Below are positions 1-47,458 of a DNA stretch of 47,458 nucleotides, in pieces. Within the stretch, counting starts at the first letter, position 1, and each line of letters opens with the position of its first letter. Position numbers and translations under genes: made by a program. The notes beneath the pieces are model-generated. The model did no database searches and had not been told where the DNA came from. It saw only the letters and a list, made by a program, of their open reading frames with translations. Location: contig JAUVIQ010000002.1 in assembly GCA_030592655.1 (NCBI GenBank), forward strand, positions 1-47,458, written 5' to 3'. The DNA comes from Planctomycetales bacterium (GTDB lineage: Bacteria; Planctomycetota; Phycisphaerae; SM23-33).

Positions 1-1413
1 AACGTTCGTAACATCAATGTTTTTTTTGAGGTCGCCGAGTACTTCGGTCAGGTACGATGTGGACGTCAGCGTCGCTCCGCCTCCTCCCCATCGCTCCTTG
101 ACGGAGACCTTTTCGCGCCTGGCAATGGGTAACGCCAATAATGTCCCGTCCAGGTCGAAGAAGAAATCCCCGCTGGAACCCCACCCGGCCTGGGGGTAAA
201 TATGGCGTTTCCAGCCCATACCGAACGAGTTAATTCGATAGTGCCTGTAGTATGCCACCCGCTTTTTACCCTGGATAATAATCTCCGCCGTCAGGAGCAG
301 TTTGTTACGGTAATCGCGGATGTCTTTTTTCTTCAGCAACTTCACCGGTTTCCTGAGCGGTTTTTCCAGTGTAACGATGAAACCGCCGTAATCTTTCATT
401 GTGCATTTAAACTTCGCCGGTATCGGTTCGCCCTTCTGCCGATGAACTGTAATCCGTTCCAGACGGGCTGTTACTTTCGGGAGCATGTTCGTCAACACGA
501 GAACGCTATTCTTGTCGATAAGAGCGCCGGTGGTATTGATTTCCGTCTGGTTTTCATCGCCGCCGTAGTAACCGCGGCCGCTTCTTTTCTTGGGGCTTCG
601 GAAGTTCAGTGTTACCCGCATCAGTCCTTGTTCGGCGATTTTACGGACGTTGGCGAGCAACTTTTTCATATCTTTCGCCGGAAGCATAGGCCATTTCAAC
701 GGCGACCCTTTCCATGAATCATCGACAGGCCAGCGCGAGGCAAACGAGATGGCTACGGATTTTCCGGTCTTGTCCACGATGAGGCAACCCGACGGGCCGG
801 CGCGATATTGACGGTTTTTTTCGGTGGTATAGACCGACGGTAACTTCAGAGACCAGATGCGCGTCGTCAGCGTCGAACCATATCTGCCGTAATTGATGGC
901 GTAGTAGGGCTCCTCGGCTTTGGCGTCGAAAACGAGGGGTTTCGCTTCTTTCAGAGGCTTGGCGAGTTCCAGCAATATCGCCTGAGTGTCTTTGGAGTAG
1001 GCCTTTACAACGGCATCGACCTGCTCGGATTTGTAGGTAACAAACATTTTTTTGATGAAGCGTGGATGTACGGTAATGTCATTGGTTATAACAAGCGTCG
1101 GCGAAAGCAGATACCCCGTCCGCTCCACCGCTCTTTCTTCTCTGATTGCCTGCTCGCATCCTGGCGCGGCTTCACCCTTGTCGAACTTCGCGGTGAACTC
1201 CACACGAACCAGAGAGGCCGAAACCGTCTTGACAAGCGCGATCTGCTCGTCAGGTTCGAGCGGCTTTTCTTCGTTTTTGTCAGCCGCTTTGTCAACCGCT
1301 ACCACTTTGTCAACCGCGTCAACAACTGTTTTTTCAACCGCGTCATCCACAGCCGTCAACGGACCCGCCAACAACAACACCAACAACATCGAAACCAGAA
1401 TCCGCTTGTCCAT
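1..1413 (-). CDS. Secreted protein, 3' end outside the window; two tandem degenerate trypsin/HtrA-like lobes
   Basis: The minus-strand frame is open from ATG at 1413 to position 1 (471 codons, no stop). It is absent from the ORF track because its stop lies outside the window. The N-terminus MDKRILVSMLLVLLLAGPLTAV is signal-peptide-like. Two segments (LVITNDITVH...GPSGCLIVDKTGKSVAI and VLVLTNMLPK...SSGDFFFDLDGTLLALPI) echo the TNxHV and GxSGGP motifs of the adjacent HtrA but lack the His. Confidence 0.6.
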   Translation of the reverse strand, partial: MDKRILVSMLLVLLLAGPLTAVDDAVEKTVVDAVDKVVAVDKAADKNEEKPLEPDEQIALVKTVSASLVRVEFTAKFDKGEAAPGCEQAIREERAVERTGYLLSPTLVITNDITVHPRFIKKMFVTYKSEQVDAVVKAYSKDTQAILLELAKPLKEAKPLVFDAKAEEPYYAINYGRYGSTLTTRIWSLKLPSVYTTEKNRQYRAGPSGCLIVDKTGKSVAISFASRWPVDDSWKGSPLKWPMLPAKDMKKLLANVRKIAEQGLMRVTLNFRSPKKRSGRGYYGGDENQTEINTTGALIDKNSVLVLTNMLPKVTARLERITVHRQKGEPIPAKFKCTMKDYGGFIVTLEKPLRKPVKLLKKKDIRDYRNKLLLTAEIIIQGKKRVAYYRHYRINSFGMGWKRHIYPQAGWGSSGDFFFDLDGTLLALPIARREKVSVKERWGGGGATLTSTSYLTEVLGDLKKNIDVTNV

Positions 1414-1437
1414 GTCCTGTTCTCCTGTCTCTGTCTT

Positions 1438-1489
1438 TGTTTCTGTTTCTGTTTCTCAATTGGAAATTGGAAATCGGAAATCGGAAATT
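1438..1489. repeat. Tandem (TGTTTC)x3 at 1438-1455 and (GGAAATY)x4 at 1462-1489
   Basis: Read directly from the sequence. It fills the spacer between the htrA stop (1491) and the downstream gene start (1413). Confidence 0.9.
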
Positions 1490-1490
1490 G

Positions 1491-2909
1491 TTACTCTTTT
1501 TCGTAATCGCGCTCGAAGTTCAGAACCACCTGGCACGTAAGTCCGTTTCTCAAAAGCGTAAATACGATACGGTGTTTCTTTTTGATATTTTTCAGAGCGG
1601 CCTTGTGTATTTTTTTGACGTCTTCGAGAGTTTTCACTTCCTTACCGTCAATTTTCAGGACGATGTCCTGTTCCGACAGGTTTGCGTTACCGGCGTTACC
1701 GGGGTACTTGACGCCATAGACGAATACGCCCTTTTTACGATGGAAGTACAGGTCGGGGTTGTCGAACTGGTTGATGGCCTTGACGGTAAGGTCCCATCGC
1801 GGACAATCGAGTTCTTCGCCTTCGACTTTTCCTTTCTTACGCGGCGTGAGGGAAACGGTAATAGTTTTACCCTTCCGCAACAGTTCAACCTGAACGGGTT
1901 TGCCCTTTTCCAGCAGGCCAAGCCCCCTGCGAACCAGAGGCAAAGCCTCTTCCGTAAGCGCGTTGATTGGTTTACCGGCAACCCGAAGGATTCGGTCCCT
2001 TGCGAGGATGCCCGCGCGCCGGGCGGGGCTTTCCGGGTCGGTTTCAGCCACTATTACACCCTCGGTTCCCTCGAAGTACATATTGCGATTGAAATTTCTC
2101 AACGGCTGGAGCTGCAAGCCAGTCCACGACCAGTTGACTTTCTTGTGCTCGCGGAGTTGCGGGAGGATGTAACCTATTGTCTCGGAAGGGATTGCAAAAC
2201 CCATGTCCCCGCCGGCCCGCGAAGCCAGTGTGTTGATACCGATAATCTCACCACGCGTATTGACCAATGGCCCGCCGGAGTTTCCCGGACAAATGGCGGC
2301 ATCGGTCTGAAGCCAGAGGCTGTACTCGCTGTTGCCCGGCAGGTAACGGCTGGTGCATGAGATGATTCCGATGGAGACCGACCGGCTCAGCCCCCACGGC
2401 GCTCCCATTGCCATGACGAAATCGCCTTCCTTCAGCGTCGTCGAATCGCCCAGTATCGCGTGCGGTAATCCGCCGGCATTGTCGGTATCGGGCTTGTCGG
2501 CATTGGGTTTGTCGGTATCCGGTTTTTTGGGTTTATCGGGCAACTTGAGTTGTATAAGCGCCAGGTCTGTGTCCTTGTCGGAGCCGACGACTTCGGCGTC
2601 CATCGACCTGCCGTCGTACAGCAGGCAGCGGACCTCGACGGCCTTATCGACTACGTGCCAATTGGTCAGGACTTCGCCGGTCGGCGTGACGATCACCCCG
2701 CTTCCGGAAACCTCTTCGGTGATCTTCTTTCCCATTGCGTGGCTTTCCTTGAGGCACTTGACATAGACCACCGCCGGGAATACCTTGTTCTTTGCGTCCT
2801 TGACGACTTTGCGGAAGTCAAGCCTGCCCATCGCGGAGTTGTTATCCGCCGCACACCCCAAACCGCACATCAAGACGACCAGAAGTACGCTCATGTAAGA
2901 CTTTTTCAT
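1491..2909 (-). CDS. htrA: HtrA/DegP-family serine endoprotease with PDZ region
   Basis: ORF 1491..2978. I trimmed the start to ATG 2909 (MKKSYMSVLLVVLMCGLGC, with AAGGAG about 10 nt upstream). Triad motifs are LTNWHVV, DTDLALI and GNSGGPLVN. The C-terminal half is PDZ-like. Confidence 0.85.
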   Translation of the reverse strand: MKKSYMSVLLVVLMCGLGCAADNNSAMGRLDFRKVVKDAKNKVFPAVVYVKCLKESHAMGKKITEEVSGSGVIVTPTGEVLTNWHVVDKAVEVRCLLYDGRSMDAEVVGSDKDTDLALIQLKLPDKPKKPDTDKPNADKPDTDNAGGLPHAILGDSTTLKEGDFVMAMGAPWGLSRSVSIGIISCTSRYLPGNSEYSLWLQTDAAICPGNSGGPLVNTRGEIIGINTLASRAGGDMGFAIPSETIGYILPQLREHKKVNWSWTGLQLQPLRNFNRNMYFEGTEGVIVAETDPESPARRAGILARDRILRVAGKPINALTEEALPLVRRGLGLLEKGKPVQVELLRKGKTITVSLTPRKKGKVEGEELDCPRWDLTVKAINQFDNPDLYFHRKKGVFVYGVKYPGNAGNANLSEQDIVLKIDGKEVKTLEDVKKIHKAALKNIKKKHRIVFTLLRNGLTCQVVLNFERDYEKE

Positions 2910-3023
2910 AACACCGATTCTCCTTACGGTAACCGTCTCTGCCCCACCCCCGATACCAAGCATAAAATCATACACCACCGGCAGGGAAATATCGAAGAAT
3001 TGTTTCGGGGAAACCCCGCGAGG

Positions 3024-4232
3024 CTATTTCCCGTCGTCGGATTCCATCTCCGCCCGCTCTTTGCTCCGTCGCTGGGGCAGGAATGCCTCGATGAGTCCCC
3101 GATTGGGACCGTATTTGCCTCCGTCGCTAATCAGAAGTTTCATTTCAACGAGTTTGGATAAATCCCGGCTGAGGGTCTTGTCTGTCTTTCCGGCGTATGC
3201 TTTCCGCAAGCGGGGAGTGAGGGACGGAATTTCAGCCTTGGCTATGGGTTCAGACTGAAGTGACAGATCAAGCACTACATGTCGCTGACGGCGTGCTACC
3301 CCCGAGCGCATCTCCCTGAAACTTTCGTGTACGATGTTTCTCCACGCAATATCACGTGTCTGCTCCGTAACCAATTTCAGTTGCTCCCGAAGCCCATCCC
3401 GAAACCCCTGTACCGCATACTTAACGAACCCCATTGGAGTTTTCTGACAACTGGCGGCATCCAGTTGACGGTAGTATTCGCGGCGAGTAGCGTTGTAATG
3501 GTTGCTTAACAAATGTGCTGCCGGTGATGGAATGTCAGAACGTATAAGGATGTCGAGTTCCACCAAACGGGCCGTTCGTCCATTCCCGTCGCCGAAGGGG
3601 TGTATCCATGCTACGTACAAATGAGCAAGTATGGCTTTGAGGATACCCGTCGCCCGAAACAGCCCGGAACGATCATCGTTCAGCCATTGGCAAAGACGCT
3701 CCATCAGTTCCGGCACATACCTCTGGTCAGGACCACGGTACATTCCAACACCAACATCATGCCTGCGGAGTTGTCCGGGAACGACACCTTCATCCAATTT
3801 GAGATTGCGCAGGACATCGGCGTTGTAATCACACAAAAGGGCTACCGTAATTTTTTTATCGTGTCCTTCAACCGCAGATTGGCCTATCCGGTTGCACGCA
3901 AGAATGATGTTGTCAACTTCCTGCCCTAAATATTCTTTGGATTCAGGAAGTGTGGACTTGTGCTGTATCCGTTCTATTACTTCGGCTTCAGTGAGCGTGT
4001 TCCCCTCAATCGCCGTTGTGGCCTGCACACCTTTGGCCAGATAGATGAGATGCAAATCATCCCTGGTGGCTGGGCGGAGAGGCGTATTGGCGATGTGTTC
4101 ACATTTTGACGCACACTCGCCCAACGCCATCCAAGTCAGGGGCCCCAGAGACCTCAAATCGACCTGGAAATCAATCCATGGATGAGACGGTGCAATTAGA
4201 TGCTCATCATGTCCCATTATATGTCTCCACAA
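3024..4232 (-). CDS. Fic-family protein (class II arrangement) with C-terminal winged-helix-like region
   Basis: HPFGDGNGRTARL matches the canonical Fic motif HxFx(D/E)GNGRxxR. TTAIEGN, N-terminal to it, fits the inhibitory (S/T)xxxE(G/N) motif. An alternative start, MGHDEH, lies at 4217. Confidence 0.85.
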   Translation of the reverse strand: MWRHIMGHDEHLIAPSHPWIDFQVDLRSLGPLTWMALGECASKCEHIANTPLRPATRDDLHLIYLAKGVQATTAIEGNTLTEAEVIERIQHKSTLPESKEYLGQEVDNIILACNRIGQSAVEGHDKKITVALLCDYNADVLRNLKLDEGVVPGQLRRHDVGVGMYRGPDQRYVPELMERLCQWLNDDRSGLFRATGILKAILAHLYVAWIHPFGDGNGRTARLVELDILIRSDIPSPAAHLLSNHYNATRREYYRQLDAASCQKTPMGFVKYAVQGFRDGLREQLKLVTEQTRDIAWRNIVHESFREMRSGVARRQRHVVLDLSLQSEPIAKAEIPSLTPRLRKAYAGKTDKTLSRDLSKLVEMKLLISDGGKYGPNRGLIEAFLPQRRSKERAEMESDDGK

Positions 4233-4455
4233 ATGTCCACAATAAACATATTTACCAGCATCGCTAATGCTATATTATATAACATGATATATAATTTTCA
4301 ACAGTTATCTACTAATATTATGTCCTATTTTATGTCCACCAACATTAGTAAAATGCGTGAGATTGTTATTAGTACGACAGCACAAGTTCGTCGTCTGGCT
4401 GTGATAGATACCCCCAAAAATGGTGGGTGGCGTGGTGCTCGATGCGAGGGGGGGG

Positions 4456-4827
4456 TCATTTACCGGCGGGATTAAAAAGATCGTGAAGTATTTTTCGAAC
4501 GTGCTTGAACGTCTCGTCAGCAAGTGCTCCGAGACGACGAGCGATGATTTTTCTGTCGCAGGTAAAAATTTTGGAAACGCGAATTTCAGACGATGCTTTC
4601 AAGTTGGTCGGAAGAAACTCCACACTGTCTTGAGTTAGCGAGATTACATCGGCATTCTTGGAGGATAATTGAGAACTTATCGCACAGACAATAACGTCGT
4701 CGGAGGCTGTTACTTCATCCAAATCTCGCAGGACAACAACCGGCCTGACCTTAGTGCCGGTCAAGTCGGTAAAGGGAAATCGCACCAATACAATCTCCCC
4801 TTGCTCGAACGCTGGACGGCTGTTCAT
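4456..4827 (-). CDS. PemK/MazF-like type II toxin
   Basis: GEIVLVRFPFTDLTGTKVRPVVVL resembles the MazF/PemK N-terminal signature. The start overlaps the upstream ORF's stop as ATGA (4824-4827). Confidence 0.7.
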   Translation of the reverse strand: MNSRPAFEQGEIVLVRFPFTDLTGTKVRPVVVLRDLDEVTASDDVIVCAISSQLSSKNADVISLTQDSVEFLPTNLKASSEIRVSKIFTCDRKIIARRLGALADETFKHVRKILHDLFNPAGK

Positions 4828-5057
4828 AGCTCCTGCCCGTCCTCCAACGTGTAAATGTTTTCTTCAGGTCGGTTAAGAAAATCAAAAGAACCGCTCTGTG
4901 CCGCCGCTGCGGCAATCTCGGCATCGGACAACGAATTCACGGCCCCCGGCAAACCGATCAAAGGGGCGCAAAGCAATGGTTTCCAAACAGTCCAAACAGT
5001 CGTGTCTACGACTTCACCTGACTCCATAATAGCCTGCTGTTGAGAAATGACGTTCAT
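4824..5057 (-). CDS. Putative cognate antitoxin (family not recognised)
   Basis: A 77-aa acidic ORF lies immediately upstream of the toxin and is translationally coupled to it. It also overlaps the stop of the 141-aa ORF as ATGA (5054-5057). Confidence 0.45.
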   Translation of the reverse strand: MNVISQQQAIMESGEVVDTTVWTVWKPLLCAPLIGLPGAVNSLSDAEIAAAAAQSGSFDFLNRPEENIYTLEDGQEL

Positions 5058-5479
5058 TGTTTGCCCTCTTCTCTTGGATGAACATTAAATTTTCTGCCGA
5101 TAAGCAAGGTTTCGTCAGCATAGAATTCCAAATGATAAACCCCAGGTTGCTCAAATCGAATAGGCGGCAACACCATGCCAATCTCAACAACCTGCAAAGG
5201 GTTTTCAAATTTCAACGGTCCCTTCGCCTGAAACAATACTTGGTCCGTTTCAGCATGAACGAGCCTCACCTCTCCATTGTACTGTCCCCGTCCCTCTGTG
5301 AGCGAAATAAATACGCTCATGGCGGAATGTATGAATGGCAAGGACGAAACGCCTATCTGATTGAAAGTGCCCACAAGCGTATGTTTGCCCGTATCTCGAT
5401 CGGTGATAATCTGGTCACAAAGTATCATTGCTAGACACAGAGGTGTTGGTTTTTTGCGCTTGGTTTTTTCCTTGCCCAT
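5054..5479 (-). CDS. Hypothetical protein, first gene of the three-gene overlapped module
   Basis: A 141-aa ORF with a Lys-rich N-terminus and beta-rich-looking sequence. I recognised no catalytic motif. Coding is supported mainly by the ATGA coupling to the next gene. Confidence 0.5.
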   Translation of the reverse strand: MGKEKTKRKKPTPLCLAMILCDQIITDRDTGKHTLVGTFNQIGVSSLPFIHSAMSVFISLTEGRGQYNGEVRLVHAETDQVLFQAKGPLKFENPLQVVEIGMVLPPIRFEQPGVYHLEFYADETLLIGRKFNVHPREEGKQ

Positions 5480-5575
5480 TTTTTATCCGTTCAAAAGAAC
5501 GACATAATCGAAAATCGGCAGGATTTTACCCTACCTTAAGGTGAATATGTATTCTATGGCTGGTGTGGACAACAG

Positions 5576-7024
5576 TCAATATCGTTTTCTCTTTACCTCA
5601 ATTTTAGGTCTCATTCTGTTGATGAAAAAATATCGTAGTGCGTCTATGAAATGGTCCGGGCCGTCTTTTATGGGCCGGTCGGGTTGGCCTGATGAGCCGG
5701 GGAGAGGGTAATGATATTCCCGAAACGCCTTTATCAACCCCCGGCACTTTCGGTCGATCTTCAGTCTCGCCGGTCCCAAAGCCGGCGCAAGCGCCGCCCG
5801 GATTAATTCCAGACCCTCATTAATCGTCGATGCCCGCCAGCAGCAGCCTATCCCCGCCGATGCCAGTAGTTCGGTACACGCCGCCCCGCTGGTGGCTTCG
5901 CGCGCATTACCGGCTGGGTCAACGTAAGTCGTTACCACCGGAGCGAGATTATGGGCGAGTATCTCGACGGCGTGCTGCGCGACAGGCCGGCGAGTGTGAG
6001 CGTACTCGTCAATGACGTGCACGTCGCCTGCCGGCGTAACCTGAACCCACAAGCACACCAGCGGACTGGTATATCCGAAATCAATCGCCCGATACGTCGG
6101 CCAATCGGAGCAGTACTCCACGTCGGCGACGTGCAAAGCCGGGTCGAACTCGCCGAATACCAGCCAGTCCCGCTTAGCGCCGATGCAGAGCATCTCCGCC
6201 TCCCACGCACTCCGGCTTGAACGGGCTTTAATGGCGATTGCGTCGTCGATTCTGAAGAATCCGTCTGCCTTCCTGGCCTTCCCCTGACAATCGTCGTGCA
6301 GGGGACAGCCTTCGCACTGTCGCTTCGACTCGTCGCATTTCTCGATTACTTCCCACAGACACCACTGGAACATGCGGAAATTCTTTTCCTGCTGGGCCTG
6401 CTCGACCAGATGCTCCATCAGCCCGCCGGGACGGTGGAGCGTGGAGAATATCTCGATCCCACCCCGCGTCTTGCCCCTTGAGCGGGTAGTGAACTGCAGC
6501 GCGCCCCAAACCTCCGGATCGAATAAGTCCACTTCGTCGCATCGGATTTTCTGAGCGTGTTGGCCTCGGACCGCCTTTTGAGATTGGCTGAGCATACGTA
6601 TATCCGCGCCGTTGGTCAGGCGTATCCGCTCGCGGGTCATTCTGCCGGCGACTGCGCCGGAAAGTCCGTCCATCGAGAGGAATTTTCGCAGATAATCAGC
6701 CAGGCGGTCGGACTGGTCGAACGATCCGCCGATGATGCGAATATCTATCGGAGCCTTGTACAGTGCGTCCAGCAAAGCCGCTATCGCCGCGAGCATTGTC
6801 TTTCCGCCACCCCGATTCGCCCATACCAGCAAATCGGCTGGAGCGTCGTCGTCCAGGAAACTCGCCGACAGGTAATCCATCGGCGACTGATGCGACGGGC
6901 AGAGGGCCTCATCGGGAATGTGCATACCCAGTTCGTCTTTAACCCACTGGGCAAGTTCGTCCCGGTTCTCAGGCTCTTTCGGCGGCGTGAATTGCGGTTT
7001 GGAATCATCTGTTGAGTCTGGCAC
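5576..7024 (-). CDS. Phage terminase large subunit (TerL)-like ATPase/nuclease
   Basis: Walker A-like WANRGGGKTMLAA and Walker B-like IRCDEVDLF. The C-terminal RNaseH-like nuclease region includes AIDFGYTSP, VDPAG and DGPDHFIDALRY. GTG start at 7024 is preceded by AAGGAG. Confidence 0.8.
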   Translation of the reverse strand: MPDSTDDSKPQFTPPKEPENRDELAQWVKDELGMHIPDEALCPSHQSPMDYLSASFLDDDAPADLLVWANRGGGKTMLAAIAALLDALYKAPIDIRIIGGSFDQSDRLADYLRKFLSMDGLSGAVAGRMTRERIRLTNGADIRMLSQSQKAVRGQHAQKIRCDEVDLFDPEVWGALQFTTRSRGKTRGGIEIFSTLHRPGGLMEHLVEQAQQEKNFRMFQWCLWEVIEKCDESKRQCEGCPLHDDCQGKARKADGFFRIDDAIAIKARSSRSAWEAEMLCIGAKRDWLVFGEFDPALHVADVEYCSDWPTYRAIDFGYTSPLVCLWVQVTPAGDVHVIDEYAHTRRPVAQHAVEILAHNLAPVVTTYVDPAGNAREATSGAACTELLASAGIGCCWRASTINEGLELIRAALAPALGPARLKIDRKCRGLIKAFREYHYPLPGSSGQPDRPIKDGPDHFIDALRYFFINRMRPKIEVKRKRY

Positions 7025-7036
7025 GTGTTCTCCTTT

Positions 7037-8330
7037 TTAGATGGTGTCGGGGTTGAATGAATTTCGAGGAAGGACGGCGTTCGCCGCTGCGAGGTAGTAG
7101 TTGTAGTTTAGTTTCCGACCTGTGAATCGTCCGAAGGCGCTCATTCCGCCCCGTTCAAAGAACGGGTGGATCGCTCCCATCGTGGCTAATGCTTCGACAA
7201 GGGGCATCGGGATTGTTCGCAGCGCGTGGCGGACAAGTCTGACTGCCAGTCCGCATGAGCGATATATCGGATGAACGACGACCCGCGAGATGCATTCTAT
7301 CTCCGCGTTGAGCAGATAAGTTGATGCCCGACGGTCGGGGCTTACGTAACGCTTTCCCGTCGCGACGTTCCGCCCCCTGCAGCACAGCACCGGCGGCGAA
7401 ACCACCAGAACGGCTGCCACTTCGGGCGTACCGGGATGCGGGGGATCGACAGGAGCGCGTATCGTCCAGACACGCTTGTGTGCCGCCGGCGGTCCGGTCA
7501 GGTAATGAAACCGACTCAACGCGCGATAGTCCTTGATAGTTCCCCGCTCGATTTTCCAATCGGAAGCCCATGCCTCGCTGAAGCCTGTCCCTTGGGGGCG
7601 AGCACGCCAAAAGAAAAATGTGCGTTTTGGGGTGAATTTTGTTGGCGTGCTCGCCCCCAAGGGACAGGCTTCAGCGAGGCATGACAGATACGCGCCGGCG
7701 TTCAGTGGTTTGACTATCGTGCGGTCCGGTTTGATGATCTTCAGGAGTTCATCTCGCGGCGTCGAGATAATCATCGCCAGACCGTATCGCCGGACGAGTT
7801 TTCGCAGCCCCGATGCCAGAACACCTGCGGTGGCTGAATCGAGGGTCGAAGCGAACTCATCAATCAGAAGTAATTTCGGCTCGCCCGATGCGGACGCCTT
7901 CCACACCGCCGACGCAAGCGCCAGACGATATAACTGCCCGCCCGAAAGGCGCCTTGCCGGAGTAATCAGCATCCTCGCGTCGGCCAGGCCGCAACGAGAC
8001 AAAATCGCCAGTCATTCGAATGGCTGGGCTTCGGGCCAAACACGCAATGGCGGGTCTGCTTTCAGACGAGAGGGCGTCCAGGTCCAGCGTTATCGCATCG
8101 GGCACAACCTCCGCGACGGCCCGGAGCAACGATGTCTTCCCCCCGCCGCTGGGTCCAACTAAGGAAATAATCTCGCCCGGAGATATGCTCAGACGGAAAT
8201 CATCGTAAAGCGTCTCGATACACCGATCAGACAGGCCGAACATTCCGGATATCACGGAGGCGTCGGGATCATCGACAGGCGAACGGGTAATTTTGACGCT
8301 GATTGGTATATCCCATTTTGGCGTGGTCAT
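7037..8330 (-). pseudogene. ABC-type ATPase fused to a GNAT-like C-terminal domain; reading frame disrupted
   Basis: Walker A GPSGGGKTS (ORF 7860..8330) is in a different frame from the ABC signature LSGGQ and Walker B LLLIDEF (ORF 7037..8002). The second frame opens just after TGA at 8012-8014, so a 1-nt shift near 8000-8015 would join them. The C-terminal part (DWKIERGTIKDYRALSRFHY...ISRVVVHPIYRSCGLAVRLV) looks GNAT-like. Confidence 0.65.
7569..7683. mobile_element. MITE-like palindromic element inserted within the ATPase/GNAT coding frame
   Basis: Perfect 42-bp inverted repeat: 7569-7610 (catgcctcgctgaagcctgtcccttgggggcgagcacgccaa) and its exact reverse complement at 7642-7683, separated by a 31-nt spacer. 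The host ORF stays open through it (LSCLAEACPLGASTPTKFTPKRTFFFWRARPQGTGFSEAWA). Confidence 0.55.
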
Positions 8331-8794
8331 TTACATCTCTCCTGATGAAGTGGGTATTTTTCCTCCGCCTTTACCAGTCCGGCAACGATCCCATCAACCT
8401 CGGCGAGCGTTCTGCGAATCGCATGATACCGAAGCGAAGTCGCATCGACTGTTGCCTGAAGCGACTTTCCCTGAAGAATGTGGGATTTGACAACGGCGAA
8501 CTGTTCGTCGTTGAGCAGGTGGAGGCTTCGGGCGACTGAGACGAATTGTGGCGAACTGATCCGGACGATTAACCGGCGTATGCGACGCCGAACGATAGAG
8601 GGGTTGGTTCGGTTAATCTGGGCGATTATTTTCGTCGGCTGGTCGTAGATAAGCACCGCACGGAGAAGGTTCCTGTCGTCGGGATCGAGCAGGTCCGTCC
8701 TCGCTTCGATGACGCTCTGGTCGCTGAGGAATCCGGATTTATCGCGCCGATTTCCGACGGATCGAAGAAAATTCTCCTTCAGCGTCAACGGCAT
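8327..8794 (-). CDS. DNA-binding protein with two sigma-70-region-4-like HTH segments; possible small-terminase analogue
   Basis: PTKIIAQINRTNPSIVRRRIRRL and KSLQATVDATSLRYHAIRRTLAEV look like HTH units. The stop overlaps the start of the ATPase gene (8327-8330). GAGGAG lies upstream of ATG 8794. Confidence 0.5.
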   Translation of the reverse strand: MPLTLKENFLRSVGNRRDKSGFLSDQSVIEARTDLLDPDDRNLLRAVLIYDQPTKIIAQINRTNPSIVRRRIRRLIVRISSPQFVSVARSLHLLNDEQFAVVKSHILQGKSLQATVDATSLRYHAIRRTLAEVDGIVAGLVKAEEKYPLHQERCK

Positions 8795-8810
8795 GATTCG
8801 CTCCTCAAAA

Positions 8811-8841
8811 GGATTGCGGATTGCGGATTGTGGATTGCGGA
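8811..8841. repeat. Tandem (GGATTGY)x4 heptamers in the 5' leader of the HTH gene
   Basis: Read directly: ggattgc ggattgc ggattgt ggattgc gga. Confidence 0.9.
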
Positions 8842-9058
8842 CCCACGGTCCTATGGGGATTCTTCGGTAATCCGGTATTCCCGATGCCCGCTGTCTGTAT
8901 TACAAATACCATATATTACATAAGTATGACAACTATCATGCAGATGTCAAGAATAATCTTACAGAAAATATCTACAAATAGTTAGAAAGTACGGATTGAC
9001 GGGTCTATACTATTGGGCGACTTGGGGTTAGGGATTCAGAACGAGGGAGAAAATAATT

Positions 9059-9856
9059 ATGAGCCTCGGCGAATTAATACGTAACCGGCGTGAAGAAAAA
9101 CAACTCACGCAGGACCAAACGGCGGCGCGGGCGGGTATCTCTAAGCAGTACCTCTCGAACATTGAAACCGACCGGATAAAGAACCCCCCTTCCGACGGTG
9201 TGCTTGAGCGATTGGAAGTCGAACTGGAGTTCAAAGCGGGTCAGTTGCGAAAACTGGCCCACATGGCGAGAACGCCGATGGACGTCCGTGCAGAGCACGA
9301 ATCCCTCACCGCCGAGGTCGAAAAACTCCGAAGCATCCTGAAGCAACTACAACTACTGGCGGGACGGAAAAAGTCCACGCAGAGCAGGACGAAAATAAAC
9401 GCCATCGCACGCCAATTGAAATCCGCGAAATCCAACGTCTCGGACGCACTGTCGGCCGGAAGGACTGTTCCCATTATAAACAAGGTCTCTGCCGGGTATC
9501 CGCACCACTTCACCGACCTGGATTACCCGCCCTCGGTGGCCGACGAATACATCCGGTGCCCCGACGTACACGACGCGCAGGCATTCGCCGCACACATCGT
9601 CGGCGATTCGATGGAGCCGAACTATACAGAGGGAAACCTGGTAATTTTTTCGCCCAATACGCAGGTCAGGAGCGGGGACGACTGCTTCGTCCGCTTCAGC
9701 GCCGACAGTTCCACCACGTTCAAGCGGTTTTACACCGCCGAGGGCGGATCGATACGCCTCCAGCCACTGAACGACAAATACCCCGCCGAGATATACGAAC
9801 GCGAGGATATCGACGGCCTCTGGCCTGCGATTATGCGGATCGAACGAATACGATAG
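9059..9856 (+). CDS. XRE-HTH / S24-peptidase LexA/CI-like autocleavable repressor
   Basis: The N-terminal HTH is LTQDQTAARAGISKQYLSNIE. There is an Ala-Gly site in KVSAGYP, a catalytic Ser in GDSMEP and a Lys in TTFKRFY. It is divergent from the HTH-ATPase-TerL operon. Confidence 0.85.
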   Translation: MSLGELIRNRREEKQLTQDQTAARAGISKQYLSNIETDRIKNPPSDGVLERLEVELEFKAGQLRKLAHMARTPMDVRAEHESLTAEVEKLRSILKQLQLLAGRKKSTQSRTKINAIARQLKSAKSNVSDALSAGRTVPIINKVSAGYPHHFTDLDYPPSVADEYIRCPDVHDAQAFAAHIVGDSMEPNYTEGNLVIFSPNTQVRSGDDCFVRFSADSSTTFKRFYTAEGGSIRLQPLNDKYPAEIYEREDIDGLWPAIMRIERIR

Positions 9857-9930
9857 ACGTGAGGAAACTGAATCGTCGCCGTTCCGGTCGAAGACCCGCC
9901 TGGGCGGGCGACGGCTAAACGAGAAGATCA

Positions 9931-11664
9931 ATGGACAGAAAAATCGAACACGAAACGGATGTATGCGTAATCGGGGGCGGCGTAGCCGGTCTGGTTGCGG
10001 CGATGTCGGCGGCAAGGGGCGGAGCAACGGTCGTACTGATGCACGATAGGCCCGTCCTGGGCGGAAACTCCTCCAGCGAGTGCAGAATGCACATATGCGG
10101 AGCCGACCGGCACAATCAAATTCCTAACGTCCGCGAGACCGGAATCCTCGAGGAACTTCGCCTGATAAACCTCCGCCACAACCGGCATCGGAGTTACAAC
10201 ATCTGGGACACCGTCCTCTACGACGCAGCCCGACGTCAGGAAAACCTTACGCTGATGCTGAACTGCTCGTGCTGCGAGGCGGAAATGGACGGGGGGAAAA
10301 TCGTCTCGATCACAGGATGGCAGACGACCACGCAGACCTGGCAGAGAGTCCGGGCGAAGATATTCATCGACGCCAGCGGCGACGCGATACTCGCGCCGCT
10401 GACCGGAGCAGCCTTCAGGATGGGGCGCGAGGGGCGCGACGAGTACGGCGAATCGTTCGCCCCGGCCGAGGCCGACGACTGCACGATGGGAATGACGCTG
10501 GCCTTCGCCGCACGCGAGCACGACACCCCCCAGTCTTTCGAGCCGCCGGTCTGGGCGAACCGATACGACCGATGCGAGGACCGGCCCGGCAAGCACACAT
10601 GGTGGTCAATGGGATACTGGTGGATCGAATTGGGCGGGATGGACCACAGCATCCACGACACCGAAAAAATCCGCGACGACCTGATGGCGGTTGTCTATGG
10701 CGTCTGGGACCACATAAAAAATCGCAGCGACCACGGAGCCGACAATTGGGCGCTGGAGTGGGTGCAGTTTCTCCCGTCCAAGCGCGAATCACGGCGATAT
10801 ATCGGCAAACACGTGTTGACGCAGGACGAAATCACCGACGGTGGGAAGTTCGACGACGTCGTCGCCTACGGCGGATGGACTATGGACGATCATACGCCCG
10901 AAGGCTTTGGCTGTGCGAAACTGGGACTTCCGCCCACTATATTCAATCCCGCACCGTCGCCTTACGGTATCCCCTACGGCGTGCTGGTCGCGCGCGATAT
11001 CGAGAACCTCGCCTTTGCCGGAAGGTGCGCCAGTTGTACGCACATGGCGATGTCTTCGACGCGAGTGATGGCGACTGCGACGGTGATGGGACAGGCGATC
11101 GGGACGGCAGCGGCAATAGCGATAAATCGAGGCATCGCACCGGCCGACGTAGCCGAGCACATCGACGAATTGCAGCAAACGCTGCTGACAGACGATGCTT
11201 ACCTGCCGGGCGTGCCCCAGAAATTCTCCGAGGCGACCATGCAGTCTGAACTGAAAGCCTCTTCCGGCGAGCCGGAACCGCTGCGCGACGGGATAAACCG
11301 TCCCGTCGGCGACGATGAGCACGCATGGCGCTGCAGGGTCGGTGATACATTTGAGATGCACTTCAGCGCCGCTGCCGACGTTCGATGTCTTACCATCATC
11401 GCCGACAGCGCTTTGGACCAACTTATCCAGTTGAGCCACTGGGACGATTGCGGCGAACTGACCGCCCCGCCGGAATCGCTCCTGATGGACGCCCGCGTCG
11501 AGGTCCTTACCGCCGGTGAGTGGTCGCCCGCCGGCGAGATCCGCCGAAACTGCCGGCGTCTTATCAGAATCCCAATTGACAGAAAAATCGAAGCCGTCAG
11601 AATAACCATAGAAAAAACCTGGGGCGCCGAAGAAACCAGACTATTCGCAGCATATGTCGAATAA
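9931..11664 (+). CDS. FAD-dependent oxidoreductase
   Basis: N-terminal dinucleotide-binding motif DVCVIGGGVAGLVAAMSAARGG. The ORF is 577 aa. Substrate is unknown. Confidence 0.75.
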   Translation: MDRKIEHETDVCVIGGGVAGLVAAMSAARGGATVVLMHDRPVLGGNSSSECRMHICGADRHNQIPNVRETGILEELRLINLRHNRHRSYNIWDTVLYDAARRQENLTLMLNCSCCEAEMDGGKIVSITGWQTTTQTWQRVRAKIFIDASGDAILAPLTGAAFRMGREGRDEYGESFAPAEADDCTMGMTLAFAAREHDTPQSFEPPVWANRYDRCEDRPGKHTWWSMGYWWIELGGMDHSIHDTEKIRDDLMAVVYGVWDHIKNRSDHGADNWALEWVQFLPSKRESRRYIGKHVLTQDEITDGGKFDDVVAYGGWTMDDHTPEGFGCAKLGLPPTIFNPAPSPYGIPYGVLVARDIENLAFAGRCASCTHMAMSSTRVMATATVMGQAIGTAAAIAINRGIAPADVAEHIDELQQTLLTDDAYLPGVPQKFSEATMQSELKASSGEPEPLRDGINRPVGDDEHAWRCRVGDTFEMHFSAAADVRCLTIIADSALDQLIQLSHWDDCGELTAPPESLLMDARVEVLTAGEWSPAGEIRRNCRRLIRIPIDRKIEAVRITIEKTWGAEETRLFAAYVE

Positions 11665-11758
11665 TTTTGCAGGCTGGGTGCCGTGGCCGCTGTGTTTGCC
11701 TGTCCCCAGGGGGCGGCCACGGCACCCATCTCGATAACGAATATTTGAGGAGCGAACC

Positions 11759-12169
11759 ATGAGCAAACTGACGCGAACCGCATTGGCAATCGAGAAGGAC
11801 CTGCTGGGCCGGTTCGATAAGTGGATGACAAGCCACGGCTACTCCAACCGTTCCGAGGCGTTGCGCGATTTGATACGCTCTGCGCTGGTGGAGGCAGAGT
11901 GGGAAAAACCCGCATCGAAGGTCATCGCCACGCTGTCGATTATCTACGACCATGAGCAGCGCGAACTTCCCCGGCAACTCACTGCCCTCCAGCACGCCGA
12001 CCATCACGCCATACTTTGCAGCCAACATGTACACCTGGACCGACACAAATGCCTGGAGGTAATCGTCATGTCCGGTACAACCAGGCAGTTACGACGGATA
12101 TGCGACGCGATTACCGCAGCCAAGGGCGTACTGGCAGGGAAACTGACGCTACTGAGCCGGAAGTTGTAG
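11759..12169 (+). CDS. nikR: Nickel-responsive regulator NikR
   Basis: The ribbon-helix-helix N-terminus includes NRSEALRDLIRSAL. The C-terminal metal site QHVHLDRHKCLEV is comparable to E. coli NikR LHVHINHDDCLEI (recalled from memory). Confidence 0.85.
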   Translation: MSKLTRTALAIEKDLLGRFDKWMTSHGYSNRSEALRDLIRSALVEAEWEKPASKVIATLSIIYDHEQRELPRQLTALQHADHHAILCSQHVHLDRHKCLEVIVMSGTTRQLRRICDAITAAKGVLAGKLTLLSRKL

Positions 12170-12171
12170 AT

Positions 12172-12714
12172 CTACCTATCAACGACAATAACGGTGTTCC
12201 GAGGTCCCAGTGTTTCTGCCTCCGGGTCTTCCGTTTTCGGCGAATCCCTGCCTCCATCCACAAGAATGCTCGGTTGGGCAAATTCTCCATTCCTCTGCCT
12301 ATCTAACCGCGTCACAAAACACAGCGCCGCAATCAGCACGGTCAGCGCAGCCATGGAGACAAGATAAACAATCAGCACCCGGGCAAGTCTGCTGCGGGCG
12401 AGGTTGTCGCCGGCTGGTTCGCTGCGAGCAGGTTCGCTCTGCGATTTACAGATCGCCCGGCGGACATAAAACACGCCTTTGGGACTGGTCTCACGAAGAC
12501 TTGTCAAATCCGCCTGGGGTGAGTCTCGTCGAACCGCCTGCCTGATACCCAGACTCGAAACGTGCCGGCGCGCGATACTCGCCAGAACGTCTTCATCGCT
12601 CTCACTCGCCGAACGAAAAGGAACTAAAGGCGAACCGCCTGTGGTGAGCCTCGTCGAACCGTAGCGCCGGAGCGAATCCCAGGCAGGTATGTAGTTGTCA
12701 TTTTGTTCTGTCAT
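12172..12714 (-). CDS. Tail-anchored membrane protein, paralogue 1
   Basis: I trimmed the start to MTEQNDNYIPAWD by alignment with paralogue 2 (MADQKGNYVPDE). The two share EDVLASIARRHVSSLGIRQAVRRDSPQAD. A single C-terminal hydrophobic helix is VLIVYLVSMAALTVLIAALCFV. Confidence 0.55.
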   Translation of the reverse strand: MTEQNDNYIPAWDSLRRYGSTRLTTGGSPLVPFRSASESDEDVLASIARRHVSSLGIRQAVRRDSPQADLTSLRETSPKGVFYVRRAICKSQSEPARSEPAGDNLARSRLARVLIVYLVSMAALTVLIAALCFVTRLDRQRNGEFAQPSILVDGGRDSPKTEDPEAETLGPRNTVIVVDR

Positions 12715-12763
12715 GATCATCAGGTGATTATACAACCTGACACTCCTTAGCCGAAAGTTATAA

Positions 12764-12786
12764 ATGGTGGATTGGTGGATTGGTAA
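12764..12786. repeat. Tandem (ATTGGTGG)-like octamers, about 3 copies
   Basis: Read directly: atggtgg attggtgg attggtaa, in the spacer between the two paralogues. Confidence 0.85.
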
Positions 12787-12836
12787 AATGATTCCCGATT
12801 CTGTTTTCCCGTAGGGACACTTTGTGTTTTTGCTTT

Positions 12837-12871
12837 TCCCTGGTCCCTAATCCCAAGTCCCTAGTCCCTGG
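12837..12871. repeat. Tandem (TCCCWRG)x5 heptamers overlapping the stop of paralogue 2
   Basis: Read directly: tccctgg tccctaa tcccaag tccctag tccctgg. The stop codon (cta, 12861-12863) lies inside the array. Confidence 0.9.
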
Positions 12872-13340
12872 TCAAGAAGTACAGCGCCACAGCTAATCCC
12901 GTCAGCGCAGCGACAACGGCGAGGTGAATAATCAGCCTGAGGGCAGGTTCATCTCGTATTGATTTGTGCATCGACTTCCGGCGAGCTCGACGAACCAGGA
13001 ACACCTCCGGCGAATGGGGCGAACGAAGGTCTATCGGCTTGCGCACAGGCATTTCGACTTCGCTCAATACAGGCATTTCGACTTCACTCAATACAGGCAT
13101 TTCGACAGGACTCACCACGGGCGGTTCGGCGGGGCTCACCACGGGCGGTTCGACGGAGCCCACAGGCGGTTCGGACGACACCCAATCCGCCTGCGGTGAG
13201 TCTTGTTGAACCGTCTGCCTGAGGCCGAAACGGGAAGCATGCTGACGCGCAATGCTCGCCAGGACATCATCATCGCCTTCATCGGCTGGTCGATGGGGCG
13301 CTTTCTCGTCAGGTACGTAGTTGCCCTTTTGGTCTGCCAT
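12861..13340 (-). CDS. Tail-anchored membrane protein, paralogue 2, with internal peptide repeats
   Basis: DDVLASIARQHASRFGLRQTVQQDSPQAD is shared with paralogue 1. Internal repeats are EPPVVSP x2 and VEMPVLSE x2.5. The C-terminal helix is LIIHLAVVAALTGLAVALYFL. Confidence 0.6.
   Translation of the reverse strand: MADQKGNYVPDEKAPHRPADEGDDDVLASIARQHASRFGLRQTVQQDSPQADWVSSEPPVGSVEPPVVSPAEPPVVSPVEMPVLSEVEMPVLSEVEMPVRKPIDLRSPHSPEVFLVRRARRKSMHKSIRDEPALRLIIHLAVVAALTGLAVALYFLTRD
13045..13180. repeat. Two families of 24-nt tandem repeats inside the coding sequence
   Basis: acaggcatttcgacttc(g/a)ctcaat occurs about 2.6 times (13045-13108). (g/a)ctcaccacgggcggttcg(g/a)cgg occurs twice, plus a degenerate copy (13109-13180). 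Confidence 0.85.
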
Positions 13341-13415
13341 GGTTATTAATGATGATTATACCGATTGTCAAACGCGAAAAGGTATGAAAAATCTATCTTG
13401 TCAAAGGAGCCGAAA

Positions 13416-14060
13416 ATGAATAACGCCCACATCATTAATCCGATCCTGATTTTAGTGCTGACTTCTGTAATGATTCTCTACATAACCGGGTGCCGGAACC
13501 ATTCGTCCACCAGTCCCGATAGTCAGGTCGTTCATTCGCCCCTGGCCGGTAAAAAAATACTCATGGTCATCGCTCCGAAGCAGTTCCGCGATGAGGAACT
13601 TTTTGTTCCGAGGGAGTATTTTCTGGTTCGCGGCGCGAAAGTAACGGTAGCAAGTTCAGCAACGGGTGAGATTCGCGGAATGTTGGGGCGGACGTTCTCG
13701 CCGGATGCGAAACTCGCCGACGTTTCGGCTACAGACTTCGACGCGGTTATTTTTGTCGGAGGGGGCGGCGCAGAGGCGTATTTCGACGATCCGGTCGCCC
13801 ACAAACTCGCCCGCGACGCGGACGCCGGCGGGAAAGTCCTCGGCGCTATCTGCATCGCGCCGGCCATTCTCGCCAAGGCCGGCGTGCTGAAAGGGCGTTC
13901 GGCGACGGCATTCGCTTCGGTCCGTGAAATACTCGTATCCGGCGGGGCAAGGGTTATGGATTCGGCATGTGTCCGGGAAGGTCGGATCGTTACGGCGGAC
14001 GGACCGGCAGCGGCTGAAGAATTCGCCTCCGACGTCGCCAAGGCGCTGACCGCAAACTAA
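13416..14060 (+). CDS. DJ-1/PfpI-family protein with lipoprotein-like N-terminus
   Basis: I trimmed the start to ATG 13416 (AAAGGAG upstream). The signal/lipobox-like N-terminus is ILVLTSVMILYITGC. The nucleophile-elbow Cys is in GAICIAPAILAKAG. Confidence 0.8.
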   Translation: MNNAHIINPILILVLTSVMILYITGCRNHSSTSPDSQVVHSPLAGKKILMVIAPKQFRDEELFVPREYFLVRGAKVTVASSATGEIRGMLGRTFSPDAKLADVSATDFDAVIFVGGGGAEAYFDDPVAHKLARDADAGGKVLGAICIAPAILAKAGVLKGRSATAFASVREILVSGGARVMDSACVREGRIVTADGPAAAEEFASDVAKALTAN

Positions 14061-14118
14061 AACCGACGGATAAACCCTGATGTGCATCGGGACGAATCCG
14101 CCGAAACGGACCGGAATC

Positions 14119-14148
14119 GATTCGTGCCGATTCGTGCCAATTGGTGCC
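14119..14148. repeat. Tandem decamers gattcgtgcc x2 plus aattggtgcc
   Basis: Read directly, just upstream of the putative promoter of the GHKL operon. Confidence 0.85.
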
Positions 14149-14156
14149 ACGTCGAA

Positions 14157-14185
14157 TTGACTTGTCCCGGCAATTGTCGTAATCT
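14157..14185 (+). promoter_or_regulatory. Sigma-70-like promoter candidate for the GHKL-dcm-vsr operon
   Basis: TTGACT (14157-14162), a 17-nt spacer, then TAATCT (14180-14185). Confidence 0.4.
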
Positions 14186-14192
14186 CTCGGCC

Positions 14193-14363
14193 ATGCCCGA
14201 CGAGAAAGCGATACTCGCCGCATTGAGAAAGTTTGCCGACGGCGTGACGGCCAAGATAACAACCTTGACCACCGGCGAGCCTAGCGGCAGGCAGTTCGCC
14301 TCATCAGGGGCCTTTTACTTATGGGGACTTTGCCGAGCGCGTCCTCACGATGGAGGTCGATAA
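14193..14363 (+). CDS. Small upstream ORF (56 aa); possibly a leader peptide or a gene remnant
   Basis: ATG at 14193 lies 8 nt after the -10 box. MPDEKAILAALRKFADGVTAKITTLTTGEP looks protein-like, but the rest (SGRQFASSGAFYLWGLCRARPHDGGR) does not. It ends at TAA, 3 nt before the GHKL start. Confidence 0.2.
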   Translation: MPDEKAILAALRKFADGVTAKITTLTTGEPSGRQFASSGAFYLWGLCRARPHDGGR

Positions 14364-14366
14364 CCA

Positions 14367-16436
14367 ATGGCCGCTGAAACACACCAAGTACTTCTTCCCG
14401 GGCGTACGCCGGAAGAACTTGCTCTTACGATCGCCGGGAATATCGTGAAACACCTCGGCGTACAGATGTACGCGGGGCGGCCCGTTCCAGCAATTGCAGA
14501 ACTTATCTCTAACTCATGGGACGCGGACGCGATAAAGGTCAATGTCCGCCTTCCGCTGGATGAAGCTTGGGATCCGACCAACCAAGACCAATTCATTGAG
14601 GTTTCAGACAACGGCAATGGCATGACTTGGGACATGGTTCGGTACGCATACCTTAACGTAGGGCGTGATCGACGCAAGACGGAAAAGACCGACAAATCTC
14701 CGGGAGGCCGCCCACTTCAAGGACGAAAAGGTGTTGGGAAGCTAGCGGGGTTTGGTATCGCCGACACTCTGGAAGTTCAGACGGTCTATAAGGACGCTGA
14801 CTCCAGTGTGAAGGAGAAGGCGCTTATTTGGTTCAAGCTAGATCTGTCGGACATAACGAAAATAGAGCAGGGCCCGGCTCCCGTTGACGTGGTATTCGCC
14901 GGTCCGATTAGCAGGGCTCCTGCGGGTGCGAGAAAGACCAAAGGAACGACGGTTGCTCTGCGGCACCTGCACGAACGGAAGGCCCGGAACGCTGACCGTT
15001 TTCACCATAGCATGGCGCAACGATTCTTGCTCATTGGGCCAAAGTTTCGCGTTCGTATAAATGGCGAAGACCTACGCGAAGAAGACATTCAACTTCAGTG
15101 GAGGGAACCAAAGAACGGCTGGGCCACGGACAACGTTACGGGTTGCGGTCCTATCAAGTACTGGATTGGATTCACCCCGCAGCCACGCAAACAAAACGAA
15201 GGAGAATTGAGCGGGATCCTCATTTACACTAGGGGTAAAATTTCACAGGAGCAGACTTTCTTTGAAATAAGCGGAGGCGTTACCGGTCAGCACGGCCTGC
15301 GCTACATGGTTGGCATGGTGAAGGCCGAATGGCTTGATGCTGGTATTGATGCGCCGGACCACATTGCTACGCCGAGAGATTCGATTGCATGGGAGAGCCC
15401 TGAGGGAACTGCGTTCAAGGAGTGGGGACAGAATCTACTAAAAAAATGCCTTTCTGAATGGGCTAAGTTCCGCGCCTCTCTGCGAGAAAAGCAGATCAAG
15501 GAAGTGAGTCCGGAGTTAATGACCCGTATCGAACGGCTGGCCCCCTCCTATAGAGATGTCGCGCTGCAATTTGTGGACAAGTTCAAGTCGGTGGAGATGG
15601 AACCAACCGAATTCCAGGACATTTTGTCTTGGTTCCTCGACGCATTGGAAAACGCAACCTTACGAAGCATACTCCAAAAACTCAGAGAGACCGACATTGC
15701 GGACCTTCGGCAATTGGACAATCTGCTTTCCAAAATGGAAGTGCGGACTGCCGTAACACTTCTTCAGATCATCGACAGCAATCTTGCTGCAATCGAAACC
15801 CTTGAAAAAATGCACCGGCAAAACGCTAAGGAACGTGGGGTTATCTCTACGCATCTGGAACGGAACCCGTGGCTCATGGATCCGACATGGATGCTCAACA
15901 AGGCCGAAGGACGAGTCGCCACTTGGATCAAGAGGGAGTTTGGGCTTGAGGAAAAGGGGGCGGCTGGAGATGCCGACCGGGCTGATTTCTTCTGCGTTGC
16001 CGTTGGTGGGACGCTGCACATTGTCGAGATCAAACGGGGTGCGCACGTTGCTACGGTCAAAGATGTAAATCAGGCGGATAAGTACCGAAAGTACGTCGTA
16101 AAACGATTTAGCGAGCTGACGGACCATAAGGCGATCAGGTACGCATATGTCCAGAGTCACCTCATCGCCGCCGAGCTACACGATGACGCGCAAAGCATTA
16201 AGGAATCCTTCGCCAACAGCGGTTGGGTGTTCTTCACAACCTGGGATGACCTCATCGAACGAGCGAAGCAGAGTCACAGCCAATTCCGCGAGATTCTTCA
16301 AAAGAGAGCGAAAGAATCCGAGGAATCCTCATATCTTGGGGTGCAGAACGTTTCTGGTGGCGGTGCGAGTGAACCCCAGCCAACAAAGAAGGCCCAAAAG
16401 AAGGCGAAACGCAAGAACAAAGGGCGCAGGAAATGA
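14367..16436 (+). CDS. GHKL (HATPase_c_3/MORC-like) ATPase fused to a C-terminal PD-(D/E)xK (Shedu/DUF4263-like) nuclease domain
   Basis: Bergerat motifs are [12 protein letters not shown] (N box), DNGNGM (G1) and [12 protein letters not shown] (G2). The C-terminal [20 protein letters not shown]...QADKYRKY fits D-x13-E-x-K plus Q..Y. A Lys-rich tail reads [16 protein letters not shown]. Confidence 0.8.
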
Positions 16437-17539
16437 GTGTCCATAGGCCTGTCGCTATAGACCTGTTTGCCGGATGCGGTGGCCTTACTAGGGGTCTCCG
16501 AGACGCGGGATTCCACGTCGCGGCGGCGGTCGAAATCAACCCCATCTCGGCGCGGACGTACAAATGGAACAACCGCCGCACCCGATTGATTGAAAAGGAC
16601 ATCCGCGAGGTGTCCGCCAAGGAACTCCTTCAAGCCGCCGGTAGTAAGCAAATCGCCCTCTTGGCCGGATGCGCCCCTTGTCAGGGGTTCTGTTCCCTGA
16701 CGGCAAAGTACAAGCGAGAGGACCCGCGCAACGAGCTTCTCCTCGTTATGGCTAAACTCATCGGGGAGATTCGGCCCGAGGCGATCATGATGGAGAACGT
16801 TCCCGGCCTTGCGGGCCGAGGGAAATCCATCTTCGACAAGTTCCTGAATGTCCTGCGGCGTCTCGGATACCAGTACGACTGGCGCATTGATCAGATGGCG
16901 GACTTCGGCCTCCCGCAATCACGCCGACGCCTAGTCCTTCTCGCCGGACACGGCTTCAAAGTGGCTTTCCCGAAGGCGTTGTACGCCCGCTCACCAGAAT
17001 GCAATTCCGGCTTGGAACCGTGGACTACGGTGAGAGATGCCATCGGTCACATGGGCGCGCCGGTTACCCTGAGCACGGCGCTCGGTAACGGTGGTCCGCA
17101 GTCGCACAACTGGCACGTGGTTCGAGATCTTCAATCGCAAACCAAGGAGCGCCTAAAAGCGGCAGAACCCGGACAGACATGGTTGAAGGTTAACGAATCA
17201 ATACGCCCGCGTTGCCATCAGAACGGTTACAATGGCTTCACCAACGTGTACGGCAGGATGGCGTGGGACCAAGCGTCACCAACCATCACGGGTGGATGCA
17301 CGACCCCCTGCAAGGGAAGGTTTGGCCACCCGGACAAACGTCGATACACTATCTCCGTCCGTGAAGCAGCGCTGCTCCAAGCGTTCCCGGAGAACTATCG
17401 CTTTGTCACCGACCAGATGGATGCTGCGTGCGACATGATTGGCAACGCCGTTCCGCCCCTGTACGCGAAGTTAGCCGCCAAAGAGGTCCTGGCCGCTCTG
17501 AAGGAACGCAACCATCGCAAGGGGGGCGCCAAACGATGA
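16433..17539 (+). CDS. dcm: DNA (cytosine-5)-methyltransferase
   Basis: Motif [10 protein letters not shown], motif IV APCQGF, motif VI ENVPGL, motif [14 protein letters not shown], motif X GNAVPP. ATGA overlap with the upstream gene at 16433-16436. Confidence 0.9.
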
Positions 17540-17985
17540 GCCGGTGGCCGGGTAATGCTGAGATGGAGCGCACAACGTTTGGCGGCTTGTCTCGCGGGCA
17601 ATTGATGTCCCGCATTCACAGCACCGGAAACCAGACGACGGAAAAGCGACTGGTTGTGCTACTCCGAAGAGCGGGCTTGAGCGGATGGCGCAGGCACCGC
17701 CCGCTTCTCGGACGGCCCGACTTCGTGTGGCCAAAGGCCAAGGTCGTCGTCTTCGTTGACGGATGTTTCTGGCACGGCCATGACTGCGGCAAAAACGTTA
17801 GCCCAAAGACTAACGTTGAAGCTTGGCGCGAGAAGATACGCCGTAACAAGGAACGGGACCGACGCGTAGACCGTTTACTTCGCCAGCAGGGCTGGCAGAT
17901 TGTGCGAATATGGGAATGCGAACTTGCCAAGAAGCCTGACAGCTGCATTGACCGAATCAGAAAAGCGTTGGGTACTCGAGGTTAA
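17536..17985 (+). CDS. vsr: Very-short-patch repair endonuclease
   Basis: [24 protein letters not shown] is the Vsr hallmark. I trimmed the start to ATG 17536, which overlaps the dcm stop as ATGA. Confidence 0.9.
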
Positions 17986-18055
17986 AGGATAGTTCAGTGC
18001 ATCCCCGTTACGTCAAGCCCGTGCCCGGCGACATCGCCAAGGCGATAACTGCTGA

Positions 18056-18784
18056 CTAAAGCGAATCGGCGTATTTGAGGATTTCGTCGATCCGGCCGAA
18101 GGGGTTCATGACATCTTCGGCCCGGAGGGTGAATGTATCTTCGGAGTTATCGAAGCCTTCGGCATGGGCATCTATAAAGCCGATATTGACCCGTCGCCCG
18201 CTGTGGTTGCGACGGGTGGGTTGACCCGGCATCTCGCTGTTGAGGTCCATCAGGATCGCGCGAACGTCCATTCCGTCGTCGTTACAACCGGGGCTGTCGA
18301 TATTGGCCGACTCTGCCTGGTCCATCTGCCTGTAAAGATATGAGCCGTAGGCGTCTTCGGCGCGCTGGTCGTTAAGTTTTGCGAGTTCTTCATCGGGGTC
18401 CGACGAGTTGTCGCCCGGGCCGAAGAAGCACTCCGCCGATGTCATCTCGTTCCTTATCAGCACCCCGCTCCCGTCGTAAGTCCTCAGCATCCCGATCCAG
18501 AGTCGATTGGTACCGTATTGCCTGCATGGATCGTCGGGCATTCCGGGGTATGGAAACGTCGAGCTGAGCGGGTCTTCCGGGCCGGTCGGGATGGAACCAT
18601 TGTATTGGGCTGAATACATGTGTATCGCTCGCATCTGCCCGCCCAGGCGGGTCAGGCAGATCGTTTCGCGCGTCAGGTCCTTTGCCCTGCCCAGGCTTGG
18701 AAGGAGGATGCTTACCAGAAGCGCGATAATGGCAACAACGACGAGCAACTCGACCAACGTGAACGCTTTGCGTGATTTTTTCAT
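18056..18784 (-). CDS. Prepilin-type N-terminal cleavage/methylation domain protein (DUF1559-like pseudopilin)
   Basis: I trimmed the start to ATG 18784: MKKSRKAFTLVELLVVVAIIALLVSILLPSL is a classic type IV pilin-like N-terminus. This family is abundant in Planctomycetota. Confidence 0.85.
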   Translation of the reverse strand: MKKSRKAFTLVELLVVVAIIALLVSILLPSLGRAKDLTRETICLTRLGGQMRAIHMYSAQYNGSIPTGPEDPLSSTFPYPGMPDDPCRQYGTNRLWIGMLRTYDGSGVLIRNEMTSAECFFGPGDNSSDPDEELAKLNDQRAEDAYGSYLYRQMDQAESANIDSPGCNDDGMDVRAILMDLNSEMPGQPTRRNHSGRRVNIGFIDAHAEGFDNSEDTFTLRAEDVMNPFGRIDEILKYADSL

Positions 18785-18864
18785 ACCCACCAAGAGGGCA
18801 AACCGGATGCCAAAGGATTGATGATGCGTTTTTGAGCAAACCCACCTGCACATTTGGTGCATTT

Positions 18865-18898
18865 GAAAAACCGACACCCCCAGGGGGCGTCGGCTTTT
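18865..18898 (-). terminator. Rho-independent terminator after the tRNA genes
   Basis: The minus strand reads AAAGCCGACGCCCCC-U-GGGGGUGUCGGUUU followed by UUUUC. Two G.U pairs form only on the minus-strand RNA. Confidence 0.6.
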
Positions 18899-18940
18899 AC
18901 GCTCATTACTTGTTCACAACGGGCAGGATTTGTCCGGTAA

Positions 18941-18965
18941 GTCTTCGTCCCCTGGGGACGAAGAC
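18941..18965 (-). other. 11-bp hairpin abutting the 3' end of the tRNA-Tyr-like gene
   Basis: gtcttcgtccc / gggacgaagac with a 3-nt loop and no U-tract. It may be a processing or terminator element. Confidence 0.4.
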
Positions 18966-19048
18966 TGGGAGCGGGTGGATTCGAACCACCGTAGGCGTAC
19001 GCCGTCAGATTTAAAGTCTGATCCCTTTGTCCACTCGGGCACACTCCC
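18966..19048 (-). tRNA. tRNA-Tyr-like class II tRNA with anticodon UUA (ochre-suppressor type)
   Basis: Reverse complement (83 nt): GGGAGTGTGCCCGAGTGGACAAAGGGATCAGACTTTAAATCTGACGGCGTACGCCTACGGTGGTTCGAATCCACCCGCTCCCA. The acceptor stem is GGGAGTG/CGCTCCC (one G.U). The anticodon stem is TCAGA/TCTGA with loop CTTTAAA, giving anticodon TTA (19012-19014). It has a long variable arm, a T arm GGTGG-TTCGAAT-CCACC, discriminator A, and no encoded CCA. The D and anticodon arms closely resemble E. coli tRNA-Tyr as I recall it, except for G34 to U. Confidence 0.8.
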
Positions 19049-19088
19049 AATCGGGGATAGGATGATACCATCATTTCAGAATTAGTCA

Positions 19089-19160
19089 AGCCAGCGGAGG
19101 GACTCGAACCCACAACCCCGGCTTTACAAAAGCCGTGCTCTACCGTTGAGCTACGCTGGC
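19089..19160 (-). tRNA. tRNA-Thr (anticodon UGU)
   Basis: Reverse complement: GCCAGCGTAGCTCAACGGTAGAGCACGGCTTTTGTAAAGCCGGGGTTGTGGGTTCGAGTCCCTCCGCTGGCT. The acceptor stem is GCCAGCG/CGCTGGC. The anticodon stem is CGGCT/AGCCG with loop TTTGTAA. The T stem has one U-U mismatch. Confidence 0.9.
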
Positions 19161-19167
19161 GGTGTTG

Positions 19168-19194
19168 CCGGAAGACCGGAGGACCGGAAGACCG
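19168..19194. repeat. Tandem (CCGGARGA)x3 octamers just upstream of tRNA-Thr
   Basis: Read directly: ccggaaga ccggagga ccggaaga ccg. Confidence 0.9.
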
Positions 19195-19240
19195 TGAAAA
19201 AAAACAAAAAGACCCAAAAGAAAAAATATCAAAACCGGAA

Positions 19241-19585
19241 CTCACGTCCACTGCATAAGCAGTTTATACAACATCGCACAAATCCTGTCATACTTATCGT
19301 CTATTTCGTCATGAGTTTTCTTTGAAAGGTAACCACAAGCCAAAGCAAAATCAAGCCAGCCTCTCGTCTCTTCGGCAGAACCCCAGGCATCGGTTATATG
19401 CCTGCCGAAAACATTCTTATACCTGCGTTTCGCAAAACCCTCGCGGAGGTTTGACGGGACGCTACGAGAGCTCCGGCGAATCTGATCGGTCAGGCTGTAT
19501 TTTTCTTCAGGCTAAAAAAGACTTCGAGGCATGAAAAACATCCATCGCCGCTTCAAAAGACAGACAATACACAACTAAATCGTGA
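19241..19585 (-). pseudogene. Four-helix-bundle protein (23S rRNA intervening-sequence protein family), frameshifted
   Basis: One minus frame gives (GTG 19585) AGVRTVHDLVVYCLSFEAAMDVFHASKSFLA*. A second frame gives PEEKYSLTDQIRRSSRSVPSNLREGFAKRRY...WGSAEETRGWLDFALACGYLSKKTHDEIDDKYDRICAMLYKLLMQWT* (stop 19241). Together they match the family pattern FPKEE.Y.L..Q.RR...S...N..EG as I remember it. The break is in a T6 run near 19510-19516. Confidence 0.5.
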
Positions 19586-19663
19586 ACCGTCCTAACGCCG
19601 GCCACTGCAACACTCCCACGGTCTTTTCATTTGGTTTTATCGCTCTGCTGTTTTTTACGGTAT

Positions 19664-19687
19664 TCCGGTCATCCGGTCATCCGGTAG
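19664..19687. repeat. Tandem (TCCGGTCA)-like octamers, about 3 copies, just 3' of the Wzc-like gene
   Basis: Read directly: tccggtca tccggtca tccggtag. Confidence 0.9.
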
Positions 19688-19690
19688 AAA

Positions 19691-21931
19691 CTATGTCAGC
19701 GATTTTTGATGGTACTCGTAGAAGGTTTCGTAATTTTTTCGCAGGTATCCGCCGGCGGTCGAACGGACTCCCTGGAGTACCACGCCGAAGACACGAGCGC
19801 CGAGGCGGTTTAATCGCTCATTGGATCGCTGAACGATACCGGTACTGTTGACACCGGCGCGCACTACCAGGATAACACCATCGACCTTCGTACCAAGGAC
19901 ACAGGAATCGGCGACGACCATCAGCGGAGAACCGTCAAAGATGACCTGGTCATACTCGTCGGTCATTTCCGAGATGATTTTACCCATCGTATCAGAACCC
20001 AGCAGATCGGCTGGGTTCGGTGGTAGCGGACCTGAAGTTATCACGCTGAGGTTCGGAACCTCGGTAGTCGAAACGACATCCCGCCAGTCCGATTGTCCCA
20101 CCAGCGCCGAGGACAAACCCGTATCTGAATCCTTCGAGAACATTTCCGCAACGGCAGGTCTGTGGAAATTGGCGTCCACAACGAGCACTTTCCGTCCTGA
20201 TTGCGCCATTGACACCGCCAGATTCATCGTTACCGTGGTCCGACCGTCCTGGGGAGCCGGTGAAGTTACCAGGAGACTTCGACGTTGCTGCTCCGGACCG
20301 CTGAAAAGAAGATTGGTCCGAATCTGCCTGAACGCTTCAGACGCCGGCGAATGCGGTGCAAGCATGGTTACCCGACGGAAATCCACAACATCTTCATCCA
20401 GGTCGTCGGCGTGAGGAACCATCCCCAACAGCGGAAGATCAACTCGTCTGGCCAAATCGGACGGACTCTTGACGGATGTGTCCATGAACTCCAGCAGAAA
20501 TGCCAGTCCGAAGCCCAACATCAGACCCAGTATAACCCCAAGGGGTATCAAAACGGCCACGTTAGGCTGGGTCCATTCGTCTTTTCTCGGTTCGGTAGCG
20601 TATGCCTCAATAGTTACAGGACCTGTTTCCAACTGCTCTTCGCCGGCTCTGGATCCCAACATCCGCAAGTCTCTCAACTTTGCCTCAATTTTGGCAAGAT
20701 CGATCTGGATGTTCTTGAGTTCCTCCTGGAACGTTTCGATTTGCCCCAGCGCCTTTTGCAGTTCCCTCGCATCAACCTGGACACGGAGGCGTCGTTCTTT
20801 CAGATCGACCAGTTGTTTTTTGGCGCCTTCTTCCTGCATCCAGCGTATCTGCCCCATCATCGATATCTGGTCGGCAAGTACTTCTTTTGTTCTGTTTCCT
20901 ATCTGGTTCTTTACTGCCTGTATCATTCCCTTGATGTTCTGAACCTGCCGATGCTTCTCGCCGAATTTCTGAACGGCATTATAGAGCGATGTTTCCAGTC
21001 CGGCCAGTTGGTTCTTGAGACCCCGAAGCGTATAATCCATGTCAATCATCTGACGTATCTGCGGGTCATTGGCAATAGACTTATCCACTTGCCCTTTTTG
21101 AAAGGCGTCCAGACCCTCTTTGTAGGCCTTCATCGCGGATTCCGCCAGGGACAGTTCGTCTTCTGCCTCACCAATCTGCCGGGTAAGATACAGTAATTCC
21201 GCAGCTATGGTATTCTGACGCCCATGCATGGCAGCGATATGCTTGCCCCTCATGATATTTGCAAGTTTCTGACGAGTTGTTGTGCGTCTTCTTATCAGTC
21301 CGTTTCTCTCGTCCTGAAATTTCTTTGTCGTACTGGCCCGTTTCCTGCGTGCAATTTTCCTGGTGTACTTCACGAAGGAATTGGCCATTGCGTTGACGAT
21401 GTCAGCCAGGGCTTTTCTGTTGGTACCGGTCATGGACAGGCTGATGAGGTTCGTTTCCGGCATGAGGGAGATATCAATCTCACCTTCGAGTTCTTCCTCG
21501 AGGTCTTTGCGGTGTTTCAGGAGCCATTTCCCTGCCGGGGTGCTCGTGTCCTTCATGCGATCCTCGTCCGCCACACCGCGCAAAACGGTTTGATGATTGA
21601 CCTGTGCAGCCTGAGTGCGTTTGTTCCGCTCGATGGCGTCCTTGGTGTACTGGGGCGTCGCTATCTGCATCATGCTCATCGGTGGTGGAGAGACGTGCAG
21701 GAAGGCCTTTGCGGTAAATCCCTTTGCAAAGTTCCACCACAACAGCGTTACGGTCCCCATAACGGCGACACATATCACAAACGACAGGATAATCACCCAT
21801 TTACGCTTGCGGATAATTCGCCATATATCCTTGGGGGTAATTCCGGACGCTGCCTGCGCCGGCTGCAACGACCGCCTCACCGGTGCGGCTAGTTGCGGCG
21901 ACTGTTCACGAGTAGGTATCATCGTTGTCAT
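19691..21931 (-). CDS. Polysaccharide co-polymerase / BY-kinase (Wzc/GumC/EpsG-like) chain-length determinant
   Basis: An N-terminal Wzz-like region has a TM helix (VIILSFVICVAVMGTVTLLWW). It is followed by a long coiled coil and a second TM. The C-terminal P-loop domain includes LLVTSPAPQDGRTTVTMNLA, VLVVDANFHRP and DQVIFDGSP. The tail is Tyr-rich (YLRKNYETFYEY). Confidence 0.85.
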   Translation of the reverse strand: MTTMIPTREQSPQLAAPVRRSLQPAQAASGITPKDIWRIIRKRKWVIILSFVICVAVMGTVTLLWWNFAKGFTAKAFLHVSPPPMSMMQIATPQYTKDAIERNKRTQAAQVNHQTVLRGVADEDRMKDTSTPAGKWLLKHRKDLEEELEGEIDISLMPETNLISLSMTGTNRKALADIVNAMANSFVKYTRKIARRKRASTTKKFQDERNGLIRRRTTTRQKLANIMRGKHIAAMHGRQNTIAAELLYLTRQIGEAEDELSLAESAMKAYKEGLDAFQKGQVDKSIANDPQIRQMIDMDYTLRGLKNQLAGLETSLYNAVQKFGEKHRQVQNIKGMIQAVKNQIGNRTKEVLADQISMMGQIRWMQEEGAKKQLVDLKERRLRVQVDARELQKALGQIETFQEELKNIQIDLAKIEAKLRDLRMLGSRAGEEQLETGPVTIEAYATEPRKDEWTQPNVAVLIPLGVILGLMLGFGLAFLLEFMDTSVKSPSDLARRVDLPLLGMVPHADDLDEDVVDFRRVTMLAPHSPASEAFRQIRTNLLFSGPEQQRRSLLVTSPAPQDGRTTVTMNLAVSMAQSGRKVLVVDANFHRPAVAEMFSKDSDTGLSSALVGQSDWRDVVSTTEVPNLSVITSGPLPPNPADLLGSDTMGKIISEMTDEYDQVIFDGSPLMVVADSCVLGTKVDGVILVVRAGVNSTGIVQRSNERLNRLGARVFGVVLQGVRSTAGGYLRKNYETFYEYHQKSLT

Positions 21932-24900
21932 TATTCGTTACTCCCGCCGGGCGTGCCACCAAGCCTGATAAGGGCTTCGCGCAATTCCCGGTAATATTTA
22001 TTTTTGGGATCGTCTTTGACGAGTTCCCATCCAGACAGATATTGACGATACGCATCATCTTTGCGATTCATTTTCTCGTAAACTTCACCCAAATGCAACC
22101 TGTTTGGCGGTGTTGAGCGTTTCTCGACAGATCGGCTTAATAAGTCCAGGGCTTCATCATACTTACCCATCCGCAGCAGCACATATCCGCAGGTGTCCAG
22201 AAGTTCACCATTGTCGGGTGCTAGTTTACACGCTTTTCGGATATATGGTAGAGCCTGATCCGGTTTATTCATATGGCGGGCCAGAAGCCAGGCAAGATTA
22301 TTCAATGCACTGGGGTCATTCGGGTTTATTTTCAGGGTCTCTTTGTGCACCCGCAGACTATCATCGTACTGACCTAATCTGATATAAATAAATCCCAGCC
22401 TCCCCATGATAGCCGTCTTGTAACGGTCTGTTTTGGCGCCTTTCAGGGCATCGCTGTAGTACTTCGCGGCGGTTTCGAAGTCTTTTTCCTGCTTTAGCAG
22501 TATTTCGCCCATCATATGGTATATCTGTGGGTCGTTTGGTTTTACCTTGAGCAGGAGTTTCAGTTTTTCGATGGCCTGGTCCGGCGGATAGGCTTTTCGG
22601 ACCTGTTGGAGCACAAACGAAAGTTGTCCGTCGGATTTGGTTGATTTCGCAGCGGCGGCAAACTCCGCATCCGCAGCGGAGTGGCGATTGGACTTCGCCA
22701 GCGCCAGCGCCGTAACGGACATCACGCGGGGCAATATCTTTTCATTGTTGCGAAGTTTTTTACCGACGGCTATCGCGTCGTTGAACCGTTTGTCCTCTAC
22801 CAGCGCCCTCATTCTGAAAAAGGCTACGCCGATATCATTGGGCGCTAGTTTCACCGCTTCATCAAGGGCTGCAACCGCCCTGGAGGGAATCTTTCTTTGG
22901 AGCCACATATCGGCTTCTTTACGAAGCCAGAACGTATCGTCAGGATAGGCCTTTCTACCTGCAACCAGTATTCTTTCCTGTGATGCCCACCGACGGTTGC
23001 GTCCATACAATCTTGCCAGAGATTTCAGGACAATGTTGCTCTTGGGGTAATCGGACAACAAACCCCGCAGGATACCAATGGCGTCATCGACGCGGTTCAT
23101 GCTTTCGTACTCACCGGCAAGACGCACCGCGATTCTCGGTGCGGCGCCTGCCAGTCTGGCCGATTCCAAATCCGCCACTGCCAGGAGCCTGTTACCCTCG
23201 GCAAGATGCACGTCGGCCCGATGTTCCAGGGCGGGAACGTAATTGGAGCGCATCTTCAGTGTATTGTCCAGAATCTTCTTTGCCCTGGTGTACTCCTTGC
23301 GCTTGATATAAATCAACGCCTTCAGCGTCAGCATTTCCACGTCAGTTCGGTCTTTTTGTAATCGCTGGTTAATTTTCTTTTCCGCGTCGTCGAGTTTCTT
23401 TGCGCTAATCAGGTAAACGATCAAGCGTATCGCTTCCTGCGGGGGCGTTTTTTCGCCTTCGATGTCGATGTGTTTCTGTTGTTTTTCGACGGCTTGGGTC
23501 CAACGTCCGTGGCGTGCGTTGAAGCGGGCGGTTCCGAGATACCCCCTTGAGTCCTTAGGGTCAGCGGCAACAGCCTTTTTGTAAATTGTTTCCGCCTGTT
23601 CGCTCGCGCCCGCCTTATCGAGGTAATCAGCCCATATCAGATATGCAGCCACTTTATCGGACGCCTTCGTTGCGTATTCGGCCAACATATTTCTTGCTTC
23701 GACGTCGCGTTTTCTCCGGAGGAGGAATTCGGCCAATGCTCCGATCATTACGGGATTCCCACCGGAAATCTCCACCATCGACCGGAAAACCCGCTCGGCT
23801 TGGGATATCCGTCCGGTCTTTTCGTAAAGCATTGCCAGGTAAGAGAGGTTGAGAAGATTTTTCGGATGGGTACTGGCGGTTTGTTCGCGGTACTTGATTG
23901 CCTCTTCGGGATCGCGTTCAAGACGCATATACTCTTCCCTGATCTGCGTATTCTGCGGAGCGAATTTATATGCCTGTTTGACCCAATGGGTGTAATCGGC
24001 GGTATTACCTGCTGCTGCGCTGACGCGGATCATCCCGACAAGCGCGTTCACATTGGAGGGGTTCTGTGCGTAGGCGGATTCGTATTGCTTCCTTGCCTGG
24101 TCGATTTCGCCCTTGGCGAGATAGCAATTTCCCATAAGCGCGTGAGCGCGACTGAAGACGGGGCGTATCTGAAGCACCTTCTGGAGCAAAGCAATAGCCT
24201 CGTCCAACTTTCCGCGTCTGACGGCCAGTTCCGCCCGGAACGTAAGCCCGCCGACGGAATCGAGATTATTCTCCGCTGCGGCGTCAACGTACTTTTGAGC
24301 CGTTTCCCAATCACCCTTACCGAGTGCATACGCAAACCGCCGATGGATAACGGTGGGGTTTTTGGGGTCCTTGGTCTCGGCGACAGCAAGATATTCGAGG
24401 AACTTTTTCTCCTGCCCGGATGAACGATAGACATCAGCGATAAGCAACGCCTTCCGGACGGGGTCAGGGTCCGCTGACGCCCTCGCCAATCGCTGTTCCA
24501 GAATCTTTTTGGGATCCGTCTCCATCAGTTGCGACAGTTGCCTCTGCACTGCCGGGTTGTCTTTATAGGCCTGACGGGCGCGAGTGAGCATTTCTTTTGC
24601 CTGGTCAACCTCCTTGCGCATATTGTGCCACCTTATCATTTGGACCATTATGCCGAGGTTCTTCGGTTGCCTGGACAGGATGTCCGAAAGTATCTGAATA
24701 GCTGACACCTGCTCGCCCTGAAGCCAGAGCTGCTGTGCCCGTCGATAGAACAATTGCGTTGCCAAGGGGTCCAGATTCTTCAGTTCGGACGGGATACGTT
24801 TGGCCCGTCCCATAACGGCGTCCAGTGCTATCTGGACGGACACCATCGCTTCGGTGCGCTTTTCTTCGAGTATCGTCCGAAGTAATCGCTGGGCCTGTTC

Positions 24901-26397
24901 GTACTGACGGAGCTCGATGTACGATTGCAGCATTGCCTTTAGCGACGACGGGCTTCCCTTGCTGATTTTCATAAAGCGGGCAACGATTTCCTGAGCTTCG
25001 CCGGGTTCACCGAGTTTTTGGTAAAGATACTTAAGCAAACTCGCCGTCTTGATATCGTAAGAAACTCGACCGTCAATCGTCCTGAAGGAATCGTAGGCCT
25101 TACGGAGGAGTTTTACAGCCTTTCTGGGATCGTCATCGACAAACGCCAAACGCCCCTCGATCTTGGCGATATAGGGATTATAGAACCGGGCGGCGACGGG
25201 GCGGCTACCGTCGCTGATGTCCTGTATTTCCTTGAGCATATCTTTTACTGCCTGGACGGTTTTTTCCCTGTTACTCGTTGCCAGGCCGTCAAGCAGAACG
25301 TCGCAAAGTTGATGATCCAACATCACTATACCGACGGAGTAGTTCAGTAACTCTGCGCCTTTGAGGTCCGCTTTTTTATTTTTTCTGACCGCGTCGAGTC
25401 CTTTTTTCAGAATGGTTTCAGCCTCGTCCGATTCCTTGCGCATTATATAGATTCGCGCCAATTCGGAATAACCGCGATAATTGGCGGGTTCGACCTCGAC
25501 GGCCTTTTTAAGATGCGCAACGACCCGGTCAAAGTCCCGCTCCCGACGATAGTACGAAGCCAGCTCCAAATAGCCTACCGCCTTATCCGGATGGACTTCG
25601 ACGATCTTGTTGTATTGTTCCAGCGCTTCGGGCTTACGTTTTCGTTGCAGTAGATACCGTGCGTAACTGGTGCGGATTTGAGACGCTTTTTCGTTGGTCT
25701 CCAGCGCTTCTTTGAAGGTTTTTTCCGCCTGTTCGAGGCGGTCGGCGTCCTGGCTCATAAGACGGACAGTAACCAGTTTAATCCAGTATTCTTCCTGATC
25801 ACCGGCGATCTTGACGAGCCTCTGGAAGTCTTTCGTCGCCGACTTAAGCGATTCCGGATCCTCCTTCGCCAATCGCATATAAACCAATGCCCGCTGATAC
25901 AGTACCTTATGGTCGTCGGGAACCAACGCCAGAAGTCTATTGGTGGTGGCAATACACTCCTTGTAATCGGGGTTGCGCGGGTTAGAGTACATCCTATACT
26001 TCCACTTGGTAAGGAGCCGTTGGGCCTCGATGAATTTTGGATTGAAGAGCATCGCCCTCTGTAAAGCACCCAGGGCGTCACTAAAATTCTTGTCCCTGGC
26101 ACTTTTCCCGAGGGTTTTGTCCTTCTCTCTCCACTCCAGCAACACCTTGGCCCAGGACAGATAGTATCCAGGCTTTTCGGGGGCGTCATCCTTGGATACG
26201 TCGGCAGCGACGTGATAGTTGTAAGCGGCGGGTTCATATTTGCCTTCCTTCAAGAAGGCAGCAGCCTTGGATGCGTACACCTTCGGGTCTTTGGGCTGCC
26301 TCCAAATCGCAAAACCGACGCCCCCAACCAAAATCACCGCGCCGACCGACGCCAGAATGATTATCATCTTTGTGTTAAGTCGTTTTTTCTTCGCCAT
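21931..26397 (-). CDS. Very large TPR-repeat protein (PEP-CTERM-system PrsT-like)
   Basis: I trimmed the start to ATG 26397 (MAKKKRLNTKMIIILASVGAVILVGGVGFAIW membrane anchor); the longer track ORF would translate a heptamer array. TPR-like periodicity runs throughout. The TAA stop overlaps the Wzc-like ATG by 1 nt (TAATG). Confidence 0.8.
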   Translation of the reverse strand: MAKKKRLNTKMIIILASVGAVILVGGVGFAIWRQPKDPKVYASKAAAFLKEGKYEPAAYNYHVAADVSKDDAPEKPGYYLSWAKVLLEWREKDKTLGKSARDKNFSDALGALQRAMLFNPKFIEAQRLLTKWKYRMYSNPRNPDYKECIATTNRLLALVPDDHKVLYQRALVYMRLAKEDPESLKSATKDFQRLVKIAGDQEEYWIKLVTVRLMSQDADRLEQAEKTFKEALETNEKASQIRTSYARYLLQRKRKPEALEQYNKIVEVHPDKAVGYLELASYYRRERDFDRVVAHLKKAVEVEPANYRGYSELARIYIMRKESDEAETILKKGLDAVRKNKKADLKGAELLNYSVGIVMLDHQLCDVLLDGLATSNREKTVQAVKDMLKEIQDISDGSRPVAARFYNPYIAKIEGRLAFVDDDPRKAVKLLRKAYDSFRTIDGRVSYDIKTASLLKYLYQKLGEPGEAQEIVARFMKISKGSPSSLKAMLQSYIELRQYEQAQRLLRTILEEKRTEAMVSVQIALDAVMGRAKRIPSELKNLDPLATQLFYRRAQQLWLQGEQVSAIQILSDILSRQPKNLGIMVQMIRWHNMRKEVDQAKEMLTRARQAYKDNPAVQRQLSQLMETDPKKILEQRLARASADPDPVRKALLIADVYRSSGQEKKFLEYLAVAETKDPKNPTVIHRRFAYALGKGDWETAQKYVDAAAENNLDSVGGLTFRAELAVRRGKLDEAIALLQKVLQIRPVFSRAHALMGNCYLAKGEIDQARKQYESAYAQNPSNVNALVGMIRVSAAAGNTADYTHWVKQAYKFAPQNTQIREEYMRLERDPEEAIKYREQTASTHPKNLLNLSYLAMLYEKTGRISQAERVFRSMVEISGGNPVMIGALAEFLLRRKRDVEARNMLAEYATKASDKVAAYLIWADYLDKAGASEQAETIYKKAVAADPKDSRGYLGTARFNARHGRWTQAVEKQQKHIDIEGEKTPPQEAIRLIVYLISAKKLDDAEKKINQRLQKDRTDVEMLTLKALIYIKRKEYTRAKKILDNTLKMRSNYVPALEHRADVHLAEGNRLLAVADLESARLAGAAPRIAVRLAGEYESMNRVDDAIGILRGLLSDYPKSNIVLKSLARLYGRNRRWASQERILVAGRKAYPDDTFWLRKEADMWLQRKIPSRAVAALDEAVKLAPNDIGVAFFRMRALVEDKRFNDAIAVGKKLRNNEKILPRVMSVTALALAKSNRHSAADAEFAAAAKSTKSDGQLSFVLQQVRKAYPPDQAIEKLKLLLKVKPNDPQIYHMMGEILLKQEKDFETAAKYYSDALKGAKTDRYKTAIMGRLGFIYIRLGQYDDSLRVHKETLKINPNDPSALNNLAWLLARHMNKPDQALPYIRKACKLAPDNGELLDTCGYVLLRMGKYDEALDLLSRSVEKRSTPPNRLHLGEVYEKMNRKDDAYRQYLSGWELVKDDPKNKYYRELREALIRLGGTPGGSNE

Positions 26398-26413
26398 AAT
26401 TAATCCCTTATCA

Positions 26414-26487
26414 GTAATTCGTAATTGGTAATTCGTAATTAGTAACAGAGTGTCGGTTTTTTTTACCAATTACCAATTACCAATTAC
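26414..26487. repeat. Inverted arrays of related heptamers: (GTAATTS)x4 and (TACCAAT)x3
   Basis: gtaattc gtaattg gtaattc gtaatta (26414-26441), then gtaacagagtgtcgg, a T8 run, then taccaat x3 (26464-26484) plus tac. The arrays are partly complementary. They lie between the EpsI-like stop (26484) and the TPR gene start (26397). Confidence 0.9.
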
Positions 26488-27356
26488 TTTTTTTCCAGTC
26501 TTTTTACATCGTCAGGCGCCGCGAGGAACTGAAGGACCTCCGGCAACACGTACCTGATGAACTCCCCGCAGATCGCGTCGCTTTTTTCGACATCCGGTTC
26601 AGGAGCCTGTGTCGCTACCTGGATTTTCGCAAAGTAACAGTACTTCAGGGATAATGCTCCCATATCCCATCGGACCTTTATCCAATCGTGGGCTGGCTCG
26701 CCGTTCATGCTGAAAATGTGATATTGCGATGCCCGTGTAACAGTACCGTCTTTCCGGCGAATCTCGTAGGTGGTGCGGTACACCTTGACGTCCTGCCACT
26801 GATTCCACTTCGGCAACAAAGGTAAGAGGTTCACCGGGACCGGTTTGCACTGATTATAAACAATCGTTCCGCCGCCGGCCACAATACATCGCTCACCAAC
26901 GTGCGGTACCGCCTCAAGCAGACCGGTGTAATAGGTAATATCAAGCCTGATAAATCGACCGACACTCCTCGCTTCGGCGCGCGTATCGCGATAGATGGCC
27001 ATGTAGTACCAGTTCATATCGTGGCGCATGATACCGAGCGTATCCAGATCGTCATCACGCTGTACGAGCAGTCCGTCGGGTTCACCGTCAAGTTCCCTGT
27101 TCCTGGACAGTTCTCCGTCGCCGGCCAGAACGTATGGGCCAATTTTTTCGGGAAAGTTCGTCAGGAAATGGTTGTCAAACTCCGCATTCGCCGGTGGCGG
27201 GACGGGCTTCTTGGCAAAATACTTGCCTATCAGCACGATATTCCACGCAACCGCAGCGAGAAGGAGCATCCCGGCAGCAAGGGCGAAATGTATCCGTCCC
27301 CGCCTGTCATCAGCAGACGACGAAACCTTATCGGTATGATTGGATGGTTCCGTCAC
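26484..27356 (-). CDS. EpsI-like exosortase-associated protein
   Basis: One N-terminal TM helix (IHFALAAGMLLLAAVAWNIVLIG) precedes an extracytoplasmic domain. The start overlaps the exosortase stop as ATGA (27353-27356). The assignment rests mainly on position. Confidence 0.55.
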   Translation of the reverse strand: MTEPSNHTDKVSSSADDRRGRIHFALAAGMLLLAAVAWNIVLIGKYFAKKPVPPPANAEFDNHFLTNFPEKIGPYVLAGDGELSRNRELDGEPDGLLVQRDDDLDTLGIMRHDMNWYYMAIYRDTRAEARSVGRFIRLDITYYTGLLEAVPHVGERCIVAGGGTIVYNQCKPVPVNLLPLLPKWNQWQDVKVYRTTYEIRRKDGTVTRASQYHIFSMNGEPAHDWIKVRWDMGALSLKYCYFAKIQVATQAPEPDVEKSDAICGEFIRYVLPEVLQFLAAPDDVKRLEKK

Positions 27357-28342
27357 GAATCCGCCTCCTCGTGCCTGCCCCCAGGGGGCTCTTCATCCAC
27401 GAAAACACGCTGCAATATCCAGGCGAGCAGCCAAAGCAGACCAAATGCCGGAATCAGCATAACTATTCCCGCAAAGGTGTGCATAAAACCCTGACCCAGT
27501 TCCGGTTTATCGATGTGGTACATCCAGCAGGTAATCGCCACGCGAATGACGTTGCAGAATACGGCAATTGGAACAGCGGCTGCCACCAGAATAAGCCTCT
27601 GCCAAATAGGTTTATAATCAAGATATGCCATTGCAACGCCAAGCGCGCAGAACGCCATAAGCAGGCGCATCCCGCTGCACGCATCTGCCACGGTCAATCC
27701 ATGAGAAACGCCGCTGCGACTGGTAACGTCAAGCGCGCTTGCCTCACTGGAAATCTCCACGCTTAGAACCCTCAGGATTATCACCGCGCCCTCAGCCGCG
27801 ATATTCTGCAACGGTACGGCTATCCGCGAATAGAGTAACTCCGGGATGGGTAAAGCAAACATCAGGAACAATATCGGCAACCAGGTAATTCGGATTATCG
27901 ACCACCCGCCGAGGTACAGCACCAATCCAAAGAGCATGACAACCATGCTCATCTGTGCCAGCCAGTAACTTCCCGGAACCCGCCTAAGGACCACATACAT
28001 CCCCCCGAACAGGCTCAGCAGCATCAGCGCCAGACCCAAACTAGAGATTTTCCTCCTGGCGGCATACAACTCCATCCGGCGAATATAAAACAGGTAGATG
28101 CTGAACAGCGGGATTATAAAGCCGTGGTGCCAATTGGAATCGCTGACCCATTTACGAACCATCACATCCAGAAGTTTGAAGTGCAGCGCCACCAGCAATA
28201 TGGTCAGAACGCCGATTTTTATCAGCGTATCGCGCCCGAAACTATCGCTAAAACCGATAGTTCGGTCAGGCTGGACCATCTCGGCGAGAGCGCCGGACGA
28301 TGCCGGAGTATCTGAACCGGTTTTCCCGGAAGATTTCGTCAT
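27353..28342 (-). CDS. Exosortase (XrtA/EpsH-like)
   Basis: Polytopic membrane protein with SNWHHGFIIPLFSIYLFY, the catalytic-Cys motif VADACSGMRLLMAF, NVIRVAITC and HTFAG. PEP-CTERM substrates are encoded nearby. Confidence 0.85.
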   Translation of the reverse strand: MTKSSGKTGSDTPASSGALAEMVQPDRTIGFSDSFGRDTLIKIGVLTILLVALHFKLLDVMVRKWVSDSNWHHGFIIPLFSIYLFYIRRMELYAARRKISSLGLALMLLSLFGGMYVVLRRVPGSYWLAQMSMVVMLFGLVLYLGGWSIIRITWLPILFLMFALPIPELLYSRIAVPLQNIAAEGAVIILRVLSVEISSEASALDVTSRSGVSHGLTVADACSGMRLLMAFCALGVAMAYLDYKPIWQRLILVAAAVPIAVFCNVIRVAITCWMYHIDKPELGQGFMHTFAGIVMLIPAFGLLWLLAWILQRVFVDEEPPGGRHEEADS

Positions 28343-28466
28343 GGAAGATTAACATCCTCATTGTCGCCGGCACACCTCATTCAAAACCGGACCTGCTTCA
28401 GCCCCGACAAAGGCGAGCGGTGTAGAAACGGGCGATCCGGCGGTTGTTGTCTTGCGCCCGAAGAGG

Positions 28467-30041
28467 TTACCACTGCTTTCTCATCTTACTATTCGGCGCG
28501 ATGAGCGGTATTTCGAATTCATACTCGGAGTAGTTGCGATCATAGATGAATCCGAATCCGTAGGTCATCCGAAACGCGTTTCTCCAGACGGCCAGCGGCG
28601 TCGCCGCCCAATAACTTCCTACGGCGATTACGTCGTTTGGTTTAAGAAAAACGTCGGGCTCCCTACCGTGGAAAATATCCTGAAGTTTCAGCGGGATCGT
28701 CTGCTCCTTATCACGCCCGACTCGCCGGATGAGAATCGAATTATTAGGCCAGGCCAGAGGACCAAGGTTTCCCGCAGCCGCTACCGCCATTTTGGCCGTT
28801 ACACGCCGACCGGTGAGACTGTACACACCGGGGCGGAGCACTTCGCCCATAACATAAAACTCACCGACCTCCAGTGTCGGAATGTGGATGATGTCTTTGT
28901 CGCGGATGATGATGTTCACCGCCGGATCGCCGGCCTTGAGACGAGGAAGGTCGATAGCGATGATACGCGACATCTTCGACATGTCGTATTTGCTCCATCC
29001 GAATATATCTTCTTTGGTCTTTTCGCCTTCTCCCGGTCTTATCTGGTGCGTCTTGTCCGTCGTCGTCGCCGGAACGCTCACCCAACGCCCGTCAGAATAC
29101 ACCCACTTATACATTGCCGCAGCGGGTTTCAGACTGGGGTCTTTGGGTTTGACGGTTCCGTCGGACGGGGCAGTGGCAGGTTCCGAATCGCTTGTTGACG
29201 AGTTTTTATCCGCCGCACCGGCGCTACCGGCTATTGTCCTGGCGAGTTCGTCCAGATTCTCCTTCTTTGTCGCTTTATCATCCGTCGTCGCCGGACTGGT
29301 AGTAGTGGCCGGTTTGACCCCGGACTCGACCGGGGACGAAGGAGCGGTCGGAATCGTCGGTAAAGGAGGAAGTTCCGTCGGTAGCGACGACGGTAACGCC
29401 TGCTTCTCGCCCTTTGCGGGACGATAAATATAAAGCCACGGAATGTTAACCTGGTTAACGTCCCCACACAGCGCCAATGCCTCAAGAAGCGTAAAATCTC
29501 TTCGCAGAATACCGTAGGTTCCCGGACGCATAATCGCGCCCAGAATGCTGAAGACGTTCTGACGCGGGGCCACTACCGTTACCGACACGTTCGGGTCTCT
29601 TAATATATCCGGTTGGTACGCCTCTTTTATCCGCTCGGTCAGCTGGTCCTTGGTCAACCCCGTGGCCTTTACCTTCCCCGCCAATAACAGGTCAACGAAA
29701 CCGCTGTGGCTGACCTGTCTTTCCACGACCGTTTCGAGACCATCCTGTAGCAGGTCCAGCACGGAGATACGCAATACGTCTGTCGGACCTATAACGTAAT
29801 CTTCCTCGACGTATTGCAGGTCCGCCGGCATCGGGGGGGCTGCGTTGGGAACCATCTCCGTGGTCAGGTCGGTCGGACCGACCTGGGTGAAGATCGGATT
29901 GATCATTCCCTGCTTGGGCGCTTTGATCGACTTGCTCTGATCAAACCTGTTCCACCATCCCATTTCATTATCGCAGCCCTGCATAAACACCGCTGCAACC
30001 ATCAACAATAAAACGACAATCGACAACCTTGCGTTACCCAC
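28467..30041 (-). CDS. Polysaccharide export protein (Wza/OPX-like) with a Pro/Thr/Ser-rich insert
   Basis: GTG start with a lipobox-like VFMQGC. The Poly_export-like motif is YVIGPTDVLRISV, and SLBB-like segments include GEFYVMGEVLRPGVY. A low-complexity region spans LPPLPTIPTAPSSPVESGVKPATTTSPATT. Confidence 0.8.
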   Translation of the reverse strand: MGNARLSIVVLLLMVAAVFMQGCDNEMGWWNRFDQSKSIKAPKQGMINPIFTQVGPTDLTTEMVPNAAPPMPADLQYVEEDYVIGPTDVLRISVLDLLQDGLETVVERQVSHSGFVDLLLAGKVKATGLTKDQLTERIKEAYQPDILRDPNVSVTVVAPRQNVFSILGAIMRPGTYGILRRDFTLLEALALCGDVNQVNIPWLYIYRPAKGEKQALPSSLPTELPPLPTIPTAPSSPVESGVKPATTTSPATTDDKATKKENLDELARTIAGSAGAADKNSSTSDSEPATAPSDGTVKPKDPSLKPAAAMYKWVYSDGRWVSVPATTTDKTHQIRPGEGEKTKEDIFGWSKYDMSKMSRIIAIDLPRLKAGDPAVNIIIRDKDIIHIPTLEVGEFYVMGEVLRPGVYSLTGRRVTAKMAVAAAGNLGPLAWPNNSILIRRVGRDKEQTIPLKLQDIFHGREPDVFLKPNDVIAVGSYWAATPLAVWRNAFRMTYGFGFIYDRNYSEYEFEIPLIAPNSKMRKQW

Positions 30042-30519
30042 TTGCCTGACCTTTCAAATCGCATGTGCGTTTTTCGTTCCGCGCTCAACATCCATGACGC
30101 GAAACCGACACACTGCCGGGTTTCTTATTCCAGTCCACTCCATTATCATTCAGATACACCCCGCTTCCAAACACCTGCCTGCCAACAGGCAGACCGAATC
30201 GGCGATATTAGCATAGAAAGACATTCCATTGTCAAGAAGAACATGTCCCGTTCCTTACGGTATTTATGGTAGAGACCCACCTGCCGACAGGCAGACCTGA
30301 TAGGAATATCGGCTGGACTACTGCATATCTTGTGTTTAATACGTCCAAACGCCCCCCTTCAGCCAAGTTACGCGTGCCTTACTGCTTCGTTGGTTATGCG
30401 GCATGACCAATGTCGCGTCGTCTATTTCAACGTTACGGGGTAAAGCCGGCAGATAGCTATCCGTCGGTTTTGGTGTCCACTGCGCCCTATGCCCTACCGA
30501 ATTTTACCCATTTTTTTCC

Positions 30520-30895
30520 TTGACAGAATCGTAAAACGTGATATACTTAACAGTTGCTCTAGCCTGCTTAGGGAGCGGCAGAGCTGTTCACCTCATCGGA
30601 GCAGGATGCGGATCTCGCTCGTCCGAACCTGCTCAGGCCGCCAGGCCAAGTTCCCACGTCTTATGAAGAGTGTTTTGCCTATACAGGCATTCGCCGGAGG
30701 ATACCGGAGATTGATTTTTCGTGTCGGCAGGCGAGGTCGTCTGGGTGGAGATAAACGCCCGCCCGTCAGTAAGGTCGCCCCATTCGCCGACAGGGCAAAT
30801 ACGTTAAAACCGGTGCGACGACGGAGGTTACAGCCCGCCGGAAACACCTCAGAGAGCCCGAAGGAGACGATGGAGACGAATGGAAGAAATAAGCG
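30520..30895 (+). promoter_or_regulatory. Promoter plus conserved long 5' leader (copy A), candidate cis-regulatory RNA
   Basis: TTGACA (30520-30525), a 16-nt spacer, then TATACT (30542-30547). The next roughly 340 nt share long identical blocks with copy B (ggagcaggatgcggat, ttttcgtgtcgg, ggagataaacgcccgc, gtgcgacgacggaggt). Predicted stems keep pairing between copies. Confidence 0.5.
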
Positions 30896-30940
30896 TTTTT
30901 TGGGAAAATAGTGAGCCTTTATAAAAGCAGGAGAATAACA

Positions 30941-32251
30941 ATGAGACACAAACGAATTGCGACATTCTTGGTTGTTGGTATGATTCTTGTCACTTGGTCA
31001 TTGCTGGCTGCACCGGTTTGGGCCCAGCAGCAGCAGTACGATGTGTACAAAAATGTCCCTGATGTGGACAAGCCAGATCGGGACGCTAACGGGATTTGGC
31101 CCGATCCCGGCGATATGAGTTGCTGGCAGGCAACGGCGGCGAACCTTCTGGGCGGGGCAGGATGGGGTCTCGCGGCCAACACTCCTCAGCAAAATGCCGA
31201 TGCCATCTATGGTCACATGAACACCCACTTCGGTTGGGCCAATTCGGGCAAACCCGAAATTGCGATCAACTGGTGGCTCTACAATTATGGTTACAATTCC
31301 GACCAAGCCGGAAGCGGATGGTATCAACCGACGAAGACCTATAACGACGTAACCGTCATCAACCGAACGCTGTGCAGTTTCGATTATGACTTTCTGCTGG
31401 ATGAACTGGAACGGTGCCAGTACGTCGGCGTCAGTTGGGAGTTCTTTGATCCTGTTCTTGATGTAGGGTTCGCTCACTGTCTGACACTAATTGGCGGAAA
31501 CCACGTCGGAAACCCAAACGCCCGTCCGACAGGTAATGTTTCCCTCTGGCACGACTCCGACAGAGATGTTGGCAACGGCGTCCTTGACCCTGTCAACGAC
31601 GATCAATACACCAACACCTTTGACTTGGTACCACCGGCAGCACTCCCGCACTGGCATATCAATTACACTGCTGCGGTACCGCAAAACTGGGCGCTTGGAT
31701 ACGTAACACTGTGTCCGGGCGAGCAGAAACCGGCATCGGCCTTGGAAAATTACGACGCAGCCTGGCACCGTGACTACAACGCAGCCGGGAGCGAAATTCA
31801 GGTCTGGCGGACAGCCGGCGCCAACAAGAACTGGGGCGATCCCACCTGGGACCCGGACGCCACCGGCGATTATACCACCCTGGAGATCCCCAACGAGGAA
31901 ATCGAGAAGATGTTCAAAATGGTGTACCTGCTGGTTGATTTCAAGGATCGGTTATACGACCCTGCCGACCCCGATGGAGCGCCGGATATCAAACTTGAGG
32001 ACGACGGAGGCAACGAGGTACTCGATCTGATTATCACAATCAGCGCCGACGGTGGACAAATTCTGTACGAATGGAAAATGGACGACCAGCCTCCCTTCGA
32101 ACGGATCATCTTCCCGAACACCGACTACTACTACCTCACCGGCGACATAAAGGACTTTAATATCGCCACAGAGTGTGTCCCCGAACCGGCAACAATGGGC
32201 CTGCTGGTTCTGGGCGGCATAGGCCTGCTCATCCGCAGGAAAAGAAACTGA
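30941..32251 (+). CDS. PEP-CTERM-anchored secreted protein, possible papain-fold (C39/C1-like) peptidase
   Basis: I trimmed the start to ATG 30941 (AGGAGA upstream). The signal peptide ends AAPVWAQ. The C-terminus VPEPATMGLLVLGGIGLLIRRKRN is a PEP-CTERM sorting signal. SCWQATAANLL (C61) and GFAHCLTLIGG (H179) weakly resemble Cys/His peptidase motifs. Confidence 0.85.
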   Translation: MRHKRIATFLVVGMILVTWSLLAAPVWAQQQQYDVYKNVPDVDKPDRDANGIWPDPGDMSCWQATAANLLGGAGWGLAANTPQQNADAIYGHMNTHFGWANSGKPEIAINWWLYNYGYNSDQAGSGWYQPTKTYNDVTVINRTLCSFDYDFLLDELERCQYVGVSWEFFDPVLDVGFAHCLTLIGGNHVGNPNARPTGNVSLWHDSDRDVGNGVLDPVNDDQYTNTFDLVPPAALPHWHINYTAAVPQNWALGYVTLCPGEQKPASALENYDAAWHRDYNAAGSEIQVWRTAGANKNWGDPTWDPDATGDYTTLEIPNEEIEKMFKMVYLLVDFKDRLYDPADPDGAPDIKLEDDGGNEVLDLIITISADGGQILYEWKMDDQPPFERIIFPNTDYYYLTGDIKDFNIATECVPEPATMGLLVLGGIGLLIRRKRN

Positions 32252-32342
32252 ACATTAGAAGAATACGGCATAATCAGGCCGCTCGTTGCGGACCTGGCAG
32301 GTTACGCCGGAAAAGACAAGTAAAGATAGAGGAGTACGAAAA

Positions 32343-32996
32343 ATGAAAAAGACACTGATGCTCATTGCGGTTTTGGCGTTTGCAGCCGCACCCGTCATGG
32401 CCGAGGACATCTGGGATCCGCCGTGGGAAGAGAATCCGACCGATCCGCAATGGGAAGGCGGCGTTACCACCTACCAGCGCTGGGAGTTCGGCGAGAACCA
32501 GTACGAACCGGTAGAGATGGACAATAATTTCGGCGGCGCATCCGTCGAGTTCATCAACGGGGACTATCCCGCCTGGGTCGAAGGCTGGGACGGCACCGGC
32601 GCTGAAATCTGCACCTGGCACATCGGTGCGGATGATGTGAACGGCGGCGGAATCGACATCACCGTCTATAACAACCCCGAGCCGAACAAACGGAAGGTTA
32701 TCTTCCTCCAGGTAACTTCGGACAATACGTGGGATGCGAACGGGCCTACGAGTGATCCCCCCGGAACGACAACCTATCCCCACCCACAGAGTGGCATCGG
32801 CGGTGAGTGGTATGTGTACACCGCGCAGATCGATATTCCGATCAATCCTGAGAAAGAGGTCATCCACATCGACTTCCCGTATTGCACGAATATCGCGGAG
32901 ATCGTGGTTCATACGATCTGCGTTCCCGAACCGGCGACGATGAGCCTGCTGGTATTGGGCGGAATCGGCGCGATCCTGCGACGCAGGAAGAAATAA
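32343..32996 (+). CDS. PEP-CTERM-anchored secreted protein
   Basis: I trimmed the start to ATG 32343 (GAGGAG upstream). The signal peptide is MKKTLMLIAVLAFAAAPVMA. The C-terminus is VPEPATMSLLVLGGIGAILRRRKK. Confidence 0.85.
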   Translation: MKKTLMLIAVLAFAAAPVMAEDIWDPPWEENPTDPQWEGGVTTYQRWEFGENQYEPVEMDNNFGGASVEFINGDYPAWVEGWDGTGAEICTWHIGADDVNGGGIDITVYNNPEPNKRKVIFLQVTSDNTWDANGPTSDPPGTTTYPHPQSGIGGEWYVYTAQIDIPINPEKEVIHIDFPYCTNIAEIVVHTICVPEPATMSLLVLGGIGAILRRRKK

Positions 32997-33075
32997 AAAT
33001 ATAAACGGTACACAAAATGAGTTCGCTCGCAGCGGCCTCAAGAGATGTTCTGTACAAATAGAAAGGAGTAAGAAG

Positions 33076-33729
33076 ATGAGGAGTGAAGTAAAGATTTTAG
33101 TAATTATGGCCGCCTTCGGTCTGTTGCTGATTACCGCGGAGGCGACAGCAATTGTCGAGCCTGGTGGTCCGATCACCGACACCTTCTGGGTTGAGGTTGA
33201 CGCAGACGGTGCAGCTATCGGTGGCGGTAGCGGCTACGACGCCGACGGCGACGGTGAGGGCGAGTGGTATCACTACCCGAATACCGGGTGGTGGAACGAG
33301 TGGTTCTACGACCATCCCTTCGACCCGGAGCGATGGAAAAAGATTGATATTTCCTTCAACATCGTTCCGCTCGATCCGGCGCTGGACAGTTATGCCGAGG
33401 TTACGTATAACTGGTCAACGCCGCTCTATCCGGCGAACCCCGACCAGCCGCCTCTTCCGGAGGGTCTGACGCCCGAACTGGAAGCTGACTGGATCGTGCG
33501 CGATGAACCGTACATCTTCGAGGGCGAAGTCCCCGTAGATGGTGCTTGCGTCACCGACTCTATCGATATTCTGGAATACAACCCGGAATGGATATCGGTC
33601 GATATTCAAGGATACAACTTCGAGATCACCTGCGGGTGCATCACTCACGAGTGCATCCCCGAGCCGGCGACGATGAGCCTGCTGGTTCTGGGCGGAATCG
33701 GCATGCTGGTGAGACGACGCCGGAAATAA
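33076..33729 (+). CDS. PEP-CTERM-anchored secreted protein
   Basis: The signal peptide is MRSEVKILVIMAAFGLLLITAEA. The C-terminus is IPEPATMSLLVLGGIGMLVRRRRK. Confidence 0.85.
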   Translation: MRSEVKILVIMAAFGLLLITAEATAIVEPGGPITDTFWVEVDADGAAIGGGSGYDADGDGEGEWYHYPNTGWWNEWFYDHPFDPERWKKIDISFNIVPLDPALDSYAEVTYNWSTPLYPANPDQPPLPEGLTPELEADWIVRDEPYIFEGEVPVDGACVTDSIDILEYNPEWISVDIQGYNFEITCGCITHECIPEPATMSLLVLGGIGMLVRRRRK

Positions 33730-33743
33730 GTTGCAAACAAAAT

Positions 33744-33775
33744 CCTGCCCTACCCTGTGGGGCGGGTTTGGTTTT
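33744..33775 (+). terminator. Rho-independent terminator
   Basis: cctgcccta / tggggcggg forms a 9-bp stem with two G.U pairs and a 5-nt loop, followed by tttggtttt. Confidence 0.6.
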
Positions 33776-33777
33776 CA

Positions 33778-33814
33778 CCATTGTCCGGTGTCCTGACCGG
33801 ACACCGGACAATGG
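33778..33814. repeat. Perfect 16-bp hairpin built from tandem heptamers (TGTCCGG)2 / (CCGGACA)2
   Basis: ccattgtccggtgtcc (33778-33793), loop tgacc, ggacaccggacaatgg (33799-33814). Confidence 0.85.
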
Positions 33815-33864
33815 GTTTATACCGTGAACACAACGGGCACGCCTTCTTTTCACCGTTTTTTTCC

Positions 33865-34260
33865 TTGACAAAACCGCAAAACGCGGTACACTCATTATTG
33901 TTCCAACTCTCAGAATCGAACTCTCATTCAGAGAGCAACGGAGTTCATTTGTCTCGAATTGGAGCAGGATGCGGATATCGCTCGTTCGACCTGCTCGGAC
34001 CGTCAAGTCGGGTTCCCGCGTCTTGCAAGGAGTGCTTATTTGCTTGTCCAGGCATTTGCCGAGAAACATCGGAGAATGATTTTTTCGTGTCGGTAGGCAA
34101 AGTGGTCTGGGCGGAGATAAACGCCCGCTCATCAGTGAAACCGCTCAATCGGCCCGACAGGACAAATACGCTAAACCAGTGCGACGACGGAGGTCATAAC
34201 CCGTCGAAAACACCCCGTGAAACCCAAAGGAGACAATAGAGACAAAAGGAAAAATGGACG
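33865..34260 (+). promoter_or_regulatory. Promoter plus conserved long 5' leader (copy B)
   Basis: TTGACA (33865-33870), a 16-nt spacer, then TACACT (33887-33892). The leader is paralogous to copy A (see that entry). Confidence 0.5.
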
Positions 34261-34319
34261 TTTACCGTAAGAAACAGGGGTATTGGAATGAACAGGAGGA
34301 TGCCCCCGACTTGTTCTGA

Positions 34320-34415
34320 TTGCAGAGCGATTACGCTGCAAATGTTCCCGAACCGTTCACAATGACGCTGCTGGTGCTCGGTTCGGCCGGCTTAATCCTC
34401 CGCCGGAAAAGATAA
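34320..34415 (+). pseudogene. Remnant of a PEP-CTERM gene (C-terminal sorting signal only)
   Basis: The frame opens after TGA at 34317-34319 and reads LQSDYAANVPEPFTMTLLVLGSAGLILRRKR*. That is a complete PEP-CTERM tag with no mature domain and no ATG. Confidence 0.5.
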
Positions 34416-34501
34416 AGAGAGGCGAAGCTATAGAGAGTTGGTTTTATCGGAATTTGGAAACAATTAACGAACAGGAAAACATTTCAGAAAAGGAGCAAAA
34501 A

Positions 34502-35161
34502 ATGAAAACCGCAACAAAAACACTGATGCTTATTGCTGTACTGGCGTTTGCAGCCGCACCGACAATGGCGAACCCTGTGAATGTGTACAGTCAGGACGGT
34601 CCTCAGGATCCGCTGGTCATCGAAGGTCCGGTACACGAATTGGGCGACGGGTTCCCGGCCAACGAATTGATCGAATCATCCAATCGGCCCACGGATGAGA
34701 CGGCATGCGATGATCCTGGCAGCGAACCGGATGATCCGGCTATCCCCAACGTGCTGGTAACCATGACCAACCTTACCAGGGTTGATTGGCATGACGTTCA
34801 TTATGTTGCGGATCCGGAAACCGGTATTACCAACTTCGACGGGTGGATCGGCAACATGGGGGCGACAGACGCACAATTCGCCTTCAGGATCGACAACATC
34901 GGAATCAATAGACCGTTGGTCTCCGAGAGCATAATAGTGGACAACATCTTCCAGGCCAACGAAACGTGGGAGTTCATCATCCAAGATTTCGTCAATCAGA
35001 TGGGCGGCCCACCTACGCCCTTCGATAGCCTGGGCATTGCCGGCAGGAGCGGCGGCTGGCCTCCCTCGACGGGCAGCATCATTGCGGTTCCCGAACCGGC
35101 GACAATGAGTCTGCTGGTATTGGGCGGAATCGGCATGCTGGTGAGACGACGCCGGAAATAA
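34502..35161 (+). CDS. PEP-CTERM-anchored secreted protein
   Basis: I trimmed the start to ATG 34502 (AAGGAG upstream). The signal peptide is MKTATKTLMLIAVLAFAAAPTMA. The C-terminus is VPEPATMSLLVLGGIGMLVRRRRK. Confidence 0.85.
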   Translation: MKTATKTLMLIAVLAFAAAPTMANPVNVYSQDGPQDPLVIEGPVHELGDGFPANELIESSNRPTDETACDDPGSEPDDPAIPNVLVTMTNLTRVDWHDVHYVADPETGITNFDGWIGNMGATDAQFAFRIDNIGINRPLVSESIIVDNIFQANETWEFIIQDFVNQMGGPPTPFDSLGIAGRSGGWPPSTGSIIAVPEPATMSLLVLGGIGMLVRRRRK

Positions 35162-35194
35162 TCCACAGATTTGCAGGGATTACGCTTCATTACC

Positions 35195-35232
35195 CCAAAC
35201 CCACGGACTGCGTTCCGTGGGTTTGGTTTTTT
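35195..35232 (+). terminator. Rho-independent terminator
   Basis: ccaaacccacgga / tccgtgggtttgg forms a 13-bp perfect stem with a 6-nt loop, followed by tttttt. Confidence 0.8.
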
Positions 35233-35376
35233 AATCAAAAAGACACACTTTCCCCCATAGATTCATCCCACATCGGTATCAAGAGACAAAGATTTGGGGG
35301 GACGGGACTTACATTTTTTACCCTGTTCCGAATCGGCGAAATTTGGTGTATTTTTACCATTTCGGGGCGGAATCCC

Positions 35377-35406
35377 TTGACAAATACAGCCGCTGTGTGG
35401 TATATT
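35377..35406 (+). promoter_or_regulatory. Sigma-70-like promoter of folC
   Basis: TTGACA (35377-35382), an 18-nt spacer, then TATATT (35401-35406). The folC ATG at 35416 follows within about 10 nt, implying a very short or absent leader. Confidence 0.45.
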
Positions 35407-35415
35407 TGGGTGATT

Positions 35416-36807
35416 ATGGCAACTTCGGTTTCCCCAAAAACATCTCCTGGAAAGTCAGGACGCGCTCATAGATTGCCGATTCGCACCTACGATGCGGCAT
35501 TGAGGTATCTCTTTGCGCAAACGGACTACGAGCAGATGCTTCGAGTCCGTTACAACCGCGATACTTTCAGCCTGGTTCGCATGAGGTCGCTCCTGAAGCG
35601 TCTTGGCGATCCGCATAAAAAGTTGCGCAGCGTTCATATCGCCGGTACAAAGGGAAAGGGTTCCACCGCGACGATGCTCTCGGCGATGCTCCATTCCTGC
35701 GGGCACAAGGTCGGGCTTTACACCTCACCGCACGTGATGGACATCCGCGAACGGATACGGATAAATGGAGAGGTCATCCCACGCGCCGCCCTGACGCGCT
35801 ACATTAATAAAGTAGCCATACACGTCGAACGGATGAGCAACGACAAGCCGACCTTCTTCGAGATATTCACAGCCATTGCTTTTATGTACTTCGTGGATGA
35901 GAAAATCGACATAGCCGTTCTTGAGACGGGTCTCGGCGGCCGGCTTGACAGTACCAACGTCGTCAAACCGATGGTGGTCGGGTTCACCAACATCTCTCTG
36001 GATCACATTCACCAGCTTGGCGACACGGTCGAAGCCATTGCCGGTGAAAAGGCGGGGATACTTAAGCGCGGCGTACCGGCAGTGTCGGTCCGTCAGGTTC
36101 CCGCCGCAGAAGCCGTCCTGACAAAGGCGGCCAAGCGGGCCAATGCGCCGTTACTGATTACTGGAAAGAATATCGATTTCAGTTATCGTTTCGAGTCGTC
36201 GCGTGAGGACGGTCCGCAGACCCGCGTCTGTCTGACCACGTCACGCAGCAGGTTCGAGCACCTTCCCGTCCCGTTAATGGGCGAGCACCAGGCATTGAAC
36301 TGCGGACTTGCCCTTGCGCTGTTGGATCAGATTAAGAAGCACGGGTTTGATATTGACGATTCCGCCGCCATTGAAGGGCTTTCCAGGGTCAGCCTTCCGG
36401 GGCGGATGGAACTGATAAGGGAAAACCCGCGAATCCTCGTCGATGGCGCTCACAACGGCGCTTCGATGGAGGCGTTGATGCGATCCGTCGGGCAGTATAT
36501 CCCTTACGATTCGATGGTGGTAATCTTCGGATGTTCCGCCGACAAGGAAATTCCCGGTATGCTCGGTCAGTTGATGCGTGGGGCCGACAAGGTTATCTTC
36601 ACCGCCAGCAACAACACACGCGCCGTTGACCCTGACGACCTGGCTCAACGATACGAAGATCGCTCGGGAAAACACGCGCAGGTAGCGCCCACCCTCGCCG
36701 AAGCCATTCGCCTCGCCAACAACGCCGTTACTCGCGGAGACATCATCTGCATAACGGGAAGTTTCTACCTCGTCGGTGAAGCAAAGAAACTACTTGGTAA
36801 TTCGTAA
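35416..36807 (+). CDS. folC: Folylpolyglutamate synthase / dihydrofolate synthase
   Basis: Mur-ligase P-loop HIAGTKGKGSTATMLSAML. Overall FolC-like length and motifs include LGGRLDSTNV and VDGAHNGASMEAL. Confidence 0.85.
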   Translation: MATSVSPKTSPGKSGRAHRLPIRTYDAALRYLFAQTDYEQMLRVRYNRDTFSLVRMRSLLKRLGDPHKKLRSVHIAGTKGKGSTATMLSAMLHSCGHKVGLYTSPHVMDIRERIRINGEVIPRAALTRYINKVAIHVERMSNDKPTFFEIFTAIAFMYFVDEKIDIAVLETGLGGRLDSTNVVKPMVVGFTNISLDHIHQLGDTVEAIAGEKAGILKRGVPAVSVRQVPAAEAVLTKAAKRANAPLLITGKNIDFSYRFESSREDGPQTRVCLTTSRSRFEHLPVPLMGEHQALNCGLALALLDQIKKHGFDIDDSAAIEGLSRVSLPGRMELIRENPRILVDGAHNGASMEALMRSVGQYIPYDSMVVIFGCSADKEIPGMLGQLMRGADKVIFTASNNTRAVDPDDLAQRYEDRSGKHAQVAPTLAEAIRLANNAVTRGDIICITGSFYLVGEAKKLLGNS

Positions 36808-36817
36808 TTGGTAAAAA
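36797..36817. repeat. (GTAATTS)-type heptamers overlapping the folC stop codon
   Basis: gtaattc gtaattg gtaaaaa. This is the same unit family as at 26414-26441. Confidence 0.85.
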
Positions 36818-36858
36818 AATACCCGATGCCCAGTTACTGATTGCTCACACTGACCAAG

Positions 36859-36903
36859 TACGTAGCACGGGCGTCTCACGTAGTGAGACGCCCGTGCTAC
36901 GTA
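36859..36903. terminator. Perfect 20-bp hairpin between convergent genes (bidirectional terminator candidate)
   Basis: tacgtagcacgggcgtctca (36859-36878), loop cgtag, tgagacgcccgtgctacgta (36884-36903). The U-tracts are weak. Confidence 0.55.
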
Positions 36904-36908
36904 TTCGG

Positions 36909-38669
36909 TCACACTGTCCCGTCTGTTACGCCATCCGTTACGCTTCCGTAACGGGCGACGACATGGTGGGTGGTTGCCTCGTGAGCCAGCGGAAGATGGA
37001 CGGCTTCCTTGCCGAAGCGGCGGGCCGGAAATACCGATGCGGGCCTACCATTGATGACGACTTCCCCCAGAGTCGAACCCTCATGTCGCGGCGGAAGGAT
37101 TACCGATAGTCCGCCACAGGGCGTCCCGCCGGTAACGGTAAATGTCAAGTCGGTCCCGTTCCATTCGGCCTCCCCCAGCCGATACGTATCGCGCGCTTCC
37201 CAGAAGTCGCACCATCGGTCGATGGACCAGATGGGCATGTTGTGTCGCCGGGCGGCCTTCATAAGCGCCCGTGCGTGTGGGCCTGAGAATTCCGCATAAT
37301 TGCACGGATGGATTACCACGCAGAAAGGAACGTGGAAAAACCGGGTTGAGTCTTCGAAGATACGCTCGACAAGCACCTCCCACTGCTCGGAAGAGAGTTT
37401 GGCCGAATAGTAACTCGTAGGATGGAAGCCCCCGTCGTCGCTCATGTGGACGTACTGCTCCCAGACATTGATCAGGTCTCCGTCGGGTCCGACGAAGCGG
37501 CTCGGCAAGGCTGACCCCCATTGCCCGTAAGGCCGCCAGTCCCGCGATTCCGCCGGTTCCAGGGACGCCGAAGCAAGGTTGCTGGACATGCGGATGCCCA
37601 TTTCCTCCCACATGCGGATCATCTCCATGTAGCCCGGCCAGCAGAGGGCGTGGTTGCGGATGGTCCGCACTCCCTCGCCCTGCGTGCGAATGAACAGTTC
37701 CACCTCGTCTCGCAAGGCCTGGAGTTGCTGTTGAACAGGCTGGTCGCCGTACTTGGTGATATCGGGATGGACGCTGATAGTATGCCCGCGAGCCTCCATC
37801 TCGCGTCGGATTTCCGGCGTCATCTCCGTATGGTGAGGAACGATATAGAGCGTCATCGTCCCGCCCATCGCCTCCACGTCGTGCATCTCATGGAAGTCAA
37901 GGTCCACCGGCCTGTGGTCCTCGTCGCCTGAGAACAGAAGGATCGCCGGCGCCATGTCGGGAAGTTGCCACAGCATCGGCATCGGCCCGTACGACTCGCA
38001 ATAGTGTCGAACGACGTCCACCAATAGCCTCGCCAGCATATCCGAACAGGGCGTCCAGCCCCACTCGGTTCCACCAACATCAACGGCAAATCGCTCCGGC
38101 CGGGGATACGGAACGCCTTCGGTCGGTCTGTCGGCAAGGGCTGGGTCGCCTTGGCGAAGCAGCGACACGCCAGCCGGTAAATCGAAGGAAAAAACCACAA
38201 GATTCCCCTTCCCGACAGGACGGGCGATAATGGCTGGGCTTTCCGAATTGCACCGGTCCAATTCAAAGACGTATCCCCAGACCGTCGGAGTATCCTGACA
38301 GGCGTAGGTCAGCACTTTCCCGGGGATGGGTAGTTGCTGCCCGCGCAGTCCCGCCGCAGGGCGCACAAGCCTCAGTCGGCAGTGGTTCTCCTTTTGGCCT
38401 TGGATGTCGAGTCCTGCCTGCCGGGCGAACTCGCCTTCAGGCGCGAAGGCGACCACGCATCCGCCCGCGCGGGCATAGGCGACCAGCGCCGATGCGTGAG
38501 TGTCGGCGGTATTACCGTCGGCGATTACCACGGCTACGTCGTCCGGCACGGGCTTCTGAAGCGCCTCGACGCCAACCGTTTCAGCCAGCGCCAGACCCCA
38601 CATCCGAAACATCTCATCAATGTATGCAGACTTGTCTATCTCGCCGTCGCTAACAATCCAGACACGCAT
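36909..38669 (-). CDS. Hypothetical protein with a possible polysaccharide-deacetylase (NodB-fold)-like central region
   Basis: I trimmed the start to ATG 38669 (MRVWIVSDGE, with GGAGA upstream); the longer track ORF would translate a nested palindrome. LFSGDEDH ... GHTISVHPD loosely resembles NodB motifs. The functional assignment is weak. Confidence 0.6.
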   Translation of the reverse strand: MRVWIVSDGEIDKSAYIDEMFRMWGLALAETVGVEALQKPVPDDVAVVIADGNTADTHASALVAYARAGGCVVAFAPEGEFARQAGLDIQGQKENHCRLRLVRPAAGLRGQQLPIPGKVLTYACQDTPTVWGYVFELDRCNSESPAIIARPVGKGNLVVFSFDLPAGVSLLRQGDPALADRPTEGVPYPRPERFAVDVGGTEWGWTPCSDMLARLLVDVVRHYCESYGPMPMLWQLPDMAPAILLFSGDEDHRPVDLDFHEMHDVEAMGGTMTLYIVPHHTEMTPEIRREMEARGHTISVHPDITKYGDQPVQQQLQALRDEVELFIRTQGEGVRTIRNHALCWPGYMEMIRMWEEMGIRMSSNLASASLEPAESRDWRPYGQWGSALPSRFVGPDGDLINVWEQYVHMSDDGGFHPTSYYSAKLSSEQWEVLVERIFEDSTRFFHVPFCVVIHPCNYAEFSGPHARALMKAARRHNMPIWSIDRWCDFWEARDTYRLGEAEWNGTDLTFTVTGGTPCGGLSVILPPRHEGSTLGEVVINGRPASVFPARRFGKEAVHLPLAHEATTHHVVARYGSVTDGVTDGTV

Positions 38670-38694
38670 GAGTTCAGGTCTCCTTCTTCGGCTA

Positions 38695-38807
38695 GGTGGC
38701 ACGGTCAAGCAATTCGAGGTCATGTGACCTCGAATTACTTGGCCGTGGCGAAGTCTCCAGGCGACACCACGGCCAAGCTCCACTTCGTTACGCTTGACCG
38801 TGCCACC
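38695..38807. repeat. Nested perfect inverted repeats forming a three-way-junction-like element
   Basis: The outer 16-bp stem is ggtggcacggtcaagc (38695-38710) paired with gcttgaccgtgccacc (38792-38807). Inner hairpin 1 is aattcgaggtca-tg-tgacctcgaatt (38711-38736). Inner hairpin 2 is cttggccgtgg (38738-38748) paired with ccacggccaag (38767-38777). Confidence 0.85.
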
Positions 38808-38835
38808 CATCTATCAAATCAGGTGTTGTGGAATA

Positions 38836-40044
38836 TTAGGTTTTCTTCGGTAGTTGGCCGACCGGGCGGTCCGGTCCGGGGCGAAAGTCGGGGACCTTGA
38901 ACTTTACCGAGTCCTTCTCGACCGATTCGCTCGCCAGTATCGCCGGAGCCGTCACCTCGCAGGCCTTATAGACGTCCATATCGACGGGCACGCCGTTGAG
39001 TATCGCGTCGCGGAACGTGGCAAAGATGGTAGCGTCTGCGCCACCGTGACCGCTGGTGCGAACGTAATCGTCGGATTCTCTGCCGTACTCGTCGGATTTC
39101 AGCGGGTAGGTGCTCCAATCCATCGCCGCTGGTTCGTTATCGTGCGTTCCCATCGCGGTGGTCCACATCTTGCATTAGTCCCACCCTGCCCGTTTCCATT
39201 CGACCGATCCTTCCGTGCCCATCAGTGCGTACCAGTGATGGCCGGTCTCGCCACGATGCGGTACGGGGCAGTTAAACCCGCACGACAGCCTCATCAGCGT
39301 CCCCTTGGCCGTAAGCATCAACGCAACCTCTATGTCCGGTTTCCCAGCCTCCGGGACGCGAGAATTCTCCGGCAGCGTGCCCATAGCGACGACCTCGACG
39401 ACACGATCATCGAGTATCTTCAGCAGCGGGCTCAGTTCGTGTGGCAGATACAGGATGGGATGCAGGCCGTTTCGCCACGTCGGACGGGCGTGCGGATTGG
39501 AGCGGGCCTCGTCCAGCGACAGGTATCGGCCGGTCTGATCGTCGTAAAAGAACCAATGCATACCGTAGTATCCGATGTACTGCCCTTCGGCGTGGACTAT
39601 CCTGCCCAGCGTTCCGTCCTCGACGATCCGCTTCCATGCATCCACGAAGCCCCAGTGACGTGCCTGCTCGCCGAGTTGGTAGATCAGTCCCGTCTTCTCA
39701 ACGGCAGCGACGAGCCGCCAAAGGTCTTCCATAGTAAAAGCGGCGACGACCTCCGTCATAACGTGGACACCGGCTTCGAGCGCCTCGACGGCCAGATCGA
39801 CCTGCGTGTCGGGATCGCTGCATATACCGACCGCATCAAGCGAGGCATCCTTCAGCATGGTAGAGAAATCATTAAAGGATGCCACGTCCGGGTCGTTGAC
39901 GTCCCGCATGGTTTTTTCTATCTGCTCGGTGAACCGGTCGCAGACGGCAACGAGTTTGTAGCCTTCCATTTGGCCGAAGTGTTTGGCCCAGCATTCCCGG
40001 CCCCGAGGACCCAAGCCGACCAGACCGACGCGAATTTCCTTCAT
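38836..40044 (-). pseudogene. Gfo/Idh/MocA-family oxidoreductase interrupted by a single in-frame TAA
   Basis: ORFs 39175..40044 (Rossmann N-terminus MKEIRVGLVGLGPRG) and 38836..39168 (C-terminal GHGGADATIFATFRDAI region) are in the same frame. They are separated only by TAA at 39175-39177: ...VEWKRAGWD * CKMWTTAMG... Confidence 0.75.
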
Positions 40045-40211
40045 AACGAGATTCCTTTCGATTCAGCATGTCCTGATACGTCGGCATCTTACTTACCCGT
40101 CCAGCCGTTCCAAAAGCAAAAAAAGGAAAAAAAGAAAAAAGGACATCATAGTGGCAAGCGTCGCAAATAGTATTACAATGGTCCGAGTTTGATTCTGAAA
40201 GGATCCCGATT

Positions 40212-41453
40212 GTGGCGGAAGAATTTTTTACTCGCGAGTTCGATAACGGACTGACTCTGGTAGCCCAACCGATGGCGCAGGTTTCTTCATCGGCGATAAC
40301 AATCGCCCTGCCGGCGGGAGCGTCCCGCGATCCGGCTGACTCTGCAGGCTCGGCATCGACGGCGTCGCTCTGGCTTCTGCGGGGAGCGGGCGACCGCGAT
40401 ACGCGACAAATCAACGACGTGCTGGACTCGCTCGGATGCCAACACCACGAGGCCGCCCAGAGTGAGCATCTGCTCGTCTCGGCTGCTCAACTGGGAAGGA
40501 ACCTTCCTAAGGTCCTGGAAGTCTATGCCGACATTCTCGGCAGACCTCGCCTGACCGATGAGACCTTCATCCCCTGCCGAGACCTCGTCGCGCAAATACT
40601 CGACGGTCTGGAAGATGAACCGATGCGCAACTGCCACGTGCTGATGCGTGAGAAGTTTTATCCGTCGCCGCTGGGCAGGAACCCGCTCGGAACGAAAGAA
40701 TCCCTGTCCGGTCTGAAACCCGAATCGCTGCGGAAACATCTGAAAAACCACCTGACGCCGAACGGAACGATTATGGCGGTGGCTGGGAATTTCGACTGGA
40801 AAGAACTTTCAGAAACAGTTGAAAAACACTTCGGCGACTGGAACGGTCCGACACCGGACGAAGTATCGACCAGTCCGGCCGAACAGGGCGCCACGCATAT
40901 AACCAAGGACACCGCCCAGGTCCAGATAACGCTGGCGTACCCGGCTGCGACTATTAACGACGAACTCAACTACGCCGCGAGGATAACGCAGATGATCCTT
41001 TGTGGTGGAATGGGCGCTCGTCTGTTCACCGAGGTTCGCGAAAAGCGAGCGTTGGTCTATGCGGTAGTGGCGCGGTACCACAGTCTCAAGGATTTTGCCG
41101 GTTTGTTTGTCTATGCCGGAACGACGCCGCAACGGGCACAGGAGACGCTGGACGTTACCGTCGGCGAGTTGCGCCGCCTGGCCGAAGGCGTGGGCGAAGA
41201 TGAACTTGCCCGCGCACGGACGCAACTCAAAAGCGCCTTGATCATGCAGGGCGAATCGACATCCGCCCGCGCAGACGCGCTGGCGGGAGATTTCTTTCAC
41301 CTGGGTCGGCTGCGGGGTCTGGATGAGATTTCCGCAGCGATTGACGCCGTAACCGTACAAGACGTAATGGAATACGTCCACGCGTTCCCAGCCGAGAACC
41401 TGACAACACTGACCATCGGACCTGATAAACTCCAGGCTCCGAATCCGACATAA
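40212..41453 (+). CDS. M16 (pitrilysin) family protein lacking the HxxEH motif (non-catalytic partner)
   Basis: GTG start. The fold is insulinase-like (FDNGLTLVAQPM...), but there is no zinc-binding HxxEH where it would be expected. Confidence 0.8.
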   Translation: MAEEFFTREFDNGLTLVAQPMAQVSSSAITIALPAGASRDPADSAGSASTASLWLLRGAGDRDTRQINDVLDSLGCQHHEAAQSEHLLVSAAQLGRNLPKVLEVYADILGRPRLTDETFIPCRDLVAQILDGLEDEPMRNCHVLMREKFYPSPLGRNPLGTKESLSGLKPESLRKHLKNHLTPNGTIMAVAGNFDWKELSETVEKHFGDWNGPTPDEVSTSPAEQGATHITKDTAQVQITLAYPAATINDELNYAARITQMILCGGMGARLFTEVREKRALVYAVVARYHSLKDFAGLFVYAGTTPQRAQETLDVTVGELRRLAEGVGEDELARARTQLKSALIMQGESTSARADALAGDFFHLGRLRGLDEISAAIDAVTVQDVMEYVHAFPAENLTTLTIGPDKLQAPNPT

Positions 41454-41471
41454 CACACACCGGAGATTCAT

Positions 41472-42690
<1,219 letters not shown>

Positions 42691-42698
<8 letters not shown>

Positions 42699-44049
42699 TC
42701 TCCTTTCCGACAAGCGCATAACCGTAATGGGTCTGGGCCGATTCGGGGGCGGGCTTGGCGTAACGCGATGGCTCGTCGAACAAGGCGCGTGCGTAACGGT
42801 TTCCGACCAAGCCGGGGCTGATGAACTCGCCGAACCGCTTGCCGCTCTGGATGGCCTGGACGTAACGCTGCACCTCGGCGGACACGAGGAATCGGACTTC
42901 GTCGAGGCCGACCTGGTCGTCGTCAATCCCGCCGTCCCGTTCGATTCGCCGCATATCCAAGCCGCCCGCGAAGCGAACGTCGAACTGACGACCGAGATAA
43001 ACCTGTTCCTCGCCCGCTGCGCCGCGCCGGTCGTCGGGATTACAGGCTCGGTCGGAAAATCGACCACCACCGCAATGACCGGCGCGATACTTTCAGCCTG
43101 CAAGCCCACCCACGTCGGCGGAAACATCGGGCGAAGCCTGCTGGAGAGTCTGCCGGACATCAAACCGAACCACGTCGTCGTTCTGGAACTGTCCAGTTTC
43201 CAATTGTCGTACCTGCCTCTGCTCGCGCAAAGCCCGCATGTAGCATTAGTTACCAACCTCTATCCGAACCACCTCGACCGTCACGGCAGCATGGCCGAGT
43301 ACGCCGACGCCAAGAAAAATATCTTCCGCTTCCAATGCCCGGACGACGTGCTGATCGTCAACCGCAACGATTCGGAAGTGGCGTCCTGGACCGACCAGGC
43401 CCCCGGCAGGACAGACACATTCAGCGCCGTCGATGAGCCGTTTGACCTGAATGTTCCGGGATTACACAACCAGGCCAACGCACAGGCAGCGTGGTCAGTC
43501 GCCAGACAATTCGACGTGCCCCGCACCGTTGCCGCTGAGGCTTTGTCCGGTTTTGTCGGTCTGCCACACAGGCTCCAACTGGTAGCCCATCGCGACGGCG
43601 TGCGGTACTTCAACGACTCCAAATGCACCACACCGGCAGGAGCCGTCGTCGCACTTGAAGCCTTCCCCGCTCGCAACGTTGTCATCATCGTTGGCGGATA
43701 TGACAAAAAGGTCGATTTCGGCGAGTTGTGTGCAGCCTTGGCCGATCGCGCCAAAGCCGTTGTTACCACCGGTCAGACTGGAGAAGCAATCGCCGATGGT
43801 GTCGAATCCGCACGGGGCGATGCCGGTGTACTGTCTGTCATTCGCGAGCCGGAGTTCGCTGCCGCCGTCGTTGCAGCCCGCGACCTTGCTGAATCCGGCG
43901 ACGTGGTGCTTCTCTCGCCCGCCTGCGCCAGTTTCGACCAATTCCAAAACTACGAACAACGCGGTAAGACGTTCATGCGAATGATCAATAGTCAAGTAAG
44001 GTTTCCCCCCGAATTCCCGGTAGGGACACAAGAGACAACACCGTTATAG
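42691..44049 (+). CDS. murD: UDP-N-acetylmuramoylalanine--D-glutamate ligase
   Basis: N-terminal Rossmann motif VMGLGRFGGG and P-loop GITGSVGKSTTTAM. The start overlaps the M16 stop by 8 nt (ATGAGTAA). Confidence 0.9.
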
Positions 44050-44549
44050 ATTTGCATTATGGCTGAATCATCAATACCAAAGAACCATCTCATCCACGAA
44101 CCGCATATCGACACCCTCTGTCCGCCATGCACACATACAACACACTTGGAGCATATGTTCAACTCATCAAGAACAACATTCACCACCCCATGATCAATCT
44201 CCACTTGCTCATAGGGAATATTTTTCTTCCTTACCGCTACAAAAGCCATGCGAATATCCGTAAGAACGACATGAGGCGATCCGGTACCAACAAACACTCG
44301 AAATTGTATTGGCACAAACATCCAAATCGCCATAGCGATCAGAAAGACACCAACAACCCAGAATGGCACTACAATACGCGAATCACCCATAGCCAAGCCA
44401 AGTGATACAGTGATAAGCAAGAGAAGAGATATACCAGGCACGCCGAAAGCTATTCGACTAAGCCAACTTATATTCTTCGTATAGACAAGTTCTTTTTCTT
44501 TTTCAGCCACGTGTCGGCTATGGGGTATTAGCGAATCCTTCATGTTCAT
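43992..44549 (-). CDS. Hypothetical membrane protein in a low-GC patch
   Basis: Two hydrophobic helices are GVPGISLLLLITVSLGLAM and FWVVGVFLIAMAIWMFV. The region is visibly AT-rich. The 3' end overlaps the end of murD on the opposite strand by about 58 nt. Start choice is uncertain (44549 or 44600). Confidence 0.35.
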   Translation of the reverse strand: MNMKDSLIPHSRHVAEKEKELVYTKNISWLSRIAFGVPGISLLLLITVSLGLAMGDSRIVVPFWVVGVFLIAMAIWMFVPIQFRVFVGTGSPHVVLTDIRMAFVAVRKKNIPYEQVEIDHGVVNVVLDELNICSKCVVCVHGGQRVSICGSWMRWFFGIDDSAIMQIYNGVVSCVPTGNSGGNLT

Positions 44550-44564
44550 GCCTCGTACACAATT

Positions 44565-44582
44565 GAATTCCGGAATTCCGGA
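44565..44582. repeat. Tandem (GAATTCCG)x2 octamers
   Basis: Read directly: gaattccg gaattccg ga. Confidence 0.85.
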
Positions 44583-44679
44583 TAGCGCCGGCCTCTTCAC
44601 TGACTTGAGGTACCAAATTGGCGCCTCAAGTCGTTACTCACTTGATGTTCCAAAATGGAATATCAAGTTTTCGATATCA

Positions 44680-46110
44680 TCAGACCTCCAGTTCCGCATC
44701 GGCGTTTAGTTTGTGCGCGTAGTGGCGGCGGACCGGTTCGATGTGGGCGGCGATGAATTCGTCCACCTGTTGCGGTGCGCGCCCAATGAAACCAGTCGGG
44801 TCAAGTAGCGAATTGATGTCCACGTCCGCGAAGGCGGCGTCGGCCTTGAGGCGGGAAATCAGATCGTTAGGCTGGCCGTGGACCTTCACCTGCTCGCCGG
44901 CGGCAATGGAGTGTTGACGTATCTTCTCGTGCAGGTCCTGCCTGTCGCCGCCGGACTTGACGGCTTCCATCAGGATGCGCTCGGTAGCCATAAACGGCAA
45001 TTCGTTTGCAACGTGCGAAGCAATAGACTCATCGTACACCACCAGTCCGCGCGCGACGTTCAGGACAATCCGCAATATACCGTCAGCGGCCAGGAAGGCT
45101 TCGGGAATCGCCAGCCTCTTATTGGCAGAATCGTCCAACGACCGCTCAAGCCACTGTTCAGCGGCGGTATGCAGCGGCGAAACCGACACGTCCATCAGGA
45201 ACCGCGCCAAAGCCGTCGCCCGCTCGCAGCGCATCGGGTTACGCTTGTAAGGCATTGCGCTGGAGCCGACCTGCTTCGCCCCGAAAGGCTCATCGACTTC
45301 CTTCATCCCGCTCATCAGGCGAATATCGTTGCAGAACTTGTGCACCGACGCGCCGATGCCGGCAAGGGTCGCTGCGATCCGGGCATCGACCTTCCGGCTA
45401 TAGGTCTGACCCGTAACCGGACAAATCCGCTCGAAGCCCATCTTTTCCGCCACCGCCTTTTCCAGCGACTGGACCTTCGCATGGTCGCCGTCGAACAGCG
45501 CCAGGAAACTGTCCTGCGTGCCGGTAGTGCCCTTGACCGACCGGAACGCCAGCGAGTCGAGCCGGTGCTGAAGTTCGCCCAGGTCCGTTACGAAGTCGTA
45601 GCACCACACAGCCGATCGCTTCCCGACGGTCGTCAGTTGTGCCGGCTGATAATGCGTAAATCCCAGGCAGGGCAGAGATCGGTATCGCTTCGCCAGCGAG
45701 CCGAGCGCGTCGATAACGCCGGCCAGTGAACCGGCGAGAATATCCATCGCCTCGCGCATCAGTATCAGGTCGGTGTTATCGACGACGAACTGGCTGGTAG
45801 CGCCGAGGTGGATTATCGGCCTGGCCGAGGGCGCAGCGTCACCGAAGGTGTGGATGTGGGCCATTACGTCGTGGCGGAACTTTTTCTCGTATTTGGCCGC
45901 TGCGGCGAAGTCAATGTCGTCGAGATGGTCGGACATATTCTTCAGTTGTTCGTCGGTGATGTTCAGACCCAGTTTCTGCTGGACTTGCCCCAGCGCCAGC
46001 CAAAGTCGCCGCCAGGTCGAGAACTTGCGTTGCGCGCCGAACAGTTCCCGCATTTCCAATCCCGCGTACCGCCCAGCCAACGGACTTTCGTATTCGATGT
46101 GGTCGTTCAT
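44680..46110 (-). CDS. purB: Adenylosuccinate lyase
   Basis: The fumarate-lyase signature is GSSAMPYKRNP. Overall PurB-like sequence, 476 aa. Confidence 0.9.
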   Translation of the reverse strand: MNDHIEYESPLAGRYAGLEMRELFGAQRKFSTWRRLWLALGQVQQKLGLNITDEQLKNMSDHLDDIDFAAAAKYEKKFRHDVMAHIHTFGDAAPSARPIIHLGATSQFVVDNTDLILMREAMDILAGSLAGVIDALGSLAKRYRSLPCLGFTHYQPAQLTTVGKRSAVWCYDFVTDLGELQHRLDSLAFRSVKGTTGTQDSFLALFDGDHAKVQSLEKAVAEKMGFERICPVTGQTYSRKVDARIAATLAGIGASVHKFCNDIRLMSGMKEVDEPFGAKQVGSSAMPYKRNPMRCERATALARFLMDVSVSPLHTAAEQWLERSLDDSANKRLAIPEAFLAADGILRIVLNVARGLVVYDESIASHVANELPFMATERILMEAVKSGGDRQDLHEKIRQHSIAAGEQVKVHGQPNDLISRLKADAAFADVDINSLLDPTGFIGRAPQQVDEFIAAHIEPVRRHYAHKLNADAELEV

Positions 46111-46386
46111 AGCGATGATAGTTTAACTCTCATGGACCTCTTTGTCATCCGTATAATACATATCTGTCCCCCTGTTTTTCTGATTTTTATCGGAAAATGG
46201 GTTGACAAAAAGCCCATTTGCCCTTATGATGTTTTTTTGCGATTGGTGCTCAATTGCTGTTGCTTGGGTTGTGCATTTGCTCGAAAGGAGGAGGCTCTGC
46301 TCGTTTCGGTCGTCCTGGAACGTTAGACCTCTTTTTCAGCGGAAGAATGGTCGATTTCCATTCTGCTTTTTCAGGAGGATTTGCTC

Positions 46387-47127
46387 ATGGCTCGTTTTTT
46401 TGGTTTCAGGTTAGCGGCTCTAGGTCTTTTTCTGTGCATCACGCTGATTTTCAGTTTGTCGACGGCAAGTGCGGACACAATTGCGCACTTTGACACGTCC
46501 CTCGGTTCGTTCGACGTCCAATTGTACGACACCGCCACCCCGGTTACAGTTCAGAACTTTCTGAATTACGTTACCAGCGGAAGGTACCAGGACTTATTCG
46601 TGCACCGGTCAATACCGAATTTTATCATACAAAGCGGCGGTTTCACATATGACCAACCGTATGTCGAAGCCGTGCCTCCCTTCGATCCGATCGTCAACGA
46701 GTTTGACCCATCAAGGTCAAACGTTCGCGGGACTATCGCAATGGCCAAAGTTGGTCCTCAATATGATGGTCAAGGCGACCTTATCCCCGGTACCGGTCCG
46801 GATTCTGCTACGAGTCAGTGGTTTTTCAACCTTGGCGACAACTCATCCAATCTGGACAACCAGAATGGCGGGTTCACTGTATTCGGAGAGGTTCTCGGCG
46901 ACGGCATGGATGTGGTAGATGCGATTGCCGCGGTGGATATTTTTCGTTTTGCCAGTCCTTTCGACGATCTGCCCCTGCGGAACTACACCCAGGACGACTA
47001 TGATAATCTTGTTCCGATAACAGACGATAATGTCGTACTCGTTAATATATCCGTTCCCGAACCGACTACGTTGGGACTGTTGGCTGTTTGCGGTTTGGCA
47101 ATGGTAAGGCGGAGGCGTAAGAAATAA
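46387..47127 (+). CDS. Cyclophilin-type peptidyl-prolyl isomerase with signal peptide and PEP-CTERM anchor
   Basis: I trimmed the start to ATG 46387 (AGGAGG 8 nt upstream). Cyclophilin motifs are NFLNYVTSGRYQDLFVHRSIPNFIIQSGGF and SQWFFNL. The C-terminus is VPEPTTLGLLAVCGLAMVRRRRKK. Confidence 0.85.
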   Translation: MARFFGFRLAALGLFLCITLIFSLSTASADTIAHFDTSLGSFDVQLYDTATPVTVQNFLNYVTSGRYQDLFVHRSIPNFIIQSGGFTYDQPYVEAVPPFDPIVNEFDPSRSNVRGTIAMAKVGPQYDGQGDLIPGTGPDSATSQWFFNLGDNSSNLDNQNGGFTVFGEVLGDGMDVVDAIAAVDIFRFASPFDDLPLRNYTQDDYDNLVPITDDNVVLVNISVPEPTTLGLLAVCGLAMVRRRRKK

Positions 47128-47166
47128 CCCTTTGGGGAAATCGCACTGGTCCGCAAGAAAACTCAA

Positions 47167-47197
47167 AAGGTCGCCGCAGAACGCGGCGGCCTTTTTA
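47167..47197 (+). terminator. Rho-independent terminator
   Basis: aaggtcgccgc / gcggcggcctt forms a stem with one G.U pair and loop agaac, followed by tttttattt. Confidence 0.6.
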
Positions 47198-47365
47198 TTT
47201 ATTCCGACGGGGGTGAAATGGTCCATCGGACAATCTGTTCCGGACTGTGATTTTTGCCCTTCATTTGAGACTTTCCTTTCCATCATGTTTTACGCCTTTT
47301 TCTTCAGAAAATCTCTCATTTCAACTGGTACAGTTTTTGGGGGGCAGGCCACGTATTAACAAGCG

Positions 47366-47395
47366 CGTTCGCGTTTGCGCGCGCAAACGCGAACG
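47366..47395. repeat. Perfect 30-bp palindrome
   Basis: cgttcgcgtttgcgc | gcgcaaacgcgaacg. Confidence 0.85.
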
Positions 47396-47458
47396 TAAAA
47401 ATCAGGGGGGACAAAAAAAGCAAAAAAATAATTTCGTTGGCCCCCAAGGACTTACGTC

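Follow-up and report, generated by a model that had tools for sequence, protein, structure and literature searches.

The closest described counterparts of the locus analyzed here are the paraMORC3 proteins, which consist of a GHKL ATPase, an S5 domain and a C-terminal nuclease of the restriction endonuclease (RE) fold carrying E-D-ExK residues (Iyer, Abhiman and Aravind 2008, Biol Direct 3:8; PMC2292703). They are associated with cytosine methylases and Vsr, were regarded as components of restriction-modification (R-M) systems and display a sporadic, laterally mobile distribution with prevalence in Proteobacteria and Bacteroidetes, a subset being stand-alone (PMC2292703). The same authors drew a parallel with MutL-Vsr and MutL-MutH (PMC2292703). 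Bacterial MORC-type proteins in general were still described as poorly understood biochemically in a 2021 paper (PMC8011034). A second point of reference is the NCBIfam model NF050001 'BbrUII/HgiDII family restriction enzyme', an equivalog model with a curated cut-off of 550 bits, which is named for the REBASE restriction enzymes BbrUII and HgiDII. In the Type II class, CglI and NgoAVII work with m5C methylases and require nucleotide hydrolysis by an associated ATPase for cleavage; the ATPase is a separate helicase-like protein in these systems and the nuclease is of the PLD type. To our knowledge, no paraMORC has been dissected biochemically.

The window, i.e. the whole stretch of 47,458 nucleotides that was analyzed, carries three genes in the order R-M-V. 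As originally predicted, three ORFs are present on the + strand (14367-16436, 16433-17539 and 17536-17985), and ATGA stop/start overlaps are seen at both junctions (16433-16436 and 17536-17539). The features are as follows:

14157..14185, + strand: putative promoter TTGACT-17-TAATCT proposed earlier; sequence present, weak
14304..18007, + strand: conserved mobile R-M-V cassette block of 3.7 kb, from blastn against related locus L001
14367..16436, + strand: gene 1, predicted restriction endonuclease, ORF of 689 aa
14475..14981, + strand: GHKL (Bergerat) ATP-binding domain of gene 1, residues ~37-205 (Pfam HATPase_c_3)
14982..15398, + strand: second, beta-rich domain of gene 1 (S5/transducer-like), residues ~206-344 (AF2 model)
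15399..15956, + strand: helical region of gene 1, residues ~345-530 (DSSP on AF2 model)
15957..16316, + strand: PD-(D/E)xK nuclease domain of gene 1, residues ~531-650, with D540, E554, K556, Q569 and Y573 (domain model, Foldseek)
16317..16433, + strand: Lys-rich C-terminal tail of gene 1, residues 651-689, predicted to be disordered (pLDDT 29-39)
16433..17539, + strand: gene 2, Dcm, C5 DNA cytosine methyltransferase, ORF of 368 aa
17536..17985, + strand: gene 3, Vsr very-short-patch repair endonuclease, 149 aa from ATG 17536

With a probability of roughly 0.85, we read this locus as a self-contained, horizontally mobile R-M-V cassette of the Type II kind, in which gene 1 is the restriction enzyme, the m5C methylase protects and Vsr repairs. 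The cassette is not a new defence system or class; the fusion type represented by gene 1 has already been described by comparative genomics. Accordingly, the view that a GHKL-nuclease fusion is novel cannot be maintained, as paraMORC3 was described in 2008 (PMC2292703) and NF050001, a full-length model matched by gene 1, bears the names of two REBASE restriction enzymes.

The assignments of genes 2 and 3 were borne out by profile searches. Gene 2 is a C5-methyltransferase matching PF00145 over its full length (2.3e-54) and exceeding the cut-off of TIGR00675 (136 vs 100.65 bits); PADLOC recognized it as MTase_II (1.5e-84), and within A4 neither its PCQ nor its ENV motif varies. Gene 3 is a Vsr protein matching PF03852 (8.6e-21) and TIGR00632 (107.8 bits, cut-off 97.85). 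ATG 17536 is favoured as its start over GTG 17428, because alignments with its homologues in the other loci begin at residue 1 of the protein read from this ATG.

Gene 1 matched NF050001 over nearly its full length (2.6e-80), albeit with 270.8 bits. This score is far below the equivalog cut-off of 550 bits and therefore identifies gene 1 as a superfamily relative only, to which the specificity of BbrUII/HgiDII is not transferable. Likewise, there was no NF050001 equivalog among 20 other cluster representatives chosen by clustering, which scored 165-400 bits. The superfamily comprises 3420 clusters at 50% identity, and at least 150 other clusters of this kind are nearer to gene 1 than any true member of the BbrUII/HgiDII family. 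Gene 1 has at least 613 close homologues, and its exact sequence is not on record in public assemblies. With BbrUII/HgiDII it shares the domain order, nearly full-length homology, an m5C methylase partner and a GTCGAC-depleted host window, but it is only ~25-30% identical, as estimated from the score, and the cleavage position cannot be transferred. When PADLOC was run on the locus, gene 1 was assigned to Type II REase models (REase_II, 1.7e-27). The original prediction had stated that no conventional restriction endonuclease is present; in fact, gene 1 itself matches curated restriction-enzyme models (NF050001, PADLOC). No further nuclease gene was found in the cassette.

We then consider how the cassette is distributed. 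DNA homology with L001 extends exactly over positions 14304-18007 of the window (87.5% identity, blastn), while in the remaining related loci it covers only the region from 14341/14396 up to ~17970 (blastn). The cassette occurs in Planctomycetota, Alphaproteobacteria, Myxococcales, Verrucomicrobiota and Acidobacteriota with protein identities of 71-87%, and it is flanked by unrelated housekeeping genes. The order R-M-V is kept across all related loci long enough to show it, the sole exception being L011, in which a close gene 1 homologue follows a paralog-Dcm-Vsr set and is not accompanied by a separate methylase. L015 combines intact M and V genes with an R gene that is missing its initial 244 codons and carries a frameshift, a pattern of decay that is typical of R-M systems. 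Seven distant plasmid homologues (22-29% identity) were also inspected: a cytosine methylase (Dcm) adjoins all seven, in varied orders and orientations, whereas Vsr is present in only one of these loci as opposed to every close cassette. The gene-neighbourhood survey thus found the homologues to be linked to methyltransferases, both in the close loci of sufficient length, bar L011, and in 7/7 distant ones. As in Type II systems, nuclease and methyltransferase are encoded by separate genes, which are co-located and co-inherited. The proposal that gene 1 is a nuclease effector and that the m5C methylase is protective is supported by the R-M-V order, the Dcm neighbours of the distant homologues, the decay in L015 and the PD-(D/E)xK fold addressed below.

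The N-terminal part of gene 1 contains the expected Bergerat-fold motifs ([18 protein letters not shown] and [12 protein letters not shown]), and a Pfam search matched residues 41-146 to HATPase_c_3 (1.8e-16). All 120 of the divergent cluster representatives compared agree at E45, N49, D52, D81, G85, G122 and G124, and none departs from the N-box, G1 and G2 residues. The N-terminal part of the AF2 model (pLDDT 70.9) matches both the Hsp90/TRAP1 N+M domains (E 1e-12) and the ATPase module of SMCHD1 (5e-10, a strong fold match) over ~420 alignment columns, within a range of ~360-470; a PDB sequence search with full-length gene 1 yielded only a marginal match to the SMCHD1 GHKL domain (E 0.61). 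K291 in the second domain is a lysine in 102/120 representatives and an arginine in 17/120. The ATPase module is 29-33% identical to that of a paralogous subfamily. Judged from the invariant ATPase motifs, the action of gene 1 is plausibly ATP-dependent, and the same motifs suggest that it may depart from the Type II rule of cleavage with Mg2+ only. CglI and NgoAVII provide a precedent for ATP-driven 'Type II' restriction, but have no sequence relationship to gene 1.

A helical middle region of about 250 aa had been proposed, which needed correction: the beta-rich domain (~206-344) comes first and is followed by ~185 aa of helices (345-530). These helices end with the conserved residue E489 and a PWL(I/M)DP-W motif, which lead into the nuclease. 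The helical region is only 17-20% identical to the paralogous subfamily, and we propose that it might carry the specificity determinants. The D540-x13-E554-x-K556 core of the nuclease was confirmed and is also kept in the paralogous subfamily, which is 26% identical. D540 is found in 110/120, E554 in 111/120 and K556 in 81/120 cluster representatives, and E489, D540, E554 and Y573 are each retained in 109-111 of the 120. Judged from this conservation, the active sites of both the ATPase and the nuclease are under strong purifying selection in the superfamily. The model of the C-terminal domain (pLDDT 87.8) had EndoMS/NucS, SduA, MspJI, FokI, Cap4, N.BspD6I and Kpn2I as best Foldseek matches, all of which are PD-(D/E)xK nucleases; these fold matches are marginal (best E 1.4e-3, none <=1e-3). 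There was no Pfam match for the C-terminal domain of gene 1 itself, and a profile of the nuclease domain retrieved only spurious coiled-coil matches from PDB sequences. The Lys-rich tail (651-689) is present as noted before; it is poorly conserved (15% identity even within close homologues), and many close homologues comprise 649-665 aa and lack it.

Compared by published description, the architecture of gene 1 and its Dcm/Vsr context match paraMORC3. A GHKL domain with ATP-binding motifs is present (HATPase_c_3, invariant residues), the C-terminal RE-fold nuclease displays the E-D-ExK residues, with fold E-values that are marginal, and methylase and/or Vsr genes are neighbours in the close loci, as is Dcm in 7/7 distant ones. 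The second domain of gene 1 may correspond to the S5/transducer-like domain of paraMORC3, given its alignment with Hsp90 N+M and the SMCHD1 module and the conserved K291. The sporadic, laterally mobile spread is common to both. In contrast to paraMORC3 at large, the gene 1 subfamily is centred on Planctomycetota and travels as R-M-V (L011 excepted).

The nuclease domain had also been labelled 'Shedu-like'. Indeed, E. coli SduA (8ps5) ranks fifth among the fold matches (E 4.3e-3, prob 0.90), and SduA resembles gene 1 in carrying a PD-(D/E)xK nuclease after a helix and a PWL-type motif as well as in its variable N-terminal modules. Gene 1 could accordingly be conceived as a Shedu-type effector outside of R-M, whose GHKL domain responds to a sign of invasion, e.g. 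phage proteins or free DNA ends, by activating an SduA-like nuclease that cuts non-specifically, while Dcm and Vsr represent a separate housekeeping pair. The matches to FokI, MspJI and Cap4, which are non-specific cleavage modules, would be in agreement with this idea. Pfam SduA_C (PF14082/DUF4263) is borderline in the 26%-identical paralogues only (25-27 bits vs a cut-off of 27; E 6e-6 to 2e-5), whereas the gene 1 domain has neither an SduA_C match at E <= 10 nor a PDB profile match to SduA. The label is therefore weak: SduA appears as one of several equally weak matches of the model, linking gene 1 to Shedu at the fold level only. Moreover, Shedu is a stand-alone gene that is not linked to a methylase and has no self-protective, cognate modification, while gene 1 adjoins Dcm in every close locus reaching far enough (L011 excepted) and in 7/7 distant loci. 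This obligate methylase linkage argues for an R-M system rather than Shedu, and PADLOC filed gene 1 under REase_II only. We consider a Shedu-type effector very improbable.

Another fold match, MspJI (E 5e-3), is modification-dependent, which would be compatible with a Type IV-like nuclease directed against foreign methylation, the neighbouring Dcm being unrelated or an anti-restriction decoy. However, the host itself would come under attack from a methyl-directed nuclease that is translationally coupled to an m5C methylase and always inherited together with it, and neither the Pfam search nor the AF2 model revealed an SRA-like domain or another reader of modified bases in gene 1. This explanation is extremely improbable.

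The combination of GHKL and S5 domains is likewise the architecture of MutL, and E. coli MutL stimulates Vsr. The locus could thus encode a repair module, in which gene 1 serves as MutL-like partner recruiting or stimulating the cassette's Vsr at T:G mismatches, while the nuclease of gene 1 helps with excision. All close cassettes contain Vsr, the nuclease domain has the mismatch endonuclease EndoMS/NucS as its top fold match, and the parallel with MutL-Vsr and MutL-MutH was drawn by Iyer et al. (PMC2292703). Yet, Vsr occurs in only 1/7 distant loci and Dcm in 7/7, which identifies the methylase as the conserved partner, and the loss of gene 1 in L015 with retention of M and V indicates that Vsr-Dcm works without gene 1. 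In addition, the curated family NF050001 is named for restriction enzymes, and transfer of a 3.7 kb cassette across phyla at 71-87% identity fits a selfish R-M element. MutL with Vsr/MutH and eukaryotic MORC/SMCHD1 share with gene 1 a GHKL ATPase with an S5-like domain working with an RE-fold nuclease and the marking by cytosine methylation, but in gene 1 the nuclease is fused in cis, and gene 1 belongs to a mobile R-M element rather than being a chromosomal repair or chromatin factor. It also lacks the C-terminal dimerisation/endonuclease domain of MutL. A repair module is accordingly very improbable.

Under the favoured R-M-V reading, gene 1 would be a restriction endonuclease distantly related to BbrUII/HgiDII, in which an N-terminal module of GHKL ATPase and S5/transducer-like domain is joined through a helical region to a PD-(D/E)xK cleavage domain at the C-terminus. 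Gene 2 would methylate cytosine at C5 in the same target sequence to protect host DNA, and Vsr would nick T:G mismatches resulting from deamination of 5-methylcytosine and thereby limit the mutational cost of the methylase. We infer that two copies of the gene 1 protein work together as a homodimer at a palindromic site. Their GHKL domains may dimerise upon nucleotide binding in the manner of MutL, Hsp90 and MORC and thereby bring together or license the two nuclease domains, which would then cut unmethylated DNA. That gene 1 is ATP-gated, i.e. that an N-terminal MutL/Hsp90/MORC-like clamp is needed for two FokI-like PD-(D/E)xK domains to act on unmethylated DNA, is a tentative proposal to which we give somewhat less than even odds. 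It is less likely that the MutL-like module of gene 1 also stimulates the cassette's own Vsr.

A hint at the target came from palindrome counts. GTCGAC is the most depleted informative 6-mer palindrome in the window outside the cassette (1 observed vs 22.5 expected, P about 4e-9), and the cassette itself contains no GTCGAC site. HgiDII recognizes GTCGAC, and a neoschizomer of SalI is known in BbrUII (BbrII of B. breve UCC2003). Since GTCGAC is the BbrUII/HgiDII site, its depletion points to this sequence, which may be the target of the cassette, as judged from site counts. Summed over the flanks of related loci, 53 sites were counted vs 99 expected; several cassette hosts show no shortage of the site (L001, 6 vs 5.7; L004, 9 vs 9.9; L008, 11 vs 13). 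The depletion could also reflect other R-M systems, because the host of the window avoids further palindromes, e.g. AGCT (23 vs 99.8 expected in the window). AGCT was rejected as cassette-linked target, being strongly depleted in the window and L001, but not in other cassette hosts.

In public annotation, the gene 1 product and hundreds of homologues are listed as 'ATP-binding protein' or 'hypothetical protein'. The present analysis corrects this label: the gene 1 product and its homologues most likely serve as the restriction endonucleases in mobile R-M-V cassettes. As the gene 1 subfamily is highly conserved and compact, it offers a convenient model for the contribution of a GHKL ATPase to restriction, and it could reveal how ATP binding is linked to DNA transactions in the prokaryotic forerunners of MORC/SMCHD1. 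ATP gating of gene 1, if true, would represent a control of cleavage unlike that of classical Type IIP enzymes.

Finally, the surroundings of the cassette were inspected. The promoter TTGACT-17-TAATCT had been called near-consensus; its -10 element agrees with TATAAT at 3/6 positions only, it lies outside of the block shared with the closest relative (L001), a block that starts at 14304, and a promoter scan of 13900-18200 returned 0 sites. If functional, it is probably host-derived. A conserved promoter or operator 5' of gene 1 was rejected upon comparison of the upstream regions of 14 loci, in which common sequence was limited to ~30-60 nt in three of them. An ORF of 56 codons (14193-14363) was rejected as controller protein; it has no Pfam match, and its conservation in L001 does not go beyond that of the DNA block as such. 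The supposed lower GC content did not hold, as the cassette (0.555) is average relative to the window mean (0.547) and the cassette value is not exceeded by 57% of the 3.7 kb segments; a GC anomaly was thus dismissed. Two tRNA genes are located ~1 kb downstream, confirming the tRNA neighbourhood, and a pilin-like gene stands between them and the cassette. Given this intervening gene and the lack of integrase or other mobility genes in the cassette flanks, an integrase/tRNA-targeted island was rejected. One point that speaks against the favoured reading is the gene order, as R precedes M within a single transcription unit, which is awkward for establishment in a new host.

Gene 1, Dcm and Vsr very probably form a Type II-style R-M-V system of an already known kind, the predicted nuclease of which is a paraMORC3-type GHKL-nuclease fusion. 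ORF analysis placed the three genes at the positions originally predicted, with an ATGA overlap at both junctions:

14367-16436, + strand: gene 1, 689 aa ORF
16433-17539, + strand: gene 2, C5 cytosine methyltransferase (Dcm), 368 aa (PF00145, TIGR00675)
17536-17985, + strand: gene 3, Vsr endonuclease, 149 aa counted from the ATG (TIGR00632)

Gene 2 was confirmed as a C5 cytosine methyltransferase by a full-length match to PF00145 (2.3e-54), a TIGR00675 score exceeding the cut-off and invariant PCQ and ENV motifs. Gene 3 is indeed Vsr, scoring 107.8 bits against TIGR00632 (cut-off 97.85). Because alignments with Vsr homologues from other loci begin at residue 1 of the ATG-defined protein, we assigned its start to ATG 17536 and not to a GTG further upstream.

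The original prediction held that no conventional restriction enzyme is present. This is contradicted by gene 1 itself: it aligns with almost the entire NCBIfam profile NF050001, named 'BbrUII/HgiDII family restriction enzyme' (2.6e-80, 270.8 bits), and PADLOC assigns it to two models for Type II REases (1.7e-27, 6.5e-16). Since the equivalog cut-off of NF050001 is 550 bits, assignment of gene 1 as a BbrUII/HgiDII equivalog was rejected. For twenty other cluster representatives, picked so as to cover the family, the scores lay at 165-400 bits. The clade represented in the window is only a superfamily relative of BbrUII/HgiDII. The supposed novelty of the GHKL-nuclease combination could not be upheld either: Iyer, Abhiman and Aravind (2008) defined paraMORC3 by a GHKL domain, an S5 domain and, at the C-terminus, a nuclease of the RE fold bearing E-D-ExK motifs, and associated this family with cytosine methylases and Vsr within R-M operons that spread laterally (PMC2292703). 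Gene 1 appears to share this architecture. Public sources mislabel proteins of the gene 1 type as 'ATP-binding protein'.

The sole Pfam match of gene 1 is HATPase_c_3 (residues 41-146, 1.8e-16). Its full-length AlphaFold model (pLDDT 70.9) aligned over ~420 columns with Hsp90/TRAP1, in its N-terminal and middle domains (E ~1e-12), and with the ATPase module of SMCHD1 (5e-10). Therefore, residues 1 to ~344 probably constitute a two-domain GHKL ATPase module; these alignments speak against an arrangement in which helices follow the GHKL domain directly. Residues 345-530 are helices, and the tail (residues 651-689) is disordered and lacks conservation. A separate, confident model of residues 470-655 (pLDDT 87.8, pTM 0.83) displays the alpha-beta-beta-beta-alpha-beta core typical of PD-(D/E)xK enzymes. 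In the PDB, the model most resembles EndoMS/NucS, E. coli SduA, MspJI, FokI, Cap4, N.BspD6I and Kpn2I, all of them PD-(D/E)xK nucleases, but with marginal E-values (best 1.4e-3). A profile of the nuclease domain found no nuclease among PDB sequences.

The predicted likeness to Shedu nucleases holds for the PD-(D/E)xK fold and a common N-terminal helix/PWL motif, but does not extend to family membership, as gene 1 has no SduA_C match. SduA is one of several fold matches, and a Pfam search with the C-terminal domain alone returned no match at E <= 10. Members of a paralogous subfamily, 26% identical to gene 1, reached 25-27 bits against SduA_C (cut-off 27). Unlike Shedu, gene 1 is obligately linked to a methylase.

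Conservation of residues was assessed in a set of 120 full-length proteins, each representing a cluster at <=50% identity. None of the 120 deviates at the ATP-binding residues E45, N49, D52, D81, G85, G122 and G124, and 119 have K or R at the position of K291, the putative transducer lysine. In the nuclease, E489, D540, E554 and Y573 are retained in 109-111 of the 120; position 556 is lysine in 81 and methionine in 26. This conservation indicates that both active sites of gene 1 are under selection. In the 26 clusters with E-x-M in place of E-x-K (K556 corresponds to window 16032-16034), D540 and E554 are still retained; these clusters may represent a variant active site or nuclease-dead relatives.

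The family is large, comprising at least 613 close homologues, 1632 members of the paralogous subfamily and 3420 representative clusters. Scanning a single genome for each species yielded 15 loci at 71-87% protein identity in Planctomycetota, Alphaproteobacteria, Myxococcales, Verrucomicrobiota and Acidobacteriota. The order gene 1, Dcm, Vsr is constant in all loci extending far enough, except L011. DNA similarity between the window and the closest locus (L001) covers exactly 14304-18007, which argues that the mobile unit consists of the three-gene, 3.7 kb cassette and nothing more. No integrase was found near the cassette in the window. The near-consensus promoter proposed for the cassette was not borne out: TTGACT-17-TAATCT is present at 14157, but its -10 element agrees with the consensus at only three of six positions, a promoter scan of 13900-18200 detected no site, and the element falls beyond the DNA common to the window and its nearest relative. 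Nor is the patch lower in GC, as the cassette (0.555) equals the window mean (0.547).

More distant plasmid homologues of gene 1 (22-29% identity) from Pantoea, Streptococcus, Pseudomonas, Campylobacter, Acinetobacter, Rhizobium and Deinococcus adjoin a cytosine methylase in seven of seven cases, in varying orders and orientations, whereas Vsr is found at only one of the seven loci. Therefore, the obligate partner of gene 1 is the methylase. Two of these distant GHKL-nuclease/Dcm pairs, on plasmids of S. agalactiae (L017, 1887-7087) and Deinococcus (L022, 2992-7503), lie within defence clusters; one adjoins a HaeIII-family R-M system, the other Vsr and a DISARM drmC gene.

Two loci with close homologues deviate from the standard cassette. 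At L015 (6001-8902), the homologue of gene 1 has been reduced to a remnant that lacks the first 244 codons and carries at least two frameshifts, which alone are not conclusive since the contig may be long-read; the Dcm of 361 aa and the Vsr of 155 aa are both intact. The locus resembles an R-M system on its way to becoming an orphan methylase-Vsr pair, the usual route of R-M decay. At L011 (2091-7968), a single Dcm-Vsr pair is flanked by two paralogous GHKL-nuclease genes, encoding a 712 aa paralog (26% identical to gene 1) and an intact 662 aa close homologue (74% identical), the latter placed after the paralog-Dcm-Vsr set. No second methylase occurs within ~6 kb. One methylase may therefore cover both nucleases, in which case they would share a target; the alternative is an inactive second nuclease. 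A phage-type integrase is located 2.5 kb downstream.

GTCGAC is the site cut by HgiDII, and BbrUII is a neoschizomer of SalI, an enzyme blocked by m5C in the CpG of its site. In the window outside the cassette, GTCGAC occurs once versus 22.5 expected under a maximal-order Markov model (P ~4e-9); no other 6-mer palindrome with a meaningful expectation is as depleted, and the cassette has no copy. The flanks of related loci hold 53 copies in total versus 99 expected, several hosts showing no depletion. The odds that GTCGAC is the target of the cassette are about even. Outside 14300-18010, AGCT is also strongly avoided (23 versus 99.8 expected), a depletion seen among the other cassette hosts only in L001 (0 versus 6.9), as are CGATCG (5 versus 19.7), TCGCGA (6 versus 21.0) and CCGCGG (3 versus 11.4). 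Avoidance of palindromes suggests that other R-M systems, e.g. an AluI-like one, were present in the past of the window lineage.

The analysis established the domain composition of gene 1, the conservation of both catalytic sites and its co-inheritance with Dcm and Vsr. In the mechanism we propose, Dcm would protect the host by methylating the target, gene 1 would cut unmethylated copies, and Vsr would repair T:G mismatches arising from deamination of 5-methylcytosine. By analogy with MutL, Hsp90 and MORC, ATP-driven dimerisation of the GHKL module may unite two cleavage domains or license them. Specificity might be carried by the helical and nuclease regions, since these are the most divergent between subfamilies (17-20% identity, compared with 29-33% in the ATPase module). 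According to a 2021 paper, bacterial MORC-type proteins were still little understood in biochemical terms (PMC8011034).

The tRNA genes predicted beside the cassette are two in number, real and located downstream, but a pilin-like gene lies in between:

18965-19049, - strand: class-II tRNA with a long variable arm, body like bacterial tRNA-Tyr
19089-19160: tRNA-Thr(UGU), its neighbour

Given its anticodon loop, CUUUAAA, the former has the anticodon UUA and would decode UAA stops; ARAGORN calls it 'tRNA-Stop'. Yet TAA ends 13 of the 27 long ORFs in the window, more than any other stop codon. The gene represents either tRNA-Tyr with a G34-to-U variant introduced by sequencing or assembly, or a natural ochre-suppressor-like tRNA. 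Finally, the neighbouring ORFs 12172-12735 and 12861-13340 (- strand), for which Pfam gave no matches, have an N-terminal motif in common (DDVLASIARRHVSSLGIRQAVRRDSPQADL / DDVLASIARQHASRFGLRQTVQQDSPQADW). The latter ORF contains the short tandem peptide repeats PPVVSP and VEMPVLSE, and the two look like paralogous repeat-containing membrane-anchored proteins.

Follow-up and report, generated by a model that had tools for sequence, protein, structure and literature searches.

The E. coli ochre suppressors supC and supM are alleles of two tRNA-Tyr genes, tyrT and tyrU, in which G34 of the anticodon is changed to U. Bacterial TyrRS relies on A73, the G1-C72 pair, U35 and the long variable arm as determinants, G34 being a minor one, and ochre suppressors are typically weak. 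A counterpart has been described in small-colony variants of S. aureus, where a Lys149-to-TAA mutation in aroD is rescued by a spontaneous anticodon change (G34-to-U) in either of two tRNA-Tyr genes; the suppressed strains make a K149Y enzyme and show wild-type growth (PMC5449664). Suppressor tRNAs that read nonsense mutations are reported from about 0.3% of standard-code bacterial genomes (PMC13092985).

Here we analysed a tRNA gene of this kind in a contig of 47,458 nucleotides, examined over its full length and called the window in what follows. As in supC and supM, one substitution, G34 to U, gives a class II tRNA-Tyr the anticodon UUA and leaves its other identity elements in place. It also follows directly after a tRNA-Thr(UGU) gene, as tyrU follows thrU in E. 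coli. In contrast to these suppressors, it comes from an uncultured Planctomycetota (Phycisphaerae-like) metagenome contig and not from laboratory selection, and both its activity and the redundancy of tRNA-Tyr genes that E. coli has are predictions here. With the S. aureus case it shares the pairing of a Lys codon turned into TAA in a metabolic enzyme gene with G34-to-U in a tRNA-Tyr gene of the chromosome, and a Lys-to-Tyr enzyme as the predicted product. In S. aureus, however, there are two tRNA-Tyr genes and the causal link was established by complementation, whereas in the window the two changes co-occur within 20 kb. Finally, the anticodon is cognate to a stop codon, as in phage or mobile-element suppressor tRNAs and in recoded lineages (code 4, code 25, TAG- or TGA-recoded phages), but here the gene sits at a syntenic chromosomal locus, it is not conserved in the clade, and TAA is a normal terminator.

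The tRNA is either a fresh instance of a well-known kind of suppressor or an error. Our preferred reading, to which we give a probability of roughly 55%, is that an ordinary chromosomal tRNA-Tyr gene was point-mutated from G34 to U and is a real suppressor allele of the supC type. The features on which the argument draws are collected in Table 1.

Table 1. Features of the tRNA locus and of the ochre-interrupted gene (positions are those of the window)
Feature	Position	Strand	Evidence
tRNA-Tyr-derived gene, anticodon UUA, class II, A73, no encoded CCA	18966..19048	-	ARAGORN, Rfam, cloverleaf fold, L125 ortholog
Anticodon U34-U35-A36; + strand A19014 is the sole derived base, relatives have C (= G34)	19012..19014	-	sequence and alignments
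tRNA-Thr(UGU), upstream partner of the conserved Thr-Tyr pair	19089..19160	-	ARAGORN; Rfam 67.5 bits; same pair in L121, L123-L127
Sigma-70-like promoter candidate TTGACT-16 nt-TATCAT, extended -10 TG	19062..19089	-	consensus scan, 10/12 matches
11-bp hairpin GUCUUCGUCCC-CAG-GGGACGAAGAC, directly past the tRNA 3' end	18941..18965	-	sequence
Gfo/Idh/MocA oxidoreductase gene with one ochre codon, candidate beneficiary of suppression	38836..40044	-	translation; Pfam PF01408, PF22725
In-frame TAA, codon 290; AAA (Lys) in the closest relative	39175..39177	-	codon comparison with L129

Structure and orthology of the tRNA gene

ARAGORN called a 'tRNA-Stop' with anticodon tta on the minus strand (19049..18965), and the Rfam tRNA model RF00005 matched 19048..18966 over its full length with 58.3 bits (E = 3.8e-10), against a gathering score of 29 bits. 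The 83-nt RNA (GGGAGUGUGCCCGAGUGGACAAAGGGAUCAGACUUUAAAUCUGACGGCGUACGCCUACGGUGGUUCGAAUCCACCCGCUCCCA) folds as a single strand into a cloverleaf plus an additional variable-arm hairpin. In the minus-strand reading, the acceptor stem GGGAGUG/CGCUCCC begins with the G1-C72 pair and is followed by the discriminator A73. The 5-bp anticodon stem UCAGA/UCUGA closes the loop C32-U33-U34-U35-A36-A37-A38, and the variable region of 14 nt contains a 4-bp stem, GGCG/CGCC. Position 34 corresponds to + strand A19014, the anticodon being read as 'taa' on that strand.

Of the properties expected from a bacterial tRNA-Tyr, the covariance-model match, the long variable arm, G1-C72, A73, U35, A36 and orthology were all found; the anticodon GUA was not, its G34 (the queuosine site) being replaced by U34. 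A scan of the genome collection using the anticodon arm and T-loop of this tRNA, with position 34 left free, gave G34 in 130 of 130 tRNA genes among the matches listed (at least 130 genes on 120 genome-collection stretches, mostly Pseudomonadota tRNA-Tyr; the window's lineage was not among them). Judged from these comparisons, the scaffold is that of a canonical bacterial tRNA-Tyr. Leu or Ser identity, the other class II possibilities considered, was ruled out: the D-arm, anticodon arm and T-arm fit canonical tRNA-Tyr, and the orthologs are called tRNA-Tyr(GUA).

Syntenic loci were recovered through close homologs of both flanking genes. They make up five independent loci: L121; L123, with a second copy (L124); L125, with a second copy (L126, GCA_030612725.1); L127 (GCA_023133135.1); and the partial L128. 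Their common gene order is exosortase, TPR, Wzc, tRNA-Thr, tRNA-Tyr, N_methyl, DJ-1, NikR, FAD oxidoreductase and LexA-like, and in every complete related locus ARAGORN found tRNA-Thr(UGU) followed by tRNA-Tyr(GUA). L128 starts inside the anticodon loop with GACTGTAAATCTGA, hence G34. In alignments A1 and A3, the column of position 34 is G in L121, L123, L124, L125, L127 and L128. Compared to L125 (alignment A3), the window tRNA is identical at 82 of 83 nt and the sole difference is G34 to U (T in the gene); the tRNA-Tyr genes of the remaining relatives differ mutually only by one D-loop or one T-loop base. By these alignments, the window gene is the ortholog of a resident chromosomal tRNA-Tyr(GUA) with one derived base, present in this genome alone. 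Since only position 34 is changed in an 82/83 match, the gene is no decayed pseudogene and the change should be recent, a very recent G34-to-U transversion being the best reading of the comparison.

These results bear on the initial annotation, which had been made from the letters of the window. It had described an 83-nt class II tRNA with the stem TCAGA/TCTGA, the loop CTTTAAA and a UUA anticodon, and the ARAGORN call, the Rfam score and the fold agree with it on each point. It had also equated + strand 19014 with position 34 and stated that a tRNA-Tyr(GUA) would need C there, which is the base that the relatives have, and the tRNA-Thr(UGU) gene that it placed ahead of the tRNA was recovered on the same strand (19160..19089). 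It had left three options for the origin of the gene. A point-mutated tRNA-Tyr and a base-call error survive, but a mutated duplicate does not: the orthologous syntenic tRNA-Thr/tRNA-Tyr locus rules out an extra, duplicated or horizontally acquired copy. The idea of a conserved natural suppressor fell on comparison with related genomes, all five loci examined having G34. An origin from a phage or mobile element was likewise ruled out, the locus between Wzc and N_methyl being syntenic in five relatives; no att-like repeat of the tRNA 3' end was found, and a search of the viral collection with the U34 scaffold gave no match.

The surviving alternative attributes A19014 to an erroneous base call or consensus, or to a variant of a minority strain that became fixed in the metagenome assembly, the population keeping tRNA-Tyr(GUA). 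We take this to be a serious possibility, short of even odds. The base comes from a single assembly, the organism having been sampled once: the collections searched contained no independent sample of it, and an exact-protein look-up of the window's Wzc gave no record. Among sampled relatives the closest, L129 from a Logan assembly (run SRR29278617), is 95.5% identical in nucleotide sequence at the Gfo locus, and the nearest homologs of the genes next to the tRNA reach 79% (Wzc) and up to 93% (N_methyl) amino-acid identity. G34 in every relative and in all of the at least 130 scaffold matches listed also favours an error. So does the direction of the change, G-to-T (C-to-A) being typical of oxidative-damage artefacts, and large scans for odd anticodons enrich rare errors. 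In addition, the change would be lethal if the tRNA-Tyr gene were single-copy. In many planctomycete genomes, which have about 45-55 tRNA genes, Tyr is single-copy. ARAGORN found two tRNA genes within the 47-kb contig, the part of the genome covered here, both on the minus strand. Against an error, on the other hand, stands its low a priori probability per contig: it would have to hit the exact base with the exact substitution that gives a functional suppressor.

Searches of the metagenome collection were made with two patterns. A lineage-specific pattern with position 34 free gave no match, and neither did a general pattern with T at position 34, a weak negative run without a G34 control. The absence of U34 matches marks the variant as rare and is equally compatible with an artefact and with a unique recent mutation. 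Should the base prove to be an artefact, 'suppressor tRNAs' from metagenome-assembled genomes may hinge on one unverified base.

The ochre codon of the Gfo/Idh/MocA gene

The protein encoded by the interrupted gene has full-length homologs of 402 aa that are 82-97% identical to it. All seven close homologs (7/7) read WDKCKMW at the place of the ochre codon, i.e. Lys at codon 290, and in an alignment of 119 homologs the column contains K46, R42, L16 and Y1. Taken with the AAA codon of L129, this comparison identifies the change as a Lys (AAA) to ochre (TAA) transversion at a variable position, not at a tyrosine codon. Because it falls on a Lys codon, the TAA counts as an ordinary nonsense mutation and not as evidence that TAA means Tyr; it could be one that is partly rescuable by a suppressor. 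Synonymous to non-synonymous codon differences relative to L129 number 26:9 before the stop and 11:3 after it, similar ratios which indicate that the 3' part of the gene is not decayed. The nonsense mutation is thus recent, suppressed, or itself an error.

With the preferred reading, a tyrosine-inserting ochre suppressor allele, the following mechanism can be proposed. Since the TyrRS identity set (G1-C72, A73, U35, A36 and the long variable arm) is kept, the predicted transcript should remain a substrate for charging with tyrosine. Pairing of its UUA anticodon with UAA, and probably with UAG by U34 wobble, would compete with the release factors RF1 and RF2. The expected outcome is an ochre suppressor of the supC/supM type, giving low-level read-through under the standard code. 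Tyrosine would then be inserted at codon 290 of the Gfo/Idh/MocA protein (K290Y, at the variable position), encoded about 20 kb from the tRNA gene, and suppression of this ochre codon may explain the tolerance of either mutation. For UAU and UAC to be decoded normally, another tRNA-Tyr(GUA) gene would have to be present somewhere else in the genome.

The observation itself is the co-occurrence of the tRNA G34-to-U and the Gfo Lys-to-ochre changes in one 47-kb contig, from which a functional link between the two mutations may be inferred. An ochre codon matching the anticodon, located in a conserved gene under purifying selection in the same 47 kb, speaks against an artefact at A19014, which would need a second coincidence. 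One ochre-interrupted gene in 38 could be coincidence. Against suppression also speaks the U that follows the Gfo ochre codon, since UAA followed by U terminates strongly in E. coli.

If the base is real, the window documents the textbook ochre suppressor derived from tRNA-Tyr in nature rather than in the laboratory, and in a phylum without a described case. Nonsense suppression would then arise and last, at least briefly, in wild populations, and the gene would be a bacterial tRNA scaffold ready for use in UAA suppression.

Stop-codon usage and the standard code

The 38 gene-sized ORFs of the window with Pfam or ortholog support end in TAA (16), TGA (13) or TAG (9), so that TAA accounts for 42% and TAA and TAG together terminate 25 of the 38. 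Among 46 genes called in three relatives with tRNA-Tyr(GUA), the corresponding numbers are 20 TAA, 9 TGA and 17 TAG. There is no avoidance of TAA as a terminator in the window, and its frequency is like that in the relatives. Alignments with L125 and L121 proteins extend to the last residues of the window's TAA-terminated ORFs, among them those for TPR, FAD oxidoreductase, DJ-1 and Poly_export. Near back-up stops were found in two of the 16 TAA-ending genes, the TPR gene having TGA as its next codon and hyp290 having TAA 7 codons on; the remaining 14 have no in-frame stop within 10 codons.

Most of what had been said about stop codons in the initial annotation was borne out. Its 'roughly half' of genes ending in TAA corresponds to 16/38, and the single in-frame TAA that it gave for the gene at 38836-40044 is present at 39177..39175 on the minus strand. 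Its statement that back-up stops are lacking is right for 14 of the 16 genes and wrong for the TPR gene and hyp290. Its argument against wholesale recoding agrees with both stop usage and the conserved C-termini.

That this lineage is changing its genetic code, giving TAA or both TAA and TAG over to tyrosine and using this tRNA as the dedicated decoder, is in our view extremely improbable. Such a change would account for a tRNA cognate to UAA and for a single in-frame TAA in one conserved gene, but recoding of TAA is contradicted within the window by stop usage, by the conserved C-termini and by the Lys identity at the in-frame TAA. TAA is the commonest terminator of the window, at a frequency equal to that in relatives with tRNA-Tyr(GUA) (16/38 and 20/46), and it ends proteins where their orthologs end. 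The in-frame TAA is aligned to Lys or Arg, Tyr being present in 1 of 119 homologs. Moreover, five relatives retain G34, so that the decoder is not conserved in the clade, and read-through would join unrelated adjacent genes. No new genetic code is indicated whether the base is real or not, and gene callers should stay with table 11 here.

Some adjacent genes share a reading frame and have only a TAA and a few codons between them: DJ-1, the 93-aa ORF and HATPase (13365-16436), M16a and M16b (40212-42698), and hyp321 and TerL (5576-8002). According to their orthologs, these are separate genes. The TAA codons of hyp321 (before TerL), hyp93 (before HATPase) and M16a (before M16b) allow an in-frame run-on into the next gene, no further in-frame stop being found for these three in the 600 bases checked, and read-through of the DJ-1 TAA would continue for 100 codons across hyp93 to its terminal TAA. 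An active ochre suppressor would thus yield fusion proteins by read-through of these same-frame neighbours. As TAA and TAG end 25 of 38 genes, with few back-up stops and three run-on TAA codons, a strong suppressor would be costly.

A bolder extension of the suppressor-allele reading is that a wild, uncultured planctomycete population stably uses a Tyr ochre suppressor to keep the Gfo gene, and perhaps other nonsense alleles, functional, possibly as a first step of UAA (and UAG) to Tyr codon capture. We consider this unlikely; if true, it would mean that informational suppression is at work in the wild. Stop-codon usage shows no genomic adaptation to a suppressor, a point in favour of an artefact.

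Flanking signals, contig integrity and neighbouring elements

The promoter-like site (Table 1) precedes the tRNA-Tyr gene by 13 nt and lies in the spacer that separates it from tRNA-Thr. Its TTGACT box and its TATC(C/A)T box are retained in the alignments of the relatives, which is consistent with a promoter function. The hairpin on the other side of the gene has no U tract, which makes a canonical terminator less likely than a processing or termination structure of another sort. A hairpin of different sequence is found at the same spot 3' of tRNA-Tyr in the relatives.

These signals bear on another possibility, that the mutation is real and the allele dead: G34-to-U would have inactivated one redundant tRNA-Tyr copy, through poor expression or charging or through release-factor competition, with no phenotype, and the allele will be lost. 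We regard this as quite improbable. The usual weakness of ochre suppressors, stop-codon usage without a sign of selection and the further degenerate genes of the window would fit it. However, the rest of the tRNA, the promoter-like site and the 3' hairpin are untouched, and the same change is active as a suppressor in E. coli and in S. aureus (PMC5449664). An active suppressor allele of a resident tRNA-Tyr gene remains the reading that we prefer.

Annotation with Pfam gave an ordinary bacterial chromosome, with an exosortase, PEP-CTERM proteins, a Wzc-type tyrosine kinase, MurD, PurB and M16 peptidases, and named homologs place the window in Planctomycetota, near Phycisphaerae. Of its 38 genes, 35 are intact and collinear end to end with their orthologs. 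Two accessory genes are frameshifted, the 23S_rRNA_IVP gene and a 419-aa ATPase gene beside the terminase. Both frameshifts are complex multi-base lesions and not homopolymer slips, and a noisy long-read assembly would look different. This otherwise clean state of the contig, together with the nature of the two lesions and their location in accessory genes, argues against a base-call error at position 19014.

Four further segments of the window differ from, or recur in, the related loci. A 4-kb island (14082-17985) lies between DJ-1 and N_methyl, genes that abut in L121, L123, L125 and L127, and it leaves the tRNA untouched. It contains the 93-aa ORF, a 689-aa HATPase_c_3 protein, a Dcm-type C5 cytosine methylase and a Vsr endonuclease, and looks like a lineage-specific restriction-modification or defence module.

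The 23S_rRNA_IVP gene (four-helix-bundle; 19245-19626, minus strand) lies between Wzc and tRNA-Thr, its frameshift consisting of TTTTCC-GCC changed to TTTTTTAGCC. L121 and L127 have this gene, L123 and L125 lack it. Its nucleotide identity to L121 is 96%, against 79% for the flanking Wzc protein, which suggests a recently exchanged small cassette.

In the AAA-type ATPase gene (7037-8330, minus strand), a neighbour of the large terminase gene, replacement of a 24-nt patch (8006-8029) has broken the reading frame in two. The patch is a near-palindrome, CGCCAGTCATTCGAATGGCTGGGC, that resembles GCCCAGCCATTCGAATGGCTGGGC in the tRNA-Tyr/N_methyl spacer of L128; it may be a small mobile palindromic element.

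The block that includes this gene (5576-9856) comprises the large terminase, the ATPase, a 155-aa protein and a LexA-like HTH/S24 repressor, in an order that is kept in L125 with about 83-91% protein identity. Where the fetched loci extend far enough, its genes are also found in L121 and L123, and Fic and MazF genes adjoin it. By its appearance the block is less likely a recent prophage than an old prophage remnant or domesticated element that has been passed on vertically.

Follow-up and report, generated by a model that had tools for sequence, protein, structure and literature searches.

A candidate cis-regulatory RNA domain at the head of long leaders of PEP-CTERM papain-fold protease genes in Planctomycetota

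Results

Two promoter-leader units beside an exosortase gene

The stretch of DNA analysed here (47,458 nt from a Planctomycetales bacterium of a cold-seep metagenome, hereafter the window) carries two plus-strand units in which a promoter and a long leader precede PEP-CTERM genes. Divergent from them lie an exosortase gene and a polysaccharide export protein gene, predicted to be the sorting system for the cargo of these units. The features of the locus are as follows.

27353-28342, minus strand: exosortase gene, divergent neighbour
28467-30041, minus strand: polysaccharide export protein gene, divergent neighbour
30511-30519, plus strand: T run before promoter A
30520-30547, plus strand: predicted promoter A, TTGACA-16-TATACT with a TG-extended -10 box, 11/12 matches (promoter scan)
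30556-30655, plus strand: 5' domain of copy A, the conserved structured core of ~100 nt (covariance-model matches, pair counts)
30656-30940, plus strand: rest of leader A, lineage-specific and fast-evolving, detected by nhmmer only in the window and in loci L001, L005 and L089
30941-32251, plus strand: cargo gene A, 436 aa, predicted to be secreted, with a PEP-CTERM anchor and an N-terminal papain-fold cysteine-protease domain (AF2, Foldseek)
32286-32996 and 33076-33729, plus strand: two further PEP-CTERM genes of operon A (Pfam/NCBIfam)
33744-33766, plus strand: terminator-like hairpin at the end of operon A, a 10-bp stem followed by TTTGGTTTTC
33865-33892, plus strand: predicted promoter B, TTGACA-16-TACACT, 10/12 matches (promoter scan)
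33900-34017, plus strand: 5' domain of copy B, 73.9 bits versus 114.5 for A (covariance model)
34018-34256, plus strand: rest of leader B, homologous to 30656-30895
34257-34415, plus strand: relic of a protease-type cargo gene, 159 nt
34502-35161, plus strand: PEP-CTERM gene now behind leader B, with the match on ORF 34454-35161 in frame with the ATG and an SD sequence, AAGGAG, upstream
35195-35226, plus strand: terminator-like hairpin at the end of unit B

A sequence-only reading of this DNA had described two plus-strand copies of a promoter-plus-leader element of about 380 nt. When the region was read and aligned, both were present, copy A at 30502-30940 and copy B at 33847-34300. Each is headed by a near-consensus σ70 box pair with a 16-nt spacer, preceded by a T run, and PEP-CTERM genes follow both leaders (three behind A and one behind B, by Pfam/NCBIfam). 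The box pairs and the PEP-CTERM association are as that reading had them; the five identical blocks that it listed were likewise found in both copies. Over ~420 alignment columns, A and B are identical at 296 of 394 aligned positions (75%); the 83% reported by the aligner is a mean column identity, not a pairwise identity. An nhmmer profile matched both copies with E about 1e-140, which excludes a chance likeness.

The reading's further claim that the leaders are non-coding also held: A and B differ by indels of 1, 2 and 5 nt, and the four close copies share no open frame. Substitutions by codon position showed no periodicity in the leader (40/30/33, 23/38/30 and 47/51/47), as opposed to 79/75/153 in neighbouring coding sequence, and with neither a conserved open frame nor a third-position bias a protein-coding leader was rejected. 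For a leader-peptide attenuator, we found no conserved short ORF and no frame that is open or kept in all copies; the short ORF in leader B is a relic of a gene start.

A 5' domain conserved beyond the close relatives

Related loci were gathered by a DNA pattern scan, by contig look-ups for homologous proteins, by a cargo-protein search (82 homologues) and by a metagenome scan with its alignment (80 loci). The homologue collection that had been proposed as a check yielded, through covariance models and nhmmer, 13 copies of the 5' domain from 11 loci. By nhmmer, the full element of ~400 nt was found only in the window (two copies), in L001, another Planctomycetales bacterium (two copies), in L005, of the Phycisphaerae order SM23-33, and in L089; its first ~110 nt were additionally found in L023 and L024. 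A covariance model of these ~110 nt added L010, L038, L048, L066 and L096. A second covariance model gave no further match below E 0.01 in 490 kb, and no new copies appeared in four extra loci (L098-L101) or, with filters off, in L009, L092 and L093. These related loci divide the 380-nt element into two parts, a conserved 5' domain of ~100 nt and a fast-evolving stretch of ~280 nt.

The 5' domain is retained where the cargo proteins are only 35-50% identical, and it is missing from many homologous genes, including the 58%-identical one in L009. DNA patterns reached poorly, because their blocks sit in the lineage-specific 3' part: GAGATAAACGCC..GCGACGACGGAG matched a single GTDB genome (L001), and TTTCGTGTCGG..ATAAAYGCCCGC had no match in the JGI metagenomes. 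The carriers of the putative RNA family are Phycisphaerae and related Planctomycetota from sediments. We found the domain before papain-fold PEP-CTERM genes, together with their operon partners, and before no others; no metabolic link is apparent. None of the 4227 models of Rfam 15 matched either window copy at E up to 10, in agreement with the earlier impression that this is not a known family, and in seven further loci the 5' domain drew no Rfam match at E up to 5; at gathering score, the whole window held two tRNAs only. The literature searched contained no link between PEP-CTERM genes and an RNA motif, and the association with protease genes in Planctomycetota was not found there.

The match to the 5' domain starts 1-4 nt past the -10 box of a TTGAC-type promoter in L010, L023, L038, L048 and L066, where the promoters were found independently by regular expression. 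A promoter also directly precedes the domain in window copies A and B (by scan) and in L005 and L089 (by eye). The first helix, P1, begins 8-9 nt past the -10 box and, taking the transcript start predicted from the promoter, likely lies within a few nucleotides of the 5' end. Short, low-depth metatranscriptome contigs of relatives match 34034-34225 of B at about 94% and 30555-30676 of A at about 84%; one of these contigs reaches back 96 nt beyond the predicted start, and may reflect DNA carry-over.

Pairing in the 5' domain is kept through compensatory changes

The model of the 5' domain comprises the following elements, with coordinates for copy A.

30556-30558 with 30582-30584, plus strand: P1 outer
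30564-30568 with 30577-30581, plus strand: P1 inner
30599-30605 with 30628-30634, plus strand: P2, the 7-bp stem GAGCAGG/CCUGCUC of the earlier reading
30606-30610 with 30616-30619, plus strand: P2a, enclosed by P2
30636-30639 with 30644-30647, plus strand: P3
30571-30576 with 30650-30655, plus strand: proposed pseudoknot of GGGAGC (P1 loop) with GUUCCC (tail)

All 29 modelled pairs form in copy A. In the main alignment of the 13 related sequences, which was fitted to the model, 91.8% of 377 cells are paired; compensatory (double) changes occur in 14 pairs versus 6.9±1.8 in shuffles, a number reached by 0/500, and further pair types amount to 33 versus 26.6 (again 0/500). Slid controls, in which the partners were shifted by 1-3 columns, paired in 34-50% of cells. 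A structure-blind MAFFT alignment still gave 82.3% paired cells and 10 double-change pairs, compared with 5.1±1.8 in shuffles (5/500). With pairing of 92% and 82% and 14 and 10 compensatory pairs in the two alignments, above the shuffled and slid controls, the domain has a conserved, structured, aptamer-like fold with covariation.

The strongest support is for P2, whose GAGCAGG/CCUGCUC is replaced by GAGGCGG/CCGCCUC in L010 and by AAGACG/CGUCUU in L048; its pair 81-121 occurs as AU (6), GC (5), CG (1) and GU (1), pair 84-118 as AU (9), CG (3) and GC (1). P2a and P3 are altered on both strands, with GCGAG/CUCGC in L010 and GGUCG/CGACC in L066, the latter closing a loop with a 30-nt insertion. 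Three pairs are invariant in 13/13 sequences (G85-C117, G92-C98 and G126-C164), and there is an invariant G.U pair in addition. The stems GAGCAGG/CCUGCUC, CCGG/CCGG and GGGUG/CGCCC of the sequence-only reading exist and stay paired; its cgga/tccg stem gained no support from the relatives, in which GAGCG/CGCUC (P2a) is the pairing that is kept.

The GGGAGC:GUUCCC pseudoknot is probable. Its cells pair in 87-88% of cases, with compensatory changes in L048 (G-C to A-U) and L023 (C-G to U-A), and taken alone it is not significant (2 double-change pairs, matched or exceeded by 47/500 shuffles). P1 can be drawn in two registers, both of which pair well (90.8% and 86.2%). As to strand, 48 cells are G.U and 16 are A.C, so that the plus strand pairs better (91.8%) than its reverse complement (83.3%).

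Copy B is a relic of a duplicated unit

What is left of the gene behind leader B is a ribosome-binding site with some 20 codons of the N-terminus, and the final ~30 codons, which encode the PEP-CTERM tail, all in one frame that is interrupted by a stop. In L001, its counterpart (about 905-1040, minus strand) is further decayed, with a second stop and a 6-nt deletion. Since both gene ends are present, B is taken to be a duplicated promoter-leader-gene unit that has lost nearly all of its coding sequence. An interspersed repeat or MITE was rejected, because B arose by gene duplication and subsequent deletion and because the 47 kb window contains no more than two copies, which share one gene context. 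Hence, the earlier claim of paralogous copies stands as far as homology goes; B, with its cargo gene deleted and its 5' domain partly broken, is no independent second instance. The long identical blocks outside the first ~100 nt are largely a product of the recent A/B duplication.

In B, the 5' domain follows the architecture of A except that P1 carries 15 inserted nucleotides, and it forms 5/6 pairs of the pseudoknot, 3/4 of P3 and 4/5 of inner P1; its pseudoknot loop is mutated to GAGAGC in the window and to GAAAGC in L001. Between the window and L001, the B 5' domain is 82% and the relic pseudogene 88% identical, within the 81-92% seen for all regions, pseudogene included. The B domain looks to be under relaxed constraint. 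Probably, B still serves as promoter and leader for the gene at 34502-35161. On the sequence, then, A would be the intact functional unit and B a duplicate minus its protease gene.

The remaining ~280 nt of the leader

The rest of leader A contains the hairpins CCGG/CCGG, GGGUG/CGCCC and UGUCGG/CCGACA and an SD sequence, AGGAG, at 30930-30934. Plausible hairpins were obtained for this part from six sequences, and L001 has GGGCA/UGCCC, a compensatory change, in place of GGGUG/CGCCC. RNAalifold assigned this part a covariation term of about 0 (+0.68). Long-range closing helices predicted from the four close copies (GUCUU/GAGAC and UUCC/GGAA) were rejected, as they are lost in L005 and L089. Between A-type loci, identity is 65-85% in the 5' domain, 46-72% in the rest of the leader and 70-76% in the coding sequence (orthologous cargo only). 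The folding energy of the whole leaders is unremarkable (z = -1.2 and -1.0). The ~280-nt part thus offers a candidate structure that is unproven, and the structured leader of the sequence-only reading stands for its first ~100 nt, which covary across 13 sequences, and not for the other ~280 nt, which are found only in close relatives with a covariation term of ~0.

The cargo is a predicted papain-fold protease

Pfam and NCBIfam match only the PEP-CTERM tail of cargo A. Its AF2 model (pLDDT 90.8) has as top Foldseek matches Mac-1/IdeS, IdeC, T. denticola C0362 and the staphopains, and C61 and H179 are invariant in the cargo A alignment. From the fold matches, the invariant Cys and His and the PEP-CTERM tail, cargo A is predicted to be a cysteine protease of papain fold that the exosortase sorts. 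The protease family, 30941-32251 of the window and 82 homologues, is widespread and unannotated, its catalytic part being without a Pfam or NCBIfam model; the layout is a signal peptide, a papain-fold domain, a beta-rich C-terminal domain and a PEP-CTERM anchor.

In L001 (3067-3993, minus strand), the gene behind leader A encodes another, shorter cargo protein, whose signal peptide (MKRKRIATIMVVG...) is almost the same; upstream of the leader, where the window has the export gene, stands an aminotransferase-like gene. From this cargo swap, promoter, leader and signal peptide appear to be reused as a unit with different cargo.

Where homologues lack the 5' domain (L021, L036, L037, L051, L041/L043 and L009), a TTGAC-type promoter still lies 200-420 nt upstream of the gene, and the long leader is a different one. 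The leader of L021 (2680-2795) contains a canonical terminator, a 13-bp stem plus GCTTTTTTCG, 48 nt past the -10 box; by eye, the leaders of L037 and L051 resemble this arrangement. The L021 terminator indicates that leader-based control fits this gene family, and these leaders suggest that leader attenuation may be general in it.

Other features of the window

A perfect 16-nt inverted repeat with a 5-nt loop (33778-33814; CCATTGTCCGGTGTCC / GGACACCGGACAATGG) follows the terminator of operon A and precedes promoter B; its arms are kept in L001 with a different loop. Its role may be that of a second terminator, of an insulator or of a site bound by a protein. At the same relative position before promoter A, about 50 nt upstream and with no preceding plus-strand gene, is a palindrome followed by a T run (30442-30475; AAAGCCGGCAGATAGCTATCCGTCGGTTTTGG). 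The divergent region from the export gene to promoter A also holds two 30-nt direct repeats, 102 nt apart (30173-30202 and 30275-30304), each with a hairpin CTGCCTG-CCAA-CAGGCAG; in metagenome X3, 121 nt of this region (30085-30205) are replaced by a 38-nt stretch unlike the window.

From about 3000 to 17600, the window is prophage-like or mobile, and three tandem 24-nt units (ACAGGCATTTCGACTTCGCTCAAT) occupy 13045-13116, in or beside a small ORF at 12861-13340 (minus strand). Features in and after this stretch are given below.

3024-4232, minus strand: Fic protein
5576-7024, minus strand: terminase large subunit
9059-9856: HTH plus S24 peptidase repressor
14367-17539: GHKL-ATPase protein adjoining a C5 cytosine methylase
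18966-19160, minus strand: two tRNA genes

Discussion

A proposal for control after initiation

We propose, at about even chances, that the locus presents a promoter and a long untranslated leader whose 5' domain is a new cis-regulatory family in front of PEP-CTERM papain-fold protease genes. The near-consensus promoter would fire at a high and largely unregulated rate, and control would be exerted after initiation. The effector that recognizes the folded 5' domain would be a small ligand or else an RNA-binding protein, and the state of the domain would set the amount of full-length translatable mRNA through read-through, mRNA stability or ribosome access. Control after initiation is favoured by the combination of near-consensus promoters, invariant pairs including the G.U pair, and long leaders in the gene family.

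In searching for an expression platform, we found no terminator inside leader A or B. The CCGG hairpin and U run of leader A (about 30693-30720) reach only -9.4 kcal/mol (z about -1), and were rejected as an attenuator terminator, being weak and not kept in L1A, L005 and L089. Sequestration of the SD was not consistent, the predicted SD partners differing between loci; in some MFE folds (window copies A and B, L066 and L010) it is the 5' strand of P1 that pairs with the SD. Neither a NusG paralogue nor another regulator gene was found in the window. A more specific version of the proposal, which we put forward only tentatively and hold to be rather doubtful, casts the domain as the aptamer of a new riboswitch class or as a site where a dedicated RNA-binding regulator docks; the domain would switch between the two P1 registers and so couple a cell signal to the production of exosortase-sorted surface proteases. 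In one register the GGGAGC loop would be free for the pseudoknot with GUUCCC, and in the other it would be buried in an extended P1.

Alternative readings

The main rival is a passive 5' stabilizer or expression enhancer, in which a terminal structure shields the mRNA of a highly expressed surface protein from 5'-end-dependent decay and senses nothing. This would suit a P1 that starts about 8 nt past the -10 box, near the likely 5' end, as well as the near-consensus promoters, the surface-protein cargo and the lack of an expression platform among those searched for. However, a stabilizing hairpin needs no multi-helix fold, invariant pairs, invariant G.U or conserved loop and tail sequences, and the 5' domain is conserved as well as or better than the coding sequence; we therefore regard a purely passive role as rather unlikely.

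A strict riboswitch, binding a metabolite or a second messenger such as c-di-GMP, would account for a compact, probably pseudoknotted fold of aptamer size with conserved nucleotides, for the two well-pairing P1 registers and for a locus within an exosortase and exopolysaccharide system. Against it, the domain matches neither c-di-GMP-I/II nor any other Rfam aptamer, has no conserved terminator or SD-sequestering alternative, and stands before one gene family only, which is unusual for metabolite riboswitches. We consider this improbable, somewhat more so than the passive stabilizer.

Very unlikely, in our view, is that the element has no function at the RNA level, being a residue of a recent duplication whose inverted repeats are DNA operators downstream of the promoter. 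A and B are indeed paralogues, with B a relic, and the window and L001 are about equally similar everywhere, the pseudogene included. Yet the domain persists where the proteins have diverged to 35-50% identity, its helices change sequence and keep complementarity (GAGCAGG/CCUGCUC, GAGGCGG/CCGCCUC and AAGACG/CGUCUU), and the G.U asymmetry favours one strand. Operators conserve sequence, not pairing.

A CsrA/RsmA-type leader, in which a global translational repressor would bind GGA motifs located in loops and at the SD, has hardly any standing: GGA is enriched in the window copies (15 versus 9.5±2.2 and 16 versus 10.3±2.2) and CAGGAUG in P2 of A and B resembles the CsrA consensus, but the enrichment occurs in just 3/6 copies (both window copies and L005) and not in the L001 copies or L089, and the U of CAGGAUG is absent in most family members.

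Implications and comparison with known systems

RNA regulation in Planctomycetota is poorly explored, and how exosortase/PEP-CTERM cargo is controlled is largely unknown. If the proposed cis-regulatory role is correct, the covarying leader domain gives a testable handle on the control of extracellular proteolysis in sediment heterotrophs. Moreover, long leaders behind near-consensus promoters, some with terminators, suggest leader-based control as a general theme for this protease family.

The 5' domain most closely recalls the orphan leader motifs and candidate riboswitches brought to light by comparative genomics (for example Weinberg et al. 2010, PMC2864571; Rfam cis-regulatory families), in that it has several helices with compensatory changes and lies between a promoter and one gene family. 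It differs from them in having no match in Rfam 15 and in a phylum and gene association that is absent from the literature searched, and it adds a candidate to the orphan structured RNAs.

The c-di-GMP-II (RF01786) and GEMM-I (RF01051) riboswitches lie in the 5' UTRs of genes whose products are surface, biofilm or secreted proteins, and class II is pseudoknotted and of a size like that of the 5' domain. The covariance models of c-di-GMP-I/II (RF01051/RF01786) nevertheless fail on the 5' domain, and the leader lacks a recognizable expression platform. EAR/epsC (RF01735), a processive antiterminator of Bacillales eps operons, is likewise structured, pseudoknotted and tied to exopolysaccharide and biofilm loci. 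It acts within long eps operons, where it overrides internal terminators, whereas the 5' domain stands at the extreme 5' end of operons of 1-3 genes without internal terminators; with this difference in position and no model match, an identification as EAR was rejected.

Finally, leader stabilizers of the ompA type and of S-layer genes are like leaders A and B in that a strong promoter drives a long leader, structured at its very 5' terminus, in front of the gene for an abundant surface protein. Those stabilizers are simple hairpins under little sequence constraint; the 5' domain, in contrast, is a three-helix fold that is conserved, contains invariant positions and probably forms a pseudoknot.
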